DNA from: Spirochaetia bacterium
GTDB taxonomy: Bacteria > Spirochaetota > Spirochaetia > SZUA-6 > Bin103
Direction: 5' to 3'
NCBI GenBank assembly: GCA_965198005.1
Contig: CBDAOI010000004.1
Coordinates: 1,799,257-1,863,256, forward strand
Length of the DNA stretch: 64,000 bases
Under the pieces are notes generated by a model, which worked only from the letters and a program-made list of their open reading frames with translations, ran no database searches and was not told where the DNA came from. Position numbers and translations under genes: made by a program. Shown here piece after piece: positions 1-64,000 of this stretch (positions are counted from its first letter, which is position 1; the number at the start of each line of letters is the position of its first letter).

Positions 1-144
1 TCAGCATCAAGCTGTGGCCCCAACCCCGAATCGTACACTCATGGCCGGACCGGCGATTTGCCGTCAACCACCGAAGGTAGGAGCCGGATGGTTTAACGAC
101 CACGTCCGGATCTGTGCGGGGGGCGCCGGGTAACCGGCGTTCCT

Positions 145-250
145 ACCGCGCCCGGGAGCGGTTGCGGTCGCAGGCGGCGGCGGAGGAGGCGGCCGGAACC
201 GAGCACTTCGATAACGGGGAGCTGACGCTGAATCAGCGGGTGTGGAATCT
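145..250 (+). pseudogene. N-terminal fragment of phytanoyl-CoA dioxygenase (PhyH) family gene
   Basis: Translates YRARERLRSQAAAEEAAG...NQRVWNL, resembling PhyH-family N-termini; GC-rich frame breaks into lower-GC DNA at about 252. Confidence 0.55.
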
Positions 251-255
251 GTATG

Positions 256-720
256 TCAGCGCGGTCGATAAGGAATCTCTGACACACGTATTCTGACCAC
301 GTTGGGTGCCAGACCCTGAGATTCCAGCAGCCGCTCAAGCGCTTGTTTAGCGTCACGTCGCTTGGGTACATTGGAACCTATGGTGATCTGACTATTTGAC
401 GTAAGAATGGACTTACACATGAGTTCTTGGATCTGCATATATCTGCGCACAAGGCCGTATTGAACGTGCATGCCGCGACGAAGCTTCAACTCGTTTCCGT
501 CAATAGCGTCTTCTCTCGCATCAAACGCCACCGCTCGGAATTCGCGCTCCATTTCATAATGTGATCGTTTGTGGGCGAGATGCAACGGAAAATCGTGCTC
601 CACGGAGGTGCGATCAATAGGGGTTCTACGCAGATCCTTCAGAAGGTCAGCCGCGCAACTGGCGATTTCCGTCGCCTCGCGCCGCAATTGTGTCAAGCTA
701 CTAGATGATTCACGATTCAT
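256..720 (-). CDS. hypothetical protein (accessory cassette)
   Basis: 154-aa ORF in lower-GC DNA; its stop codon abuts the PhyH breakpoint. Confidence 0.5.
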   Translation of the reverse strand: MNRESSSSLTQLRREATEIASCAADLLKDLRRTPIDRTSVEHDFPLHLAHKRSHYEMEREFRAVAFDAREDAIDGNELKLRRGMHVQYGLVRRYMQIQELMCKSILTSNSQITIGSNVPKRRDAKQALERLLESQGLAPNVVRIRVSEIPYRPR

Positions 721-839
721 GATGCATTGGTGTCAAGAAGCAGCCAAGTGGGTTCGCCAAGATTCCCTCGACTGCTCCGAGCGTGAACGTCGCAATACGG
801 TTTGCAAACATAGCTAAGCTAGTTGAAGAACGTCTCAGC

Positions 840-1020
840 TACTCGGCCAATCTTTCCGCGTAGTTCAAGTTCTCCTGCGACCAGCGCGAGAACATGGAGC
901 CGGCGACCTGTCCAAGGGCAGCTGCGGGTGGGTGGTGATCACTGGCACTTGGCGACCGTTGGCGAGCCGGCGCCGGATCTGGCGGACTGTGAGCCCGTTG
1001 CGCAGTAACCATCGGTTGCT
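840..1020 (-). mobile_element. frameshifted transposase fragment (DDE, IS4-like RW-x-QE signature)
   Basis: Two frames join to give VRQIRRRLANGRQVPVITT...VAGSMFSRWSQEN. Confidence 0.5.
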
Positions 1021-1108
1021 CGCCCCCGATGGGCGGGAAAGACCACTTGACCCCATAGTCAGAACATCTTACCTTTAGAGCAAGGTCCTTTCTGGGGAGG
1101 TGATGTGC

Positions 1109-1264
1109 ATGCCATCGACTGGACAAAAGAGTACGCAGTCCGGGATCTATCGTCCCGACTGCGGATGCAGTACCGAGATTGCGCTTAGCAACCGCGAGAC
1201 GTTCCCGCCTTGTCGGGCTTGCGGACGCGCCGTCAACTGGACTCTCGTGCGTCCAACGCGGTAG
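1109..1264 (+). CDS. small YjzC-like / zinc-ribbon protein (51 aa)
   Basis: GGAGGTG RBS 6 nt before ATG; MPSTGQKSTQSGIYRPDCGC...FPPCRACGRAVNW; below the ORF-track cutoff. Confidence 0.7.
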   Translation: MPSTGQKSTQSGIYRPDCGCSTEIALSNRETFPPCRACGRAVNWTLVRPTR

Positions 1265-1658
1265 CTGAAGGGTTGCCGCTCACGACTTCATCATGAGCGG
1301 CAACCGCATCTTCAGAATATCCCAACAATAACCCGAGCAGCCTGTGATGATGAGGGTCGGGAACGTTGCAAAGCATCCACTTCAACGTGTCTACGACCCA
1401 CCACCGGCTGGCAAACCCCGCGTGCGCCCGTTCCTTTCCGCGCAGCACAAAGGGGATAGGAACCAGTTGCGAGGTGCCGAAGCTGAATGAGCTTAGACGC
1501 TCGTACATCCGCGACATGGCGACAGGTTCAGCTTCGACAGTTCCAACCAGGGCCAATGGTCTGACGCCACGCGACACCAAGTACCCGTTTTCGTAAATCA
1601 CGGAGTTGCTGATGGCTACGGGCATTAGTGAAGCGTCTACTCCCTCGCCGGGCTTCAA
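1233..1658 (-). CDS. hypothetical protein
   Basis: 141-aa ORF with C-terminal LLGLLLGY motif; start codon uncertain. Confidence 0.55.
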   Translation of the reverse strand: MKPGEGVDASLMPVAISNSVIYENGYLVSRGVRPLALVGTVEAEPVAMSRMYERLSSFSFGTSQLVPIPFVLRGKERAHAGFASRWWVVDTLKWMLCNVPDPHHHRLLGLLLGYSEDAVAAHDEVVSGNPSATALDARESS

Positions 1659-1681
1659 TGAGGCCCGCCCCGGATGGCGGC

Positions 1682-1948
1682 TTATGGTAAGAAGCTTCGA
1701 ATCAAAGCAGTGATCGCTGTTGCAAGAATGGTGGAAATGGAGATTGAAATAATCAACATTCTACCTAGAACGTACGCTTTGGTGGCGTAATGCTTATCCA
1801 CTTCATCTCTCAGTCGATCCGTCTCACTAGCTTGTTGGCTAGAAATCGCCTCCACCTCTTTTTGGGCCCAGCGATCGTTCTGGATATTTTGCGTAACCCT
1901 GGCGCTTATGTTCGCTATACGTTCAATTTCTCTATCGTCCACGTTCAC
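1682..1948 (-). CDS. small membrane protein, candidate toxin paired with Panacea antitoxin
   Basis: Overlaps the 3' end of the Panacea gene; C-terminal hydrophobic helix (MLIISISISTILATAITALI). Confidence 0.55.
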   Translation of the reverse strand: MNVDDREIERIANISARVTQNIQNDRWAQKEVEAISSQQASETDRLRDEVDKHYATKAYVLGRMLIISISISTILATAITALIRSFLP

Positions 1949-2438
1949 GAAATCGCCTCCCGTCCCCCAACAAATCGACGTAGTAGTCTCGGATCAACTT
2001 ATTGGGAATCACCGCACCTTCACCAGCCGCCTTTACAGTTCTGTCCCAAGGCGTCCCAGGAGCATGTGTCATAGACGATAGTTGAATTCCGGAATACTTG
2101 ACATGAGCTTTAGTAAACACCGAAATAAGGTGTTGTTCAGAGTCAGAAAGATTGGCTTGGTGCGTCGCCGTAAGTTGAATTGAACGATTTCCGAATCTCT
2201 TGAAGGTGTGGTATACGGTCGGTACCACTGGACCATACCGCCAAGCCTCCACAGGCTCGTCAAGAAGAGGCTCGTCAAGCGCCCACAGATGCCCTCCATG
2301 ACAAATATAGACTAACTTGATTAATTGCATGGGCGTTGTTTCAATCTGCTGGCGCAACGCGAGAATGTGATGAGACACAAGCAACGACTTTGCTCCAACA
2401 TCCGGGATGTTGGCGATCCAGGATGCTCTCAATGGCAT
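1932..2438 (-). CDS. Panacea (DUF4065/GepA/SocA-like) antitoxin
   Basis: TPMQLIKLVY, EAWRYGPVVPTVY and LSSMTH..GTPW motifs; start taken at MPLRASW (ORF track extends to 2483). Confidence 0.85.
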   Translation of the reverse strand: MPLRASWIANIPDVGAKSLLVSHHILALRQQIETTPMQLIKLVYICHGGHLWALDEPLLDEPVEAWRYGPVVPTVYHTFKRFGNRSIQLTATHQANLSDSEQHLISVFTKAHVKYSGIQLSSMTHAPGTPWDRTVKAAGEGAVIPNKLIRDYYVDLLGDGRRFRERGR

Positions 2439-2696
2439 TTTCTTTCTCCTCTCTAATTGATTGTTGGGCTGGACGCGCGTCACGCCGCGCTCACTTATTC
2501 CTCTGACCTCCTCAAGCGGCTTCTACCCGCCTCGCCCACGTAGCAGGGTGTATTTTTAGTCTAACGGCATCGTGGGCTGAGGATCAAACTTCGTATATTC
2601 CAGTGCCCTCACTTATGGCTGCCTCCTCACACGCCACAGTATGGCGGGACCTATCTTATCTTACGGCCAATCGTGGCGTATGGCCAAACAACCGCT

Positions 2697-3066
2697 GTTT
2701 CATCCGGTGTTGCGGGAGTTGCTGCCGGAGCTGCTGGGCGAGGACTACAACCTGTCAAGCCTCACGGCGAACATCGCGGCGCCGGGCGGGGAGCCGATGC
2801 CGATGCCGCTGCCCTCGGACCAGGGGGTACACGCCGCGGTCGTTGCCGATTCGGGTGGTGGTCAATACGGCCTGGATGCTGGAGGACCAGTCGGAGGAGA
2901 ACGGGGCGACGCGGCTGGTGCCGGGGAGCCACCTGTGGCCGGAGCTGCCCGAGCACAAGCCGGAGGTGGAGAGCATCGCCGCCACCGGGGCGGCCGGGAC
3001 GATGCTGATGTTTGACCGGCGCCTGTGGCACGGCACCGGGGCGAACCGTACGACCCGCAAGCGGCA
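2697..3066 (+). pseudogene. PhyH-family dioxygenase, central fragment, frameshifted
   Basis: HPVLRELLPELLGEDYNLSSLTANIA, then frameshift, then NGATRLVPGSH...LWHGTGANRT. Confidence 0.8.
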
Positions 3067-3124
3067 GACAATATCGGTGACGAATGCCGAGGAAGCCAGA
3101 ACCTTGACACCGGGCGGCTCCCCC

Positions 3125-3538
3125 TTACGCAGCGACGGAGGTGACTGCGAGGCGCAGCCCGATGGCGGCTAAAGCGGATTCCATCTGATCCAGCCGAGAA
3201 TGGTGATTGACGTTCAACACCCGATCTACTTGCGGCAGATGCCAACCCAGACGCCGTGCCAACTCGGCCTTCCCGATGTTCTGATCCCGCATGCCTTGGT
3301 ACAGGATCACTTTGATAGCGGTAAGGGTCGGCACTGAGACACGAACCTCACTCGGAGTGGGCATCGGAATGTCTCTCCGATCGTGGATGCGTGCGGCGAC
3401 CGCTTCTTCCAACGCATCGACCGCACGCACCAACGCTTCATCACGATCTTCCCCAAAGGTCTTCAGTTCCGGAAAATCGGGAGACGTAACAAGTATAGTC
3501 CCTTCATCGTTTTCGAGGTTAACTGCATAACAAAGCAT
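3125..3538 (-). CDS. hicB: HicB family antitoxin with C-terminal HTH
   Basis: VTSPDFPELKTFGEDRDEAL; KAELARRLGWHLPQVDRVL. Confidence 0.9.
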   Translation of the reverse strand: MLCYAVNLENDEGTILVTSPDFPELKTFGEDRDEALVRAVDALEEAVAARIHDRRDIPMPTPSEVRVSVPTLTAIKVILYQGMRDQNIGKAELARRLGWHLPQVDRVLNVNHHSRLDQMESALAAIGLRLAVTSVAA

Positions 3539-3540
3539 GA

Positions 3541-3631
3541 TTATATTTCATCCAGTTTTTCAGTATTTCGTTTGCGTATAAAAGGTGCATCCTTGTCTCT
3601 TAAGCCAACGCTTAAGTTCTGATGCTTTCAT
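3541..3631 (-). pseudogene. hicA: hicA toxin remnant with internal deletion
   Basis: GAGGAG RBS then MKASELKRWLKRQGCTF (HicA N-terminus) and a premature stop; only about 90 bp lie before hicB. Confidence 0.75.
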
Positions 3632-4006
3632 AGAAGTAGGCTCCTCACTCGTGCGGTCTACCTCTCTGCTGTGTCCATAGCTCGTGTCCTCCTGCAGGGA
3701 TCGTTCCTCAGAATATATATCTGATCCCGCATGCGGTCAACACAAATGTTGCGTCCTGCTCACCCTGTCGCTGCTCGACGAGCTGTACGAGGGGGCTTCG
3801 CCGGAGCTGCTCGGCTCGCCGGAATGGCGGAACGGGAAACAGCGAGTGGGCAGGAATGGGCCGGACGGGCCGCGGCGCCTCAATTTGTGGTGATCCTGGC
3901 AGACGATCTCGGGTACTCGGACATCGGCGCTCATGTCGCCCATCATCACCATGCCGACACTTGCACTGAGGCACGCCCGATATCTACAGAGACACAGAGA
4001 CAGACC

Positions 4007-4170
4007 GTGGAGAGCATCGCCGCCACCGGCCCGGCCGGGGACGATGCTGATGTTCGACGGGCGCCTGTGGCACGGCACCGGGGCGAACCGCACCACCCGC
4101 AAGCGGCATCTGCTGCTCGGCTACTTCTGCCGTCCCTGGATCCGGCCGCACGAGAATTTCACCCTGTTCG
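4007..4170 (+). pseudogene. PhyH-family C-terminal fragment (partial duplicate of 2966-3066)
   Basis: VESIAATG...LWHGTGANRTTRKRHLLLGYFCRPWIRPHEN. Confidence 0.75.
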
Positions 4171-4400
4171 CGCCAGGCCAAGCCTGGGAGGGGAGGAAGA
4201 TGTGAAACAGGCATTAGAAAAACCCTTCGTAGCCACCCTGTGGGTAACCAATCCCATACGGGGTTCGGGCGGCTGCGTGTTCCAGCGGCAAACATCGCGG
4301 CCTGCTGCGCGGGAAGTAGCGGAGACAGAGCCGCTTGCGTCTTTGCCGGGCGGCCGCCGGCGGCGTTGCCGGGGCGGATGCGGGTGGGCTATAGTCGGCG

Positions 4401-4700
4401 GTGATGGGCGCGAACGGCCGGGTGGGCGGGAATCTTCAGGCGTGGTGGGACGATATCTGCACGCAGTGCGGGGCGTGTTGCTACCAGCGCGACCGGGTGG
4501 CCGGCGAGTTGGCCGTGAACAAGCAGGCGCCGTGCCGGTTTCTGGATACCGACTCCAATCTGTGCACGGTGTACGCCTCGCGCTTCGAGAAGTGCGCCGA
4601 GTGCCGGCAGGTGACGCCGTTCCACGCGCTGTTCTCCCGCTATCTGCCGGACGACTGCGGCTACGTCGAGAAGTTCCGCTTCTGGCGCAAGGCGAACTGA
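4401..4700 (+). CDS. YcgN/YkgJ-like cysteine-cluster protein (copy 1)
   Basis: CTQCGACC...CRFLD...CTVY..R...C...LP..CGY. Confidence 0.8.
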   Translation: MMGANGRVGGNLQAWWDDICTQCGACCYQRDRVAGELAVNKQAPCRFLDTDSNLCTVYASRFEKCAECRQVTPFHALFSRYLPDDCGYVEKFRFWRKAN

Positions 4701-5068
4701 ACGAACTGAGCGGCGGCGCGGCGCGCCCGGTAGCGATCACCACCTACGTGGCGCGGACCCTGACCGACGGCGCCGCGGCGGTGCTGGAGTCGCGTTCGGC
4801 GGAGCTGTCGGCGGACGCCATCTTTCTCCTGACCGAGGACCTGAGCGCGCTCGACCTGGGCGAGGAGGTGGAGGTGCGCCTGGGGGTGCCGGGCGAGCGG
4901 CTGCACGCGGCGCAGGCGCGGGTGACGCGGTCGGCCCGCCGCTTCGCCGGGGGCAGGGGCGCGGGTGCGGCCGGGCCGGGGGGAAGCGGCTTCGAGCTGA
5001 CCTTCAAGCAGTGCGAGCCCGGCTTCCAGAGCGCCGTCGCAGCCATCCTGAACGGGATCACGGACTGA
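4697..5068 (+). CDS. PilZ-like beta-barrel domain protein
   Basis: ELSADAIFL...LGEEVEVRL...ARVTR...GFELTF pattern; start codon uncertain. Confidence 0.5.
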   Translation: MNELSGGAARPVAITTYVARTLTDGAAAVLESRSAELSADAIFLLTEDLSALDLGEEVEVRLGVPGERLHAAQARVTRSARRFAGGRGAGAAGPGGSGFELTFKQCEPGFQSAVAAILNGITD

Positions 5069-5340
5069 CGGCCGGCAGGTCTCGGAAGTAGGTTCGGTAG
5101 AACCCGCGATCGCGGGTCGCGAGTCGGCTCGCCTGCACCTGGGCATGGGCACCGATCACGAAGTCGGCGATGATCCGCTGGCCTCGCTCAAACCGGCCGA
5201 CTGTTCAACGGGATTCGGCTGCCGGCGTCTGTTTCTTACGCAGGATCAAACTCTCCCCTCGATTCGAGGAACACGACTTCGTCATGAGGCTCCAGAGCGA
5301 ACCTCACCCTCAACTGCTTGGGAATCGTCACCTGGCCTGA
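5059..5340 (-). pseudogene. abrB-vapC TA remnant with three internal deletions
   Basis: Aligns to 11595-12230 with deletions of about 190, 136 and 28 bp. Confidence 0.9.
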
Positions 5341-5454
5341 ATACGTAGATAGGATATGTCAATCGCAGGGAGGTTGACGAGGTGATGACCGGGAGCGGCG
5401 GGGCTGTTTCTACCTCCGGGACGAAAGCAATGTGCACCAATGCAAGACACGAGC

Positions 5455-5474
5455 AAATGCTTGTTGCACCATTC
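5455..5474 (+). repeat. 20-bp exact direct repeat AAATGCTTGTTGCACCATTC (second copy 9854-9873)
   Basis: Read directly at both positions. Confidence 0.9.
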
Positions 5475-5578
5475 GTCCCCTTGTCTCCTTGTCGGGCGTT
5501 ACCGCCCAAGAAAAGCGGCACCCAGCTACCTCCGCCTGCTGGCCGCTACAGTTGTCGCTCGCGCGTAGCGCAAGTCCC

Positions 5579-5770
5579 TAGTGTCCTGTCTCATAAATTC
5601 GGCGCTCTTGGTCCAGATGAACGGCTCTGGCTTCTCGTTGTGGACCCTCAAGTACTCCTCTATCGCCTGTTCCAGCTCCTCGGTGCTGCGGTGGGTACCG
5701 CGCCGAATCTGCTGTTCGGTAATCGCGGCGAACCACCGTTCGACTTGGTTGATCCAGGATGCACTCGATT
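5579..5770 (-). mobile_element. IS630-family remnant (transposase C-terminus plus element end)
   Basis: Minus strand SWINQVERWFAAITEQQIRRGTHRS...HNEKPEPFIWTK; ends at TAGTGTCCTGT, typical of IS630 termini. Confidence 0.8.
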
Positions 5771-6021
5771 ACGGCGTCTGCGTCGAACCGGCACGGAACC
5801 ATGGGCCTGCGCCCATCTCTACTGCCGGCAGCGCGGAGCCGGTCCGGCGTGTACGGGCTGTACGGGCGTACGAATGGTGGACGTTACGACGGAATCACGT
5901 TATGCTAGCGGAGGGTTGCGCCGAGCCTAGGACTCCACCCGCCACCAAGAGCGTGGTGGATCATCGTACGACGTAGTGCGGATCCGATACTCAGTTGCGG
6001 GCATGACCCGGAGGGTAAGAG

Positions 6022-6273
6022 ATGGAGCATGACAACCGGAATCCCAAGGGTGACCAGCGTCAACCCGGCGACAACTCTGGAGCCAGCACCGGCACCAAGG
6101 TGAAGATGTACCCGTACAACGTAAACGGTGTCCGCCTTTCGACCGGCACCAAAATGGAGGCCAACCATGCCGAAACATGGAAGAATGAGCTAAATCTGGT
6201 CTCAACCGTTAAACTTGGGCTAGATCACCACGACTTCACTGGAAGGGAAACTTCAAATCTGGTCTCAAGTTAA
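6022..6273 (+). CDS. small hypothetical protein with internal repeats
   Basis: GGAGG RBS; STGTK twice and NLVS twice. Confidence 0.35.
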   Translation: MEHDNRNPKGDQRQPGDNSGASTGTKVKMYPYNVNGVRLSTGTKMEANHAETWKNELNLVSTVKLGLDHHDFTGRETSNLVSS

Positions 6274-6301
6274 ACTTGGGCTAGATCACCACGACTTCAC
6301 T
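6192..6301. repeat. two direct repeats of 49 and 47 bp separated by 14 bp
   Basis: aaatctggtctcaa(cc)gttaaacttgggctagatcaccacgacttcact at 6192-6240 and 6255-6301. Confidence 0.9.
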
Positions 6302-7394
6302 CCGGGCGAAGTCTCGTCTCCGCGAGGTTGTGCAGCCTGTTCAGGAAGTCCCTCTGCCGCACGCCATCGTCACCGCGGTCCTTGGATTGCTGCTCCGCTT
6401 CCCCGTACACACGGACCGTGTCATCATCGGAAATGAGTTCGGTTGTCGCCTCCGTTCCGAGCTCTCCAGCGGACTCTATTCTCGCACGCTCCAGGTAGAA
6501 CCTTGCAAGCTTCTGCGCCTGCTCGGGGCTACCAAGTGGCGACAGTAGAATCTGATTGTCGAGTCTGCGTCGAAACGCCGGAAGCGCGCTCCCGTACCGT
6601 CGCATCGCGTCGGGTGTCATGGCAATTACCATAAACAGGAATTTCGGAAGGGCGTCTATGATGGCGCGGAGCGCGGAGAGATACCGGACTACCGCTCTCG
6701 GGGACAGAATGCCCGCCTGTTTCTCCAACTCATCGAGTAAGAGGAAAATGCCCTTCAATACGCCAAGTTCCGTGCTCAGAAGAACGTAATCCCTCAGCAC
6801 GGTGGTCCGCGATTCCACGGTATCTAGTCGGAAACTGATGCCCAGACCGTTCCTGTGCGCGTTGAGAATACGGAATCCGAAGAACCAGTTGAGACACAGC
6901 TGAAAGAGATCGTCATCGTCTTGCTTCTTGGAGAGCGATAGCAGAGCCTGCCTCAGGTCGTAGGATCTCAGCATCGAAAGATCCGGATCCGCACTCGCAA
7001 TCACCTTCACGACCTTTTTGAGATGATCGATGCCGAGTTCTTGAAAAACCGTTCGGATCACGCCATCGAACGACTGTTCGGGATCCGCCATGTACCGCAC
7101 GATGTAGAAACCATCGAGCTCGGACTTCGCTTCCACTACTTCGCGTTCCAGGTAGTTCAACAGATTGGTCTTGCCGACTCCTTGCGTCCCGATGACCACC
7201 AGGACCTCGGATTTTTGCTCGCGGAGGAACGCGAGAATCCGGTCCTCGGCTGGCGTGTCTTCAGGAACAGGAGAATGCGGATTGCCGTAGGTCTGATTCG
7301 CTGACGGGTATGGGTTGGCAAGTACACCGAATTGCTCCAGGAGCTTACTCCGTCGATCCGAGTGCTGGTTCTGCATTCTGTCACGTAGGCTCAT
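6297..7394 (-). CDS. P-loop (AAA+-like) ATPase, putative defence protein
   Basis: Walker A GTQGVGKT, Walker B IFLLLDELE; ATGA-coupled to the upstream PIN gene. Confidence 0.85.
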   Translation of the reverse strand: MSLRDRMQNQHSDRRSKLLEQFGVLANPYPSANQTYGNPHSPVPEDTPAEDRILAFLREQKSEVLVVIGTQGVGKTNLLNYLEREVVEAKSELDGFYIVRYMADPEQSFDGVIRTVFQELGIDHLKKVVKVIASADPDLSMLRSYDLRQALLSLSKKQDDDDLFQLCLNWFFGFRILNAHRNGLGISFRLDTVESRTTVLRDYVLLSTELGVLKGIFLLLDELEKQAGILSPRAVVRYLSALRAIIDALPKFLFMVIAMTPDAMRRYGSALPAFRRRLDNQILLSPLGSPEQAQKLARFYLERARIESAGELGTEATTELISDDDTVRVYGEAEQQSKDRGDDGVRQRDFLNRLHNLAETRLRPE

Positions 7395-9424
7395 GACTCC
7401 ACCTTTGTGATCTTCAGACTCGAGCTGGACTTTCCGGGGATAAGATAGTCTCCGCGATATAGATACGCCGTCTTTACGAACGGTGGCCCGTCTTCCGGAT
7501 CCAGCACCGTCAATCGGTGCCGGTCATAGCCGGACTCCGTCGTGGAGCCTTCAGTAAACCTGTTTAGCAATCCGCGCTCGCTGGCGGTCTGAAGCCGGAG
7601 GCGTGCGATATTGGGGTGGATTCCTTCGCGGATGATCAGTTCCTCCAACCAGCTCCCAGTTGCGACCCAACCGCCACCCGGTTCTATGCTGTCATATGCG
7701 GAAACTGCGATCGTCGCGAATGAACGGTCGTCGGGCTCGCGAGGCGTGGTGAAAAAGCCGGCGCCATACACAAACGCTCCAAGGCCCGTAAGCTCCGCCA
7801 GTGCGACGCACGTCGACTTGGATCGTCCAAACGCGTGTGGGTCCACGGGATCGCCGACGGGCTGCTCCGCTAGCATCCCTTCCAACACGGCATATGACGG
7901 GAATGGGAGCAGGGCCTGACGCAGGTCCCTGCTGTCCCCGCTCCGAAGAGCAATGGCGAGCGGAGTCAGGGGCGGGGCTGCGGACCAACTCTCTTCGTCT
8001 GTAGTAATTGCGTGGCCGGACTGGAGATACCGACGGTATTCACCTATTCCGCCCAAGACGCGCAGACCAAGCGTGGCAGCGACCACGCCGATCGGCAGTC
8101 GCTGATCCGTCTCCAACGCATCCACCAACCTGAATAGTCGGTCAATACTGACCCGGTACAAATGAGGCCTCGGCGGCGGTGAGGCGCCGACATCCGGTTG
8201 CTTCCGAAGAGATGGGCGAGATTGCGCCGAATCCATGGTAACATCGTAGTCATCGCGCGTCGACGACACCGAAGCGGGAGAATCGGAGGTACGGGCAGCG
8301 TCCGGAGTCGTTCGCTTGGCACTGATCCAGAGCAAATCGTCATAGGAATGATACGGGGTCCACGCAAGGTCTTCGCCGATCGCATCGACGACGAGGGCAT
8401 CGGCGTGGTCAGCGGTGGCCAGCCGTGCCGTGCCGAAGATGGTGGCAAGCTCCCATAGCACTGCGGGAATGCTTACCGTGTACATCTCCCCGGTGAACGG
8501 GTGCAGGTTCGTGCCGGCGAGCCGTCGGCCCAGGAACGCGCTAGCCTTGGCAGCCCGGAAGAACAGAGGACGCATACCCTCGGCAAGGGCCATGCGCGCG
8601 AGACCCTGGTCGCTGGTAAGCAAAGTCACCTGGTGACCGGCGGTCACCTGTGACTGGTATCTACGGGCCGTCTCCAGAATGAGCCGATCTGCGTAGGATC
8701 GTATGCTTCCGCTCATGTTCAGACCCTGTACCGAGTCTTCGACCAGAGAGGTGCGGTCGATCTCCACGTCAGAGTGCAGCTCGAGCTGCAGGAGAGCTCG
8801 CTGGCCAGCTTGGCTCTTCAAATGACTGATCAGCATGTCAGATCGCTTCGGCTTCGACGCCCGTCTGATGCGGAGAAACTCATCAGCCATGTTCACGATT
8901 TCCATCTGTACGACCGCGGGAACCCTCACTCTCGCCACCGGATGGAGGTACCTGGACACGAAACCCAGGCCACCCTGGATCACGCCGGACGTATCGCTGA
9001 CGACGGTAGTGGGCCGCCGAAAGGGCATAGCCGCCAACGCCTGAGGATCGAATAGCGGATGGCCCAGTCCCAGACGCACCGGGATCGCACCGAGCATGTC
9101 CGCTATCCGTCGTACCTTGTCCTGCTCTGCACGTTTTTTTGCGCAAGCCACAATGCTCGTTACGCCCAGGTATTCCTCGAGCCGCTCCGCGGTCTTCTTT
9201 TGTTCAGGCGTAAGCCACTCGAATGCGCCCCGCGCGACAGCCGAAGCGCGGTACTCGCGCGTGTCCTCGTGCGCGAACAGTCGGATCTTCCCTAGCGACA
9301 AGAATTCGGGCTTCTCGAACGCGCGCTCCTCCCGTACGGATATGGTACAGACGTTGTCGTTCTCGAACATGTCGGCGATTACGTCGGTGGCGTCCGTAGG
9401 TGACGACAATCTCTGTTCACTCAT
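7391..9424 (-). CDS. large PIN-domain protein, putative defence nuclease
   Basis: PIN acidic pattern VVSDTS, VQMEI, ADRLIL, LLTSDQGL in the N-terminal half; long C-terminal extension. Confidence 0.75.
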   Translation of the reverse strand: MSEQRLSSPTDATDVIADMFENDNVCTISVREERAFEKPEFLSLGKIRLFAHEDTREYRASAVARGAFEWLTPEQKKTAERLEEYLGVTSIVACAKKRAEQDKVRRIADMLGAIPVRLGLGHPLFDPQALAAMPFRRPTTVVSDTSGVIQGGLGFVSRYLHPVARVRVPAVVQMEIVNMADEFLRIRRASKPKRSDMLISHLKSQAGQRALLQLELHSDVEIDRTSLVEDSVQGLNMSGSIRSYADRLILETARRYQSQVTAGHQVTLLTSDQGLARMALAEGMRPLFFRAAKASAFLGRRLAGTNLHPFTGEMYTVSIPAVLWELATIFGTARLATADHADALVVDAIGEDLAWTPYHSYDDLLWISAKRTTPDAARTSDSPASVSSTRDDYDVTMDSAQSRPSLRKQPDVGASPPPRPHLYRVSIDRLFRLVDALETDQRLPIGVVAATLGLRVLGGIGEYRRYLQSGHAITTDEESWSAAPPLTPLAIALRSGDSRDLRQALLPFPSYAVLEGMLAEQPVGDPVDPHAFGRSKSTCVALAELTGLGAFVYGAGFFTTPREPDDRSFATIAVSAYDSIEPGGGWVATGSWLEELIIREGIHPNIARLRLQTASERGLLNRFTEGSTTESGYDRHRLTVLDPEDGPPFVKTAYLYRGDYLIPGKSSSSLKITKVES

Positions 9425-10339
9425 CGGACACTGACCGAAATGTTGGGTTGTTCTTCGAATACATCAATCAACCAGGATAGATGATTCACCAGCACACCTG
9501 CAGACTCCCGCCGCCCCGGCCGTTCGCGCCCATCACCGCCGACTATAGCGCAGGCTCCTCCGCACCGGCAACGGAGCCACGGCAGACGCGATGCAAAGTG
9601 CCTACGGACCGGGCCACGACGTAACGTCGAGCGCGGTTGACCGCAGGCAGGATCAGATGTAATGGGTGTAAGTAGGTGTCACGCGCCGGGAGGTAGCGGC
9701 TCCCAGCACCGGTACTGCGGCTGTCCCGGAGGTAGCGGTCGGCGTGATGGCAGGCGGGGGAAATGGGTGCGAGGTTTGCCCCCGTTTGGGCCGTTTGCGG
9801 CAGGGGGGTAGCAAAGCCCTCCCAGTCGATAGCACAATGGCTATGACTGGGAGAAATGCTTGTTGCACCATTCCGCGGCGCCGCGAGCGGCCGCCCGTAG
9901 ATCGGCATGGGGCTGACCGACAGCGGCCGCGAGTTCTGCATCGGCTACCCCCTCCGTCTCGCCGGCGCCCGGGCGCGGCCTCAGCCTCACCCTTGAGCGA
10001 CCCGCCGCGAACACGCCGCCGGCACCGCCCGTGCGACACTCCACCCTCCACAGGCAACCCATCGCTGGTGACATCCCCGGCCGCTTCGGTAACGGCCGGC
10101 GCGAGTGCGTCGACCTTCAGAGGCACCACGGCGTGGCATCCCGTCCGCGGAGCCGGCTCGTCGGTTGGGGCAGCCGCTGAAGCCCGCTACAACTGCCCCA
10201 ACGATTACATCGAGTCCTCTTCATCATGCTTTCGCTGATGGTAGCGCACGCCCTCTGTCAGACTCGGGTTGACCATTGCCATGTAAAGGTGTAGCTTAAC
10301 ATCAGAGAGTGCCAAACTGAATGACAAGGCGTATTCGTC

Positions 10340-10548
10340 GCAGCACGGACCGCCGCGAAACAGAGCGAAGTGTCTCAAGATCGCTGGCGAGCGGTTCTGG
10401 GAGTTCAAGGCTCACCAGCAACGCGTTATCCGGTGCTACGACCCAAAGAGTTTACGAAGAAGACTAGAGGCAGTCGCCGAGACGTGAGATCGAAGCCGGA
10501 CGGCGGGCATACCGCGAAGTTCAACAAGAACTCGATATTGCAAAATAA
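10340..10548 (+). pseudogene. RelE/Gp49-like toxin remnant
   Basis: Three frames give GPPRNRAKC..ERFWEFKAHQQRV / FTKKT / RREIEAGRRAYREVQQELDIAK*; the 5' end is missing. Confidence 0.7.
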
Positions 10549-10561
10549 GAGGAAGAACGAG

Positions 10562-10870
10562 GTGATCGAGAATTGGGGACAACAGTACGAGGGAGATCCT
10601 GAGTACGAGTTCGACCTCCTGGCAATCGACATCGGGGAACGCATCGTTGAGCGGATGGAACAACTCCGGATCACGCGGACCGCTTTGGCGGCAGCGCTTG
10701 GTGTGAGCAAGGCGCGTATCAGCCAGATCCTCAGCGGCCACGATAACCTGACCATGAAGAGTCTCGTCGCGGTTGCGGCCGGGTTGGGGAGCCGGATTGA
10801 GCTACGGTTGAAGAGCAAGGAGAGCAATACGAAGACGACGAGGGCAACAAGGGCACGCCGCAGATGCTGA
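10562..10870 (+). CDS. XRE-family HTH antitoxin/regulator
   Basis: TRTALAAALGVSKARISQILSG..NLTMKSL; GTG follows a GAGGA RBS just after the toxin stop. Confidence 0.8.
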   Translation: MIENWGQQYEGDPEYEFDLLAIDIGERIVERMEQLRITRTALAAALGVSKARISQILSGHDNLTMKSLVAVAAGLGSRIELRLKSKESNTKTTRATRARRRC

Positions 10871-11097
10871 TCTACAACGGTTCCGCGATGCTGTATGGTG
10901 CTGCCAGAGGCATCATTGAGACGGTGACGAGCCTTACGGGGTTCGGGCGGCTGCGTGTTCCAGCGGCAAACATCGCGACCCTCCTTCGCAGGAAGTAGCG
11001 CAGACAGACCCCTTTGCGTCTTGTGTCGTGTGCGCTGTGTGCGCGGTGTGCGCCAAGTGGTGTTGCCGGCGCGGATGCGGGTGGGCTATAGTCGGCG

Positions 11098-11397
11098 GTG
11101 ATGGGCGCGAACGGCCGGGTGGGCGGGAATCTTCAGGCGTGGTGGGACGATATCTGCACGCAGTGCGGGGCGTGTTGCTACCAGCGCGACCGGGTGGCCG
11201 GCGAGTTGGCCGTGAACAAGCAGGCGCCGTGCCGGTTTCTGGATACCGACTCCAATCTGTGCACGGTGTACGCCTCGCGCTTCGAGAAGTGCGCCGAGTG
11301 CCGGCAGGTGACGCCGTTCCACGCGCTGTTCTCCCGCTATCTGCCGGACGACTGCGGCTACGTCGAGAAGTTCCGCTTCTGGCGCAAGGCGAACTGA
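11098..11397 (+). CDS. YcgN/YkgJ-like cysteine-cluster protein (copy 2, identical protein)
   Basis: Same 99-aa translation as 4401-4700. Confidence 0.8.
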   Translation: MMGANGRVGGNLQAWWDDICTQCGACCYQRDRVAGELAVNKQAPCRFLDTDSNLCTVYASRFEKCAECRQVTPFHALFSRYLPDDCGYVEKFRFWRKAN

Positions 11398-11604
11398 ACG
11401 AACTGAGCGAACTGAGCGGCGGCGCGGCGCGCCCGGTGGCGATCACCACGTACGTGGCGCGGATGCTGACCGACGGCACGGCGGCGGTGCTGGAGTCGCG
11501 GGCGCCGCGTGGCCGGCGGGAAGCGGCTTCGAACTGACCTTCGAGCAGTGCGAGCCCGGCTTCCGGAGCGCCGTCGCAGCCATCCTGAACGGGATCACGG
11601 ACTG
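11394..11604 (+). pseudogene. PilZ-like gene copy 2 with about 170-bp deletion
   Basis: Lacks the sequence equivalent to 4795-4963; junction at CGCG. Confidence 0.75.
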
Positions 11605-11996
11605 ACGGCCGGCAGGTCTCGGAAGTAGGTTCGGTAGAACCCGCGATCGCGGGTCGCGAGTCGGCTCGCCTGCACCTGGGCATGGGCACCGATCACGAAG
11701 TCGGCGATGATCCGCTCACGTTCCCCACCAGCCGATCGGTACGCGCGCCACAAGCGTCCCGCGAGAAACAGTGCAGCGGTGTTGGAGGACTCACAGCGAA
11801 TCTGTGAATCGCGCAGAAAAGAATCCAACTCGTCGGTCGTCGTAAAGTTCGCGGCCAGCTCTGCGTAGACCAAGTCGCAGATGACCAATCGCCCCTCCAT
11901 CGAGCTGGCCTCGATCAAACCGGCCGACTGTTCAACGAATTCAGGATTGGGGCGAAGAATATCGAGCAGGATACTGGTATCGACTGCGGTCGTCAT
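11595..11996 (-). CDS. vapC: VapC family PIN toxin
   Basis: AVDTSILLD, VYAELA, IADFVIGAHA, LATRD. Confidence 0.9.
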   Translation of the reverse strand: MTTAVDTSILLDILRPNPEFVEQSAGLIEASSMEGRLVICDLVYAELAANFTTTDELDSFLRDSQIRCESSNTAALFLAGRLWRAYRSAGGERERIIADFVIGAHAQVQASRLATRDRGFYRTYFRDLPAVSP

Positions 11997-12217
11997 CGTC
12001 CTCGAACATCTTCGATGAATTCGTCCACCGACTCGCTCATGCTGCTGAGGTGTCCGATCCACTTGCGCAGGCGGGATTCGGCCGCCGGGGTCTGTTTCTT
12101 ACGCAGGATCAACTCTCCCCTCGATTCGAGGAACACGACTTCGTCATGAGGCTCCAGAGCGAACCTCACCCTCAACTGCTTGGGAATCGTCACCTGGCCT
12201 CGCTCACCCAACCGCAT
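11993..12217 (-). CDS. AbrB/MazE-family antitoxin
   Basis: MRLGERGQVTIPKQLR; ATGA overlap with vapC. Confidence 0.9.
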   Translation of the reverse strand: MRLGERGQVTIPKQLRVRFALEPHDEVVFLESRGELILRKKQTPAAESRLRKWIGHLSSMSESVDEFIEDVRGR

Positions 12218-12223
12218 GGACGG

Positions 12224-12252
12224 AATATGAATACGTAGATAGGATATGTCAA
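12224..12252 (-). promoter_or_regulatory. sigma70 promoter TTGACA-17-CATATT, probably giving a leaderless abrB mRNA
   Basis: The -10 box ends 6 nt before the ATG. Confidence 0.6.
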
Positions 12253-12271
12253 TCGCAGGGAGGTTGACGAG

Positions 12272-13180
12272 GTGATGACCGGGAGTGGCGGGGCAGGGGG
12301 CGTGGCGGGGCTGCGGCTGGGGGAGCTGGAGCTGTGGATGGTGGAGGACGTGCGCTGGCGGCTGGACGGCGGGATGATGTTCGGGACGGTGCCGCGTGTG
12401 ATCTGGGAGCGGACGGCGCCGCCGGATGCGCGCAACCGGGTGGCGATGGCGCTGCGCAACCTGCTGATTCGCGGCCGCGACCGGGCCGGCCGGCCGGCGG
12501 TGGTGCTGGTGGACGCGGGGCTGGGCGAGATGGCGGCGGGCGCGCGGTTTCGCGAGCTGTACGGGGTGACCGATCCGGCCGGGCGGCTGCTGGCGGAGCT
12601 GGCGGCGGCGGGGGTGGCGGCGGGCGACGTCACGCACGTGGTCTACACTCACCTGCACTTCGACCACGTCGCGGGCGGGGTCACCAGCGGCGGCGGCGGT
12701 GACGGCGGCGGGCCGCGGCCGGTGTTTCCGCGGGCGCGCTACCTGGTGCACCGGGGCGAGCTGGCCTACGCCATGCAGCCGGATCGGCGCAGCCGGGCCA
12801 GCTACCTGCCGGAGACCTGGCAGCCGCTGCTGGAGGCGGGGCGGCTGGACACGGTGACGGGGGAGCACGAGGTGATCCCCGGCGTGACGCTGCGCGACGC
12901 GCCGGGCCATACCGACCACCTGCAGGTGGTGACCGTGGCCGGGGGTGGGCGCACCGTCCTGTTCACCGCCGACCTGTTTCCGTTCGCCAGCCACCTCAAG
13001 TCCCACTACGTGCCGGCGCTCGACATCGATCCGCGCCGCACGATGGAGTCGCGCCGCCGCTACCTGGAACTGATCGCACGCGACGGCTGGCTGCTGCTGT
13101 TCCAGCACGACCCCACGTACGGACTGGTGCGCGTAGAACCGGACCTGACCGTCACGCCGATGTCCGGCCTCTCGGGATAA
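12272..13180 (+). CDS. MBL-fold metallo-hydrolase (YtnP-like), intact copy
   Basis: LDGGMMFG.VPR; THLHFDH; PGHT; ADL. Confidence 0.9.
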   Translation: MMTGSGGAGGVAGLRLGELELWMVEDVRWRLDGGMMFGTVPRVIWERTAPPDARNRVAMALRNLLIRGRDRAGRPAVVLVDAGLGEMAAGARFRELYGVTDPAGRLLAELAAAGVAAGDVTHVVYTHLHFDHVAGGVTSGGGGDGGGPRPVFPRARYLVHRGELAYAMQPDRRSRASYLPETWQPLLEAGRLDTVTGEHEVIPGVTLRDAPGHTDHLQVVTVAGGGRTVLFTADLFPFASHLKSHYVPALDIDPRRTMESRRRYLELIARDGWLLLFQHDPTYGLVRVEPDLTVTPMSGLSG

Positions 13181-13340
13181 CCCGATGCCATACCCCGCGG
13201 CTCGCGTACGCCCATGGCCATCGGATCTCCGTCTTGGCCGCACATCCCCGATGAGCATCGGCGTCTATTGCCTGGATTGGTGAGCCGCGAAAGCTCGGCG
13301 TGAAAGTACTTCGTGAATGCAACCTTGAGGTGACTGAGTT

Positions 13341-13712
13341 ATGAAATCGCTTGTCGGTGGTCATGTCTTTCTTTCGGCTAGCTTTCCGTCTGGCGAGAGA
13401 GGCGAGAAATTCCAACCTTTCGATGCGGCGGCAGTAGCGGACGCCGTTAGCGCTATCGTTCGTGCGGTGTTGGTGAGCGAAGGAAAGCTCCTCTTTGGCG
13501 GTCACCCGACCATCACCCCGCTTGTTCTGATGATCGGAGCTGAACTTCGTGTTAGGCGAGCTGTAGATGTCTTTCAGTCGGAGTGGTTCAGAGACGAGGT
13601 TACTCCGGAGACATGGAGTATCCAAGGATCCGATGTTGGAAGCATTCATTGGACTCCAAGACTCAGCTCCCGCGACGACAGGATTTCGGGAGGCGTGTGG
13701 GCGTCCCAATGG
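13341..13712 (+). pseudogene. SLOG (cluster 3-like) domain protein, 3'-truncated
   Basis: VFLSASFP...LLFGGHPTITPL...FQS.WF; the frame runs into the antisense of the next ATPase gene. Confidence 0.65.
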
Positions 13713-15233
13713 TTACGCCGACCTGCGTGCAATCGTTGGGCGTCTGCTGACACCTCCCTTGCGGCGCAGATTGAGACCGGAGAGGTACAGGTCAGGCACG
13801 TCTACGCGATTGTCCGCACGTCGCCGGAAAATGCCGAGCTCGATCAAGTAGTCGAGCAAATCGGCCGCTCGGTCGGCGGGCGGACGTAGCCCACCGGCAC
13901 GCTCCGGGCCCCAGCTCCCGTCCCAGTCTGTTCCAAGCAGCCTCGTGATCTTGGCCCGGGCCCACGGCACAAGCTGATCTTCCTGCAGCCTGATACGGAC
14001 TCCCTCCAGCCACGGCCACTCACTTGAAGTACCCTGTGTGACATGATTGTCGGAAACATCGTCGAGTGCCTGCCGGAGAGCCGTGGGATGAATCAGCCGG
14101 GGCGGACGCAACGATTGATTCGCCGCGTCTTTCCCGGCGGCTTGTTCAAGCAGCCGAACCAGCGATCGCGGACTCACTTGTCCGTTTCCATCCCGCAGAT
14201 GAGCAAGTACCCAGTTGCGCACAAAGCCCTTCTTTCGTTCGGCCCCCATGAATTCGCCGGCAAGTCGCTCCAGCAGGGACCACGCGTCGCGGGGCTCCTT
14301 GATTCGTGGGATCATTCCCAGAATGGCGTCCTCGTCGAACCGGAGTCGAGACCTCCGACAATACGCGGCGAGATCCTCAGAAGTGTTGGCGATACGCTTC
14401 ACCAACATGGCCAGCAGCGCCGCGTCGGACCACGTGAGCTCGGCTCGGTTGGCCGCGAGTTTGGCGAAGTCGGCCGTACCCATGCCGGCGTGCCACCTGA
14501 ACAGGTCTGAACGGAGGAAGATCTTGGCCCGTATCCGTTCCCAACGCCGGCTGTAGTCAGACCAGAAGCCGATCAGACCTCGCACCATGCGAGCCATCAG
14601 GTCCCAATCGAAACCGCCCAGCGTATCAAGCTCGTCGTAGCCAACGAAAACCCATCGATTCTTTCGTTTGAGTTTTCCCTCCAGCTCGTCGAGTGCTCCT
14701 GTTGGACTCACCTCCAGCGTTTCGTATGCGTGAAGGATGTCTCCGACTTCTACTGCCATCGGCGCCATTAGCGGAGTGAGCTTCTGTCGCTGATCCTCGG
14801 TAAGAAATTTTCCCAGCGACCGAACGAGCATCGCGTGCCAGATTTTCTTGGCATCCTCTTCCGAGCGCACCCATTTATTGAGTGCCTGGCTGTCGGGAAA
14901 ATCCGTGTGGGCCGGATATGCGGCCTTCCATTCCGATGAGTCGGAAAGAGCTTGTAGAGTCGAGGGGCCGGGCGCCCAGCGCCTGATCGAATCAGCCAGA
15001 TCGCGGTTTTCCGAGAAGAATGCCTTGAACAAAGCGCTCTTCCCGGAACCTCGGGGGCCAACGACTAGAACGACCTTCGTATCGAGAGCACGGAGATGCT
15101 CTGATACCGGATAGAGGCGTAATGCGAACAGCTCGTCAGTCTCCGTTTCCGCTTGCCCGTAGCCGAGATCGGTGAGCTGGGCACGTAGTGCCATGCAGTC
15201 CTGCTTGGTCAATCCCGGCGACCGATTGCTCAT
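13713..15233 (-). CDS. P-loop ATPase (Sll1717-like)
   Basis: VVGPRGSGKS, VGYDELD, KIFLRSDL, PR motif; ATGA overlap with the upstream gene. Confidence 0.85.
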   Translation of the reverse strand: MSNRSPGLTKQDCMALRAQLTDLGYGQAETETDELFALRLYPVSEHLRALDTKVVLVVGPRGSGKSALFKAFFSENRDLADSIRRWAPGPSTLQALSDSSEWKAAYPAHTDFPDSQALNKWVRSEEDAKKIWHAMLVRSLGKFLTEDQRQKLTPLMAPMAVEVGDILHAYETLEVSPTGALDELEGKLKRKNRWVFVGYDELDTLGGFDWDLMARMVRGLIGFWSDYSRRWERIRAKIFLRSDLFRWHAGMGTADFAKLAANRAELTWSDAALLAMLVKRIANTSEDLAAYCRRSRLRFDEDAILGMIPRIKEPRDAWSLLERLAGEFMGAERKKGFVRNWVLAHLRDGNGQVSPRSLVRLLEQAAGKDAANQSLRPPRLIHPTALRQALDDVSDNHVTQGTSSEWPWLEGVRIRLQEDQLVPWARAKITRLLGTDWDGSWGPERAGGLRPPADRAADLLDYLIELGIFRRRADNRVDVPDLYLSGLNLRRKGGVSRRPTIARRSA

Positions 15234-16534
15234 CTGGCGCTGCTCCACAACCGCTCGGCAAGGTCGCGGTACGGGCCTTCACGAAGGAGAATTGGCTCGG
15301 CTACTTCACTCAGGTCGCGAAACGTTGCCAAGCGTTCTTCATACGGCAGCACCACGGGCACGTGTGGCGCATCATCGCTCTCAAGGTCGCTGAGCGTCCA
15401 TAGTTCATCCGCCGCCTCATCCGGCTCAGCGTAGTAGTGGGCGCTGAATGCATCGCGAGCGCGCTCGGTGAACTGGGATACGAGTCCCTGAAATAGGGCT
15501 TCATCGGAGCGCGGTACCATGGACGCTGCCAACAGACATTCTGCCTGTGGCTTGCCTTCCCGGACACGGTCTCCTCCAAGTCGCTTGAGGACGAGCTCCA
15601 GCCCCCGCCAACTCGCTTCGGCAAGTGTGCCCAGGAGTACGTGGACGTGACATAGACCTCCAGTCAGAAATCCGGACACCTCCCCCAGTCCGGCACGGGC
15701 GTCAATCAGAATCCAGCGTGGTGCAAGTTCTCGTCGAATCTGCTGCAACAGCTCGACAAACGGGTGCGGCGTACCGGCCGACGGTCTCCCATAGTCGATG
15801 CGGGCCAGCTTGTCCACATATGCGTCGTCGAATACTCCTGAGGGGTACACGGAGATCTCTTCCGCGTCGGCGGCGGCATCACGGGCTACATAACGGTGGT
15901 GGTAGTCATCGGTCGGCAGCTCGGTCTCCTTCAGAACACGCTGTTCCAGAAGGTAGTCCACGATACCCCACTGTGCGGTGGAACCGTCATGTCCGGCAAG
16001 CAGGTAGCCGACTCCAGGCGCATCCAGATCGGCATCGAGAACAGCTACCCGATCGCCGCCTTTGGCGAGATGCAACGCGGTGGCGGCGAGCGCAGTTGAT
16101 CGGCCAACACCACCCTTGAACGAATAGAACAACACGATGGCGGGTGCGTTCCTTGCACGCATCGTCCATGGCGGATCGGGTGGCGCGTCGAACCAACCGG
16201 ACTTCGTCAGGTGCTTTTCCAGAATCCGGAGCTTGTCAGTTCCTTCGTGACGCTTGGCCTGCCGCCAGGAATCCTCTTGCCACGCGCCGTCAGGATGGCC
16301 TCTACGTTGTCCTGGAAGGACGCTCTTCGACCAATAATCCGCGCAGACCTCTCTGAGCTTGTGATCGATTTCGTTGCGACTTGATTCCCATTCACTTTTG
16401 GCACACCAAAGAATGACACGGAGCATGGACAGCACATCCTTGACGACAAGGATACGCCAGTTTGCAGGCTTGCTTTCGATCCACTCGATTAGAAACTCTT
16501 CAGCGAATTTGTACGCCTCGTTCAGGTGTTGCAT
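15230..16534 (-). CDS. ParA/MinD-like ATPase, KGGVGR variant
   Basis: FYSFKGGVGRST, DADLDAPG, IDARAG; TGATG overlap with the HEPN gene. Confidence 0.85.
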   Translation of the reverse strand: MQHLNEAYKFAEEFLIEWIESKPANWRILVVKDVLSMLRVILWCAKSEWESSRNEIDHKLREVCADYWSKSVLPGQRRGHPDGAWQEDSWRQAKRHEGTDKLRILEKHLTKSGWFDAPPDPPWTMRARNAPAIVLFYSFKGGVGRSTALAATALHLAKGGDRVAVLDADLDAPGVGYLLAGHDGSTAQWGIVDYLLEQRVLKETELPTDDYHHRYVARDAAADAEEISVYPSGVFDDAYVDKLARIDYGRPSAGTPHPFVELLQQIRRELAPRWILIDARAGLGEVSGFLTGGLCHVHVLLGTLAEASWRGLELVLKRLGGDRVREGKPQAECLLAASMVPRSDEALFQGLVSQFTERARDAFSAHYYAEPDEAADELWTLSDLESDDAPHVPVVLPYEERLATFRDLSEVAEPILLREGPYRDLAERLWSSAR

Positions 16535-16929
16535 CAGATCAGGCCTGCGCGAGTGAGGCCGCCGACAACCTTCTTGTAGACGTCGTCCGCCTCTGCGAGC
16601 CAATCCTGGGCGACGGATGCTGCAACGTACGGTCTCCGATAGCGCATTCGCGGTCTCCACGTCAGTATCTGCTTCATGGCTTGCGAAACAGCGATATATA
16701 GGGTGCCCGTACGAGACCCCGATAGCACTGCGAGCGTCTGTACTTGTAACTGTAGACTGCTCAAATCGTGAATATGTGGAACCTTCTTGTTCTCAACATC
16801 AATCATCGTCTTCAGCGCGCACTCGACTACGTATCCCGCGAGATATGCGGCACCATCGTAGCGATTGCTCTTCAACAGAGCCTGTGCATCTTCAAGATGC
16901 TTCAGAGCTGCCTTTGGGAAGTCGTCCAT
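16534..16929 (-). CDS. HEPN-domain protein
   Basis: HLEDAQALL...AAYLAGYVVECALK...HDL...W...RY. Confidence 0.8.
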   Translation of the reverse strand: MDDFPKAALKHLEDAQALLKSNRYDGAAYLAGYVVECALKTMIDVENKKVPHIHDLSSLQLQVQTLAVLSGSRTGTLYIAVSQAMKQILTWRPRMRYRRPYVAASVAQDWLAEADDVYKKVVGGLTRAGLI

Positions 16930-16949
16930 AGTACAGGTCGCATATTAGA

Positions 16950-16978
16950 AGCATGAGGAAGCGTGTATCATGTGTCAA
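16950..16978 (-). promoter_or_regulatory. possible sigma70 promoter TTGACA-17-CATGCT for the HEPN operon
   Basis: Consensus -35 with 17-nt spacing. Confidence 0.45.
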
Positions 16979-17002
16979 CCTGTGGGGGACGAGGTCGATG
17001 AG

Positions 17003-17897
17003 GTGATGACCGGGGGCGATGGGGCAGGGCGCGCGGCGGCGCTGCGGCTGGGGGAGCTGGAGCTGTGGATGGTGGAGGACGTGCGCTGGCGGCTTGACGG
17101 CGGGATGATGTTCGGGACGGTGCCGCGCGTGATCTGGAAGCGGACGGCGCCGCCGGACGCGCGCAACCGGGTGGCGATGGCGCTGCGCAATCTGCTGATT
17201 CGCGGCCGCGACCGGGAGGGCCGGCCGGCGGTGGTGCTGGTGGACGCCGGACTGGGCGAGATGGCGGCGGGCGCGCGGTTTCGCGAGCTGTACGGGGTGA
17301 CCGATCCGGCCGGGCGGCTGCTGGCGGAGCTGGCGGCGGCGGGGGTGGCGCCGGGCGACGTGACGCACGTGGTGTACACCCACCTGCACTTCGACCACGT
17401 GGCGGGCGGGGTCACAAGCGGCGACGGCGGCGGCGGACCGCGGCCGGCGTTTCCGAGGGCGCGCTACTTGGTGCACCGGGGCGAGCTGGCCTATGCCACG
17501 CGGCCCGACCGGCGCAGCCGCGCCAAGCTATCTGTCGGAGACCTGGCAGCCGCTGCTGGAAGCGGGGCGGCTCGACCCGGTGGACGGGGAGCACGAGGTG
17601 ATCCCCGGCGTGACGCTGCGCGACGCGCCGGGCCATACCGACCACCTTCAGGTAGTGACCGTGACCGGGGGCGGGCGCACCGTCCTGTTCACGGCCGACC
17701 TGTTTCCCTTCGCCAGCCACCTCAAGCCGCACTACGTACCGGCGCTCGACATCGACCCGCGCCGCACGATGGAGTCGCGCCGCCGCTACCTGGAACGGAT
17801 CACGGGCGACGGCTGGCTGCTGCTGTTCCAGCATGATCCCACGTACGCCCTGGTCCGGGTGGAACCGGACCTGACGGTGACGCCGGTGGCGGAGTAG
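17003..17897 (+). pseudogene. second MBL-fold hydrolase copy with a +1 frameshift near 17525
   Basis: Diverged copy of 12272-13180; gccaagctat versus gccagctac splits the ORF. Confidence 0.85.
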
Positions 17898-17999
17898 CGG
17901 CTGAGGTTTGATCAGGTGGACGCCGAACCGTAGAGATGGGTCAATGATGGAGAATAGCACGGCGCGCCGTAGATGGTCCGCTATCCGGGAGATCGCCCC

Positions 18000-18668
18000 T
18001 TATGCGGGGACCACTACATGTATTATATCGCGTTCACGCGGACGGATCGTGTCCGCAAACGTATCGCCGGTGGATGGCAGGTTCTCAGCATAACGCACGA
18101 ACGCTGTGTGATAGAAGTTTCTGAGAATGAAATCGACAAACCGGAACGGAGTAAGGGGAGCCGTTACAGGAATGCGACAGTTACGGTATTGACCGAGAGT
18201 CAAGTGACAGGCGGGATGGTCATGGGCAGCATTGTCGTCAACTCGTATATCGTAATCGAATCGCACTGGAAACGGGACAATATTCCTGGCAACAACATCC
18301 GCATAGAGATCGTCCGACAGGTAGATATCGGGATTATTCTGAAACTCGTCGAGATGGGGAGCGGGGAAAAAAGACAGGCGATGACGGCGAACAATTTCAG
18401 AATCAAACGCGTACATCATTTGAATCAGTGCGCCGTCGAGCATTTTGACGTTGTACGCTCGTGCAGTCGATAGTTGTTCGTAGATATCGGAATAACTGAC
18501 ATTCCTGAGCGCAATATTGACGTGGTGAGAGTTTGCAAAGGATATGTGCTTGGTATGCGCGCCTGCCGATTTAAGTACTGCGTAGTGTTGCTCGTCCGCT
18601 AGTCCTTTTTCCACGAGGTATGAAATGAGTGAATTGATCTGACTGTAAGTGTCAGTAGCAGTGGGCAT
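18000..18668 (-). CDS. DUF2290 family protein
   Basis: MLDGALIQMMY, HRLSFFPAP, RFDYD, HPACHLTLGQYRNCRIPV. Confidence 0.85.
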   Translation of the reverse strand: MPTATDTYSQINSLISYLVEKGLADEQHYAVLKSAGAHTKHISFANSHHVNIALRNVSYSDIYEQLSTARAYNVKMLDGALIQMMYAFDSEIVRRHRLSFFPAPHLDEFQNNPDIYLSDDLYADVVARNIVPFPVRFDYDIRVDDNAAHDHPACHLTLGQYRNCRIPVTAPLTPFRFVDFILRNFYHTAFVRYAENLPSTGDTFADTIRPRERDIIHVVVPA

Positions 18669-18673
18669 TGGTA

Positions 18674-20833
18674 CTAACCAGGCTGCTCGAGATGTTGTTT
18701 CAGTCTCTCGACGAGATCCTTATCCAGATCGCGCAGGCTCATTTTGCCGGATTCAAGGTCGGTAATCAAGTCAGACAGAAACTCATCTCTAAGCTGGAGT
18801 TGTTGTAGTTTCTGGTGAGACATGTCTCGGTGGACGATTCGCAGCTGCTCTCGTTGTTCTTCTGTAGGATATTTGAATCGAAGCTCAAAATTGCAATATT
18901 TCAGTGTTTCGTACTCCTCAATAAGTGCGCTCATATTGCTCCCAATACCGAGTACGCGAATCCATGCCTTACTCCTCGTTATGGCCGTGAATAGACGATT
19001 CCTGAGTGTTGCGAGATTGTACGCGGAGGCGTGACAGTCCTGGGCGTTGATGATATAGACCATCCCAGCTTCGTTGCCTTTCGCACGATGAATTCCGGTG
19101 AAGGTGACTGAGTCGTTCTCGCTCTTGTTGAAGTCATCAGGATCAGTGTCCACGCCTGCGACGTGACATTCTATCCCTTCTTCCAGCAGACGCCGGCGAA
19201 TGGGCCCAACCTGGTTGCGAGTGGACCGGGGATCGGGGTTTATGACGATAATGTCATCGTGTCGGAGTTCTTCTTTTGTGAGGTTTTCTTTGATTTGTTG
19301 CACCAACCAATCGGCCTGTTCCCGGTGACTCTCGAAGATCTTGAATTGTATCAGATCTTGCATCGGGGAATGGGTCTCCAAGAAGTGTGGACTCGTAGTC
19401 TCCGATCGAACGAGAGCTACGTCTGAGCCCGGCTGAAGTTGTCCGGAACGGCGACGATACCCGATCTCCTCCCAGAGTCGCGGATGGTCAAACATCTGCA
19501 CGAGTCCGTTGCTCTCTCGTGCTGACGGCTTTCGATAGATCCCAAAACCGAGTGCGTGGGCAGTGACCAAAACGGGGCGGGAGTTTCGGTAGCACTTCTC
19601 CAGAATAATGTCCTTCCTCATCGTGCCGTCAGACTGAGAATCAAGGCGAACCCGAGGAGAACCATCCGGGTTCTTGCCAAAAACAATCTCGGGGGCTGGA
19701 AGCGAGGACTCGGTGAGACTCTGAAGCTCATCGTACGCATAGATCAACCGTTTCGGGTCGTTAAGAGATTCATAGCAAAGCTGGAGAAATGCAGGAGAAA
19801 AATCCTGTGCTTCATCGACAAGGATTACATCATAGATTCGCTGTGGTTTACCCGCTTGGCTGACAGCATGCTTACATGCACTAGCAAATGGATTGTCTGA
19901 CCCAAACTCTGACCGTGCGCCACGGAAATCGAAATAATCAACCTCGTTGGCTGTACAGAATGCGTAATAGATGCCATCTCGGTCCGATCTTCCTGGAGCA
20001 CCCCATGCATTCACAATCCGGAGGGCTTCCCAGTCCGGTTCCTCCCCGGTCTGCTCCAGACAGAAGATGGTGATGAGCCGCCGGAAGAATCCCTTTAGAG
20101 AACGTGTGTTGAAGGTTACCGCAATGCGCCAATCAGAATGCTGAACGTGGAGATAAGCAGCCTTCAGAGCAAGAACGATGGTCTTGCCAGAACCGGCGAG
20201 GCCTCTAATTCGTTGCACCCCCTCAACGGTCTCGATAACCGCCTTGTTCTGTATTGAGTCGAGGGTTGCGATGGAATCTTCAAGGCGCTTGAGCCTTGCA
20301 CCGCGCGAGTTGTCGTGCTGGACGGTGCGACGGACGCGGCTCTTGCGTATCGTTGACGTACTTTCAATTACGGAGAGAGCGGCTCGGTAGACACTCGCGG
20401 TCACTGGTGTCTTGCACTGCGGTAGTCGGTCGAGCAGGTTATCTCCGTTCGTAAGCGGATAGGTGTCGGTACTGGTGCCATTGGGGCAGTTCACCGCAGG
20501 CGCGAAGGAGACTGGGTGGATTTGAATGCGAAGTGATCTCCGATCTACGAGCTCCGAGTGCTTCCTGAGGCGTGCTTCAAGTTGGTTGTACGACTCGTCC
20601 TGGCGTGCCTGGTAATCTCCCGGTTCGGTACCTTCAATTAGATCAAAGAGGACGATACCGGTGTCCTCTGAAATGAGTAGGGCGTCGATGGGATAGGAAC
20701 CGGTCGGCGTAACCATGATGGGATAGCCAATGAACAGTTCACCAGTCAAGTTGGGGTGCCTCGCTAGGCACTGTTCGAGGGCTGCGCTGGACGCAGGTTT
20801 GTTGGTCGTGCCGCGAACGATATCGATAGCCAC
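18674..20833 (-). CDS. superfamily I helicase (helicase-DUF2290 antiphage system)
   Basis: GLAGSGKT, VDEAQD, YRN, IHRAKGNE, LFTAITRSK. Confidence 0.9.
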   Translation of the reverse strand: MAIDIVRGTTNKPASSAALEQCLARHPNLTGELFIGYPIMVTPTGSYPIDALLISEDTGIVLFDLIEGTEPGDYQARQDESYNQLEARLRKHSELVDRRSLRIQIHPVSFAPAVNCPNGTSTDTYPLTNGDNLLDRLPQCKTPVTASVYRAALSVIESTSTIRKSRVRRTVQHDNSRGARLKRLEDSIATLDSIQNKAVIETVEGVQRIRGLAGSGKTIVLALKAAYLHVQHSDWRIAVTFNTRSLKGFFRRLITIFCLEQTGEEPDWEALRIVNAWGAPGRSDRDGIYYAFCTANEVDYFDFRGARSEFGSDNPFASACKHAVSQAGKPQRIYDVILVDEAQDFSPAFLQLCYESLNDPKRLIYAYDELQSLTESSLPAPEIVFGKNPDGSPRVRLDSQSDGTMRKDIILEKCYRNSRPVLVTAHALGFGIYRKPSARESNGLVQMFDHPRLWEEIGYRRRSGQLQPGSDVALVRSETTSPHFLETHSPMQDLIQFKIFESHREQADWLVQQIKENLTKEELRHDDIIVINPDPRSTRNQVGPIRRRLLEEGIECHVAGVDTDPDDFNKSENDSVTFTGIHRAKGNEAGMVYIINAQDCHASAYNLATLRNRLFTAITRSKAWIRVLGIGSNMSALIEEYETLKYCNFELRFKYPTEEQREQLRIVHRDMSHQKLQQLQLRDEFLSDLITDLESGKMSLRDLDKDLVERLKQHLEQPG

Positions 20834-20851
20834 GTCAACCTCTCACGAAGC

Positions 20852-20860
20852 AGCATACCA
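20852..20860 (-). promoter_or_regulatory. extended -10 TGGTATGCT for the helicase operon
   Basis: Lies upstream of the GAGAGG RBS and GTG start. Confidence 0.45.
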
Positions 20861-20929
20861 TGGACTGGGGCCGCTATGCGCGTATGGAAACGGTCGCGCC
20901 CTTGTGTGTTGAGTGAATGACGGCGGAAG

Positions 20930-22123
20930 TCAAGCGGCCTCCAGCAGCAGGGCGATGCCCATGCCGCCGCCGATGCACAGGGAAGCGATGCCGCGGCGGG
21001 CGTCGCGGCGGCGCATCTCGTGCAGCAGGGTGGCCGCGATGCGGGTGCCGCTGGCGGCGATCGGGTGGCCGAGGGCGATGGCGCCGCCGTTGACGTTGAG
21101 GCGCGCTTCGTCCCAGCCGTCGCCCAGTTCGCGGCCGACCGCCAGCACCTGCGCGGCGAACGCCTCATTGATCTCGATCAGGTCGACGTCGGACAGCGCC
21201 AGCGCCTCGGCGGCCAGCAGCTTGCGGATGGCGTAGGCGGGGCCGATGCCCATGATCCGCGGATCGACGCCGGCGCTGGCGTAGGCGCGGATGAAGCCGA
21301 GCGGCTGCAGCCCGAGCGCGGCGGCGCGGTCGGCGGCCATCACCACCGCCGCGGCGGCGCCGTCGCTGATCCCCGAGGCGTTGCCGGCGGTCACGCTGCC
21401 GTCATCCTGGAACACCGGCCGCAGCCCCTGCAGGGCGTCGGCGCTGCTGTTCGCCCGCGGCGGCTCGTCCACCCGGAACTCGAGCGCCGGTCGCTTGCGC
21501 TGCGGCACGGACACGGGCGTGATCTCCTGGGCGAACGCGTCCGCGGCCAGCGCCGCTTGGTACCGGGTCTGGCTCTGCAGCGCGAACCGGTCCTGCTCGG
21601 CGCGCGCCACCCGGTACTGGTCGGCCAGGTTCTCGGCGGTGGTGCCCATGTGACAGTCGGCGAAGCAGTCCCACAAACCGTCGCTGAGCATGCTGTCGAC
21701 CATCCGGCCGTGGCCCATGCGCGCCCCCCAGCGCCCTTGCTGGAGCAGGTACGGGGCGTTGCTCATGCTCTCCATGCCGCCGGCGACCACGCAGTCCGCG
21801 TCGCCGAGCGCGACCGCCTGCGCGGCCAGGACGATCGCCTTGAGCCCGGAGCCGCACACCTTGTTGACCGTCATCGCCGGCACGCCGTGCGGCAACCCCG
21901 CGCCCAGCGCCGCCACGCGCGCGGGATTGGGCCCGATCCCGGCCTGGTAGACGTTGCCCATGATCACTTCGTCCACGCTCTCCGGGGCGACGCCGGCCCG
22001 CTCCAGCGCCGCGCGGATCGCGATGCTCCCCAGCTCCGGCGCCGAGAAGCCCTGCAGCGACCCGCCGAACTTGCCGATCGCCGTGCGCTGGGCGCTCACC
22101 ACTGCCACTCGCCTGCCGTTCAT
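20930..22123 (-). CDS. acetyl-CoA C-acetyltransferase (thiolase)
   Basis: NKVCGSG, NEAFA, GHPIAASG, CIGGG. Confidence 0.95.
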   Translation of the reverse strand: MNGRRVAVVSAQRTAIGKFGGSLQGFSAPELGSIAIRAALERAGVAPESVDEVIMGNVYQAGIGPNPARVAALGAGLPHGVPAMTVNKVCGSGLKAIVLAAQAVALGDADCVVAGGMESMSNAPYLLQQGRWGARMGHGRMVDSMLSDGLWDCFADCHMGTTAENLADQYRVARAEQDRFALQSQTRYQAALAADAFAQEITPVSVPQRKRPALEFRVDEPPRANSSADALQGLRPVFQDDGSVTAGNASGISDGAAAAVVMAADRAAALGLQPLGFIRAYASAGVDPRIMGIGPAYAIRKLLAAEALALSDVDLIEINEAFAAQVLAVGRELGDGWDEARLNVNGGAIALGHPIAASGTRIAATLLHEMRRRDARRGIASLCIGGGMGIALLLEAA

Positions 22124-24255
22124 CGTTGCGCCTCCTCTCCCTCTCGTTCGTACCGGCTGCGCAGCACGCGCCGTACGGTCTTGTTGGACGCGGTGCGCGG
22201 CAACGCCTCCACCACCACCACGTCGTGCACCTTGAACAGCGGGTTGAGCCGCCCCCGGATCACGCTCTGAAAGCGCGCGCGCAGGTCGTCCCCGCCCAGC
22301 TCGGCGCCGGCGTACAGCGCGGCGTAGATCACCAGCAGGCTCGGCCCGCCCGCCGGCGGCCGGATCGCCACCGCCGCGGTTTCGGCCACCCCCGGCACGG
22401 TGTTGAGCAGCCGCTCGATCTCCACCGAGCTGACCTTGATGCCGCCCAGGTTCATGGTATCGTCGACCCGGCCGTGAATCCGGTAGCCGCCGTCCGGCAG
22501 CCGCTCGAGCTGGTCGCCGTGGCGGCGCAGCGGCACCGCGTCCGCCCCCGCCGCATCCCCCGTGCCCACGTCCGCCGGCGCCCCCGCGAAGTACACGGCG
22601 TGGTGGTCCTGGTTGAGCAGGGTAGTGGACAGCCCGATCGAGGGCGGCCGCAGGAACACCTCGCCGTTGTCCGCCGGCCGGCCGGCGTCGTCGAGAATCA
22701 GGAAGTCGATCCCCAGCGTCGGCGTGGTGAAGGTGCTGGGCGCGGCCGGCTGCACCATGGTGCCGGTCACGTAGCCGCCGCCGATCTCGGTGCCGCCGCA
22801 GTACTCGATGACCGGCCGGTAGCCGGCCAGCGCCATCAGGAACAGGTAGTCCTCCACGTTGGACGGCTCGCCGGTGGAGCTGAACGCGCGGATCGTGCTC
22901 CAGTCGAGCCCCGCCATGCAGCCGCTGCGCTTCCAGGCGCGCACCAGGCTGGGAACCACGCCGAGCATCGTGACCTGCGCGTCCTGGATGAACTGCCCGA
23001 ACTCGCGGCCGGTCGGCGCGCCGTCGAACAGGGCCATGGCGGCGTGGTTGACCAGTGTGGCGTAGATCAGCCACGGCCCCATCATCCACCCCAGGCTGGT
23101 GGGCCAAGCCGTGACGTCGCCGGGGCGGATGTCCTGATGCAGGTGGCCGTCGGCCGCGCACTTGATCGGCGTCGTGTGGGTCCAGGGGATCGCCTTGGGC
23201 GTGCCGGTGGTGCCGGAGGAGAACAGGATGTTGGTGGCCGCCGCGGGATCGCACGGGACCGCGCTGAAAGCGTCGTCGGCGCTCAGGAACTGCTCCCAGC
23301 GCAAGTCGCCCGGCCGCAGCTCGGGCGCGGCCTGCGCGCCGCCGGCCTCCCCGCCCGCGCCCGCCTGCCCGCCGGCCGCGGCCAGCACGATCGCGCGCGG
23401 CGCCCCGGCCGCCACCACTTTCTCGTACAGCGGCAGCGGCTTGCCGCCGCGTACCATGTGGTCCTGGGTGAAGAGCGCGCGTGCTCCGGTCATCTGCAGG
23501 CGCACCGCGATCTCCTCGGCCGCGAAGCTGTCGGCGATCGACACCAGGGCGCACCCCGCCGCCACGGTGCCGAGATAGATCGCCACCGATTCCGCGGTCA
23601 TCGGCAGGCAGGCCGCGACCGCGGCGCCCGGCTCCAGCCCGGCGGCGCGCAGCCCGTTGGCCACGCGGCCGGCGAGCGCGCGCAACTCGCCGTAGCTCAT
23701 CGACCGCAGCGGCCCGCCCTCGGCCTGATGGACGATCGCCACCGCGTCCGGCGCGGCGCCGAAACAGCTCTCCGCGACGTTGAGCCGCGCCCCCGGAAAC
23801 CAGCGCGGCGCGCGCAGGTCGGTCAGGTCCGCGACCGCCGCGGCGGGCTCCGCGAACCGGATCCCCAGCCGCTCCACCATCTGCTGCCAGAAGTCGGTGC
23901 GGTGCGCGGCCGACCAGTGGAACAGCTCGGCGAAGCTCAACATCCCCTGGTCGCGCATCAGGGCGTGCAGGTTGGTCGCGCGGCTCTGCTCCGCCGTCGG
24001 GAACCAGGCCGGCGCCGGTCCCCGCGCCGGGTCGCGCCCGGCGTACACCCGCTCGTACAGCAGCTTGTGCAGCGCGAACGGGTCGTCCGCAGTGAGCAGG
24101 GATCGGGTCAGCTCGGCCCAGCACTCCTCCGCGGCCGGCTCCGGCCGGTCCGCGGCGCCCTCCAGCAGGCGGTTCACGTCCGCCAGCAACGCGCCGGCGC
24201 GCACCCCGTCCACCCCGGTGGACAGGAGCTGCTCGCGCGTGAGGTGCCCCGGCAT
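22120..24255 (-). CDS. AMP-binding acyl-CoA synthetase
   Basis: FSSGTTGTPKA, YCGGTE, GRVDD. Confidence 0.9.
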   Translation of the reverse strand: MPGHLTREQLLSTGVDGVRAGALLADVNRLLEGAADRPEPAAEECWAELTRSLLTADDPFALHKLLYERVYAGRDPARGPAPAWFPTAEQSRATNLHALMRDQGMLSFAELFHWSAAHRTDFWQQMVERLGIRFAEPAAAVADLTDLRAPRWFPGARLNVAESCFGAAPDAVAIVHQAEGGPLRSMSYGELRALAGRVANGLRAAGLEPGAAVAACLPMTAESVAIYLGTVAAGCALVSIADSFAAEEIAVRLQMTGARALFTQDHMVRGGKPLPLYEKVVAAGAPRAIVLAAAGGQAGAGGEAGGAQAAPELRPGDLRWEQFLSADDAFSAVPCDPAAATNILFSSGTTGTPKAIPWTHTTPIKCAADGHLHQDIRPGDVTAWPTSLGWMMGPWLIYATLVNHAAMALFDGAPTGREFGQFIQDAQVTMLGVVPSLVRAWKRSGCMAGLDWSTIRAFSSTGEPSNVEDYLFLMALAGYRPVIEYCGGTEIGGGYVTGTMVQPAAPSTFTTPTLGIDFLILDDAGRPADNGEVFLRPPSIGLSTTLLNQDHHAVYFAGAPADVGTGDAAGADAVPLRRHGDQLERLPDGGYRIHGRVDDTMNLGGIKVSSVEIERLLNTVPGVAETAAVAIRPPAGGPSLLVIYAALYAGAELGGDDLRARFQSVIRGRLNPLFKVHDVVVVEALPRTASNKTVRRVLRSRYEREGEEAQR

Positions 24256-24279
24256 CGGTACCCTCGGCAGCCCGCGCCC

Positions 24280-25125
24280 CTACAGCAGCAGGCGCTGGTC
24301 GCTGAGATCCTTGCCGCCCACGCTCGTGCTGATGGTGCCGCCGCGGAATTCCTTGACCTCCAGGTCGTGGAACGCGTTGACGATCATGTACTGGGTCGGC
24401 ATGTCCTCCCAGCGCGCCGGGTGAAACTCGACCGTCCCGTCACCCTTCCACAACCCGGTCAGGCGGCTGTTGCCGCCTTCCGACGGGGTGAGACAGGCGT
24501 AGGCGGCGTCCGCCTCGCCCCAGTGGCCGGTGCGGGGGATGTACTTGTAGTGGAGCAGTCCGGTCAGCACGCCGTCGGTGCGCGGCGCCGCCGCCTGCGG
24601 ATAGTCGGCGGGCGCCACCTCGCGCATGTTGGTCAGCTTCATGTCCAGGAAGCGGAACCCCTGCCAGTGCGCCATGACGTGGGTCTCGCCCCGGCACACG
24701 GCCGGGTCCGGCATCTCGCAGTAGATCTTCGAGAACCCGATCTGTTCCCGGCCGGTCAGGATCGGCTCGGTCATGTTCTCCCACAGGACGGTCAGGAACG
24801 GTCCCTGCGCGCGGTCGCGGGTGCCGGTGTAGGTCACCGGAAAGGTCACGCCCATCACGTTGTAGCCGCGCCCGGCCAGCCACTCGATCTGCTTCATGTG
24901 GGTCTGGGACACGGTCACCACCGGCTCCCCGTGCAGCGCGAATCCCTCCGGCAGCAGCTCCTCGAGTTGCTCGGCATTGGTCAGGAAGCTGACCGAGTAG
25001 CTGGAGTTCGTGGGGTTGTCGCTGCAGGCATACCCCTTGCCGTCGGGCCCGCGCCGCGGTCCCGTCATCGGTCCGAAGTGGGTGGGCATGAGATACATCA
25101 CGCCCGGCTGAAACTTGTAAGCCAC
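24280..25125 (-). CDS. acetoacetate decarboxylase family protein
   Basis: PILTGREQIGFSK motif. Confidence 0.75.
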   Translation of the reverse strand: MAYKFQPGVMYLMPTHFGPMTGPRRGPDGKGYACSDNPTNSSYSVSFLTNAEQLEELLPEGFALHGEPVVTVSQTHMKQIEWLAGRGYNVMGVTFPVTYTGTRDRAQGPFLTVLWENMTEPILTGREQIGFSKIYCEMPDPAVCRGETHVMAHWQGFRFLDMKLTNMREVAPADYPQAAAPRTDGVLTGLLHYKYIPRTGHWGEADAAYACLTPSEGGNSRLTGLWKGDGTVEFHPARWEDMPTQYMIVNAFHDLEVKEFRGGTISTSVGGKDLSDQRLLL

Positions 25126-25221
25126 TAATAATCTCCTCTCTTGGCTTGATTTTTGTTGTCCCGGTAGCGGCGGGTCAGACGCGCCGTCGGACCCGCGCGG
25201 CGTCAGGCGTCATCGATCGTG

Positions 25222-26286
25222 TCATCGATCGTCATCAGGCGTGGCGTCCGCTTCCCCGCTCTGGTCCGCCTCGCCGCCGTCGTCATCATCGTCCTCGTCG
25301 TAGTCCTCGTCCTCGTCCTCGTCATATTCGCCGTCGTCGTCCTCGTCCAGCTCGTCGTCGTCCGCCTCGTCCTCCTGCGTGGTCAGCTCCAGGAAGATCT
25401 CCTCAAGGCTCATGGCGACGGTCTGCATCGCCAGCAGGGTCCAGCCGCGTTCGACGATGGCACTGGTGATGGCGGCCTGCGGTTCCTGGTCCGCCTCGAA
25501 CTCGACGACGTGATGCGGGGCGCGATAGTTCACGGCGTGCACGCCGGGCAGCTCCTGCAAGCGGTCGGTGACCTGCTCGGGCGGTCCCTTCACCGTCAGG
25601 CGGAGCTGCTCGCCGCCCTTTATAATGGAAGAAAGGTTCTCGATCCGGTCCTCCGCCACGATCCGACCCTCGTGGATGATGATCACCCGCTCGCAGATCA
25701 TGCTCACCTCGGGCAGGATGTGGGTGGACAGCAGGATGGTGTGCTCCTGGCCGAGATCCTTGATGAGCTGCCGGGTCTGGGCCACCTGGATCGGGTCGAT
25801 CCCGACCGTGGGCTCGTCGAGAATCAGCACGTCGGGCTCGTGGATGATCGCCTGCGCCAAGCCGACGCGCTGGCGGAACCCCTTCGACAGCTTGGACAGG
25901 AGCACGTCGCGGTACTCCTCGATGGCGCAGATCTCGATCACTTCGTCAATGCGGCGGCGCGCCGTGGCCTTGTCCAGACCGCGCAGCCGTGCCGCGAACT
26001 CAAGGTAGCTGCGGGTGTTCATGTCAGTATAGAGCGGCACGACCTCCGGCAGGTAGCCGATGTGGCGCCGCCCCTCGACCGAATGGGTGGCCATGTTGTG
26101 CTCGCCCACCCAGACGTCGCCGCGGGTCGGCATGAGCACGCCGGTGATGATGCGCATGGTGGTCGACTTCCCCGCGCCGTTGGGGCCGAGAAAGCCGACG
26201 ATCTCGCCCTGCTCGACGTTGAAGCCGATGTCGTCGACCGCCAAGCGTTCGCCGTAGTACTTGGTGAGGTTCTCAATCCGAATCAT
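25222..26286 (-). CDS. ABC-2 type transporter ATP-binding protein with acidic tail
   Basis: GPNGAGKST, LSKGFRQR, ILDEP. Confidence 0.9.
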   Translation of the reverse strand: MIRIENLTKYYGERLAVDDIGFNVEQGEIVGFLGPNGAGKSTTMRIITGVLMPTRGDVWVGEHNMATHSVEGRRHIGYLPEVVPLYTDMNTRSYLEFAARLRGLDKATARRRIDEVIEICAIEEYRDVLLSKLSKGFRQRVGLAQAIIHEPDVLILDEPTVGIDPIQVAQTRQLIKDLGQEHTILLSTHILPEVSMICERVIIIHEGRIVAEDRIENLSSIIKGGEQLRLTVKGPPEQVTDRLQELPGVHAVNYRAPHHVVEFEADQEPQAAITSAIVERGWTLLAMQTVAMSLEEIFLELTTQEDEADDDELDEDDDGEYDEDEDEDYDEDDDDDGGEADQSGEADATPDDDR

Positions 26287-26493
26287 GGTTGGCTGTGGAT
26301 CCCTCCGCGGTTGTCATGTGTAATGCCAGCCGACAGTATAGCGCGATACGGCCGCACTGTCCGCCGCAATGATCGCAATGATAACGCTAGCGGCGCCCGT
26401 GGTCGACATGAGTTTGCCTTTCCGTTATCCTGGGCCGCGACAATCCCCCATGAATCCCCCATGGCTTGAGTTCCGAGGAGATCGCATCTCACA

Positions 26494-28149
26494 ATGACCG
26501 GTTTCGAATACATCGTCCGTATCCTCCAGGAAGAGGGGATCGAGTGGCTCGCCTGTTTCCCCAGCAACCCGATTATCGACCACGCCGCGCTGCGCGGGCT
26601 GCGGCCCGTGATGTTCCGCCACGAGCGCGGCGCCGTGATGGCGGCGGACGGCTACAGCCGCACCAGCAGCCGCCGGCGGTTCGGCGTGGTGGCCGTGCAG
26701 GCGCAGGCGGGCGCGGAGAACTCGGTGGGCGGGCTGGCCCAGGCGGCCGCCGACAACGTGCCGATCCTGTTCCTGGTGGCAGGCAACCCGCTCAACCGCG
26801 TCACGCGGCCGAACTTCTCGGCCGCCCGGGTCTATCCGGACGTGGCCAAGTCGGTGGAGACGGTGCTGCGCATCGACGAGCTGGCCAACGTGATGCGGCG
26901 GGCGTTCCACGCGCTGCGCAGCGGGCCGCCGGGACCGGTGGTGGTGGAGGTGTCGGAGGACGTGTGCGCGCAGGAGGTGCCGCCCGCGGCCTGCAACTAC
27001 CGCTCGCCGCGGCCCGCCCGCCAGGCGCCCGCCGCGGCCGACGTGGCCGCCGCCGCCGCCTTGCTGCGCGATGCCAAGCGGCCGGCAATCTGGGCGGGCG
27101 CCGGGGTGCTGGCGGCCCAGGCCAGCGCCGACCTGGTGCGGCTGGCGGAGCTGCTGCCGGCGCCGGTGTTCTGCACCATGCCCGGCAAGTCGGCCATGCC
27201 CGAGACCCATCCGCTGGCGCTCGGCGCCGGCAGCAGGGCGACCACGCTGCCCGCGCGCCGCTGGCTGACCGAGTGCGACGTGCTGCTCGCGGTCGGCGCC
27301 AGCCTCACGCGCACGTTCTACGCCCAGCCCGTGCCGCCCGCGGCGACGCTGATTCATAACAGCATCGACCCGGCGGACGTCAACAAGGACGAGGCGGCTG
27401 CGGTCGGGCTGGTGGGGGACGCCGGACTCACCCTGCAGGCGCTGATCGCCGAGCTGCAGGACGGCGCCGCCGGAGCCGCCGCGAATGCCGACGCGGTGGA
27501 GCGGCTGGCGGCGGAGGTGGCCGCGACGCGCGCGCAGTGGATGGCCACCTGGGGCCCGATTCTCACCTCCGACGAGCAGCCGCTCAGCTACTACCGGGTG
27601 GTGCACGCCCTGAACGAGGTGCTGGATGCGGACGCGAGCATCGTCACCCACGACGCCGGCGCGCCGCGCGACTGTCTGGTACCCTTCTACCGCGCCACGG
27701 TCCCGTACAGCTACGTGGGGTGGGGGAAGACCACCCACCTGGGGTTCGGCCTGCCGCTCGTGATCGGGGCCAAGCTGGCCCACCCGGACAAGTTCTGCCT
27801 GAACGTGATGGGCGATGGCGCGTTCGGGATGTCCGGCCTGGACCTGGAGACGGCGGTGCGGGCGCAGATCCCGATCACCACCGTGCTGCTGCGCAACCGC
27901 GCCATGGCCACCTACGCCGCCCGCCTCGCCGATCCGCTGTGGCAGGCGGCGCTGGCCGCCGGCGTGGGCACCTTCGGCGGCGACTATGCCGGCGTGGCGG
28001 AGTCGCTCGGCGGCACCGGGATCAGGGTGCGCACCGCCCCCGAGCTGCACGCCGCGCTGGAGCAGGCCCAGCGCCTGAACGCCGCCGGCACCACCGTGCT
28101 GATCGACGTCGAGACCAACGTGGAGGCCCGCCGCTCCCCGGACGGCTAG
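26494..28149 (+). CDS. thiamine-diphosphate-dependent enzyme (acetolactate synthase-like)
   Basis: RHERGAVMAADGY; GDGAFGM...N. Confidence 0.9.
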   Translation: MTGFEYIVRILQEEGIEWLACFPSNPIIDHAALRGLRPVMFRHERGAVMAADGYSRTSSRRRFGVVAVQAQAGAENSVGGLAQAAADNVPILFLVAGNPLNRVTRPNFSAARVYPDVAKSVETVLRIDELANVMRRAFHALRSGPPGPVVVEVSEDVCAQEVPPAACNYRSPRPARQAPAAADVAAAAALLRDAKRPAIWAGAGVLAAQASADLVRLAELLPAPVFCTMPGKSAMPETHPLALGAGSRATTLPARRWLTECDVLLAVGASLTRTFYAQPVPPAATLIHNSIDPADVNKDEAAAVGLVGDAGLTLQALIAELQDGAAGAAANADAVERLAAEVAATRAQWMATWGPILTSDEQPLSYYRVVHALNEVLDADASIVTHDAGAPRDCLVPFYRATVPYSYVGWGKTTHLGFGLPLVIGAKLAHPDKFCLNVMGDGAFGMSGLDLETAVRAQIPITTVLLRNRAMATYAARLADPLWQAALAAGVGTFGGDYAGVAESLGGTGIRVRTAPELHAALEQAQRLNAAGTTVLIDVETNVEARRSPDG

Positions 28150-28180
28150 CGCCGTAGTGCGGCATTGCGGTATGCTCGGC

Positions 28181-28209
28181 TTGACCGTCCGGCGTCACGG
28201 GGGTAAACT
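28181..28209 (+). promoter_or_regulatory. sigma70 promoter TTGACC-17-TAAACT
   Basis: Near-consensus boxes with exact 17-nt spacing and no credible downstream CDS. Confidence 0.7.
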
Positions 28210-28215
28210 TCAGTC

Positions 28216-28493
28216 ATAGGTTTCGCGCGGATATCGAAATCCCGGTGCTTCGTGCACTGCGGAGTGGAGATTCCCTTGCGGAGTTCCTGACCTTGATGTG
28301 TTGCGTCAAGTCAAGGAGCGCGGTCAAGAGGCCAGAGCGAGGACCTGGACGGGCCCGTCCTCTCCTCGTTAGCTAGCTTGGCTTAAAGGCGTGGAGACGA
28401 GAGATTGCGCAAAAATTTTTGTTAACGCGCATCCGTCGCTAACCTTGGCAACGAAGAATAGAGTAGCCGCGTCTTTTCTGGCGCGGCTATTTT
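28216..28493 (+). ncRNA. candidate structured non-coding RNA (about 275 nt), family unknown
   Basis: Promoter upstream, consecutive hairpins with G-U pairs valid on the + strand, terminator downstream. Confidence 0.55.
28464..28493 (+). terminator. intrinsic terminator, possibly bidirectional
   Basis: TAGCCGCGTC-ttttct-GGCGCGGCTA followed by TTTT. Confidence 0.7.
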
Positions 28494-29381
28494 CTATCTC
28501 ACGTTGTCGTTCGGTGCAACGTTCACGTGCAACCGACCTGCGGGAATACTCTGAGGCTCGTGGCAGCCCGGGAAGGTCATGTGCCTCCGCGGTATTTCGC
28601 AGTCGTAGTGAAAGCGTGGATCAAAGGATACGCCGAACCGCAGTCGACCTCGTATCACGCATGACGAATCGTGGGTTCCATCACGCCAGAGCGGAGCCAA
28701 ACCATGGCGGCTAATTTTTCCGGGACACTTGAATACGACGTTGCCATCTCCGACAAAGTACTTTCGTTCGCGCTTGCGAAGCAGGGAGGATACGTGCTTC
28801 AGGCTCTTTCTGAACTTGTCTTCTCCTTCTCGGTTTCGGACAGCCTGCCGTATTGGTTCACGGATATCAGAAAACGCATTTCCGAACGTCTTTGGCGGGA
28901 GCAAGAGGCATGTCCTGTTGTCCCGATTCGTTACTTCTTCGGCAATCACATGTAGCAATCCCCGCGTTTGTCGGAGGGCTCGATTGATCTCCTTGATCCA
29001 CATGTTCATTATTCGATTGCGTTGGTTGGACGTGACCATTCTCATGCTGCCCATACTTTTGACGTGCAGCGGCAAGAGGAGGGCCTCAAGGCCGAATCCA
29101 TGAAGCAACCTGCTGTCGCTCCCGTCAGATTCTTCGGCGTAGAGGACAATGAGGTTCGCATTGGTCAATAGGTTCTCGCGCTGCGCAGGCTGATGCTGCC
29201 TAAGTTCGCATGCAACGCGTTCATACAGCTTCGAGACGTAATCGTCGGTGTAACGTTCCGGATATGGAAGACCTCGCAAGGGAAGGAACACTTCCGGACG
29301 TGTCTTCCGGAGAGGAGCAGCGAGACGGTCCAGGATCGCAGGCTGAACGCCCGCTATCACAACGTAGACCTTCCGCTTCAC
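28494..29381 (-). CDS. hypothetical protein with His/Cys-rich C-terminal motifs
   Basis: 295-aa lower-GC ORF; LLLPPKTF, RH, H..C...RFG...FHYDC...CH...HVNVAPND. Confidence 0.75.
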   Translation of the reverse strand: MKRKVYVVIAGVQPAILDRLAAPLRKTRPEVFLPLRGLPYPERYTDDYVSKLYERVACELRQHQPAQRENLLTNANLIVLYAEESDGSDSRLLHGFGLEALLLPLHVKSMGSMRMVTSNQRNRIMNMWIKEINRALRQTRGLLHVIAEEVTNRDNRTCLLLPPKTFGNAFSDIREPIRQAVRNREGEDKFRKSLKHVSSLLRKRERKYFVGDGNVVFKCPGKISRHGLAPLWRDGTHDSSCVIRGRLRFGVSFDPRFHYDCEIPRRHMTFPGCHEPQSIPAGRLHVNVAPNDNVR

Positions 29382-30070
29382 GGAGACTGCCGCCGCAATT
29401 TGGAAACTACGTCTAGTGGCATAGTGACTCGTTCAAGTTCGCTGGTTTCGAGAGTATCCAATAATCGGTCGAGCAGATCACGGGGTTGTTCGGTTGACTT
29501 TCCCGAACTCAGATAGATTCTTGATTCAATTCCAGAGCGATCAAGCCAGTCCTGTGCCGCCTGCTGAACGTGGTTGGAGTCAGCCTCCGGACCCACTATG
29601 TATTCTCGCTGTATTTCTACGAATCCATCCGGTTTCTCAGCCGAAGCTGAATCTCGAAATCGCACGGGTTCATGGATGCTTATGAAACGGCTCTCGCATT
29701 TGTCTATCGGTTTGCGAAATGCGGCCCAGAAAGCGGGGTGGAAACGCAGCACCGTGTTTGCCGTCTTGCTCTGCGTTTTCTCCAGCAGAATGTCGCCCCC
29801 CCCTTCTTCAAGCAAGTCCACGCCCATCGGTATAGCTCCGACCAACTGGCTCTTTGATTGATGTTGCACGACTCGCACTTGATCGGAAAGGTGACGTTCC
29901 AAGTATTCCCGCAAGCTGCTCGAGTATTGTCTCGTAAGCTTGGATATTTCTCCATCGTCTTGAAGCCCCAGACGGCTCAAGAGCAGGGGCACCCTGTTGG
30001 TTTCCCAGTACTCGGTAACCGACCGAATGATACGACGGTTGAGATCGTCAGTACTCATGTTCGTCACCAT
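29378..30070 (-). CDS. hypothetical protein, N-terminus weakly OST-HTH/LOTUS-like
   Basis: 230 aa; PLLLSRLG...SLREYLE..L...VRV; GTGA overlap with the downstream gene. Confidence 0.7.
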   Translation of the reverse strand: MVTNMSTDDLNRRIIRSVTEYWETNRVPLLLSRLGLQDDGEISKLTRQYSSSLREYLERHLSDQVRVVQHQSKSQLVGAIPMGVDLLEEGGGDILLEKTQSKTANTVLRFHPAFWAAFRKPIDKCESRFISIHEPVRFRDSASAEKPDGFVEIQREYIVGPEADSNHVQQAAQDWLDRSGIESRIYLSSGKSTEQPRDLLDRLLDTLETSELERVTMPLDVVSKLRRQSP

Positions 30071-30078
30071 ATCGGTAG

Positions 30079-30087
30079 ATTATACCA
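30079..30087 (-). promoter_or_regulatory. perfect extended -10 TGGTATAAT
   Basis: 8 nt upstream of the ATG at 30070. Confidence 0.65.
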
Positions 30088-30129
30088 CGTCCTATCACAG
30101 TTTGGTAGCGAAGGTAGCGAAGGGCTAGC

Positions 30130-30915
30130 CTAGTGCATGGTGGAGCCGCCGGAGAGGTTGAGGGACTGGCCGGTCATGCCGCGGGCGTCGTCGGAGGCGA
30201 GGTAGACGGCCAGGCCGGCGATCTCGTCTGGTTCGAGCAGGCGGCCGATGGGGTTTGCGTCGGCCTCGCGCTGGGCGAGCGTCACGCCGCTCAGTTCCGC
30301 TTCGAACTGGAGCCGCCGCATCAGCATCACGGTGCGCGTGGCGCCCGGGCAGATGGCGTTGATCGTGACGCCGCGGCCGGCGGTTTCCAGCGCCGCGGTG
30401 CGCGTGAGCCCGATCAGGGCGTGCTTGGTCGCGGTGTAGGCGCCGGCTGCCACCAAGCCGCGCTTGCCGGCCACCGACGCCATGTTGATCACCCGGCCCC
30501 AGCCGCGTTCCGCCATCGCCGGCACCAGCGCCTTGGTCAGGAGGTAGGGCGCGGTGAGGTTGATCGCGATGCTCAAGTCCCAGAAGTCGTCGTCGTAGTC
30601 CACGATCCGGCGCGGGTTCGAGCTGCTGCCGAGCCCGGCGTTGTTGACCAGGATGTCCACCGCCGGGAAGTGGCGGGCCACGCGCTCCGGCAACCCGATC
30701 GTGGCCGCGCGGTCGCTCAGATCGACCGCCAGCGCCACCGCCGAGCGGCCCAGGGCGGTGACCTCGGCCGCGACTTGCTCGATCTCGGCGACGGTGCGCG
30801 CGGTCACCGCCACGTCCGCCCCTTCGCGCGCGAATGCCAGCGCGATGGCGCGTCCGATGCCGCGTCCGGCGCCGGTCACCAGCGCCACCCGGTTCTGCAA
30901 TTTCATACCACTCAT
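30130..30915 (-). CDS. SDR family oxidoreductase
   Basis: TGAGRGIG, NNAG, YTATK. Confidence 0.95.
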   Translation of the reverse strand: MSGMKLQNRVALVTGAGRGIGRAIALAFAREGADVAVTARTVAEIEQVAAEVTALGRSAVALAVDLSDRAATIGLPERVARHFPAVDILVNNAGLGSSSNPRRIVDYDDDFWDLSIAINLTAPYLLTKALVPAMAERGWGRVINMASVAGKRGLVAAGAYTATKHALIGLTRTAALETAGRGVTINAICPGATRTVMLMRRLQFEAELSGVTLAQREADANPIGRLLEPDEIAGLAVYLASDDARGMTGQSLNLSGGSTMH

Positions 30916-30986
30916 TGAGTCGTATTCTCGGCAATCCTACATCGGCGGTAAAGGGCGGACGGGAGCAAGGGAAGCGGGCGGGGCGG

Positions 30987-32924
30987 TCAGGAGCGAGTGG
31001 CTGCTGCTGCCGAGGCGGCGGCGGCAGCCGCGGTGCCGTCGAAGTGGGTGAGCGCCCGCTCGAACGCGGCGATGCCGATGCTGGCGCCGAGACGGCGGCC
31101 CGGCAGGTCGTCCACGCGCGGATGGATGCCGCCGTACAGGCGCGAGATCGCGGCCTCGTCGGCGGCGTCGTAGTAGGTCGCCCACTGCATGGTGAGGGTC
31201 TCGGTCGGGCCCGACTCGAAGGCCAGAAAGTCGTGCGCGGGGGCGACGAACTCGCCCAGGCCGCCGGGAAAGAACTCGCTGCCGGTGAAGTTGGCCAGCA
31301 CCTCCGCCGCCGCGCGGCTGAACGTGCTGTGACCCGACACGTAGCCGGCGAAGGGTGGGGTGACGAAGCTGTCGCGCTGGTACGGGACCCAGTCGACCGC
31401 CCGCATCCAGCCGACGCCGCCGTAGGAATCGGGGTCGTCCGGCTTGCCGCGCCAAGCCAGGGCCGCGACCTCGCCCACGAATCCCGCCAAGTGCTCGTGG
31501 CGCTCGCCCGGCGCCGCGCTGTCGGCGGTGATCAACTCCACCAGCCCCGGTTCCAGCGGCAGGCCGTGCGGGTGGTAGGCGGGCAGCTCCGAGTCGGATG
31601 ACTGACCCAGTTCCGCCATCCGGCGGATCGCGGTGATCGGCCGCACGTAGTCGTAGTGGCCCTTGATGCCCCAGGCGCAGATCGCGGCATCGTGCACCGC
31701 GCCGTTGAGCGCGAGATAGAGCTTGACGTCCCATTCCAGCGGGTCGAGCACGGGGCCGGTGCCGCCGAGGCGCCGTTCCAGCAGCGGGTGGTCGGTGACG
31801 TAGTTGGCCAGGGTGTTCCAATGCCCGGGCGGCAGCTCCGATTCGGGTCCGTCGGCCCAGAACTCGGCGATGCCCCGGGTCCAGTCGCCGCGCTTGACGA
31901 CGTTGGGGGCATACGGCTGACCGGTGACCGGGTTCAGCGGACGGCCGGTGCCGTCGTTGGCGCCGAGGCTGTTGTTGCCGTGCGCGCCGGGCGAGATGTC
32001 GATCAGCACGCCGTCGTCGGGGGTGAGGGTGGCGCCGTAGCGGATCACCTCGGTGAACACCTCCTGGTACTCGGCGCTGCCCTCGCCGCCGAGTTGGGGG
32101 GGCGGTCCCGGGTCGTAGTACACGCCGGGGGCGCCGCGATCGCCGGCCGGCAGCGCGAACGGGATGACGTGCCCCCAGTGCGAGCCGACGAACCGTTGCA
32201 CCGATCCGGGCTCCACGTTGCCCGCTTGGTCGATGCGCAGGGCCAACGACAGCGGCTGCCAGCGGTTGGGATCGACTACGCCGCCGGTGCCCGGGTTCGC
32301 CACCACCAGCGGGGCATTGACCGGAACGTAGCCGTACTCGAAGGCGTAGGTGCCGAGCTCGTCCGCGCCGTCGTCGTAGCCGTGGTCGAGCACCAGCTTG
32401 GCGATGCGGTTGCCCACCGCCGCCGGATCGTCGCCCTCCAGCCGGACGTCGGTGTAGTCGTAGCCGAACGAGTCGAACAGCTCGTCGAACCTGGGCACCG
32501 TGAGGTAGGCGCCGGGCGAGATCAGGTAGCGCGCGTACAGCACGCGGTAGGCGGCGTAGCTGATCGCTTCGTGGCGGGCGGCGGCTACGTCGTCGGCGGT
32601 CACGCGCCAGTCGGCCAGCACCGGCTGCGCGTGCTCGTCGTACACCGCCCAGGCGTCCCACATCGCCACCGACACGTGGTAGAGGTTGCGCGCGTGAATC
32701 GTGGGAAACGCGTAGTCCTTGCGGATGGCCTGCAACTGCAGCTCGTTCCACTGGCGCGCGATCGAGTGCGGCTCGGCGCCCAGCGGCGTCGCGATGGCGG
32801 CCGCCAGCAGCAGCCCGGCGCCGCGCCAGGCCCGGCGACCGCACCGCGCGGCCCCGCAGGCGGCGGTCATCGTCGGAGTCGCGCCGCCGCCAACGCGGCG
32901 CCTCCCGGTTCCCGCGTACCGCAT
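30987..32924 (-). CDS. vanadium-dependent haloperoxidase-like (PAP2 superfamily), probably secreted
   Basis: K....RP, TPPFAGYVSGHSTFS, SRLYGGIH; hydrophobic signal-like segment; start codon uncertain. Confidence 0.8.
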   Translation of the reverse strand: MRYAGTGRRRVGGGATPTMTAACGAARCGRRAWRGAGLLLAAAIATPLGAEPHSIARQWNELQLQAIRKDYAFPTIHARNLYHVSVAMWDAWAVYDEHAQPVLADWRVTADDVAAARHEAISYAAYRVLYARYLISPGAYLTVPRFDELFDSFGYDYTDVRLEGDDPAAVGNRIAKLVLDHGYDDGADELGTYAFEYGYVPVNAPLVVANPGTGGVVDPNRWQPLSLALRIDQAGNVEPGSVQRFVGSHWGHVIPFALPAGDRGAPGVYYDPGPPPQLGGEGSAEYQEVFTEVIRYGATLTPDDGVLIDISPGAHGNNSLGANDGTGRPLNPVTGQPYAPNVVKRGDWTRGIAEFWADGPESELPPGHWNTLANYVTDHPLLERRLGGTGPVLDPLEWDVKLYLALNGAVHDAAICAWGIKGHYDYVRPITAIRRMAELGQSSDSELPAYHPHGLPLEPGLVELITADSAAPGERHEHLAGFVGEVAALAWRGKPDDPDSYGGVGWMRAVDWVPYQRDSFVTPPFAGYVSGHSTFSRAAAEVLANFTGSEFFPGGLGEFVAPAHDFLAFESGPTETLTMQWATYYDAADEAAISRLYGGIHPRVDDLPGRRLGASIGIAAFERALTHFDGTAAAAAASAAAATRS

Positions 32925-33103
32925 TTGGCCATTCTATCAGCGGGTGGCGAGAGTTGCCAACTGGAGATAGCATACTTTCTCATTGCCCCCGATGGGCCGA
33001 CATCGTATTCTCCCTGGTGGAAGTCCCGGTCCTTTGCGGGCTACGAGCCGACGGACCGGGATGAGTTCGTCGTGAGATGTTCCCTGTTACAAGGAGAGGA
33101 AGA

Positions 33104-33949
33104 ATGAGAGACATCAAAGATAAAGTCGCAGTGATCACCGGCGCGGGGCGCGGCATCGGCCGCGGGATCGCCCTCCACTGCGCCAAGCAAGGGATGAAGG
33201 TTGTTTTGGCCGGATTCGGGATGGAATCGCTCACCAAGACCGCCGCCGACCTGGAGGCGCTGGGGGCCGAGACGCTGATCGTCCAGACGGATGTATCCCA
33301 GGTAGAACAGGTGGAAAATCTGGCAGCAGCCACGATCGAAGCCTTTGGGCAGGTCGACCTGCTGGTGAACAACGCCGGGGTCGCGCAGCCGGGCAAGACA
33401 CTGGAGATCACACTGGACGACTGGAACTGGGTAATGGGGGTCAATTTTTACGGGGTGCTCTATGGCCTGCGTGCATTCGTCCCCCGCATGATCAAACGGA
33501 AGCAGCCCAGTCATGTGGTCAATGTCTCATCCCTTTCCGGCGTGCTCCCGGGGGGCGGGTCGTATGGGGTCTCGAAACATGCAGTGGTGGTCCTGACCGA
33601 GTCGCTCTATCACGATTTGGCCGAGTCGGCGCCCCACGTCAAGGTTTCGGTGCTCTGCCCGGGATGGGTGGCGACCGAGTTTTACCGCGTGGATCAATCT
33701 CGTCCGGAGCGTTTCAAAGGGGAGACGACCGAGGTGACCGAGAAGCACCGGGAGAATTGGCGCGGGTGGCTGGCCGCAGGAATCACGACTGACCAGGCGG
33801 CGCAGATCCTCTTCGACGGCCTGGCGCAAGACCAGCTGTACATCGGCCTCCAGGGCTTCCGGGAAGCGGGACAGGATGTCGGAGAAAAGGTCAAGAACCG
33901 GGCTGAGAATATTGTCCAGGAGAAGAACCCGCTTATCTCGTCATCCTGA
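33104..33949 (+). CDS. SDR family oxidoreductase
   Basis: TGAGRGIG, NNAG, YGVSK; GAGGA RBS. Confidence 0.9.
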   Translation: MRDIKDKVAVITGAGRGIGRGIALHCAKQGMKVVLAGFGMESLTKTAADLEALGAETLIVQTDVSQVEQVENLAAATIEAFGQVDLLVNNAGVAQPGKTLEITLDDWNWVMGVNFYGVLYGLRAFVPRMIKRKQPSHVVNVSSLSGVLPGGGSYGVSKHAVVVLTESLYHDLAESAPHVKVSVLCPGWVATEFYRVDQSRPERFKGETTEVTEKHRENWRGWLAAGITTDQAAQILFDGLAQDQLYIGLQGFREAGQDVGEKVKNRAENIVQEKNPLISSS

Positions 33950-34121
33950 GCGGCGAGGCACTAGCCGCCACGTCGGCGCGCTCACCCGCCGACAGCGTGG
34001 CCCAAATGGAAGGTCACACGGACGAACCCGTTACGTTCATCTTGCATGAGTTCCGGCTCCGTACCGTTGAACTCGCGCATTTCTCGCTGCATGATCAGCC
34101 AGCCGTGATGTTGCAGCGCGG

Positions 34122-35444
34122 CTACTGTCTGTTCCGACCAGGCTTCATTTCGATGCATGCGGGCGATGCGTTGACGGTGGCGTCCGCGGCGGCGGTCTCG
34201 GCCGTTGCGTCAGGCGGCGGGTCCGGCGCGGCCGGGGTCAGGCAGGCGCGGTTCAGCGCGCCGACGGTGGTGCAGCCGATCAGGGCCATGGTGCGCGCCA
34301 GCTCTTCCGCCAGCAGGGCGATGGCGTGGTCCACCCCCGCCTCGCCGGCGGCGCCGAGGCCGTAGAGATAGGGGCGCCCGGTCATGCAGGCGGCGGCGCC
34401 GAGCGCCACGGCCTTGGCGATGTCGCCGCCGCGGCGCACGCCGCCGTCGCAGATCACCGCCGCCCGGCCGCCGAGGGCGTCGGCTACCGGCGCCACCAGG
34501 TCGAGCGTGGCGGGCGAGCCTTCGAGCTGGCGGCCGCCGTGATTGGACAGGACGACCGCGGCGCAGCCGTGTTCGACCGCCAGCCGGGCGTCGGCCACGG
34601 TCTGGATGCCCTTGACCAGCAGCGGCCCGTCCCAGATCGAACGCAGCCACTCCAGGTCGCGCCAACTGCAGGTGGGGTCGAACTGGGACGCGATGTAACT
34701 GGACAGCGCCACCGGCGTGGACCCATCGGCGGCGCCGCGGCCGGCGAAGCAGGCGAAGGTGATCGGCTCGGCGCGGATGAAGCGCCAGGTCCACCCCGGG
34801 TGGCGGATGCCGTCGAGCAGCGTGCCGAGCCCGAGTTGCGGCGGCAGCGCGAGGCCGTGGCGGACGTCGCGTTCGCGCCGGCCTGCCACGGGCGTGTCGG
34901 CGGTGAGCATGAGCGCGCCGTACCCGGCGTCGGCGGCGCGCTGGACCAGCTCCCGCACCAGGCCCCGGTCGCGCAGCATGTAGAGCTGGAACCAGAGGTC
35001 GCCGGCGCCGGCCGCCGCCACCTCCTCGATCGAGCGCGTGCCCACGGTCGACAGGCAGTAGGGGATGCCGGCGCGGACGGCCGCGCGCGCCGGCGCCAGC
35101 TCGCCGTCCGGGTGGGCGATCCGCGTGAAGCCGGTGGGGGCGAGCACCAGCGGCAGCGCCAGCCGGCGCCCGAGCAGGGTGGTGCCGGTGTCCACCCGCG
35201 ACACGTCGCGCAGCACGCGCGGCGCCCAGCACCGGCGCCGGTAGGCGGCGCAGTTGGCGCGCATGCTCACCTCGTCCTCGGCGCCGCCGTCGACGTAGTC
35301 GAACACGCCGCGCGGCAACCGCCGCTGCGCCATCCTCCGCAGGTCCGCCACGTTGAGCGCCCGCCGCCGCAGCCACTCCTGCCGGTCGCGCGCTCGCCTC
35401 CGCAGCCGAAACACCGCCCGCAACGAGTGCAGGTCAGGAGTCAA
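34122..35444 (-). CDS. FMN-dependent alpha-hydroxy acid oxidase/dehydrogenase (LldD-like)
   Basis: FDYVDGGAEDE, SNHGGRQ, DGGVRRG; start codon uncertain. Confidence 0.9.
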   Translation of the reverse strand: MTPDLHSLRAVFRLRRRARDRQEWLRRRALNVADLRRMAQRRLPRGVFDYVDGGAEDEVSMRANCAAYRRRCWAPRVLRDVSRVDTGTTLLGRRLALPLVLAPTGFTRIAHPDGELAPARAAVRAGIPYCLSTVGTRSIEEVAAAGAGDLWFQLYMLRDRGLVRELVQRAADAGYGALMLTADTPVAGRRERDVRHGLALPPQLGLGTLLDGIRHPGWTWRFIRAEPITFACFAGRGAADGSTPVALSSYIASQFDPTCSWRDLEWLRSIWDGPLLVKGIQTVADARLAVEHGCAAVVLSNHGGRQLEGSPATLDLVAPVADALGGRAAVICDGGVRRGGDIAKAVALGAAACMTGRPYLYGLGAAGEAGVDHAIALLAEELARTMALIGCTTVGALNRACLTPAAPDPPPDATAETAAADATVNASPACIEMKPGRNRQ

Positions 35445-35992
35445 CTGACGAATTGAGTGAGCCTGGGGTATTCACGACACGCCTCTTTCAGAGATGGGGG
35501 TGCGAAACGATCAAGCCGTTGTGTTTCTTGGCACATGCGATGCAGCTCGTCTGCGAGACGGCGAACGTCTTTCTGCTTCAGATTCCGTAACTGTGGTTTG
35601 TAGTCCTGCTCCTCATCGACTTGGATTCCATCGCCGAGGTACTTGAGCCACGTTTCGATGTTTCGTTTTGGGATGGCTACGATTACCCGATCATCCGGTT
35701 GTCGCCGGGGAACGTGCTTTCTGTCGCATTCTTGATCCAACTTTGAACGTCTGGAGGCCGTCGAGATTGTATCCGCATCAGTCACCAGGAGCAGAACCGT
35801 CCTTTGTCGGTGTCGAATGGCCTGCAATTCTTGGGGGAAGCGCTCTCTTACCCACTGTTCTCCGGATCCCGTAGGACCGGGAAGAGGCAGACTATGAATG
35901 TCATGACGGCCAAAGTTGCGATGTCTCAGAAACCGACGGACGAAGCCCTCGGTTCGCATGTCTTCGCAGAGCAAGACTACTCTTGTCGCCAT
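35441..35992 (-). CDS. TOPRIM-like protein (DUF4276/RloB-like), partner of the ATPase
   Basis: LLCED, VTDAD, IETW. Confidence 0.6.
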   Translation of the reverse strand: MATRVVLLCEDMRTEGFVRRFLRHRNFGRHDIHSLPLPGPTGSGEQWVRERFPQELQAIRHRQRTVLLLVTDADTISTASRRSKLDQECDRKHVPRRQPDDRVIVAIPKRNIETWLKYLGDGIQVDEEQDYKPQLRNLKQKDVRRLADELHRMCQETQRLDRFAPPSLKEACREYPRLTQFVS

Positions 35993-36020
35993 TCGTCCGG
36001 TCCACGCTCAATGTTCCGGA

Positions 36021-37133
36021 TCAGTCGCCGTTGTCGTCCCATCCGCGTGCGATGGTCTCTGAAATCGATAGTCCGTCGACCGCGGCCTTAGGTTGGTCGC
36101 TCACCCGGGCCGGGCCATCTCCATCTCGGAAGAACCACCTGCCATGCGCGCCCGCCATATAGTCGATGGTCACCGGATGATGGGACACGACGACGATCTG
36201 TTCCAGCGACTCGCCGCACCTCTCCATCGCCTGCGCGAGCCATGGCTGAATCTCCCGCAGAGCGAGGTAGTTGTCAGGTTCGTCGATGAACAGGGAAACG
36301 CGGCGGTCGTCCGTGAGCATAGTCAGGCTGTATAGCGCAATTAAAGCTCGCTGGCCGTCGGATAGCTGATCGAGGCCATAGTCGATCGTGCTGTTGGATG
36401 GACCGCGAAACGTAACTTTGAGAGCGCGCGAGTTCTCGCCGGATTCTCTGAGTCTGAGTGAAGCGAAGCTCGGAAGAGATTCGCGCAGTGTCTCGAACAG
36501 CGCTCCTACGGAGCCCATGTTCTCCTGGGAATAGTGGCGGTACCAGCCGACAAAGTTGTCCATGAGAGGCTTAAGAAAGTCGTCTTCCGTCCTGGTTTCG
36601 GGCTTGATCAGGGGCGCACATGGACGTACGATTATGTAGTTTTGAAGATCTTTCTTGAACTTGGTCAACTTCTGATTATCGGGTCGTTCGTTCAGTGTAC
36701 CTACTCCGGAGAGCGTCCAATCGAACGGATAGGCAGGACCCTCGTTGTAGTCGTCATGGTACAGTTGAGCTTCGCCATTCCTGAATTCAAAGATCGGTCT
36801 TCCGTCATGTTCAAGGGTTTCTTTCAGTATCCTCATTCTGTCACGATCCGGGTCGTGTTCTACTTCGAGTCCGTAAACGTAAGAATGCCCATCGACGCTG
36901 GTCGCGATTTCGAAACGCTGTACGTTTCGCTTTCTGTTCAATGTCAGATCACGTGCCGGCAATACTTCGTCGATCCTGGCCCCGCGCACGACCAGATGTT
37001 GGATCCTTCGTAGTACGTCGAGCACTGACGTCTTGCCGGTGCCGTTGGCGCCAAGCAAGACGTTTGCTTCATCGAGCTCAAGTTCGAAATTGGTCAGGCA
37101 CCGGAAGTTGTCGGCATAGAGTCTCTTCAGCAT
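36021..37133 (-). CDS. AAA_21/AbiEii-like ABC-type ATPase
   Basis: NFRCL, GANGTGKT, LSDGQ, FIDEPDN, SHHP. Confidence 0.9.
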   Translation of the reverse strand: MLKRLYADNFRCLTNFELELDEANVLLGANGTGKTSVLDVLRRIQHLVVRGARIDEVLPARDLTLNRKRNVQRFEIATSVDGHSYVYGLEVEHDPDRDRMRILKETLEHDGRPIFEFRNGEAQLYHDDYNEGPAYPFDWTLSGVGTLNERPDNQKLTKFKKDLQNYIIVRPCAPLIKPETRTEDDFLKPLMDNFVGWYRHYSQENMGSVGALFETLRESLPSFASLRLRESGENSRALKVTFRGPSNSTIDYGLDQLSDGQRALIALYSLTMLTDDRRVSLFIDEPDNYLALREIQPWLAQAMERCGESLEQIVVVSHHPVTIDYMAGAHGRWFFRDGDGPARVSDQPKAAVDGLSISETIARGWDDNGD

Positions 37134-37289
37134 GGCATGTCACCCGGCTTGTCGGCGGTTGTTGAACGTGTTTATCGTATGCGAAGTCCCGGTCACGGTG
37201 TCAACCGGGGGAGCACCGTGGCTGGGATGCGCGGGGCGGTAGCCACGCCGGGCGGTTTTGGGGCACTCTCACGGCCATGAGGATTTCTG

Positions 37290-38102
37290 ATGGCTGAGGG
37301 GCGACTGGCGGGCAAGGTCGCGATCGTGACCGGGGCGGGTGCCCATGAGACGGGGTTGCTGGGGACGGGCCGTGCCATTGCGGTGGCGCTGGCGCGGGAG
37401 GGGGCGCGCGTAGTGGTGGCCGACCGCGAGCGGGCGAACGCCGACCGGACGCTGGCCCAGATCGAAAGCGAGGGCGGCACCGGCTCGGTGTTCGTGGGCG
37501 ACCTGACCCGCAGCGACCAGTGCGCGACGCTGGCCGCGGCGGCGGTGGAACGCTACGGCCGGCTGGACGTGCTGGTGAACAACCTGGGCGGCCACGGCCG
37601 CGGCACGGTCACGGACATGACCGAGGAAACGGTGGACTTCGCGCTCGACTTGAACCTCAAGAGCGCGATGTTCACGAGCAAGCACGCGATTCCGCACATG
37701 GCGGCGACGGGGGGCGGTTCGATCATCAACGTCACGTCGATCGACGGGCTCAGCGCGGGCATGGCGTTCAACACGCCCTACGGCGTGGCCAAGGGCGCGC
37801 TGGTGATGCTGGCCAAGAACACCGCGGCCTACCACGGGCGGCAGGGGATTCGCGCCAACTGCATCGCGCCGGGACACCTGCGCGCGGCGTTCACCACCGG
37901 CATGCCGGCGGAGGTGCACGACCTGCGCCGGCGCGCGGCCCCGCTCGGCACCGAGGGCACGGCCTGGGACATCGCCTGGGCGGCGGTGTTTCTCGCCAGC
38001 GACGAAGCGCGCTGGATCTCCGGCGTCACCCTGCCGGTGGACGGCGGCCTGCTGGCGGCCGCGCCGCTGACCGCCCACCGCTACATGCAGGACGATCAGT
38101 AG
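37290..38102 (+). CDS. SDR family oxidoreductase
   Basis: TGAG...G, YGVAK, LPVDGG. Confidence 0.9.
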   Translation: MAEGRLAGKVAIVTGAGAHETGLLGTGRAIAVALAREGARVVVADRERANADRTLAQIESEGGTGSVFVGDLTRSDQCATLAAAAVERYGRLDVLVNNLGGHGRGTVTDMTEETVDFALDLNLKSAMFTSKHAIPHMAATGGGSIINVTSIDGLSAGMAFNTPYGVAKGALVMLAKNTAAYHGRQGIRANCIAPGHLRAAFTTGMPAEVHDLRRRAAPLGTEGTAWDIAWAAVFLASDEARWISGVTLPVDGGLLAAAPLTAHRYMQDDQ

Positions 38103-38121
38103 CGCACACCAGCGATAACAT

Positions 38122-39501
38122 CTAGTCGCCCAGGACATCGCGCACCGCGGCGGCCACGATCTCGACCATGCGGTCGAGCTCGGCGGCGGTCGTGACCACC
38201 GGCGGCGCCAGCAGGAACACGTCGCCGCGCATGCGGCTGAACAGCCCGCGGCGCTGCGCCGCGGCGTGCACCCGCGCCCCGACGTTGTCGGCCGCCGGGT
38301 ACTCCGCCTTGGTCGCGCGGTCCTGCACCAGCTCCACGCCGCACATCAGCCCCAGGCCGCGCACCTCGCCCACGTGCGGATGGTCGCCGAGCGCGGCGTG
38401 CAGCCCCGCCAGCAGCCGTTCGCCCTTGGCCGCGGCCTGCGCCGGGAACTGTTCGTCCACGATGATGTCGACCGCGCGCAGCGCCACCGCGCAGCCCACC
38501 GGGTGGGCGCTGTAGGTGTAGGCGTGCATCCACGGGGTGGGGGCGCCGTCCAGCACCGCGGCGATCCGGTCGTTCACGCCGACGCCGCCGAGCGGAAAGT
38601 AGCCCGACGTCACGGCCTTGGCGAACTGCATCAGATCGGGCTCCACGCCCCAGTGGTCGAGCGCGAACAGCTTGCCGGTGCGGCTGAAGCCGGTGATCAC
38701 CTCGTCCGCCACCAGCAGTACGTCGTAGCGGTCGCAGATCTCGCGGATGCGGGGGAAGTAGTCGTCCTGCGGCACGATCACCCCGCCCGCGCCCTGCACC
38801 GGCTCGGCCATGAACATCGCCACCGTGTCCGCGCCCGCGCGCTGAATCGCCCGCTCCAGCTCGTCCGCCGCCGCCACCCCCTGGCTGACGCCGGCCGGCG
38901 CCTGGTAGCGGTAGGGGTAGGGGGAGGGGATGTGGATGAAGCCGGGCACGCGCGGCTCGAACGCCGGCCAGTAGGTGGCGATGCCGGTAGCGCTCATGGC
39001 CGCCAGCGTCACCCCGTGGTAGCCCCAGCGGCGCGAGATCACCTTGACCTTGTCCGGCTTGCCGAGCAGCTTCCAGTAGGAACGGGCCAGCTTGAAGCTG
39101 GTCTCGCTCGCCTCGCCGCCGCCCGAGGTGAAGAAGAAGCGGTTGATCGAAGGGTAGGTCAGCCCGGCCAGCCGCTCGGCCAGCTCGATCGCTGGCGGGC
39201 TCGAGCTGCCGGCGTAGGCCGAGCAGTAGGCGAGCGTCGCCATCTGCGCCGCCGCCGCCTCGACCAGCTCGCGGCGGCCGTGTCCGGCCACCACGTTCCA
39301 CAGACCGGACAGGCCGTCCAGGTAGCGCCTGCCGTCGGCGTCCACCAGCACGGCGCCCTCGCCCTTGACCCACACGTGCCCCTCCAGGTGCGTGCTGCGG
39401 CTGTGGATCGGGTGGATCAGGTGGCGCAGGTCGCGTTCCAGATAGTCGGCCCTGGTGGTCGAGGTCGGTGGCATCGTGGATGTCGGTGGCATCGTCGGCA
39501 T
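38122..39501 (-). CDS. class III aminotransferase
   Basis: DGLSGLW, EPVQGAGG, DEVITGF.RTG, AKAVTSGY. Confidence 0.95.
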   Translation of the reverse strand: MPTMPPTSTMPPTSTTRADYLERDLRHLIHPIHSRSTHLEGHVWVKGEGAVLVDADGRRYLDGLSGLWNVVAGHGRRELVEAAAAQMATLAYCSAYAGSSSPPAIELAERLAGLTYPSINRFFFTSGGGEASETSFKLARSYWKLLGKPDKVKVISRRWGYHGVTLAAMSATGIATYWPAFEPRVPGFIHIPSPYPYRYQAPAGVSQGVAAADELERAIQRAGADTVAMFMAEPVQGAGGVIVPQDDYFPRIREICDRYDVLLVADEVITGFSRTGKLFALDHWGVEPDLMQFAKAVTSGYFPLGGVGVNDRIAAVLDGAPTPWMHAYTYSAHPVGCAVALRAVDIIVDEQFPAQAAAKGERLLAGLHAALGDHPHVGEVRGLGLMCGVELVQDRATKAEYPAADNVGARVHAAAQRRGLFSRMRGDVFLLAPPVVTTAAELDRMVEIVAAAVRDVLGD

Positions 39502-39504
39502 TGG

Positions 39505-40734
39505 TCAGCTCTCCCAGTACCGTTTCAGGGCCGCGAGCCCCTCTTCCGCGTCGGTCACGTCGATTCCCGAGTAGGCGAACCGCACGTACACCCGCGGCTC
39601 GTCCGGCGCGCCGCGGCCGAAGTGGCCGCGCGAGCAGAACGACACGCCGGTGCGGCGCATGGTGTCGATCCGAAACGCCTGCTCGTCGGCCGCGCGCCGC
39701 GTCATGGAGAATCCCCGGCGCCGGTACACCTCGGTCACGTCGGCGAACAGGTAGAAGGTTGCGTCGGACGCCGGCACCGTTACGCCGTCGATGGCGTTGA
39801 GGCGGTCGGTGATCAGAGCGCGCCGTTGCCGGAGGCTGCGCAGAATGTGCCGCACCCCGCCCTGGTCCCCCTGCAGCGCCTCCAGCCCGGCCATCTGGAC
39901 GAAGTGGTTGGTGCACGACTCGTCGTTGGTGTTGATCTTGGTGATGACGTCGATCACCGGCTGCGGGCCGATCGCGGCGCCCAGCCGCCAGCCGGTCATC
40001 GCGTATTTCTTGGAGAAGGTGTAGCCGATCATGGTGCGCTCGCTCATCCCTTCCTGCTCGACGATGGTATGGCTGCTGCCGGCGTAGCGGATATCGACGT
40101 AGGGGTCGTCGGACAGCACCCACAGGTCGCGCTCCCGCGCCTGGGCGGCGAGCCACTCCAGCTCGTCGCGGTTGGCGTCGGCGCCGGTCGGGTTGTGCTG
40201 CGCGTTCACGATCAGCACGCGGGTGGTGTCGTTCATCGCGTGCTGCACCGAGTTCAGGTCAATCCGGAAGCGGCCGTCCTCGACGGTGTAGGCGTAGGGC
40301 TGACCGCGTCCGCCCAGGAAGTCCACCTGCGACTCGTAGATCGGGTAGCCGGGATTGGGGTAGAGCACGCCGTCGCCGGGCTCCATGATCGCCATCAGGA
40401 ACTTGCCGATGCACGGCTTGCCCCCCGGCTGAATCGACACGTTGGCCGCCCTGTACGGGACCCCGCGCCGCCGGCTGAGGTCGGCCGCCAGCGCCTCGCG
40501 GAGCTGGGGAATGCCGCCGGCCGGCGTGTAGAAGGTCTTGCCGTCGAGCATCGCGCGGTGGGCGGCCTGAATGATGTTCATCGGCGTGCGGAGGTTCATG
40601 TCGCCGAGGTGGAACGGGTAGACCCGGTGGCCCTGAGAAGCCCATGTGGCCGCGTCGCCCGACACCGCGAACGCGGTCTCGGTGCCCAGTTGGGCGATGC
40701 GGCGGGCGATTCGAGGTTGCGAGAGGGCTGGCAT
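39505..40734 (-). CDS. class I/II aminotransferase
   Basis: HNPTG, SDDPY, FSKKYAMTGWRLG. Confidence 0.9.
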   Translation of the reverse strand: MPALSQPRIARRIAQLGTETAFAVSGDAATWASQGHRVYPFHLGDMNLRTPMNIIQAAHRAMLDGKTFYTPAGGIPQLREALAADLSRRRGVPYRAANVSIQPGGKPCIGKFLMAIMEPGDGVLYPNPGYPIYESQVDFLGGRGQPYAYTVEDGRFRIDLNSVQHAMNDTTRVLIVNAQHNPTGADANRDELEWLAAQARERDLWVLSDDPYVDIRYAGSSHTIVEQEGMSERTMIGYTFSKKYAMTGWRLGAAIGPQPVIDVITKINTNDESCTNHFVQMAGLEALQGDQGGVRHILRSLRQRRALITDRLNAIDGVTVPASDATFYLFADVTEVYRRRGFSMTRRAADEQAFRIDTMRRTGVSFCSRGHFGRGAPDEPRVYVRFAYSGIDVTDAEEGLAALKRYWES

Positions 40735-43304
40735 CAATCGGCGACCGCCGGCTCCTGCTCGAGCGCCGCCAGGAACTGGCGCTGCCGCTCCAGACGCCGC
40801 GGGCGGTCGGCCGCGAATCGTTTCACCCCTTCGCAGATCGAGTCGGCGTCCAGGCGCGCCTCGGCGATCACGTCGCCTTCGGTCCCGCCGGTGAGCCACC
40901 GCTCGTGCCAGTCCGAGGTGAGCGAGTACTCGCTCGTCAGGGGCCCCGGGTCGCGGATCGGCCACACGCGCCGGGTGCCGGTGCTCACCACCATCAGGTC
41001 GGCGCGCGCCTCCGGCGGCAGCACCGCGTCGCGGTAGGCCGCCGGCTGCCGGTCGAACAGCTCCTCGCTGATCGCGGCCACCACCTTCACGTTCACGCCC
41101 GCCTCCTCCAGGCGGGGCAGCGCCTGCACCAGGTTGAAGGTGGAGCTGGACCCTTGCACCAGCACGTAGCCGTCGCGCGGCTTGCCCGCGGCGAAGTCGC
41201 GGATCACGTAGAAGCCCTTGGCGGCCGCGTACAGGTCGCTGTCGCCGAACGAGGCACGGTCCGCCACCGGGAAGTCGGGGCGCGCCACCTCGATCACGAT
41301 GACTCCGACCTGCGCCTCGCGGGCGGCGATCTCGGCGGCGGCGAAGTAGCCGGGCGCCACGTCGTTGTAGTCCCAGAAGCTCAGGCCGATCACCTGGCCG
41401 CGCGGAAACAGGCGCCACACCTGCGGCGCGAAGATGCCGAAGTGGGTGCGCGCGTCGGCCGCGGTCTCGGGGCCGGAGTGGCCGGCGAGGATGTGCAGGA
41501 CCCCGACCCGGAATGGGCTGTCCTGGTTCTGCTGGCTCCACACGCGCGCCGGCAGGTACATCAGCGGCGTGAACGCGCCGTAGCTGCCGCTCAACGCCCA
41601 CACGCCGGCGTGCACCGCGGGGTCAGGCGAGGCGCTCTGTCCCACCAGGCCGATCGCGGTGAGGGTGTTGCACGCCTCCTGGATCGCCGCCTTGAAGCGC
41701 GTGCCCGCCGGATTGGTGACCGGATCGTAGTGGCCGGTGAGCGAGCCCAGCTCGACGTTGATCGAGCTCGACAGGTCGGCCGCCACCGTAATGAAGCGGT
41801 TGTCGGTGACGTGGTTGACCCACTTGATCACTTCCGAGATCGCCCGCCGGGTGCCGGCCAGCTTGCCGGGTTGCTCGAACAGCGTCACCGTGGCCTCGCC
41901 CGCGCCGCCCGGGGTGGCGACGACGCACGGCTCGGTGGGCAGGTTGGCCACCCGCAGCCGCTCGTCCTGGAACGGGTCACGGGTCACGTCGATGCGCAGC
42001 GGCAGCTCGCGCGGGACGGTGTCCGCAATCGCCAGCAGCCGATCCGCCAGCCAGTCGCCGAGGCCGTCCCGGTCCAGCACCGACATCGCCACGTCGATGT
42101 TGGTCATGAACTGGATCAACCGCTCGCGCGGATCGCTCACCGCGCCGTCGCGGATCCCCGCGAACCGCACGCCGAAGCGCTGCTCGAAGGTCTCGGCCAG
42201 CGCCACGAAGTAGGGGACGTTCATCTTCATGTCGTACGGGTGGCTTTCGTAGCTCACCACCTGGTCGCCGAAACCGGGAATGGTGCCGTTCATGGCCGTC
42301 GGCCACCACCCCTTGGTGGTGCGGCCGACCATGATCATGGGCCGCCGGTCGGCGGGATCCCAGTTCTCCATGGTGTGCAGCGCGGCGAGGATGTCGTCGT
42401 AGTCGTTGCCGTGGGCCAGGGAGAGCACGTTCCAGCCGTAGGCCGACCACTGGTCTTCGATCACGTAGGCGTCGATGGCGGCCGGCACCACCCCGTCCAG
42501 CAGCCGATCGTCGATGCCGGCGTTGTTGAACGAGAGCAGGATGCGCAGCCGCTTGCCCACCTGCTGCGCCACCGCCTGGGTCTTGAGTTCCTGGGCGTGG
42601 CCGGCGGTCATCGCGAACTCGCCTTCGAGCGCCATCACCTTGAGCGACGGCGGCGCGCCGGCGAAGTCCCAGAACGCCGCCTTGCCGGCGGAGGTGCCGA
42701 TGCCGATGCCGGAGGGACCGCCGTTGACGTCGTTGGTGAGGTCGGTGGTCTCGGCGTGGCCGGCCAGGGCGCGGATGCCGCGCAGCTTGGCCTGCGCGAA
42801 CCGCGGATGATCGGACAGCCCGTGGTCGGCCAGCAGCGTGGCCAGCGGGCCGGCGCCGCGGCGAAAGCCGAGCGCGTCGATCGGCAGCAGCGCGACGTCG
42901 GGATTGACGTGGTACCGGTCGTCGCCGGTGGCGGCATGGCGGCGCGCGAGCGCTTCGCCCATGATCATCCACAGCGCGTAGGCGGTGGGGATGTTGTGCC
43001 CGCCGGCCAGCAGGAAGCGGTCGGCGTACGGGTGCTTGGGACGGCGATAGTCGTAGCGCAGGCCGCCGGCGTCGGGGCCGGCCAGGTGCAGCGCCACGTT
43101 GTAGGGGGTGTAGGCGAGCGGCCCGCCGAAGTGGCCGGTCTGGGCGTAGTTGCCCAGTAGGGTGAGCGTCATCGCGGTGAGAAACCCGACTTGCTCGAAG
43201 CGGTCACCGTCGTAGTCGGGAATCGGGACGGCGCGCTCGGATGGCGTGTGCGGGGCTCCGCGTTCGCGGATGCCGACGGCTGAGGTTCCATTTGACCCTG
43301 ACAA
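40734..43304 (-). CDS. divergent transketolase-like TPP enzyme
   Basis: GHFGG, DRFLL.GGH, GHAE...GP.G.G, HSG..T.AD.RTH; TTG start after GAGGAG. Confidence 0.75.
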   Translation of the reverse strand: MSGSNGTSAVGIRERGAPHTPSERAVPIPDYDGDRFEQVGFLTAMTLTLLGNYAQTGHFGGPLAYTPYNVALHLAGPDAGGLRYDYRRPKHPYADRFLLAGGHNIPTAYALWMIMGEALARRHAATGDDRYHVNPDVALLPIDALGFRRGAGPLATLLADHGLSDHPRFAQAKLRGIRALAGHAETTDLTNDVNGGPSGIGIGTSAGKAAFWDFAGAPPSLKVMALEGEFAMTAGHAQELKTQAVAQQVGKRLRILLSFNNAGIDDRLLDGVVPAAIDAYVIEDQWSAYGWNVLSLAHGNDYDDILAALHTMENWDPADRRPMIMVGRTTKGWWPTAMNGTIPGFGDQVVSYESHPYDMKMNVPYFVALAETFEQRFGVRFAGIRDGAVSDPRERLIQFMTNIDVAMSVLDRDGLGDWLADRLLAIADTVPRELPLRIDVTRDPFQDERLRVANLPTEPCVVATPGGAGEATVTLFEQPGKLAGTRRAISEVIKWVNHVTDNRFITVAADLSSSINVELGSLTGHYDPVTNPAGTRFKAAIQEACNTLTAIGLVGQSASPDPAVHAGVWALSGSYGAFTPLMYLPARVWSQQNQDSPFRVGVLHILAGHSGPETAADARTHFGIFAPQVWRLFPRGQVIGLSFWDYNDVAPGYFAAAEIAAREAQVGVIVIEVARPDFPVADRASFGDSDLYAAAKGFYVIRDFAAGKPRDGYVLVQGSSSTFNLVQALPRLEEAGVNVKVVAAISEELFDRQPAAYRDAVLPPEARADLMVVSTGTRRVWPIRDPGPLTSEYSLTSDWHERWLTGGTEGDVIAEARLDADSICEGVKRFAADRPRRLERQRQFLAALEQEPAVAD

Positions 43305-43476
43305 AGTTCGTGCTCCTCGGATGGGTTTCTCATCCCGGCTCGCTGTCTCGCCGCGCAGGCTGCGCCCGCGGCCGCCACGCGCGGCCCGGCGGAGAGCGGT
43401 GGCGCAACAGAGAGCTGGGCGAACCGCAGATTGCCCCTGCACTATAGGGCGTCTGCGACCGCCCATCAAGAGGCGG

Positions 43477-43525
43477 TGCTCCCGCGCTCCCGCGCTCCCG
43501 CGTTCCGGCGCTCCGGCGCTCCGGC
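43477..43525. repeat. imperfect 8-bp tandem repeat (gcgctccc/g, about 6 copies)
   Basis: Read directly. Confidence 0.7.
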
Positions 43526-43529
43526 AGAG

Positions 43530-44501
43530 CTACGGGGTCTGGGCGCCGCGGGTCTCCAGGTACAGCGCGTACAGCGACTGGCTGGCGGCCATGAACAGAC
43601 GGTTCTTGTGGCGCCCGCCGAAGCACAGATTGGCACAGATCTCCGGCAGGTGGATACGGCCGAGCAGCTCGCCCTCGGGGGAGTAGCAGTGGACGCCGTT
43701 GAAGCCGCGATCGCCGTTGACGACCGCCCACAGGTTGGCGAACTGGTCGGTGCGAATGCCGTCGGAACCACCCGGATCCAGGTCCGCGAACACCCGCTGC
43801 CCGTGCGCGCGGCCGTCGGCCACGTCGTAGGCGTAGATCACGCGCGGGCAGTCGGGCCGGTGCGAGCGGCCGGTCTCGACCACGTACAGGCGCCGGTAGT
43901 CGGGGGAGAAGCAGAGGCCGTTGGGGGCGGTCATGTCGTCCACCGCCACCGTGAGCGCGCCGCCGGCCGGGTCGAGGCGGTACACGTAGCACGGCAGCTC
44001 GAACTCGGCCCAGTGGCCTTCGTACAGTTTGATGATGCCGTAGCCGGGATCGGTAAACCAGATCGAGCCGTCGGGATGGGTGCAGACGTCGTTGGGAGCG
44101 TTCAGCCGCTTGCCGTCGAAGCGGTCGGCGAGCACGGTGATCGTGCCGTCGTGCTCGGTGCGGGTGACCCGGCGTGAGCCGTGCTCGCACGTGAGCAGCC
44201 GCCCCTGAGCGTCGCGGTAGTTGCCGTTGGGGTTGTTGGCCGGCCGGCGGAAGTCGGTGACCGCGCCGCCGGCGGCGTCGTAGCGCAGAATCCGGTCGTT
44301 GGGGATGTCGCTGAGCAGCAGGCAGTCGTGGTCGCCGAACCAGACCGGTCCCTCGGCCCAGCGCATGCCGGTGAACAGGCGTTCGACGGCGGCGTTGAAC
44401 AGCGTGAGCTTGGCGAAGCGCGGGTCGTGCGCCTCGATGGCGGGGTCGGGGTAGCATAAGACATCGTTCCAGTTACGGCCGGCAATGCGAGAGTCGGGCA
44501 T
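43530..44501 (-). CDS. SMP-30/gluconolactonase family protein
   Basis: AEGPVW, NAPND, PNGLCFSPD, DGIRTD. Confidence 0.92.
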   Translation of the reverse strand: MPDSRIAGRNWNDVLCYPDPAIEAHDPRFAKLTLFNAAVERLFTGMRWAEGPVWFGDHDCLLLSDIPNDRILRYDAAGGAVTDFRRPANNPNGNYRDAQGRLLTCEHGSRRVTRTEHDGTITVLADRFDGKRLNAPNDVCTHPDGSIWFTDPGYGIIKLYEGHWAEFELPCYVYRLDPAGGALTVAVDDMTAPNGLCFSPDYRRLYVVETGRSHRPDCPRVIYAYDVADGRAHGQRVFADLDPGGSDGIRTDQFANLWAVVNGDRGFNGVHCYSPEGELLGRIHLPEICANLCFGGRHKNRLFMAASQSLYALYLETRGAQTP

Positions 44502-44557
44502 GGCCGGGAATATACCACGACTCGGCTGCGGTGGAAGGGCCGGGTGGGGCCGGGCGG

Positions 44558-45091
44558 CTACGACAGGCGGCGCAGTTGTTCGAGGATCGTGCCGGCCGCG
44601 GCGCGGTCGCTGATGCGGCTGCCGACATGCGACCAGCGCACGAACCCGGTGCCGTCGACCACGAAGGTGGCGGGTGCGGCCAAGCCGTCACCGAGCAAGT
44701 CGTACACGCCGTAGTCGCGCACCACCTCGGCTTCGGGATCGTACAGGACCAGGAACGGGATCCCGGCGCGGCTGACGATTCTCTCAGCACCGGCGAGGTT
44801 GTCAGTGCTGATCGCGATCACCTCTGCGCCCAACTCCCGAATCGCCGCGTAGTGTTCTCCCAGCTCGACGAGCTGGCGCCGGCAGTACGTTCACCAGAAC
44901 GCCCGGTAGAACACGAGCACCACCGGACCCTGCTCCAGGGCTGCGCTCAGCGCATGGGTCTCGCCGTCGGTGCCGGGCAGGCTGAACTCCGGCGCATTTT
45001 CTCCCACTGCGGGGGTGGTTGCCCCGAGGGACGCGGGTATGGCCGCCACAATCACGAGCACCGTAAGCCCTATTGCCGTCAACCTGAACAT
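44558..45091 (-). CDS. AhpC/TSA peroxiredoxin-like selenoprotein (UxxC; UGA at 44891-44893)
   Basis: Two track ORFs are in frame across the UGA: VVLVFYRAFW-U-TYCRRQL; hairpin just downstream. Confidence 0.8.
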
Positions 45092-45152
45092 CTACCACTC
45101 AGTGTACGGGGGTCCGGGCATCTCGGCAAGTGCGGCAAGTGCGGTCAACGAG

Positions 45153-46406
45153 CTAATCGTCGCCGGCGTCCGGGCGGCTGGGGGCGTGGTTGCCGTCGCC
45201 GGCGAGCGCGGCCAGCGTGGCCTGCCGGGTGAGGATGCCGAGGAAGCGGCCCTGCTCGCCGAGCACCGCGATCGGCGCCTGATTGTCGGCCGCCAGCGCC
45301 AGCAGCTCGTCCAGGTACCGGTGCCGGTGGGTGGTCGGCGCGCTGGTGCGCACGATCCGGTCCAGGTCGGCGTCGCCGCGTTCGACCGCGGCGGGCAGGT
45401 CGTCGACGTGGATGAAGCCCCGGTAGCGGCGCTCCCCGTCGGTCACGAACCCGAACGTGCGGCGCGCGTCGCGCAACGTCGCCAGAGCGCTGTGCGGCGC
45501 GGTCCGGATCGGCAGCGGGGTGACGCGATCCATCACCACGCCGGCGCTCAGCACCCGCCCGCGGTTGACGTCGCGCACGAACTCTTGCACGTAGTCGTCG
45601 GCCGGGTTGGTGATGATGTCGACCGGGGTGCCGACCTGAATCACCTTGCCGTCCTTGAGGATGGCGATGCGATCGCCCAGCCGCAACGCCTCGTCCAGGT
45701 CGTGGGTGATAAACACGATGGTCTTGTTCAGGTCGCGCTGCAGCCGGATCAGCTCATCCTGCATGTCCCGCCGAATCAGCGGATCGAGCGCGCTGAACGG
45801 CTCGTCCATCAGCAGAATATCGGGATCGGTGCACAGCGCCCGGGCCAGACCGACCCGCTGCTGCATGCCCCCCGATAGCTGGTTCGGCCGCATCTCCTCG
45901 TACCCCTGCAGCCCCACCACCTCGATCCACCGGTTGGCCCGCTCGACCTGCTCCTCCTTTGACACCCCCTGCACGTTCAGGCCGTAGGCGACGTTCTGGA
46001 CCACGTTGCGGTGTGGGAGCAACCCGAAGCGCTGGAACACCATGCTCATCTTGGTGCGCCGCAGCGCCTTGATCTCCCCCGGGCCAAGCTCGACGATGTT
46101 CGCGCCGTCGACCAGTACCTGGCCCGCGGTGGGGTCGATCAGCCGGTTCACGCAGCGCACGAAGGTGGACTTGCCGCTGCCCGACAGGCCCATCACCACG
46201 AAGGTTTCGGCGCCCTTGATCTGCAGGTTGACGTCATGCAGCCCGACCGTGTGGCCGGTGTCGGCGAGAATCTGCTCCTTGCTGGTGCCCGCCTCGACCT
46301 GCGCCATCACTTCCTGCGGGCGCGGACCGAAGATCTTGTACAGGTGCGTTACTTCGATGTCGCTTGGAGAGCCGTTCTCGCTGTCGAGCGCGCCGGCGTC
46401 ACCCAT
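45153..46406 (-). CDS. proV: glycine betaine/proline ABC transporter ATP-binding protein
   Basis: GLSGSGKS, LSGGMQQRVG, CBS-like C-terminus. Confidence 0.92.
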   Translation of the reverse strand: MGDAGALDSENGSPSDIEVTHLYKIFGPRPQEVMAQVEAGTSKEQILADTGHTVGLHDVNLQIKGAETFVVMGLSGSGKSTFVRCVNRLIDPTAGQVLVDGANIVELGPGEIKALRRTKMSMVFQRFGLLPHRNVVQNVAYGLNVQGVSKEEQVERANRWIEVVGLQGYEEMRPNQLSGGMQQRVGLARALCTDPDILLMDEPFSALDPLIRRDMQDELIRLQRDLNKTIVFITHDLDEALRLGDRIAILKDGKVIQVGTPVDIITNPADDYVQEFVRDVNRGRVLSAGVVMDRVTPLPIRTAPHSALATLRDARRTFGFVTDGERRYRGFIHVDDLPAAVERGDADLDRIVRTSAPTTHRHRYLDELLALAADNQAPIAVLGEQGRFLGILTRQATLAALAGDGNHAPSRPDAGDD

Positions 46407-46410
46407 ATCG

Positions 46411-47322
46411 CTACGCCTTGGTCGTTTGCGTGGGGTCGAGACGGCCCCCGACCGCGGTCGTAATGCGATCGAAGATCACCGCCAGCGCCACAATCGCCAA
46501 GCCCGCTTCCAGGCCCATGCCGACGTCGGCGTTCTGCAGCCCGCGCAGCACCTGCCGCCCGAGGCCGCGTGCGCCGATCATCGAGGTGATCACCACCATC
46601 GACAGCGCCATCATGATGGTCTGGTTGACCCCGGCCATGATGTTGGGCATCGCCAATGGCATGCGCACGCCCCACAGGATCTGGCGTCCGGTAGCACCGA
46701 ATGCATCCGCCGCTTCCACCGTGTCGCGGTCCACCAGACGAATGCCCAGGTTGGTGAGCCGAATGATCGGCGGCACGGCGAACACGAAAATCGCAAACGT
46801 TGCGGCCACGTTACCGAGACCGAAGAAGAAGATGAACGGGATCAGATAGACGAACGGTGGCACGGTCTGCATGGCGTCGAGGATTGGGTTGATCAGCGCG
46901 CGCACCAACCGGGTGGTGGCCATCAGAATGCCGATGGGGATGCCGACGATGACGGTGAGACCAGTCGCGATGAACAACATCGCCAGGGTCCGCATGGTGT
47001 CGGTCCAGAGGTCCATCATGCCGATGACCAGCAGCGCGGCAGCGAGCCCCAGCGCCAGTATCCGGTTGCGCGACGCCTGCCACGCGACCAGGCAGATGGC
47101 GGCGATCACCAGCCACCACGGCAGCCACAGCAGCGACAGCTCCACTTGGCGCAGCACCACCAGCATGAAGCCGCTGAGCGAGTCGAATGCTCTGCCGAAG
47201 TTCCCGACCAGGAACTTCAGCGCGCTATTCGTCCACTCCCGGAGCGGGATCCGGCAGCCTTCCGGGAACGTGCTGAAGATCCGATCGAAACTGCCGGTGC
47301 ACTCCTGCAACCAGTTTCCCAT
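46411..47322 (-). CDS. proW: glycine betaine/proline ABC permease
   Basis: LDAMQT.P.FVYL, EAADAFG, GVNQTIMMALSM. Confidence 0.92.
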   Translation of the reverse strand: MGNWLQECTGSFDRIFSTFPEGCRIPLREWTNSALKFLVGNFGRAFDSLSGFMLVVLRQVELSLLWLPWWLVIAAICLVAWQASRNRILALGLAAALLVIGMMDLWTDTMRTLAMLFIATGLTVIVGIPIGILMATTRLVRALINPILDAMQTVPPFVYLIPFIFFFGLGNVAATFAIFVFAVPPIIRLTNLGIRLVDRDTVEAADAFGATGRQILWGVRMPLAMPNIMAGVNQTIMMALSMVVITSMIGARGLGRQVLRGLQNADVGMGLEAGLAIVALAVIFDRITTAVGGRLDPTQTTKA

Positions 47323-47416
47323 TACTCGAAGCTCTCGACTCCGCGACAGAGCGGAGCGGGGGATCCGTGGCCCCCGCTCCGCATCATGCGGCGATCAGGT
47401 CGACTCCGCTCCGCTG

Positions 47417-48499
47417 CTAGTTGAGCGCCGCCTGAATGCGGCCCGCTACTTCGTCGGACACCCAGGCCATCCACACGCCCGACTCCGCTTTCAAGAAGTC
47501 GCGGGCGACCTCAGCCCATTCCGCGTCGTTGGTGCTCTGGTGGGCCAGATACGCGCTGACCAGCATTTGATCCATCTCGTAGGCGCGGAGGAACGCGATC
47601 ATCTCTTCCGAGGCGCCCTCGGCGAACGCGTTGCTTACCGCGACGTTGACCACCGACGGCTGAAACGCGCAGCCGCGGTCGCCGTCCCAACACTCCTGGG
47701 ACCACGCGGGCTCTTCGAGCTGGATCATTTCGTAGAGGCCAAGCAGTGTGGTGGGACCCCAGTAGTAGCCAAGCCACGCATCACCTTTCTGATAGGCACC
47801 GGCAATCGACGCATCCAGCGCGGGAGCCGCGCCCGGGCGAAAGTTGGTGAAGTGATCCTCCAGGCCATACGCCGCCATCTTCTTGTTGTTGGTCAACTCG
47901 CATTGCCAACCGATGATGCAGTTGTAGTAGCGGCCCATGTCCGGCTGCTCCGGGTCCTTGAACACTTCCGCGTAGCGTGCCAAATCGGCCACCGACTTCA
48001 GATCCGGCGCCATCGGCTCGATACCGCGTTCGGGGTCTCCCTCGATCACGTAGCGCGGCACCAGAAACGACATCTCGGCGGCGTTCATGTTCAAGCCCAA
48101 GTCGAGCACGTCGCCCGCGTCGGCGGCTTCATGGTAGAGATCGGGGGCGGTGTTGAACCAGATCTCCATGTTGATGTCGACGTCGCCGCGTACCAGTCCC
48201 TGGACCATCGGGATGGTCGATCCGGGGATATCCGTATACTCGCAACCGAAACCCGCCTGCAGAATCTGCCCGGCGATGTGGTTGTGGAGCGAAGCGCTTG
48301 CCCAGTCGAGGCCGGCAAACACCAGCTCCCGGTCGATCCCGTTGCAGTCGGGGCCGTCCGCCATGTCTCCCTTTTCCCTTGCGGGTTCGGCGACCGCGAC
48401 CTGGGCAGCGAGCGCCAGAGCGACCGCGCAGGTCAGAAACTTGATGAAAACCCCTGTACGAAACCTGTGGCCTGAGGCCAGATTCTTGAAAATACACAT
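47417..48499 (-). CDS. proX: glycine betaine ABC substrate-binding protein
   Basis: W.S, DINMEIW, GW.C, YYWGP motifs; operon context. Confidence 0.85.
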   Translation of the reverse strand: MCIFKNLASGHRFRTGVFIKFLTCAVALALAAQVAVAEPAREKGDMADGPDCNGIDRELVFAGLDWASASLHNHIAGQILQAGFGCEYTDIPGSTIPMVQGLVRGDVDINMEIWFNTAPDLYHEAADAGDVLDLGLNMNAAEMSFLVPRYVIEGDPERGIEPMAPDLKSVADLARYAEVFKDPEQPDMGRYYNCIIGWQCELTNNKKMAAYGLEDHFTNFRPGAAPALDASIAGAYQKGDAWLGYYWGPTTLLGLYEMIQLEEPAWSQECWDGDRGCAFQPSVVNVAVSNAFAEGASEEMIAFLRAYEMDQMLVSAYLAHQSTNDAEWAEVARDFLKAESGVWMAWVSDEVAGRIQAALN

Positions 48500-48508
48500 A
48501 GACCAACA

Positions 48509-48538
48509 AGTATATCACAGTCGAAAGTGGGGTGTCAA
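48509..48538 (-). promoter_or_regulatory. sigma70 promoter TTGACA-18-TATACT for the pro operon
   Basis: Near-consensus boxes. Confidence 0.6.
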
Positions 48539-48677
48539 GCCGGTCGAGGAGGCCAAGGAGGCCATTTGGAGGCTGCAGGAGGCCGCAGGGCCGCATGCAC
48601 CCGAAATAATGTGGGCGGGGCCATTGCGCCGCCGCCGCCGGCTCGGTTACCCTGGACTGGCCGGATCGATCTGCCGC

Positions 48678-50042
48678 ATGCCTGTAACCATCTCACACCC
48701 TTCGGCGCCGGACCGCTTTGCGGTGCTGGTGCGCAACACGCTGTTCGATACGCTGCCCGCGGAGGAGCAGGCGTTGCTGCGCGACCTGCACGCGCGCTAC
48801 CGGCTCACCGTACAGGAGATGCGGTTGCTGTGCGAGGCCGCGCGCGACCTGGAGCAGTGGCGCGAACCGGGGCTGGCCGCTTGGTGGCGGACGGCGGAGG
48901 GGGCGCCGGAGGTTGCCGGAGCGCCCGTGGGGGGGCCGCGCGAAGGTCGGGCGCCTGCCGGGCGCGCGCCGGTCGGGCGGGAGCGCAAGCGCCGGTTGCT
49001 GCGGCGCCTGCACGAGCACGTGGCCGGTTTGCGGACGGCCGCTACGGTCTATCCGGCCGCCACGCCGCCGGCGCCCGCGCGGCCGCCGCTGCACTTCGCG
49101 CCGGGCGACCCGGACGCGGCGGTGTTCGGCGACTGTCCGGTCCGCTCCGAGCGCACGCTGTGCTGCAATCTCAGGACCATCGACGCGGTGCAGAACTGTG
49201 CCTACGGCTGCAGCTACTGCACCATCCAGACCTTCTACGGCGACCGGGTGGCGGTGGACCCCGATCTGGGCGCCAAGCTGCGCCGGCTGGAGCTGGAGCC
49301 GGGGCGTTTCTATCACGTCGGTTCGGGGCAGTCCTCCGACTCGCTGGTGTGGGGCAACCGCGGCGGCATTCTGGATCACCTGTGCGCGTTCGCCGCCGCC
49401 CACCCCGACGTGCTGCTGGAGCTCAAGACCAAGTCCGCCAACGTCACCTACCTGCTGGAGCATCCGGTGCCGGCCAACGTCGTGTGCAGTTGGTCGCTCA
49501 ACACGGCGCCGGTGATCGCGCACGAGGAACACTTCACCGCGCCCCTGGAGCAGCGGCTGCAGGCGGCGCGCCGGGTCGCGGACCGGGGGATCAAGGTGGC
49601 GTTCCACTTCCATCCCATGGTGCACTACGCCGGGTGGGAGGCCGACTACCCGGCGCTGGCGCGGCGCATTCAGGCGGAATTCGATCCGGCCGAGGTGCTG
49701 TTCGTGTCGCTCGGATCGGTCACCTTCATCAAGCCGGTGATCCGGCAGATCCGGCGGCGCGGCGAGCCGACGCGGATCCTGCAGACCGAGCTGGTGAAGG
49801 ACCCGCACGGCAAGCTGACCTATCCCGACGACCTGAAGGTGGCGATGTTCCACACCATGTATCGGGCACTGGCGCCCTGGCACGGGCGCGTGTTCCTGTA
49901 CCTGTGCATGGAGAAGGCCGAGCTCTGGGACCGCGCCTTCGGCTGGCGGTTCGCCTCGAACGAGCACTTCGAGCGCGCCTTCGCCGCGGGCACGCTGTAC
50001 CGGCGGGCGAGCCTGCCGGCCGCGGCTGCGAGGGCCGGCTGA
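48678..50042 (+). CDS. spore photoproduct lyase-like radical SAM protein
   Basis: CAYGCSYC, G...DSL, LELKTKS, HFHP. Confidence 0.8.
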   Translation: MPVTISHPSAPDRFAVLVRNTLFDTLPAEEQALLRDLHARYRLTVQEMRLLCEAARDLEQWREPGLAAWWRTAEGAPEVAGAPVGGPREGRAPAGRAPVGRERKRRLLRRLHEHVAGLRTAATVYPAATPPAPARPPLHFAPGDPDAAVFGDCPVRSERTLCCNLRTIDAVQNCAYGCSYCTIQTFYGDRVAVDPDLGAKLRRLELEPGRFYHVGSGQSSDSLVWGNRGGILDHLCAFAAAHPDVLLELKTKSANVTYLLEHPVPANVVCSWSLNTAPVIAHEEHFTAPLEQRLQAARRVADRGIKVAFHFHPMVHYAGWEADYPALARRIQAEFDPAEVLFVSLGSVTFIKPVIRQIRRRGEPTRILQTELVKDPHGKLTYPDDLKVAMFHTMYRALAPWHGRVFLYLCMEKAELWDRAFGWRFASNEHFERAFAAGTLYRRASLPAAAARAG

Positions 50043-50044
50043 GC

Positions 50045-50845
50045 ATGGACAAGCGCGCCTGCCTCGAGTCGATTGTGACTCACATGGGGAGCGTCGCGGT
50101 GGCGCTGTCCGGGGGGGTCGACAGCGGTCTGGTGGCCCGGGTGGCGCACGACTGCCTGGGCGACGGCGCGATCGCGCTTACCGCGGTCTCGCCGAGTCTG
50201 GCGGCGGCGGAGCAGCGCGCGGTGGCGGAGCTGGTGGCGCGGATCGGCATTCGCCACCTCTTTCTGCGCAGCCGTGAGACCGAGGACCCGCGCTATCGCG
50301 CCAACGCGTCCGACCGCTGCTACTACTGCAAGACCAACGTCTACCAGGAGTTGGTCGACTACGCCCACGGCGAGGGGTTCCGCCACCTGGCGGACGGCAC
50401 CAACGCGGACGACGCCGGCGATCACCGCCCCGGCCGGCGCGCGGCGCACCAGCACGGGGTGCGCAGCCCGCTGCAGGAGGCGGGGTTCACCAAGGCCGAC
50501 GTGCGCGCGCTGGCGCGGGAGCTGGGGCTGCCGATCTGGGACAAGCCGGCGGCGGCCTGTCTGGCGTCGCGGATTCCGTACGGCTCGACGGTGACGCCGG
50601 AGAAGCTGAGCCAGGTGGAGGCGGCGGAAGCGGTGCTGGCCGAGCTGGGGCTGCGCCAACTTCGCGTGCGCCATCACGGGCCGGTGGCGCGGCTGGAGGT
50701 GGAGCCGGAGGCGGTGCCGGTGGTGCTCGAGCATCGCCGGCTGATCACGCAGCGGCTCAAGGCGCTGGGGTTCGTGTTCGTGGCGCTCGATCTGGATGGA
50801 TTTCGCTCCGGCAGCATGAACGAGGCGCTGCGGAGTCATGGCTGA
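50045..50845 (+). CDS. larE: ATP-dependent sacrificial sulfur transferase
   Basis: SGGVDS, RCYYCK, DHRPG, CLASRIP. Confidence 0.92.
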   Translation: MDKRACLESIVTHMGSVAVALSGGVDSGLVARVAHDCLGDGAIALTAVSPSLAAAEQRAVAELVARIGIRHLFLRSRETEDPRYRANASDRCYYCKTNVYQELVDYAHGEGFRHLADGTNADDAGDHRPGRRAAHQHGVRSPLQEAGFTKADVRALARELGLPIWDKPAAACLASRIPYGSTVTPEKLSQVEAAEAVLAELGLRQLRVRHHGPVARLEVEPEAVPVVLEHRRLITQRLKALGFVFVALDLDGFRSGSMNEALRSHG

Positions 50846-51653
50846 GCCGGCCGCCGGCCTGGACGAGCTGCTGGCCGGCACCCTGGCCGAGGTGCGGGCC
50901 GGACGGCTGGAGGTCGCGGCGGCACTGGAGCGGCTGCGCGACTTTCCGGTGGATGCCAGTCTGGCCGACGCCCGGCTCGATACCCACCGCGAGCTGCGTA
51001 CCGGCGTCGCCGAGGTGGTGCTGTGCGCGGGCAAGACCGCGGACCAGGTGGCCGGGATCATGCAGCGGCTGCGCGCCCATCACGGCCGCGCGCTGGGCAC
51101 CCGCGCCACGCCGGAGCTGGCGCGCGCGGTATGCAAGCGGCTGCCCGCGGCGGCGTACGATCCGGTGTCGCGGCTGCTGAAGCTGGCGGGGGGCGAGCGC
51201 GCGGTCGACGGGAAGGCGGCGCCGGGGGCGGAGGGGTCGGTCACCACGGCGCTGGTCAGTGGCGGCACCGCCGACCTGCCGGTGGCGGAGGAGGCGGCGC
51301 AGACCCTGGAGTTTCTCGGCTGTCCGGTGGAGCGGCTGTACGACGTGGGGGTAGCGGGCGTGCACCGGCTGCTGGCGGTGCGGCCGCGGCTGCAGCGCGC
51401 CGCGGTGGTGATCAGCGTAGCCGGCATGGAAGGCGCTCTCACCAGCGTCGTGGCGGGGCTGGTGGCGGCGCCGGTGATCGGGGTTCCCACCAGCGTCGGG
51501 TACGGCGCCAATCTGGGCGGCGCGGCGGCGTTGCTGGCGATGCTCAACACCTGCGCCGGCGGAGTGGCGGTGGTGAACGTCGACAACGGCTTCGGGGCGG
51601 CGTTGATGGCGCACGCGATCGTCGGCCGCATCCGCAGCGCCGCCCGCACATGA
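50838..51653 (+). CDS. larB: nickel pincer cofactor carboxylase
   Basis: GTADLPVAEEA, DVGVAG.HRL, PTSVGYG, VNVDNG. Confidence 0.93.
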   Translation: MAEPAAGLDELLAGTLAEVRAGRLEVAAALERLRDFPVDASLADARLDTHRELRTGVAEVVLCAGKTADQVAGIMQRLRAHHGRALGTRATPELARAVCKRLPAAAYDPVSRLLKLAGGERAVDGKAAPGAEGSVTTALVSGGTADLPVAEEAAQTLEFLGCPVERLYDVGVAGVHRLLAVRPRLQRAAVVISVAGMEGALTSVVAGLVAAPVIGVPTSVGYGANLGGAAALLAMLNTCAGGVAVVNVDNGFGAALMAHAIVGRIRSAART

Positions 51654-52858
51654 AGCTGGCCTACGTCGACTGCATCGCCGGCGTGAGCGGCGACATGCTG
51701 CTCGGCGCGCTGGTGGACGCCGGCGTTCCGGCGGACGAGTTGCGGCGGCGCCTGGCGGCGCTGGAGCTGCCCGGCTTCGAGCTGGCGCTGCGCCCGGTGC
51801 GGAAGCGGGGAATTGCGGCGCTGCAGGCGGAGGTCACGGTCACCGACCGGCGGACCGAGCGGCACCTGCCCGAGATCGTCGAGCTGGTGGAGCGCAGCGC
51901 GGTTCCGGCGCCGATCAGGCGGCGCGCGCGCGCCATCTTCGAACGGCTCGGTGAGGTCGAAGCGGCGATTCACGGCACCAGCGTGGAACGGGTCCATCTG
52001 CACGAGTTGGGCGGCATCGACACCATCGTCGACGTGGTCGGAGTGCTGACCGGCTTCGAGCTGCTCGGCGCCGAGCGGGTCGAGTGCTCGCCGCTGCCGC
52101 TGGGGCGCGGGTTCGTGGACTCCGCCCACGGCCGGCTGCCGGTGCCCGCGCCCGCGACCGTGGCGTTGCTGGAAGGAGTGCCGATCGCCGGCAGCCCGGT
52201 GGACGGCGAGCTGGTGACCCCCACCGGGGCGGCCCTGGTCACGGCGCTGGCCGCGGGCTTCGGGGCGCTGCCGGCGATGACGCTGAGCGCCACCGGCTAC
52301 GGCGCCGGCCGCGCCGACCGCGCGATTCCCAACGTGGTCCGCCTGCTGGTGGGCGAGCGTGTGGACGAGGGGGCGGCCGCCGGGCCGCCGTCCACGCAGC
52401 CCGCCACGCTCACCACGCTCACCATGCTGGAGACCAACATCGACGACATGAATCCCGAGCTGTACGAGTACGTCAGCACGCGGCTGTTGGCGGACGGGGC
52501 GCTGGAGGTGTTCACGCAGCCGGCGGCGATGAAGAAGAACCGACCGGGCACCTTGCTGAGCGTGTTGTGCCGGCCGCGGCAGGCGGCGGCGCTACGCCGT
52601 CTGCTGTTCCGGGAGACTACCACCATCGGGGTGCGCGAGTATGCCGTGGCGCGCCACGCGCTGGAGCGGGAGACGCGCACGGTGGCGACCCGGTACGGCC
52701 CGTTGCGCGTGAAAGTGGTGCAGGGCGAGGGCCTCGAGCCGCGCTGGGCGCCCGAGTACGAGGACTGCCGGCGGCTGGCCGAGCAGAGCGGGGCGCCGTT
52801 GCAGGCGGTGTATCAGGCCGGATTGACGGCCGCGGAGGGGTGCTCGGCGGCCGAGTGA
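51650..52858 (+). CDS. larC: nickel pincer cofactor nickel insertase
   Basis: G.SGDM.LGAL, HLHE.G..D, ELVTPTG, ETNIDD, PEYED. Confidence 0.93.
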   Translation: MKLAYVDCIAGVSGDMLLGALVDAGVPADELRRRLAALELPGFELALRPVRKRGIAALQAEVTVTDRRTERHLPEIVELVERSAVPAPIRRRARAIFERLGEVEAAIHGTSVERVHLHELGGIDTIVDVVGVLTGFELLGAERVECSPLPLGRGFVDSAHGRLPVPAPATVALLEGVPIAGSPVDGELVTPTGAALVTALAAGFGALPAMTLSATGYGAGRADRAIPNVVRLLVGERVDEGAAAGPPSTQPATLTTLTMLETNIDDMNPELYEYVSTRLLADGALEVFTQPAAMKKNRPGTLLSVLCRPRQAAALRRLLFRETTTIGVREYAVARHALERETRTVATRYGPLRVKVVQGEGLEPRWAPEYEDCRRLAEQSGAPLQAVYQAGLTAAEGCSAAE

Positions 52859-55092
52859 GTGCTCACGTGTCGCCGCACGATGGCCAGGATCTCCGGGCCG
52901 TAACGCTGCGCCTTGGCGGGCCCGATGCCGTGGGCGAATTCCAGGTCGGCGACCGTGTTGGGCCGCAGCACGGCGATGTCGCGCAGGGTCCGATCGCTGG
53001 CGATGACGTACGGCGGCACCTGCTGGCGGCTGGCCTGGGCGATGCGAAACGCCCGCAACGCCTCGAACAGCGCGCGGCCGGCGTGATCGAGCTCGCCGGC
53101 CGCGGCGGCCAGCGCGGGCGCCGCCATCCGGGCGCGGCCGCCGCCGGGTGAGGGAGGCCGGGTGCGGGTGAGGCGCGGCAGCAGCAGCCGCGCCGGCCGC
53201 CGGGCGTCGATCACCGCCCGTCCCTCCGGCGTGAGCACGGCCAGCGGCCGGTCGCCGCCCGTGAAGTCCACCCAGCCGGCGGTCACGCACCGCCGCAACA
53301 GGCGCAGCAGCCACTCTTCCGGGTAGCGGGCCAGCACGCCGAAGGTCGGGGTGCCATCGAGACCGGTCCGGCACAGGCGCTCGTCGGGCGCGCCCTTGAG
53401 CAGCTTCACCGCGGCCGCCAGGCCGAAGCGGTGGTGCACGCGCGCCACCCCGCACAGCGCCTTGCGGACCAGGTCGGTGGCGTGCTCGTCGTCGCGCAGC
53501 TCGGTCTGGGCGAGCTGCAGGCAGACGTCGCACCGGCCGCAGCCGGCCAGCGTTTCCTCTTCGTCGCCGAAGTAGCGGAGAATGGCGTCGTGGCGGCAGG
53601 CGCCGCCCTCGGCCCAGCGCATCAGTTCCAGGAACATCTGCCACTTGTGGCCCACCAGCTCCGGATCGGTTGCGCCGTCGCCGTCGCGCTCGATCAGACG
53701 GCGGCGCAGCCCCATGTCTCCCGGCGAGATGAGCAGCAGGCAGACGGCGGGCTGGCCGTCGCGGCCGGCGCGTCCCGCTTCCTGGTAGTAGGCCTCCAGC
53801 GAGCCGGGCGGCGCGAGGTGCGCCACGCAGCGCACGTCCGGCCGGTCGATGCCCATGCCGAACGCGTTGGTGGCCACCACCACCTGCAGCCGGCCGGCGC
53901 TGAACGCGCCCTGCACCCGGTCCCGGCGGCTGCCGTCCATGCCGGCGTGGTAGGCCGCCGCGGTCCATCCGCGTCCGCTCAGGCGTCCCGCCTCGGCTTC
54001 CGCCTCGCGCCGGGTCGGGGCGTACACGATCGCCGTACCGGAAGTGCCGGCGGCGCCGGCGGGCCCGGCGGGACCCGCGCCCGCAGCCCCTGGGTCCGCC
54101 GAGGCGCCGCAGTCACCGCCCGCGCCGGGGGTCCCCGCGGTCCCGGCGGCGTAGTCAGCGGCTGCGCTGGCGTTGCCGGCGCCCGCAGCCCCTGCTTCCG
54201 CCCGCGCGCCGTAGCCACCGCCGGCGCCGATTCCGTCCGGGCCGGCCGCCCCCGGCCGGCCGAGCGACTCCATCAGCACCCCGTCGATCCGGCGCGTGCG
54301 CTCCGCCTTGCTGGTCACCTCGGCCACGCGCAACGCGAGGTTGGGGCGCGCGAACCCGTGGATCAGTTGCGGCGTATCCGCCGGTAGCCCGAGCCGTTCC
54401 AGGATCTCGTCGCGCACCACGGGCGTGGCGGTGGCGGTGCAGGCCAGCACGCGCGCCCGCGGCAGGAGCTGCAACAGCTCGTGGAGCTGGAGGTAGTCGG
54501 GGCGGAAGTCGTGCCCCCAGGCGCTGATGCAGTGCGCCTCGTCGATCGCCACCAATGGACAGGTGACGTGCGCCAGCGTCGACCGCAGCCGGTCCGACGC
54601 CAGCCGTTCCGGGGCGACGTAGACCAGCTTGTAGGCGCCCGCGGTCAGACCGGCGACCCGGCGCCGCACCTCGTCCGGCGGCAGGGTGGCCGCCAGATAG
54701 GTGGCCGCGATGCCGCGCGCGGCCAGTGCCGCCACCTGATCGTGCATCAGGGCGATCAGCGGCGACACCACCACCGTCGTGCCGGGCAGCAGCGTCGCCG
54801 GCAGTTGGTAGGTCAGACTCTTGCCGCCGCCGGTGGGCGCCACCAGCAGCAGCCGTCCGGTCGCCAGCAGGGTGCTGATCGCCGCGCGCTGCCCGGGCCG
54901 GAACCGGACCAGTCCCAGCCGCCGCAGCCCGGCCTCCAGCGCCGCCGCGTCCGCCCCGGCCTCCCCCTGCTCCCGCGGTTCCCGTTGCACGGGCGGCACC
55001 GCCACGTCCGCCCCGCCGCCGGTGCTGCCCCCGACCGCCGCCGCCGCGTCCGCCGCCACGCCCGCCCCGGCAAACAGTTCTCCCTGCGTCAT
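52813..55092 (-). CDS. recQ: RecQ family DNA helicase with HRDC domain
   Basis: PTGGGKS, DEAHCIS.WGHDFR, QEAGRAGRDG; start codon uncertain. Confidence 0.92.
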   Translation of the reverse strand: MTQGELFAGAGVAADAAAAVGGSTGGGADVAVPPVQREPREQGEAGADAAALEAGLRRLGLVRFRPGQRAAISTLLATGRLLLVAPTGGGKSLTYQLPATLLPGTTVVVSPLIALMHDQVAALAARGIAATYLAATLPPDEVRRRVAGLTAGAYKLVYVAPERLASDRLRSTLAHVTCPLVAIDEAHCISAWGHDFRPDYLQLHELLQLLPRARVLACTATATPVVRDEILERLGLPADTPQLIHGFARPNLALRVAEVTSKAERTRRIDGVLMESLGRPGAAGPDGIGAGGGYGARAEAGAAGAGNASAAADYAAGTAGTPGAGGDCGASADPGAAGAGPAGPAGAAGTSGTAIVYAPTRREAEAEAGRLSGRGWTAAAYHAGMDGSRRDRVQGAFSAGRLQVVVATNAFGMGIDRPDVRCVAHLAPPGSLEAYYQEAGRAGRDGQPAVCLLLISPGDMGLRRRLIERDGDGATDPELVGHKWQMFLELMRWAEGGACRHDAILRYFGDEEETLAGCGRCDVCLQLAQTELRDDEHATDLVRKALCGVARVHHRFGLAAAVKLLKGAPDERLCRTGLDGTPTFGVLARYPEEWLLRLLRRCVTAGWVDFTGGDRPLAVLTPEGRAVIDARRPARLLLPRLTRTRPPSPGGGRARMAAPALAAAAGELDHAGRALFEALRAFRIAQASRQQVPPYVIASDRTLRDIAVLRPNTVADLEFAHGIGPAKAQRYGPEILAIVRRHVSTHSAAEHPSAAVNPA

Positions 55093-55257
55093 CCGCCGCC
55101 CCTTCCCGTTCCCGTGCACGCTCACGCCCGTGCCCAGCATATCACCATGTCGCATTTCGCTACCCACTACGGCGCGATGTGCGATGGCGCTTGCCCAACG
55201 GTAGAGTTCATGCTGATCGTATCATCGTACGCCGTTGTTTCAAGGGGTGGCACTAAA

Positions 55258-55635
55258 TCAATCGCGTCTCTGATCGAACAACAGGTAGACCGCGAAGTCT
55301 CGTTTGTCGCTTGGCCGTGATCCGTTGAATTTCGTCATCGCTATCCGAATACCCTTCGGGTACTTACTGATTTCCTTGGCATTCTTACAGCGGTCTCTGG
55401 CCTTTCTATGGCCCATCGCTCGATAAACCTGGATCCACGCTCGTTCGCTATACCCGCTGGTTCCCGGTCTACCGACGATCATGTCGGCATTGGATGCTGT
55501 GATGCAGTGGAACACGGCATAGTAGATCGTGCTTATTGCTCTCCGTAGATCGGTCCCCAACGGCCTCCCAGGTCCGGAGTGGTTCAGCAATCTATCGGAT
55601 GTTGTGAGGAGATCAGACGGATTGACTGCTGGCAT
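55258..55635 (-). pseudogene. HEPN-like toxin with probable in-frame internal deletion
   Basis: DLRRAISTIYYAVFH...AW.QVYRA..H present; the RH.ADY segment usual in this family is absent. Confidence 0.55.
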
Positions 55636-55930
55636 TCAACTCCGTCCACTCCGTTCTTTCCATGAATAACGGGACGGGAAACTCCTCCACCCCGATATCA
55701 ACGAGCTTCTCGCGGAGCTCTGTGAGCCATCCGACTGTCCATTCCTCATCGAACTCGTCCAGGCTGCCGTCGACCACAATCAATATGTAAAGGAACCGGT
55801 CTTCGTCGTCGTACTGGTCTCTGTTCGCCTCGATAGGATCGAGGGTCACTTTCCCCTTGAAATGATCTTCCAGACCATCCCGTACGATGTTCTCAATCTT
55901 GCCCAGCACCTCATCTCGCACGTCGGCCAT
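55613..55930 (-). CDS. acidic nucleotidyltransferase-fold-like antitoxin candidate
   Basis: 105-aa acidic ORF overlapping the HEPN-like gene; GAGGAGG RBS. Confidence 0.55.
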   Translation of the reverse strand: MADVRDEVLGKIENIVRDGLEDHFKGKVTLDPIEANRDQYDDEDRFLYILIVVDGSLDEFDEEWTVGWLTELREKLVDIGVEEFPVPLFMERTEWTELNASSQSV

Positions 55931-56077
55931 GTACTCGCCTCCTCAGCGGGACGCTGCTTCCTGGTGACACGGTTGCCACGACAAACCTGATCGTAGCGCT
56001 GGTTTTCCGATATGGTCAACATTACCGGTCTCGCGACCGAGACATTGCAGCCTGCTATACTGGAGCCGGTGAAGAAC

Positions 56078-56857
56078 ATGCAGCACGTTCGGAATAGCCG
56101 GCCGGCGGCGGTGTGGTGGGGGGTGCTGGCGGTGGCGGCGCTGGTGCCGGTTGCGGCGCCGGCGCCGGCCGCGTACGCGGGCGAGGTGCAGGTCGCGGTG
56201 GCGGCCAACTTCGCCGCGGCCGCGGGCGAGCTGGGACCGCGGTTCGAGCAGGCTGCCGGTCACCGCGCGCGGTTCAGCTTCGGCTCAACCGGCCGGTTGT
56301 ACGCGCAGATCACCCAGGGCGCGCCGTACGAGGTGTTTCTGGCCGCGGACCGGGTGCATCCGCAGCGCGCCGTGGCCGCCGGCTACGCGGTGCCGGACAC
56401 GACCTTCACCTACGCCACCGGCCGGCTGGTGCTGTTCAGCGCGGACCGCGCGCTGGTGACCGGCCGCGGAACCCTGACCGGCACCGACTACACGCGGCTG
56501 GCGATACCCAATCCCAGGCTCGCGCCGTACGGCAGCGCCGCGGTGGCCGCGCTGCGGGCGCTCGGCGTGTACGACCAGGTGCAGCCGCGGCTGGTGTTCG
56601 GCAACAACGTGGCGCAGGCGTATCAGTTCGTGATCAGCGGCAACGCCGAGCTCGGTCTGGTGGCGCTGGCGCAGGTGGCCACCCACGCCGGCGGGTCGCG
56701 CTGGCTGGTTCCCGCCGAGCTGCACCCGGCGCTGGAGCAGGACGCGGTGCTGCTGCAGCCGGGCGCCGGCAATCCCGCCGCGCGCGCCTTCCTCGACTTC
56801 CTGCGCACGCCGGCCGCACGCGCGGTGATCGCCCGCTACGGATACGGCGCCCGATGA
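56078..56857 (+). CDS. modA: molybdate ABC substrate-binding protein
   Basis: AVAANF, GSTG.LYAQI.QGAP, APYG. Confidence 0.92.
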   Translation: MQHVRNSRPAAVWWGVLAVAALVPVAAPAPAAYAGEVQVAVAANFAAAAGELGPRFEQAAGHRARFSFGSTGRLYAQITQGAPYEVFLAADRVHPQRAVAAGYAVPDTTFTYATGRLVLFSADRALVTGRGTLTGTDYTRLAIPNPRLAPYGSAAVAALRALGVYDQVQPRLVFGNNVAQAYQFVISGNAELGLVALAQVATHAGGSRWLVPAELHPALEQDAVLLQPGAGNPAARAFLDFLRTPAARAVIARYGYGAR

Positions 56858-56878
56858 CGGGCCGGCGCGGACCGGCCG

Positions 56879-57565
56879 GTGGCTGACCTGCCGGCGCTGT
56901 GGCCGCCGATCTGGCTCACCCTGCGCCTGGCGGTGGTGTCCACCGCGGTGCTGCTGGTGGTGAGCACGCCGGTCGCCTGGTGGCTGGCGCGTTCGCCGGC
57001 CCGGTGGAAGGAGGCGGTGGGCGCGGTGGTGGCGCTGCCGCTGGTGCTGCCGCCCACGGTGCTCGGCTTCTACCTGCTGGTGGCGCTGGGACCGAACGGC
57101 CCCGGCGGCTGGATCGCGGGTCTGTTCGGCGGCCGCTCGCTGGCGTTCACCTTCACCGGGCTGGTGGCGGGCTCGGTGGTCTATTCCCTGCCGTTTGTGG
57201 TGCAGCCGATTCGCAACGCGTTCGAGGCGTTCGGGGACCGCCCGCTGGACGTCGCGGCCACCCTGCGCGCCACGCCGTGGGACGCGTTCTGGAGCGTGGC
57301 GGTGCCGCTGGCGCGCCCCGGCTTCGTGAGCGGCGCGGTGCTGGGCTTCGCGCACACGGTCGGGGAGTTCGGCGTGGTGCTGATGATCGGCGGCAACATA
57401 CCCGGCAGGACGCGCGTGCTGTCGGTGGCCGTGTTCGAGTACGTCGAGACCCTGCAGTGGCAGGCCGCGCACCTGCTGGCCGGCGGCATGCTGGCGTTCG
57501 CGTTCCTGGTGATCCTGGCGATGCTGCTGCTGGAGCGGCGCAGCTCCCGGCGGGCGCTGCGATGA
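56879..57565 (+). CDS. modB: molybdate ABC permease
   Basis: [28 protein letters not shown]. Confidence 0.95.
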
Positions 57566-58734
57566 GCGGGGCTGCGATGACCGGAGGCGTGCCGGCGCCG
57601 CCGCCGCTGGACGCAGGCCCGATGCTGGAGGCCGCCCTGGCCGGCACCCTCGGCAGCTTCCGCCTGCAGGCATCGTTTCGGGTGCCGATGCACGGTGTCA
57701 CCGCGCTGTTCGGCCCTTCCGGGTGCGGCAAGACCACCATCCTGCGCTGCATCGCCGGCCTGCAGCACCTGCCGGGCCGGCTGCAGGTGGGCGGCGCGCT
57801 GTGGCAGGACCACGCCCGCGGCGTGTTCGTGCAACCGCACCGGCGCGCGGTGGGATACGTGTTTCAGGAGCCGAGCCTGTTCCCGCATCTTTCGGTGCGC
57901 GGCAACCTGTTGTACGGCGCGCGCCGCGCCGGCGGGCTCGGCAACGGGCTCGACTTCGACGCTGCGGTGGACCTGCTCGGCCTGCGCGCCCTGCTCGAGC
58001 GCATGCCGGCGGCGCTGTCGGGCGGCGAGCGGCAGCGGGTGGCGGTGGGCCGGGCGCTGCTGGCGCGGCCCCGTCTGCTGCTGATGGACGAGCCGCTCTC
58101 CGCCCTCGATCAGCCCGCCCGCGAAGAGATCCTGACCTGTTTCGAGACCGTGCACCGGGAGCTGTCGGTGCCGATCGTCTACGTCAGCCACGACCTCGCG
58201 GAGGTGGCCCGGTTGGCCGATCACCTGGTGGTGTTGGCGGCTGGGAGCACGGTCGCGGCCGGACCACTGCGGGAGCTGCTGGAGCGGCTCGATCTACAGC
58301 CCGCCGCCGGACTGGTCGCCGCCGAGGTGGTGCTGGACGCCACCGTCGCCGCGCACGACCGGCGCTACCACCTGACCCGCCTCGACCATCACGGCCAGAC
58401 CATTACCGTGCCGCTGGTCGAGCTGACCGTGGGCGACGGGGTGCGGGTCCGCATCAAGGCGCGCGACGTGGCCCTGACCACGCGCCGGCCGCGGGCGATC
58501 AGCATTCGCAACGTGTTGGCCGGCACCGTGACCGAGCTGCGCGCCGAGCCCGGCACCGCCTACGCCGAGGCGCTGGTGGACATCGGCGGCGGGCGGCTGC
58601 GGGCGCAGATCACCCGCGCCGCGGCCGACGAGCTGAAACTGAGAATCGGGACGCCGGTGTTCGCGCTGATCAAGAGCGTCTCCCTGGACCGACGGGCCAC
58701 GGGACAAGTTCAGTTCAAGGGATATGACGAATGA
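57562..58734 (+). CDS. modC: molybdate ABC ATP-binding protein
   Basis: [17 protein letters not shown]-terminal TOBE/Mop domain. Confidence 0.93.
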
Positions 58735-59004
58735 GGATCACTTAGGATCACCGATGAGGGGTCACCACTCGGTCAGCAGAAACTCGCGGATGTGAACGTG
58801 GTGGATGCCCTTCTGCCCTGCTCCGATGACGGGATCCATCGAGACCACGAACTTCGGGACGAGCACGACGTGCACGACGTGCTGATTCCGACGGGCAGGG
58901 AACAACGCCACCGCCCTTCGCACCAATCCCGTTCATCCTGAAACTCCCGTCAGAGGTCCTCCTGAGTAGTTACCGAATATGACCTTAAATCACCCTTCTC
59001 CCCC

Positions 59005-59972
59005 TTGTCTTTCATGATAGGTAGGCTGGCTAAAAGCTGGGAAACGCCTGACGATACAACGATTATCTTCAACATCCGGCAGGGCGTTCACTGGCATAAT
59101 AAGGCGCCGATGAACGGTCGGGAGCTAACCGCCGATGATGTCGAGTACAACTTCCACCGCATGACGGGTATGGGCAAGTTTGCCGACGCCGGACCCGTCC
59201 CGTTTGGTGGCGCAGCCAATCTCGTCTCCATACCATGGGAATCGATAACGGCCACCGACAAATATACGGTTGTTATACATAATGCCTCCCGAAGTGATCG
59301 AGCAACTACCGGACCCTGGATGCTGGCTGACATAGTCGATGGGAGCTCTATAACCTATTCCAAGAATCCTGACTACTGGGGCTACGACGAAAAATACCCG
59401 CAGAACCGCTTGCCCTATGCCGACGATCTCAGGTGGCTGATTTTTCCAGAGTCAACAACAGCTGTGGCAGCACTACGCTCAGGCAAGCTTGATTTCAGTC
59501 GGTTTGTTTCTACTCTCGACTCGGTACTGAGTCTGGAGCGGACCAACCCGGAAATCGCGGCCCACGCGATTTGGTTTCGGTCGGATGTCGCTCTTGCTAC
59601 TGACGTGCGCAAGCCGCCCTTCGATGACATCCGCGTGCGCAGGGCGATGCAGATGGCACTGGAGGTTGGTATCGCTCGGATGCACAGTGGAACCGCCCCG
59701 GATCCCAGTGGCCTGAGTTGGACGCCATGGTTGACGCCGCCCTAGCCGCTACCACCATGGAGGAGCAGGAGAGGCTGATTGCAGAGGCAGACATGTACGC
59801 TATAGAGAATCACTGGCAGATATGGGGTCCCAAGAGTCCATTCTTTATCTTGGCCCAGCCGTGGCTCGTAGGCTATGACGGTGAATCAGACGAAACCTTC
59901 GGAGACTATGTGCAAACTTTGTTTGCCCGCCTCTGGATTGACAGTGAGCTGAAGAAAGCAATGGGTCATTAG
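59005..59972 (+). pseudogene. family 5 ABC substrate-binding protein, deleted and frameshifted
   Basis: IRQGVHW, TADDV, TGPW, DDIRVRRAM; far too short and split over two frames. Confidence 0.8.
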
Positions 59973-60071
59973 TGCCTGCTCTCGGGGATAACTGAAGCGT
60001 CTAACGGAGCTGGGGGGCTCAAACCCCCCGGGTTTCGGAGTATATACCGCGATGGCAGGAAGTAGTGTGAT

Positions 60072-60526
60072 ATGAGGGCCTATATCATCAGGCGGTTATT
60101 GCTGATGATCCCCATTTTGTTCATATTGAGCATTCTGGTATTTTTTTCGGTTCGCTTCATACCCGGCGATGTCATAAACACAATGTTGGGTAAGGGGGAA
60201 TTCTATGGTGAGGTGAAACGTGAAGCTCTTGAGCGTATGCTGGGATTGGACGTGCCTGTGCATGTGCAGTATGGACGCTGGATAGGAGTGTTGCCGACCC
60301 CTGACTGGGTTACCGGTGAGTCCCACTTCAAAGGTCTCCTCCAGGGCAGCCTTGGCCACTCACTACTTGGCAGCCGGGAGGCGGTGGAGGAGAAGATAGT
60401 AGATAGACTGCCAGTGACCATTGAGCTTGGTGTCCTGGCAATGGTGATTGGTCTGGTGATAGCGGTGCCAGTCGGCATCTACTCGGCGATTCGCCAGGAT
60501 ACAGCCACCGACTACGCTGCGCGTAC
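60072..60526 (+). pseudogene. DppB-like ABC permease, 3'-truncated
   Basis: YIIRRLL...LGLD.P...QY..W...RLPVTIELG; ends at DYAAR. Confidence 0.8.
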
Positions 60527-60719
60527 TCTTGAGTGTCCCCAAGGGCACGCCGATAGTTCTGGCGAAGGCGGGTTGTGACAGCCCCGTCTTGCCGCGGATG
60601 GAGCAGACATCGGGCTCGGGCACCTCAATGTCGTGCATTCCGAACCCGTCTCGCTCGCCATTCAAATAGGCGTGTGCATCCTCAAGCCCGGCCATAACTC
60701 TATTGAATGCCGTGCTCAT
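60527..60719 (-). pseudogene. HigA-like HTH antitoxin, 3'-truncated
   Basis: MSTAFNRVMAGLEDA...IRGKTGLSQPAFA.TIGVPLGTLK, then runs into the permease antisense. Confidence 0.7.
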
Positions 60720-60974
60720 TTGCGCCTCCTGTAATCCCTCTACGACAGAACCCCCTTGGCCGCCGCAAGATATGCGGGAGTCTCAACGACGGTCCGGAAC
60801 GCCCCGTGCATTGTGCGAGTATAGGCGCCCCTGGCGCCGGCGTCAACGGCGCGAGAACACGCTGCCGGTGTGCTCGGGGTGTCGCCAGGTCACCGGCACG
60901 CCGTTTCCGCGACGCGGGCGACGCGACGCGACGCGAACGTTGAACAGGTACCGGATTCGCACTACGATGCCTGC

Positions 60975-62870
60975 ATGACCGACGCTACGCCCACGCTGGA
61001 AATCCGCGATCACCTCGACCGGGAATACGACGACGTCTATACGCCGGCGGTGCTGGACGCGCTGCACGCCCTGGCCGGCTTCAACCGGCGCCGCCGCGCG
61101 CTCATGCGTGAGCGGATCGAACGCCGCGCCCGGCGCGCGCGGGAGGGACGCCGGATCGACTTCCCGGATCCTGCCGAGACCATCCCGGGCACCGCCATCG
61201 CGGTGCGGGCGGCGCGCGCCGGCGCGTTCAGCGGCAGCGAGATCCCGCACGACCTGCAGCGGCAGTGGATTCAGGGCACCGGCCCCGGCGCCAAGCCCAA
61301 CGCCCCGCTGGCGCGCAGCATCCGCAACGTGGCCTACGCGCTGCTCTCCGGCGCCGACGGCTGGATGTTCGACGGTGAGGACGCGCTCGGCCAGATCACC
61401 ACGATGTCGCTGGACAACCAGCGCAATCTGCGGCTGGCCATCGCCGGCGACCCGCAGTTTCACGCCGCGGCCGAGCAGGTGGCGGGGGAGATGAACCGGT
61501 GGGCGGAGCAGTTCTTCGGCCGCGCGATCGTCACCGACTGGCGGCGGCAGCTCGGCTTCACCACCAGGATCTTCCGTGCGCGCGGGCTCCATCTCGACGA
61601 CCGGCACGTGCGCGCGGCGGGCGGAGCCGGGTTCTCGGCCGCGATCGTGGACGCCGCGATGTACGTGGTGCACAACCAGGAGCGGCTGCGGGAGCAGGGT
61701 TCGTCGGTGGTGCTGTACCTGCCGAAGATCCAGACCGCCGGCGAGGCGGCGCTCTGGAACGACCTGCTGAGCGCCCTGGAGAGCCACCTCGGGCTGAGCA
61801 CCGGCACCGTCAAGACCTACGTGCTGGTCGAGCAGCTCGAGGCTTCCTATCAACTGATGGAGATCCGCGCGGCCCTGGGCCGCCACTTCGTCGGCTACAA
61901 CACCGGCCGCTGGGACTACATCAACAGCGTGGCCGACGCCATGGCCTGGGACCGGGCGTTCGTCAATCCCAACATCGACGCGATCGCAATGACCTACGGC
62001 TACATGCGCAACTACGAGGACCGCGTGCGGCGCGCGGTCAACACGCCGGACCGGAACCGCAACTACGCCCTCTGGCAGGGCGGCATGGAGCCCAACATCC
62101 CGGTCGGCTCGCCGGCGGGGGTGGAGGCGTCGATGCGCAAGGCGGTGGCCGCCGCCGAGCGCGAGCAGCGCGCGGGCGCCAGCGGCAAGTGGGTGGCGCA
62201 CTGGAAGATGGTCCACATCGTGCGCCCCGTGTGGGAACGGACCGGTGAGGTCAATCAGCTCGGCCGTGAGTTTCCGCCGCTCACCTACACCGAGGACGAC
62301 TCGCGCGCGCTGACCGAGTTGGAGGACGCGCCGCGCACGGTCCGGGGCGCGCGCGACCTGCTCAGCGTCGCGCTGCAGTACGGCAACGCGTTCGGCCAGG
62401 GCATGCAGGCCGCGGCCCTCAAGCCGGCGGACTCGTTCGGCGACGACGACGTGCTGTACCTCATGGAGGACATGGCCACCGGCGAGATCCGCCTCAGCAT
62501 CCTCTGGGAGTGGATCCACAAGGGCGCCACCCTGACCGCGGACGATCCGGAACTCGGCCTGGCGGCGGGCGAGCGGTTCACGCGCGCCACGTTCGAACGG
62601 CTGCTGGCCGAGGAGTACGACAAGCTGCAGGCGGCGGACGACCGCGACGTGCACGACGATTCCAAGCGCACCACGCTCCCGATCGCGCACGCGATCGCGG
62701 ACGCCTACGTGCTCGACGGCACCAAGGCGCCGTGGTACGTCGACCTGCTCAACCTCAACCTCAACAACGCCGACCTCGACGAGGCGCACCGCCGCATCCG
62801 CAGCTACCTCGACGCATTCCGCCGCGACGGCACCCGGATCACCGAAAACCTCGACTTCACCGTGGGGTAG
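60975..62870 (+). CDS. malate synthase
   Basis: DGEDA, FRARGLHL, YLPK, GRWDYI.S, GKWVAH, LMED.AT.EI. Confidence 0.9.
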   Translation: MTDATPTLEIRDHLDREYDDVYTPAVLDALHALAGFNRRRRALMRERIERRARRAREGRRIDFPDPAETIPGTAIAVRAARAGAFSGSEIPHDLQRQWIQGTGPGAKPNAPLARSIRNVAYALLSGADGWMFDGEDALGQITTMSLDNQRNLRLAIAGDPQFHAAAEQVAGEMNRWAEQFFGRAIVTDWRRQLGFTTRIFRARGLHLDDRHVRAAGGAGFSAAIVDAAMYVVHNQERLREQGSSVVLYLPKIQTAGEAALWNDLLSALESHLGLSTGTVKTYVLVEQLEASYQLMEIRAALGRHFVGYNTGRWDYINSVADAMAWDRAFVNPNIDAIAMTYGYMRNYEDRVRRAVNTPDRNRNYALWQGGMEPNIPVGSPAGVEASMRKAVAAAEREQRAGASGKWVAHWKMVHIVRPVWERTGEVNQLGREFPPLTYTEDDSRALTELEDAPRTVRGARDLLSVALQYGNAFGQGMQAAALKPADSFGDDDVLYLMEDMATGEIRLSILWEWIHKGATLTADDPELGLAAGERFTRATFERLLAEEYDKLQAADDRDVHDDSKRTTLPIAHAIADAYVLDGTKAPWYVDLLNLNLNNADLDEAHRRIRSYLDAFRRDGTRITENLDFTVG

Positions 62871-62991
62871 GACTCGGCGCAGCGTACGGCGACTGCCTAC
62901 GGATTGGGACGGCTGACTCCGCCGCCGGAAGCATCGCTACTTGACCGCGGATGGAAGGGGTAGGTGCGCCGCAGGGGCAGCAACGATCGTG

Positions 62992-64000
62992 TCACAGCAG
63001 CCGCTCCAGCTCGGTGACGTGGGTGGCGAAGGTGTCCAGCGCGTGCTGCACCGGCTGCGGGCTGCTCATGTCCACCCCGGCGAGGCGCAGGGACTCGAAC
63101 GGGTAGCGTGAACCGCCCGAGCGCAGGAACGCCAAGTACTGGTCGCGCTCGGCGGCGCCGCCGCCTTGCACCCGCTGCGCCAAAGCCACCGCCGCCGACA
63201 GGCCGGTGGCGTACTTGTACACGTAGAAGGCGCGGTAGAAGTGCGGAATGCGCAGCCCCTCCAGATCGCTCTCCGGCTCCGGTTCCAGCTCCGGTCCGAA
63301 GTACCGCTCCAGCAGGCCGCGATAAGTGGCGCGCAACGAGTCCACCGTAAGCGGCTCGCCGCGCTCGGCCAGCTCGTGGGTGAGGTGCTCGAACTCCGCG
63401 AACATCGTCTGGCGGTAGACCGTGGCGATGATGTCGTCGGCCTGCTTGCCGATCAGATAGGCGCGCAGGTCGGCGCGGTCGGCGCGCTGCATCAGGGAGG
63501 TGAACAGGAGCTGCTCGTTGAAGGTGGAGGCGACTTCCGCCTCGAAGATGCTGTAGCCGTAGTGCTGGATCGGGTTGCTGCGGGCGCTGTGCCACGAATG
63601 CATCGAGTGCCCCGCCTCGTGGGCGAGGGTGAATACGTCGCGCAGCACGTCCTGCTTGAAGTTCATGAGGATGTAGGGATCGCCGACGTAGGAGCCGGCC
63701 GAAAACGCGCCGGAGCGCTTGCCCTTGTTTTCGTAGCGGTCGACCCAGCCGCCGAGCAGGCCGGAGCGCAGGGTGGCGCAGTAGTCGTCGCCGAGCGGGC
63801 GCAGCGCGTCGATCACCACGTCCACCGCCTGCTCGTAGGTGTGCCGCACCTGGACGTCCCGCACCAGCGGCACATAGACGTCGTAATGCCGCAGCCGCTC
63901 CACCCCGAGCGCGTGCCGGCGCAGTCCGTAGTAGGCGTGGAGCTGCTCCAGGTTGGCGTGCACGGTGGCCACCAGGTTGTCGTACACCTCGGGGCCGACC
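62992..64000 (-). CDS. pepF: oligoendopeptidase F (5' part beyond the window)
   Basis: GKRSGAFS, HEAGHSMH, AEVAS.FNE, IPHFY..FYVYKYATG. Confidence 0.93.
   Translation of the reverse strand, partial: VGPEVYDNLVATVHANLEQLHAYYGLRRHALGVERLRHYDVYVPLVRDVQVRHTYEQAVDVVIDALRPLGDDYCATLRSGLLGGWVDRYENKGKRSGAFSAGSYVGDPYILMNFKQDVLRDVFTLAHEAGHSMHSWHSARSNPIQHYGYSIFEAEVASTFNEQLLFTSLMQRADRADLRAYLIGKQADDIIATVYRQTMFAEFEHLTHELAERGEPLTVDSLRATYRGLLERYFGPELEPEPESDLEGLRIPHFYRAFYVYKYATGLSAAVALAQRVQGGGAAERDQYLAFLRSGGSRYPFESLRLAGVDMSSPQPVQHALDTFATHVTELERLL

What the first reader, a model, noticed from the sequence alone, without database searches (positions are those of the whole stretch)
28181..28493. Probable novel structured ncRNA within a two-gene accessory cassette (best candidate for a new system)
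Seen: TTGACC-17-TAAACT promoter, then back-to-back stems. These are GGUUUCG/CGAAAUC (28219-28241), CGGUGC-uucgu-GCACUG (28243-28259), a weak stem at 28266-28287, UGAC-CUUGAUG/CGUCAAG-UCA (28288-28312), a long CGAGGA..GGACGGGCCCGUCC..UCCUCG hairpin (about 28330-28383) and a bulged stem (about 28396-28437), ending in a terminator that abuts the stop codon of the convergent gene. G-U wobbles work on the + strand only. The longest internal ORF I find is 26 codons. It lies in the same lower-GC insert as two unknown genes. Inference: an RNA-plus-two-protein module (RNA antitoxin, guide or scaffold), possibly antiphage.
Basis: partly seen in the sequence, partly recalled or inferred. Interest (0 to 1): 0.85.

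Follow-up and report, generated by a model that had tools for sequence, protein, structure and literature searches.

The report
New structured RNA with protein partners
A folded RNA of about 276 bases that is absent from the RNA family catalogue always sits next to the same two unknown genes as a small mobile unit in several bacterial groups; what it does is unknown, and one guess is that it keeps a harmful partner enzyme in check.

Summary
Window 28218-28493 (+) is a real, strand-specific, structured non-coding RNA with its own promoter (28181-28209). Its terminator hairpin touches the stop codon of the convergent gene p295. Rfam 15 has no match.

Twenty-six homologues give 96.6% paired cells. 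Of 49 pairs, 33 carry changes on both sides, and 0 of 500 shuffles reach that.

The RNA is tightly linked to two unannotated genes. These are p295 and p230, whose N-domain has a LOTUS/OST-HTH-like fold.
- All 12 p295 loci found in two genome sets abut the RNA.
- When I started from the protein instead, 8 of 9 metagenome loci have the RNA. The ninth is cut off by its contig end.
- Six of 18 RNA loci have lost p295. The reverse was never seen.

The 1.95-kb unit lies in a low-GC patch. It occurs patchily in the host family, in Alpha- and Gammaproteobacteria and in metagenomes. Distant p295 relatives sit on enterobacterial plasmids and predicted viral contigs.

Function is not shown. My best guess, at about 0.4, is an RNA that protects against p295, like an RNA antitoxin or immunity RNA. 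A guide or scaffold role remains open.

The parts
28181..28209 (+). Sigma-70-type promoter of the RNA (TTGACC, 17-nt spacer, TAAACT)
   Evidence: Only promoter-like site in 27500-30500. The -35 CTTGAC box is conserved at the same distance in 13 of 14 homologues.
28218..28493 (+). Structured non-coding RNA of about 276 nt
   Evidence: Covariance-model hit of 248.5 bits over model positions 1-277. Fold z -5.13 on + against -1.49 on -. 96.6% paired cells, and 33 of 49 pairs have changes on both sides across 26 homologues. No Rfam match. No conserved ORF.
28220..28398 (+). Helix 1, which closes the core: 28220-28228 pairs with 28389-28398
Evidence: 9 pairs, 97.9% paired, 2 pairs with changes on both sides.
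28229..28271 (+).
   Evidence: Most homologues fold a hairpin here with different sequences and lengths, 26 to 43 nt. In the window it appears in the MFE fold.
28272..28282 (+). Helix 2, 3 bp (UCC/GGA), inside the conserved UUCCCUUGCGGAGUU stretch
   Evidence: 92% paired, 1 pair with changes on both sides.
28283..28319 (+). Helix 3 (GUUCCU/AGGAGC) with a distal hairpin 28289-28313 that carries a conserved GUUG motif
   Evidence: 6 pairs, 5 with changes on both sides, 96.8% paired. Distal hairpin folds are shown.
28322..28383 (+). Helices 4, 5 and 6 stacked: GGUCAAG/CUUGGCU, AGCGAGGA/UCCUCGUU, GGACGG/CCGUCC
   Evidence: 21 pairs, 16 with changes on both sides, 96-99% paired. One homologue (L036) has about 80 nt inserted at the tip.
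28399..28434 (+). Variable hairpin region
   Evidence: Length and sequence differ in every lineage, but most fold a hairpin.
28435..28453 (+). Nearly invariant GUCGCUAAC ... GCAACGA segment near the 3' end
   Evidence: Invariant or nearly invariant columns. A pseudoknot with the core AGCUA was tested and is not supported.
28463..28493 (+). Terminator hairpin (28463-28473 with 28480-28490) and U run, touching the p295 stop codon
   Evidence: 10 pairs, 9 with changes on both sides. Not listed by the simple terminator scan.
28494..29381 (-). p295: 295-aa protein of an unannotated family, with a Rossmann-like N-domain and a His/Cys/Asp-rich C-domain
   Evidence: ORF. No Pfam, NCBIfam, PHROGs or PDB match, and only a weak PADLOC PglX hit at E 0.017. 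522 clusters at E<=0.001 in 1.84 billion representatives. Model pLDDT 87.9. Invariant in 65 diverse members: L161 P162 H226 C241 R248 G250 H258 D260 C273 N287.
29378..30070 (-). p230: 230-aa protein with a LOTUS/OST-HTH-like winged-helix N-domain. It overlaps the p295 start by 4 nt. The true start may be the second ATG at 30056-30058.
   Evidence: ORFs. 90 related clusters with no names. The gene call on record is 226 aa (P0121). Residues 1-83 match the LOTUS domains of TDRD7 (Z 8.6, rmsd 1.9, 71 aligned), TDRD5 (8.2) and Tejas (7.9); the next winged helix scores 6.7.
30079..30087 (-). Extended -10 box TGGTATAAT of the p230-p295 operon, 8 nt before the first ATG
   Evidence: Read from the sequence. 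A like TGTGGTAYNNT box stands before the start in L017 and L020. Not listed by the two-hexamer scan.

Best explanation
Window 28218-28493 (+) encodes a non-coding RNA of about 276 nt with a conserved multi-helix fold. It is made from its own sigma-70-type promoter and ends at a hairpin terminator that touches the stop codon of the convergent gene p295.

The RNA forms one self-contained unit of about 1.95 kb with two genes, and the unit moves horizontally. The genes are p295 (Rossmann-like N-domain, His/Cys/Asp-rich C-domain, no known family) and p230 (LOTUS/OST-HTH-like winged-helix N-domain).

Shown here: the RNA is real, which strand carries it, how it folds, and that it is tightly linked to the two genes.

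Inferred: the proteins bind the RNA, with the p230 LOTUS-like domain as the likely reader. The RNA then acts as the protective partner that keeps the p295 enzyme harmless, as an RNA antitoxin or immunity RNA does in a toxin-antitoxin or abortive-infection-type module. That would explain why p295 is never seen without the RNA, while the RNA outlives loss of the proteins.

My odds: real structured RNA about 0.95; obligate three-part module about 0.9; protective-RNA mechanism about 0.4, which is the confidence given here.
For: RNA reality and strand:
- Fold z is -5.13 on + and -1.49 on -.
- The promoter is conserved in 13 of 14 homologues.
- Across 26 homologues 96.6% of cells pair, against 83.3% in shuffles. 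33 of 49 pairs change on both sides, and 0 of 500 shuffles reach that. Slid controls give 41.6-49.1%.
- 201 of 1244 paired cells are G-U, by my sum.
- No ORF is conserved.

Linkage:
- All 7 RNA-pattern loci outside the host family have p295 adjacent in the convergent arrangement.
- Of 9 loci found through p295, 8 have the RNA right after the stop codon. The ninth has only 139 nt left before the contig end.
- In the host family (24 genomes), all 7 p295 loci abut an RNA hit.
- In a proteobacterial order (53 genomes), all 5 do.

Asymmetry of loss:
- 6 of 18 RNA loci lack p295. G001, G009, G010 and G018 have no p295 anywhere in the genome.
- Partly decayed units have lost p230 and the p295 start (G021, G504) or all of p295 (G001), but keep the RNA.
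- Two orphan loci (G018, G022) are syntenic. Flanks are 89.6-92.4% identical and the RNA 87.5%, while the remnant DNA next to the RNA no longer aligns.
- Both orphans keep the -35 box. They differ by a G-C to C-G swap at the tip of helix 6 (rows L016 and L019).

Autonomy and mobility:
- The RNA and the operon each have their own promoter.
- The unit lies in a low-GC patch.
- Distribution is patchy: p295 was found in 1 of 401 genomes sampled from the phylum, namely G000 itself.
- Flanking genes differ between loci.

RNA-binding lead: the p230 N-domain matches LOTUS domains best (weaker leads). According to the abstract seen in the listing (PMC7498356), LOTUS domains bind G-rich and G-quadruplex RNA.

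Distant branch: 4 viral-contig loci with a p230-p295 pair carry a different conserved convergent element with its own promoter and a terminator touching the stop codon. It has 68 predicted pairs, 11 with compensating changes, and the sense strand folds about 20 kcal/mol better than the antisense.
Against: - No activity of p295 is known, and toxicity is pure inference. Neither protein matches a toxin, nuclease or defence family.
- Known type III antitoxin RNAs are short tandem repeats upstream of the toxin gene on the same strand. This RNA has no repeats and is convergent.
- Chromosomal neighbours are mostly metabolic, and few match defence models.
- A small RNA gene may simply be detectable for longer than decaying protein genes, so the asymmetry of loss is suggestive and not decisive.
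- A long-kept orphan RNA fits an independent RNA function as well as an anti-addiction role.
- The simple terminator scan did not flag the 3' hairpin.
- Transcription is not shown. RNA-library contigs cover only the conserved core 28325-28402, run on into unlike sequence and so come from relatives. DNA carry-over cannot be excluded.
- The covariance model finds no RNA beside the distant homologues on plasmids and viral contigs.
Confidence: 0.4

Rival explanations
1. The RNA is a guide or scaffold. It is the specificity or assembly component of a ribonucleoprotein in which p295 is a nucleic-acid-targeting enzyme and p230 loads or reads the RNA. It would act in defence or in moving the unit, and would not restrain a toxin.
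For: Protein and RNA are strictly linked. Segments that vary between lineages sit inside a constant core. The best structural match of p295 residues 3-139 is an Argonaute MID domain (4g0m, Z 8.0, rmsd 3.5, 112 aligned), with further Argonaute/Piwi MID rows at Z 6.3-7.4. The unit moves between phyla.
Against: The MID rows do not stand above generic Rossmann, CheY and SGNH rows at Z 7.9 to 6.2, and the tool states that a best Z of 7-8 is typical background. The variable segments are closed hairpins, not open guide stretches. The only clearly single-stranded conserved motif, GUCGCUAAC, is the same in nearly all lineages, so it is not programmable. The genome holds a single copy. There are no terminal repeats or target duplications, no spacer-like arrays, and no recombinase or nuclease family match. 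This model does not predict RNA-only loci that stay intact.
Confidence: 0.2
2. The RNA has a cellular job of its own, for example as substrate, decoy or regulator of an RNA-modifying or RNA-processing enzyme (p295), with p230 as adaptor. There would be no toxin or immunity logic.
For: Orphan RNA loci keep promoter, fold and high model scores (227.8-242.5 bits) in genomes without p295. The promoter is independent and conserved. The flanks are metabolic. One neighbour is an RNA-repair ligase, PNKP_ligase.
Against: Distribution is patchy and crosses phyla, the unit sits in a low-GC patch, and it is absent from most relatives: the RNA is in 9 of 24 family genomes and 6 of 53 in a proteobacterial order. 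Relatives occur on conjugative plasmids and predicted viral contigs. All of this is typical of accessory, conflict-type genes.
Confidence: 0.12
3. The RNA is an independent small-RNA gene that serves only as a landing site, as tRNA and tmRNA genes do. The two-gene cassette would be an unrelated island inserted next to it.
For: RNA-only loci exist. The cassette always lies on the 3' side of the RNA.
Against: The RNA shares the low GC of the cassette (0.55 against about 0.72). It sits in different genomic contexts in each genome and is missing from most relatives. RNA divergence follows protein divergence: p295 at 45-55% identity goes with 221-253 bits, at 30-35% with 80-188 bits (most of these rows trained the model). 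No integrase was seen among the 25 Pfam families listed of the 79 found in the flanks. The spacing to the stop codon is fixed at 0-10 nt.
Confidence: 0.05
4. There is no separate RNA. The region would be the 3' untranslated region and terminator of the p230-p295 messenger on the - strand, or an antisense regulator of it.
For: The hairpin at 28463-28490 could also end the - strand transcript (one search shows it folding on that strand).
Against: The - strand fold is not better than chance (z -1.49). 201 of 1244 paired cells are G-U on +, and would be C-A on -. A conserved + strand promoter exists. RNA-only loci keep it. The only RNA-to-cassette match is one 10-nt word that reads the same sense in both transcripts, at chance level.
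Confidence: 0.03

Closest known systems
Type III toxin-antitoxin systems (ToxIN, CptIN, TenpIN, AvcID); features recalled, AvcID abstract seen in the listing
   Same: An RNA gene with its own terminator stands beside a protein gene on mobile, patchily spread units. The RNA is proposed to be the protective partner, and the protein is never seen without its RNA.
   Different: Type III antitoxin RNAs are short tandem repeats upstream of the toxin gene on the same strand, and are cut out by the toxin. Here there is a single 276-nt RNA with seven helices and no repeats. It is convergent, has its own promoter, and comes with two proteins that have no ToxN, AbiQ or deaminase family match.
Retron and DRT systems (non-coding RNA plus reverse transcriptase plus effector)
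   Same: A structured non-coding RNA plus two proteins in one compact accessory unit.
   Different: There is no reverse transcriptase: neither protein reaches a Pfam cut-off. Rfam gives no retron match. The RNA is convergent, not upstream.
Large structured bacterial RNAs with dedicated proteins (OLE RNA with Oap proteins, HEARO/omega RNA with IscB, bacterial Y RNA with Rsr); recalled
   Same: A long RNA with a complex fold, strong covariation, and linkage to particular protein genes.
   Different: No match to any of the 4227 Rfam 15 families at the gathering score. At E<=10 there are only chance-level rows, the best at 20.1 bits against a cut-off of 55. The partner proteins are different and unannotated.
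LOTUS / OST-HTH domain proteins (TDRD5, TDRD7, Tejas, Oskar, MARF1)
   Same: p230 residues 1-83 superpose on LOTUS domains: Z 8.6, 8.2 and 7.9, rmsd 1.9-2.1 A, 70-74 residues aligned, covering the whole domain. LOTUS domains are reported to bind G-rich RNA (PMC7498356, abstract seen in the listing).
   Different: There is no Pfam OST-HTH hit at sequence level. The rest of p230 has no match. The known bacterial pairing with NYN nucleases (recalled) is not seen here.
Argonaute MID domain
   Same: It is the best structural row for p295 residues 3-139 (Z 8.0).
   Different: It is not separated from generic Rossmann-like folds. No PIWI or PAZ domain is present. The N-domain has few conserved residues.

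Membership tests
Any Rfam 15 RNA family | Covariance-model score at or above the family's gathering score | tested here: not met
   0 matches over the whole window at gathering. Over 27900-28800 at E<=10 there are 5 rows, the best at 20.1 bits against a cut-off of 55. No tRNA or tmRNA.
Type III toxin-antitoxin | The antitoxin RNA is an array of short tandem direct repeats | tested here: not met
   No repeat family lies within the RNA beyond scattered two-copy words of 10-24 nt. The homologue alignments show a single-copy fold. Tandem Repeats Finder was not run.
Type III toxin-antitoxin | The toxin belongs to a known type III toxin family (ToxN/AbiQ, CptN, TenpN, AvcD) | tested here: not met
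   Pfam, NCBIfam, PHROGs and PADLOC give no such match for p295 or p230, nor Pfam for 65 diverse p295 members.
Type III toxin-antitoxin | The RNA neutralises the toxin by direct binding | not testable with these tools
   This needs expression and binding tests. Only the asymmetry of gene loss speaks for it.
Retron / DRT | A reverse transcriptase gene in the unit | tested here: not met
   No Pfam family reaches its cut-off for either protein.
RNA-guided mobile elements (IS110 bridge RNA, IscB/TnpB omega RNA) | A DEDD/serine recombinase or RuvC-type nuclease partner, plus element ends | tested here: not met
   No such Pfam family. No terminal inverted repeats or target duplications around 28100-30200. 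One copy in the genome.
LOTUS / OST-HTH domain (p230 N-domain) | Sequence match to Pfam PF12872 | tested here: not met
   The only Pfam row is DUF6741 at E 0.0097, below its cut-off.
LOTUS / OST-HTH domain (p230 N-domain) | Winged-helix fold of the LOTUS type | tested here: met
   The top three of 48,161 chains are LOTUS domains (Z 8.6, 8.2, 7.9; rmsd 1.9-2.1). The next winged helix scores Z 6.7. Foldseek gives TDRD7 at probability 0.69. The Atlas lead scores 0.76. The margin is modest.
Argonaute MID domain (p295 N-domain) | MID fold standing clearly above other Rossmann-like folds, with a 5'-end binding pocket | tested here: inconclusive
   Z 8.0 against 7.9 for a response regulator, with many rows at 7.4 to 6.2. 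Foldseek finds nothing at E<=0.001.
Known antiphage defence systems (PADLOC-DB 2.0) | Match to a defence-system protein model | tested here: not met
   p295 has only PglX at E 0.017 and 12.2 bits, and p230 has none. The E. coli plasmid and viral-contig homologues have none.

The most novel reading that the evidence does not exclude
This is a new kind of RNA-centred conflict module. A 276-nt RNA with a complex fold is read by a bacterial LOTUS-domain protein and controls a new His/Cys/Asp-rich enzyme, as its inhibitor and possibly as the sensor that releases it on infection. The partnership is old enough that the RNA has diverged beyond sequence recognition between branches, while keeping the same convergent layout with the terminator at the stop codon. 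It reaches from symbiont genomes to plasmids of Klebsiella and E. coli. It would also be the first natural RNA partner for a prokaryotic LOTUS domain.
Probability: 0.25. Interest if true: 0.88.

Novelty: new variant of a known kind. Interest (0 to 1): 0.78.

Why it matters
Few large bacterial RNAs with complex folds and unknown function are known, and each has opened new biology. This one has strong covariation support, two dedicated protein partners that no family library describes, and a clear genetic pattern: the protein is never found without the RNA.

The p295 family is large, at 522 clusters at 50% identity. Two of its distant members sit on complete E. coli plasmids (2 of 5426 genomes). 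Toxicity and rescue, phage challenge and RNA-binding tests are therefore directly doable in laboratory strains.

If the RNA is the protective partner, the known range of RNA antitoxins would extend from short repeats to a large structured RNA. If it is a guide or scaffold, this would be a new ribonucleoprotein enzyme. Either way it offers the first candidate RNA ligand for a bacterial LOTUS-like domain.

Tried and rejected
Searches that found nothing
- Known RNA: Rfam at gathering and at E<=10, and ARAGORN, gave nothing.
- Known proteins, by sequence: Pfam, PADLOC, NCBIfam, PHROGs and PDB, with single proteins and with profiles, gave nothing usable.
- Known proteins, by structure: Foldseek against PDB and BFVD gave no match at E<=0.001. 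The ESM Atlas gave no usable hit for p295.
- The C-domain of p295 (about residues 200-295) was never tested alone. I considered HNH-like, 2-His-1-carboxylate and zinc-site readings of H226/H237/C241/H258/D260/C261/C273/H274 from memory only and left them as untested ideas.
- Literature: four word searches and one accession search (0 papers) found no description of this RNA or these proteins. In two 2026 preprints on mining non-coding elements I saw only passages found by term search. They do not mention LOTUS or OST-HTH, and the few 'convergent' and 'antitoxin' passages concern other systems. Their supplementary tables are closed and might list this intergenic family.

Tests without a verdict or without support
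- Complex prediction of p295 with p230 gave no verdict. It counts neither way.
- Empty site: the TPP-enzyme gene on the left has orthologues in 10 of 10 genus relatives, but the DNA beyond its stop codon is not shared. The insertion borders therefore could not be read.
- Terminal repeats or target duplications: none.
- Antisense pairing of the RNA with the operon or its leader: none. The upstream regions are not conserved.
- Pseudoknot between the core AGCUA and the tail UCGCU: 81.6% paired, equal to the shuffles. Not supported.
- Small protein inside the RNA: rejected.
- Defence-island context: 75 flanking ORFs from 16 loci gave mostly metabolic Pfam families and only single-member PADLOC hits. 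There is no recurrent partner.
- Expression: of 14 runs that hold part of the stretch, two are RNA libraries. Their contigs cover only 28325-28402, belong to relatives and run on into unlike sequence. They also cover 29852-30121 of this organism at low depth. This does not show transcription of the window's RNA.
- Model R1 and the sequence profiles find no RNA beside the distant homologues L070, L072, L076, L078 and L079. The class-2 profile finds only its own four loci. L077 has no sequence beyond the gene.
- The fold of the E. coli plasmid spacer does not tell the strands apart: z -2.98 against -2.24.
Full report
WHAT IS THERE

The region lies between two convergent genes. On the left a thiamine-pyrophosphate enzyme gene ends at 28149 (+). 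On the right a 295-codon ORF (p295, 28494-29381, -) is preceded by a 230-codon ORF (p230, 29378-30070, -) that overlaps it by 4 nt.

GC falls from 0.70-0.77 to 0.52-0.56 between about 28200 and 30000.

The only promoter-like site in 27500-30500 is TTGACC-17-TAAACT at 28181-28209.

The + strand 28215-28495 folds at -120.9 kcal/mol (z -5.13; 0 of 200 shuffles fold as well). The - strand gives z -1.49.

Rfam 15 has no match at gathering scores in the whole window and only chance-level rows at E<=10. ARAGORN finds nothing.

HOMOLOGUES AND FOLD

A DNA search of 61 related genomes gave six full-length copies at 75-82% identity. In each, the similarity starts a few bases after the -10 box and ends at the terminator.

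A 26-letter pattern from the conserved core found 13 loci in one-genome-per-species contigs. Seven of them are in Alpha- and Gammaproteobacterial assemblies.

Aligned, 13 of 14 copies keep a CTTGAC -35 box at a fixed distance, while the spacer varies.

A covariance model built from 19 copies recovered 26 copies. On that alignment:
- 96.6% of 1244 cells pair, against 83.3% in shuffles.
- 33 of 49 pairs carry changes on both sides, and 0 of 500 shuffles reach any of the five measures.
- Sliding the partners by 1-3 columns drops pairing to 41.6-49.1%.
- The alignment is fitted to the model, which favours the structure. However, RNAalifold on a plain MAFFT alignment had already given 26 of 49 pairs with compensating changes.

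In window coordinates the helices are:
- 28220-28228 with 28389-28398
- 28272-28274 with 28280-28282
- 28283-28288 with 28314-28319
- 28322-28328 with 28377-28383
- 28336-28343 with 28363-28370
- 28347-28352 with 28355-28360
- terminator: 28463-28473 with 28480-28490

Between the helices lie hairpins that vary in length and sequence and a nearly invariant GUCGCUAAC...GCAACGA segment.

G-U pairs make up 201 of the 1244 paired cells, by my sum. The fold therefore exists on the + strand only.

Longest ORFs differ in frame, place and length (21-68 codons) among the 26 copies.

The local hairpin 28219-28241 has no comparative support. The longest internal ORF is 43 codons, not 26.

LINKAGE TO THE TWO GENES

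All 7 proteobacterial RNA loci carry p295 (39-49% identity) directly after the terminator. p230 stands before it, whole in 6 and cut by the locus end in 1.

Starting from the protein instead, 9 metagenome loci encode p295 relatives at 27-41% identity.
- A sequence profile finds the RNA just beyond the stop codon, on the opposite strand, in 7 of them.
- The covariance model adds L042.
- The ninth locus ends 139 nt after the stop codon.

In the host family (24 genomes) the model finds 12 RNA loci in 9 genomes, and the p295 profile finds 7 loci in 5 genomes. Every p295 locus abuts an RNA hit.

In the order around one proteobacterial carrier (53 genomes) the RNA is in 6 genomes and p295 in 5, and again all p295 loci abut the RNA.

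Taken together, 12 of 12 p295 loci have the RNA, while 6 of 18 RNA loci lack p295.
- Four genomes (G001, G009, G010, G018) have the RNA and no p295 anywhere.
- Decayed units have lost p230 plus the p295 start (G021, G504) or all of p295 (G001), and keep the RNA.
- The orphan loci of G018 and G022 are orthologous. Flanks are 89.6-92.4% identical and the RNA 87.5%, while the remnant DNA beside it no longer aligns.
- Both keep the -35 box and differ by a G-C to C-G swap at the tip of helix 6.

THE PROTEINS

Neither protein matches a family in Pfam, NCBIfam, PHROGs or the PDB by sequence, and PADLOC gives only one weak row.

p295 belongs to a family of 256 clusters at 90% identity, or 522 at 50%. 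Among the 150 best-scoring representatives, the full-length ones are about 280-314 aa and none is longer.

Across 65 members down to 21% identity the invariant residues are L161, P162, H226, C241, R248, G250, H258, D260, C273 and N287. H237, Y259, C261, H274, N291, D292 and R295 are nearly invariant. This points to a metal or catalytic site in the C-domain. No fold match was obtained for that part.

The p295 model is confident (pLDDT 87.9, pTM 0.88). Its N-domain is Rossmann-like. Argonaute MID is the top row (Z 8.0), but it is not separated from generic folds.

The p230 model has pLDDT 82.5. Residues 1-83 match the LOTUS domains of TDRD7, TDRD5 and Tejas (Z 8.6, 8.2, 7.9; rmsd about 2 A). These stand above other winged helices, which score 6.7 and lower. 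Weaker leads agree.

LOTUS domains are reported to bind G-rich RNA (PMC7498356; I saw the abstract start in the listing).

SPREAD

In 401 genomes sampled from the phylum, p295 is in G000 only.

Flanking genes differ from locus to locus and are mostly metabolic. Few match defence models.

Distant p295 relatives (24-31% identity) lie on 17 plasmid records: Klebsiella 12, Enterobacter 3, E. coli 1 and Synechocystis 1. Eight more lie on IMG/VR contigs. There are none in the phage collection.

The E. coli plasmid protein is a clear family member (hhalign probability 99.8%, E 3.3e-29). Its 135-aa upstream partner shares only the last 29 residues or so with p230 (probability 50%). A Gabija system lies 1.6 kb away, beyond an IS110.

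Seven of the 8 viral-contig loci have a p230 relative upstream. Model R1 finds no RNA in any of these distant loci.

Four of them (L071, L073, L074, L075) share a different conserved convergent element of about 310-335 nt.
- It has a TTGCAA-type promoter and a terminator at the stop codon.
- It has 68 predicted pairs, 11 with compensating changes.
- Its sense strand folds about 20 kcal/mol better than the antisense.

The layout, if not the sequence, is therefore kept in a distant branch. For L070, L072, L076, L078 and L079 an RNA is not established.

EXPRESSION

Fourteen public runs hold part of the stretch, and two of them are RNA libraries. Their contigs overlap only the conserved core 28325-28402 and continue into unlike sequence. 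They are homologous RNAs of other community members, at contig depths of 41 and 19.7. The p230 start region of this organism is covered at depths of 2.4-4.8. This is a weak hint that relatives are expressed and is not proof.

In one run, depth over the core is 167 against about 22 elsewhere. Many related copies therefore exist in that community.

HOW IT MOST LIKELY WORKS

Shown: an autonomous RNA gene, its fold, and its obligate linkage to p230 and p295.

Inferred: the RNA is bound by the proteins and acts as the protective partner of p295. Three facts favour this.
- p295 never occurs without the RNA.
- Decay always removes or truncates the protein genes first.
- Orphan RNAs stay intact.

This is the pattern expected for an antitoxin or immunity gene. 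The known idea that orphan antitoxins protect against incoming addiction modules is recalled, not tested here.

Against it: no toxic activity is known, the RNA does not look like any known RNA antitoxin, and defence neighbours are rare. A guide or scaffold role and an independent cellular role remain open. A landing-site role and a 3'-UTR reading are unlikely.

COMPARISON AND NOVELTY

The module works most like a type III toxin-antitoxin pair or an RNA-containing defence unit, but it fails the defining features of each family that I could test: no repeats, no known toxin family, no reverse transcriptase, no recombinase and no Rfam family.

I found no description in four word searches and one accession search. 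Two recent preprints were checked by term search only, and their supplements are closed.

I rate it a new variant of a known kind: a structured RNA with dedicated protein partners on a mobile unit. The RNA family is new, and so are both protein families.

Noticed in passing
window 1-21000, 33001-34000, 35400-37000, 55001-56000, 59001-61000: Many other low-GC patches (0.48-0.65 against about 0.70-0.77) lie in the same window. The RNA unit therefore sits in a generally mosaic stretch of the chromosome.
   Followed up: no
L078 (E. coli plasmid NZ_CP019904.1), locus 4270-10564: A distant p295 homologue with a 135-aa partner lies on a conjugative IncFII plasmid, followed by a 497-nt spacer, an IS110 transposase and a Gabija system (GajA at E=0). 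The whole cassette is in 2 of 5426 complete E. coli genomes.
   Followed up: partly
L069 2860-3075 (G022:C1:604359-604574): Genome G022 holds three RNA copies: one intact unit, one orphan, and a second divergent unit (RNA at 79.5 bits beside a p295 at E 4e-67). Two subtypes can therefore coexist in one genome.
   Followed up: partly
L036 4877-5221 (-): This RNA homologue carries an insertion of about 80 nt at the tip of helix 6 that folds on its own, while the rest of the fold is kept.
   Followed up: no
window 28307-28444 in run X1: Contig depth over the conserved RNA core is 167 against about 22 over the rest of the unit. Many related RNAs from other organisms are present in the same community.
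   Followed up: no
L079 (Synechocystis plasmid CP101710.1), locus 4001-4570: A p295-like reading frame (31% identity) has no annotated feature listed under it in the plasmid gene table. It lies near a 3'-5' exoribonuclease gene and a WYL-domain gene.
   Followed up: no
window 28391-28714 (+): A 107-codon GTG ORF starts inside the RNA and runs antisense through the 3' end of p295. It is most likely spurious.
   Followed up: no
host family genomes G001-G023: Public titles call the relatives' assemblies 'Spirochaetia bacterium'. They are 2-8 Mb, while the sampled genomes listed from the same phylum are about 1-3 Mb, and the window itself has about 70% GC. That makes an unusual lineage.
   Followed up: no
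flanks of the RNA units in 16 loci (alignment A6): One neighbouring gene is an RNA-repair ligase (PNKP_ligase, E 8.4e-179) and one is a RecD-like helicase. Each was seen once.
   Followed up: no
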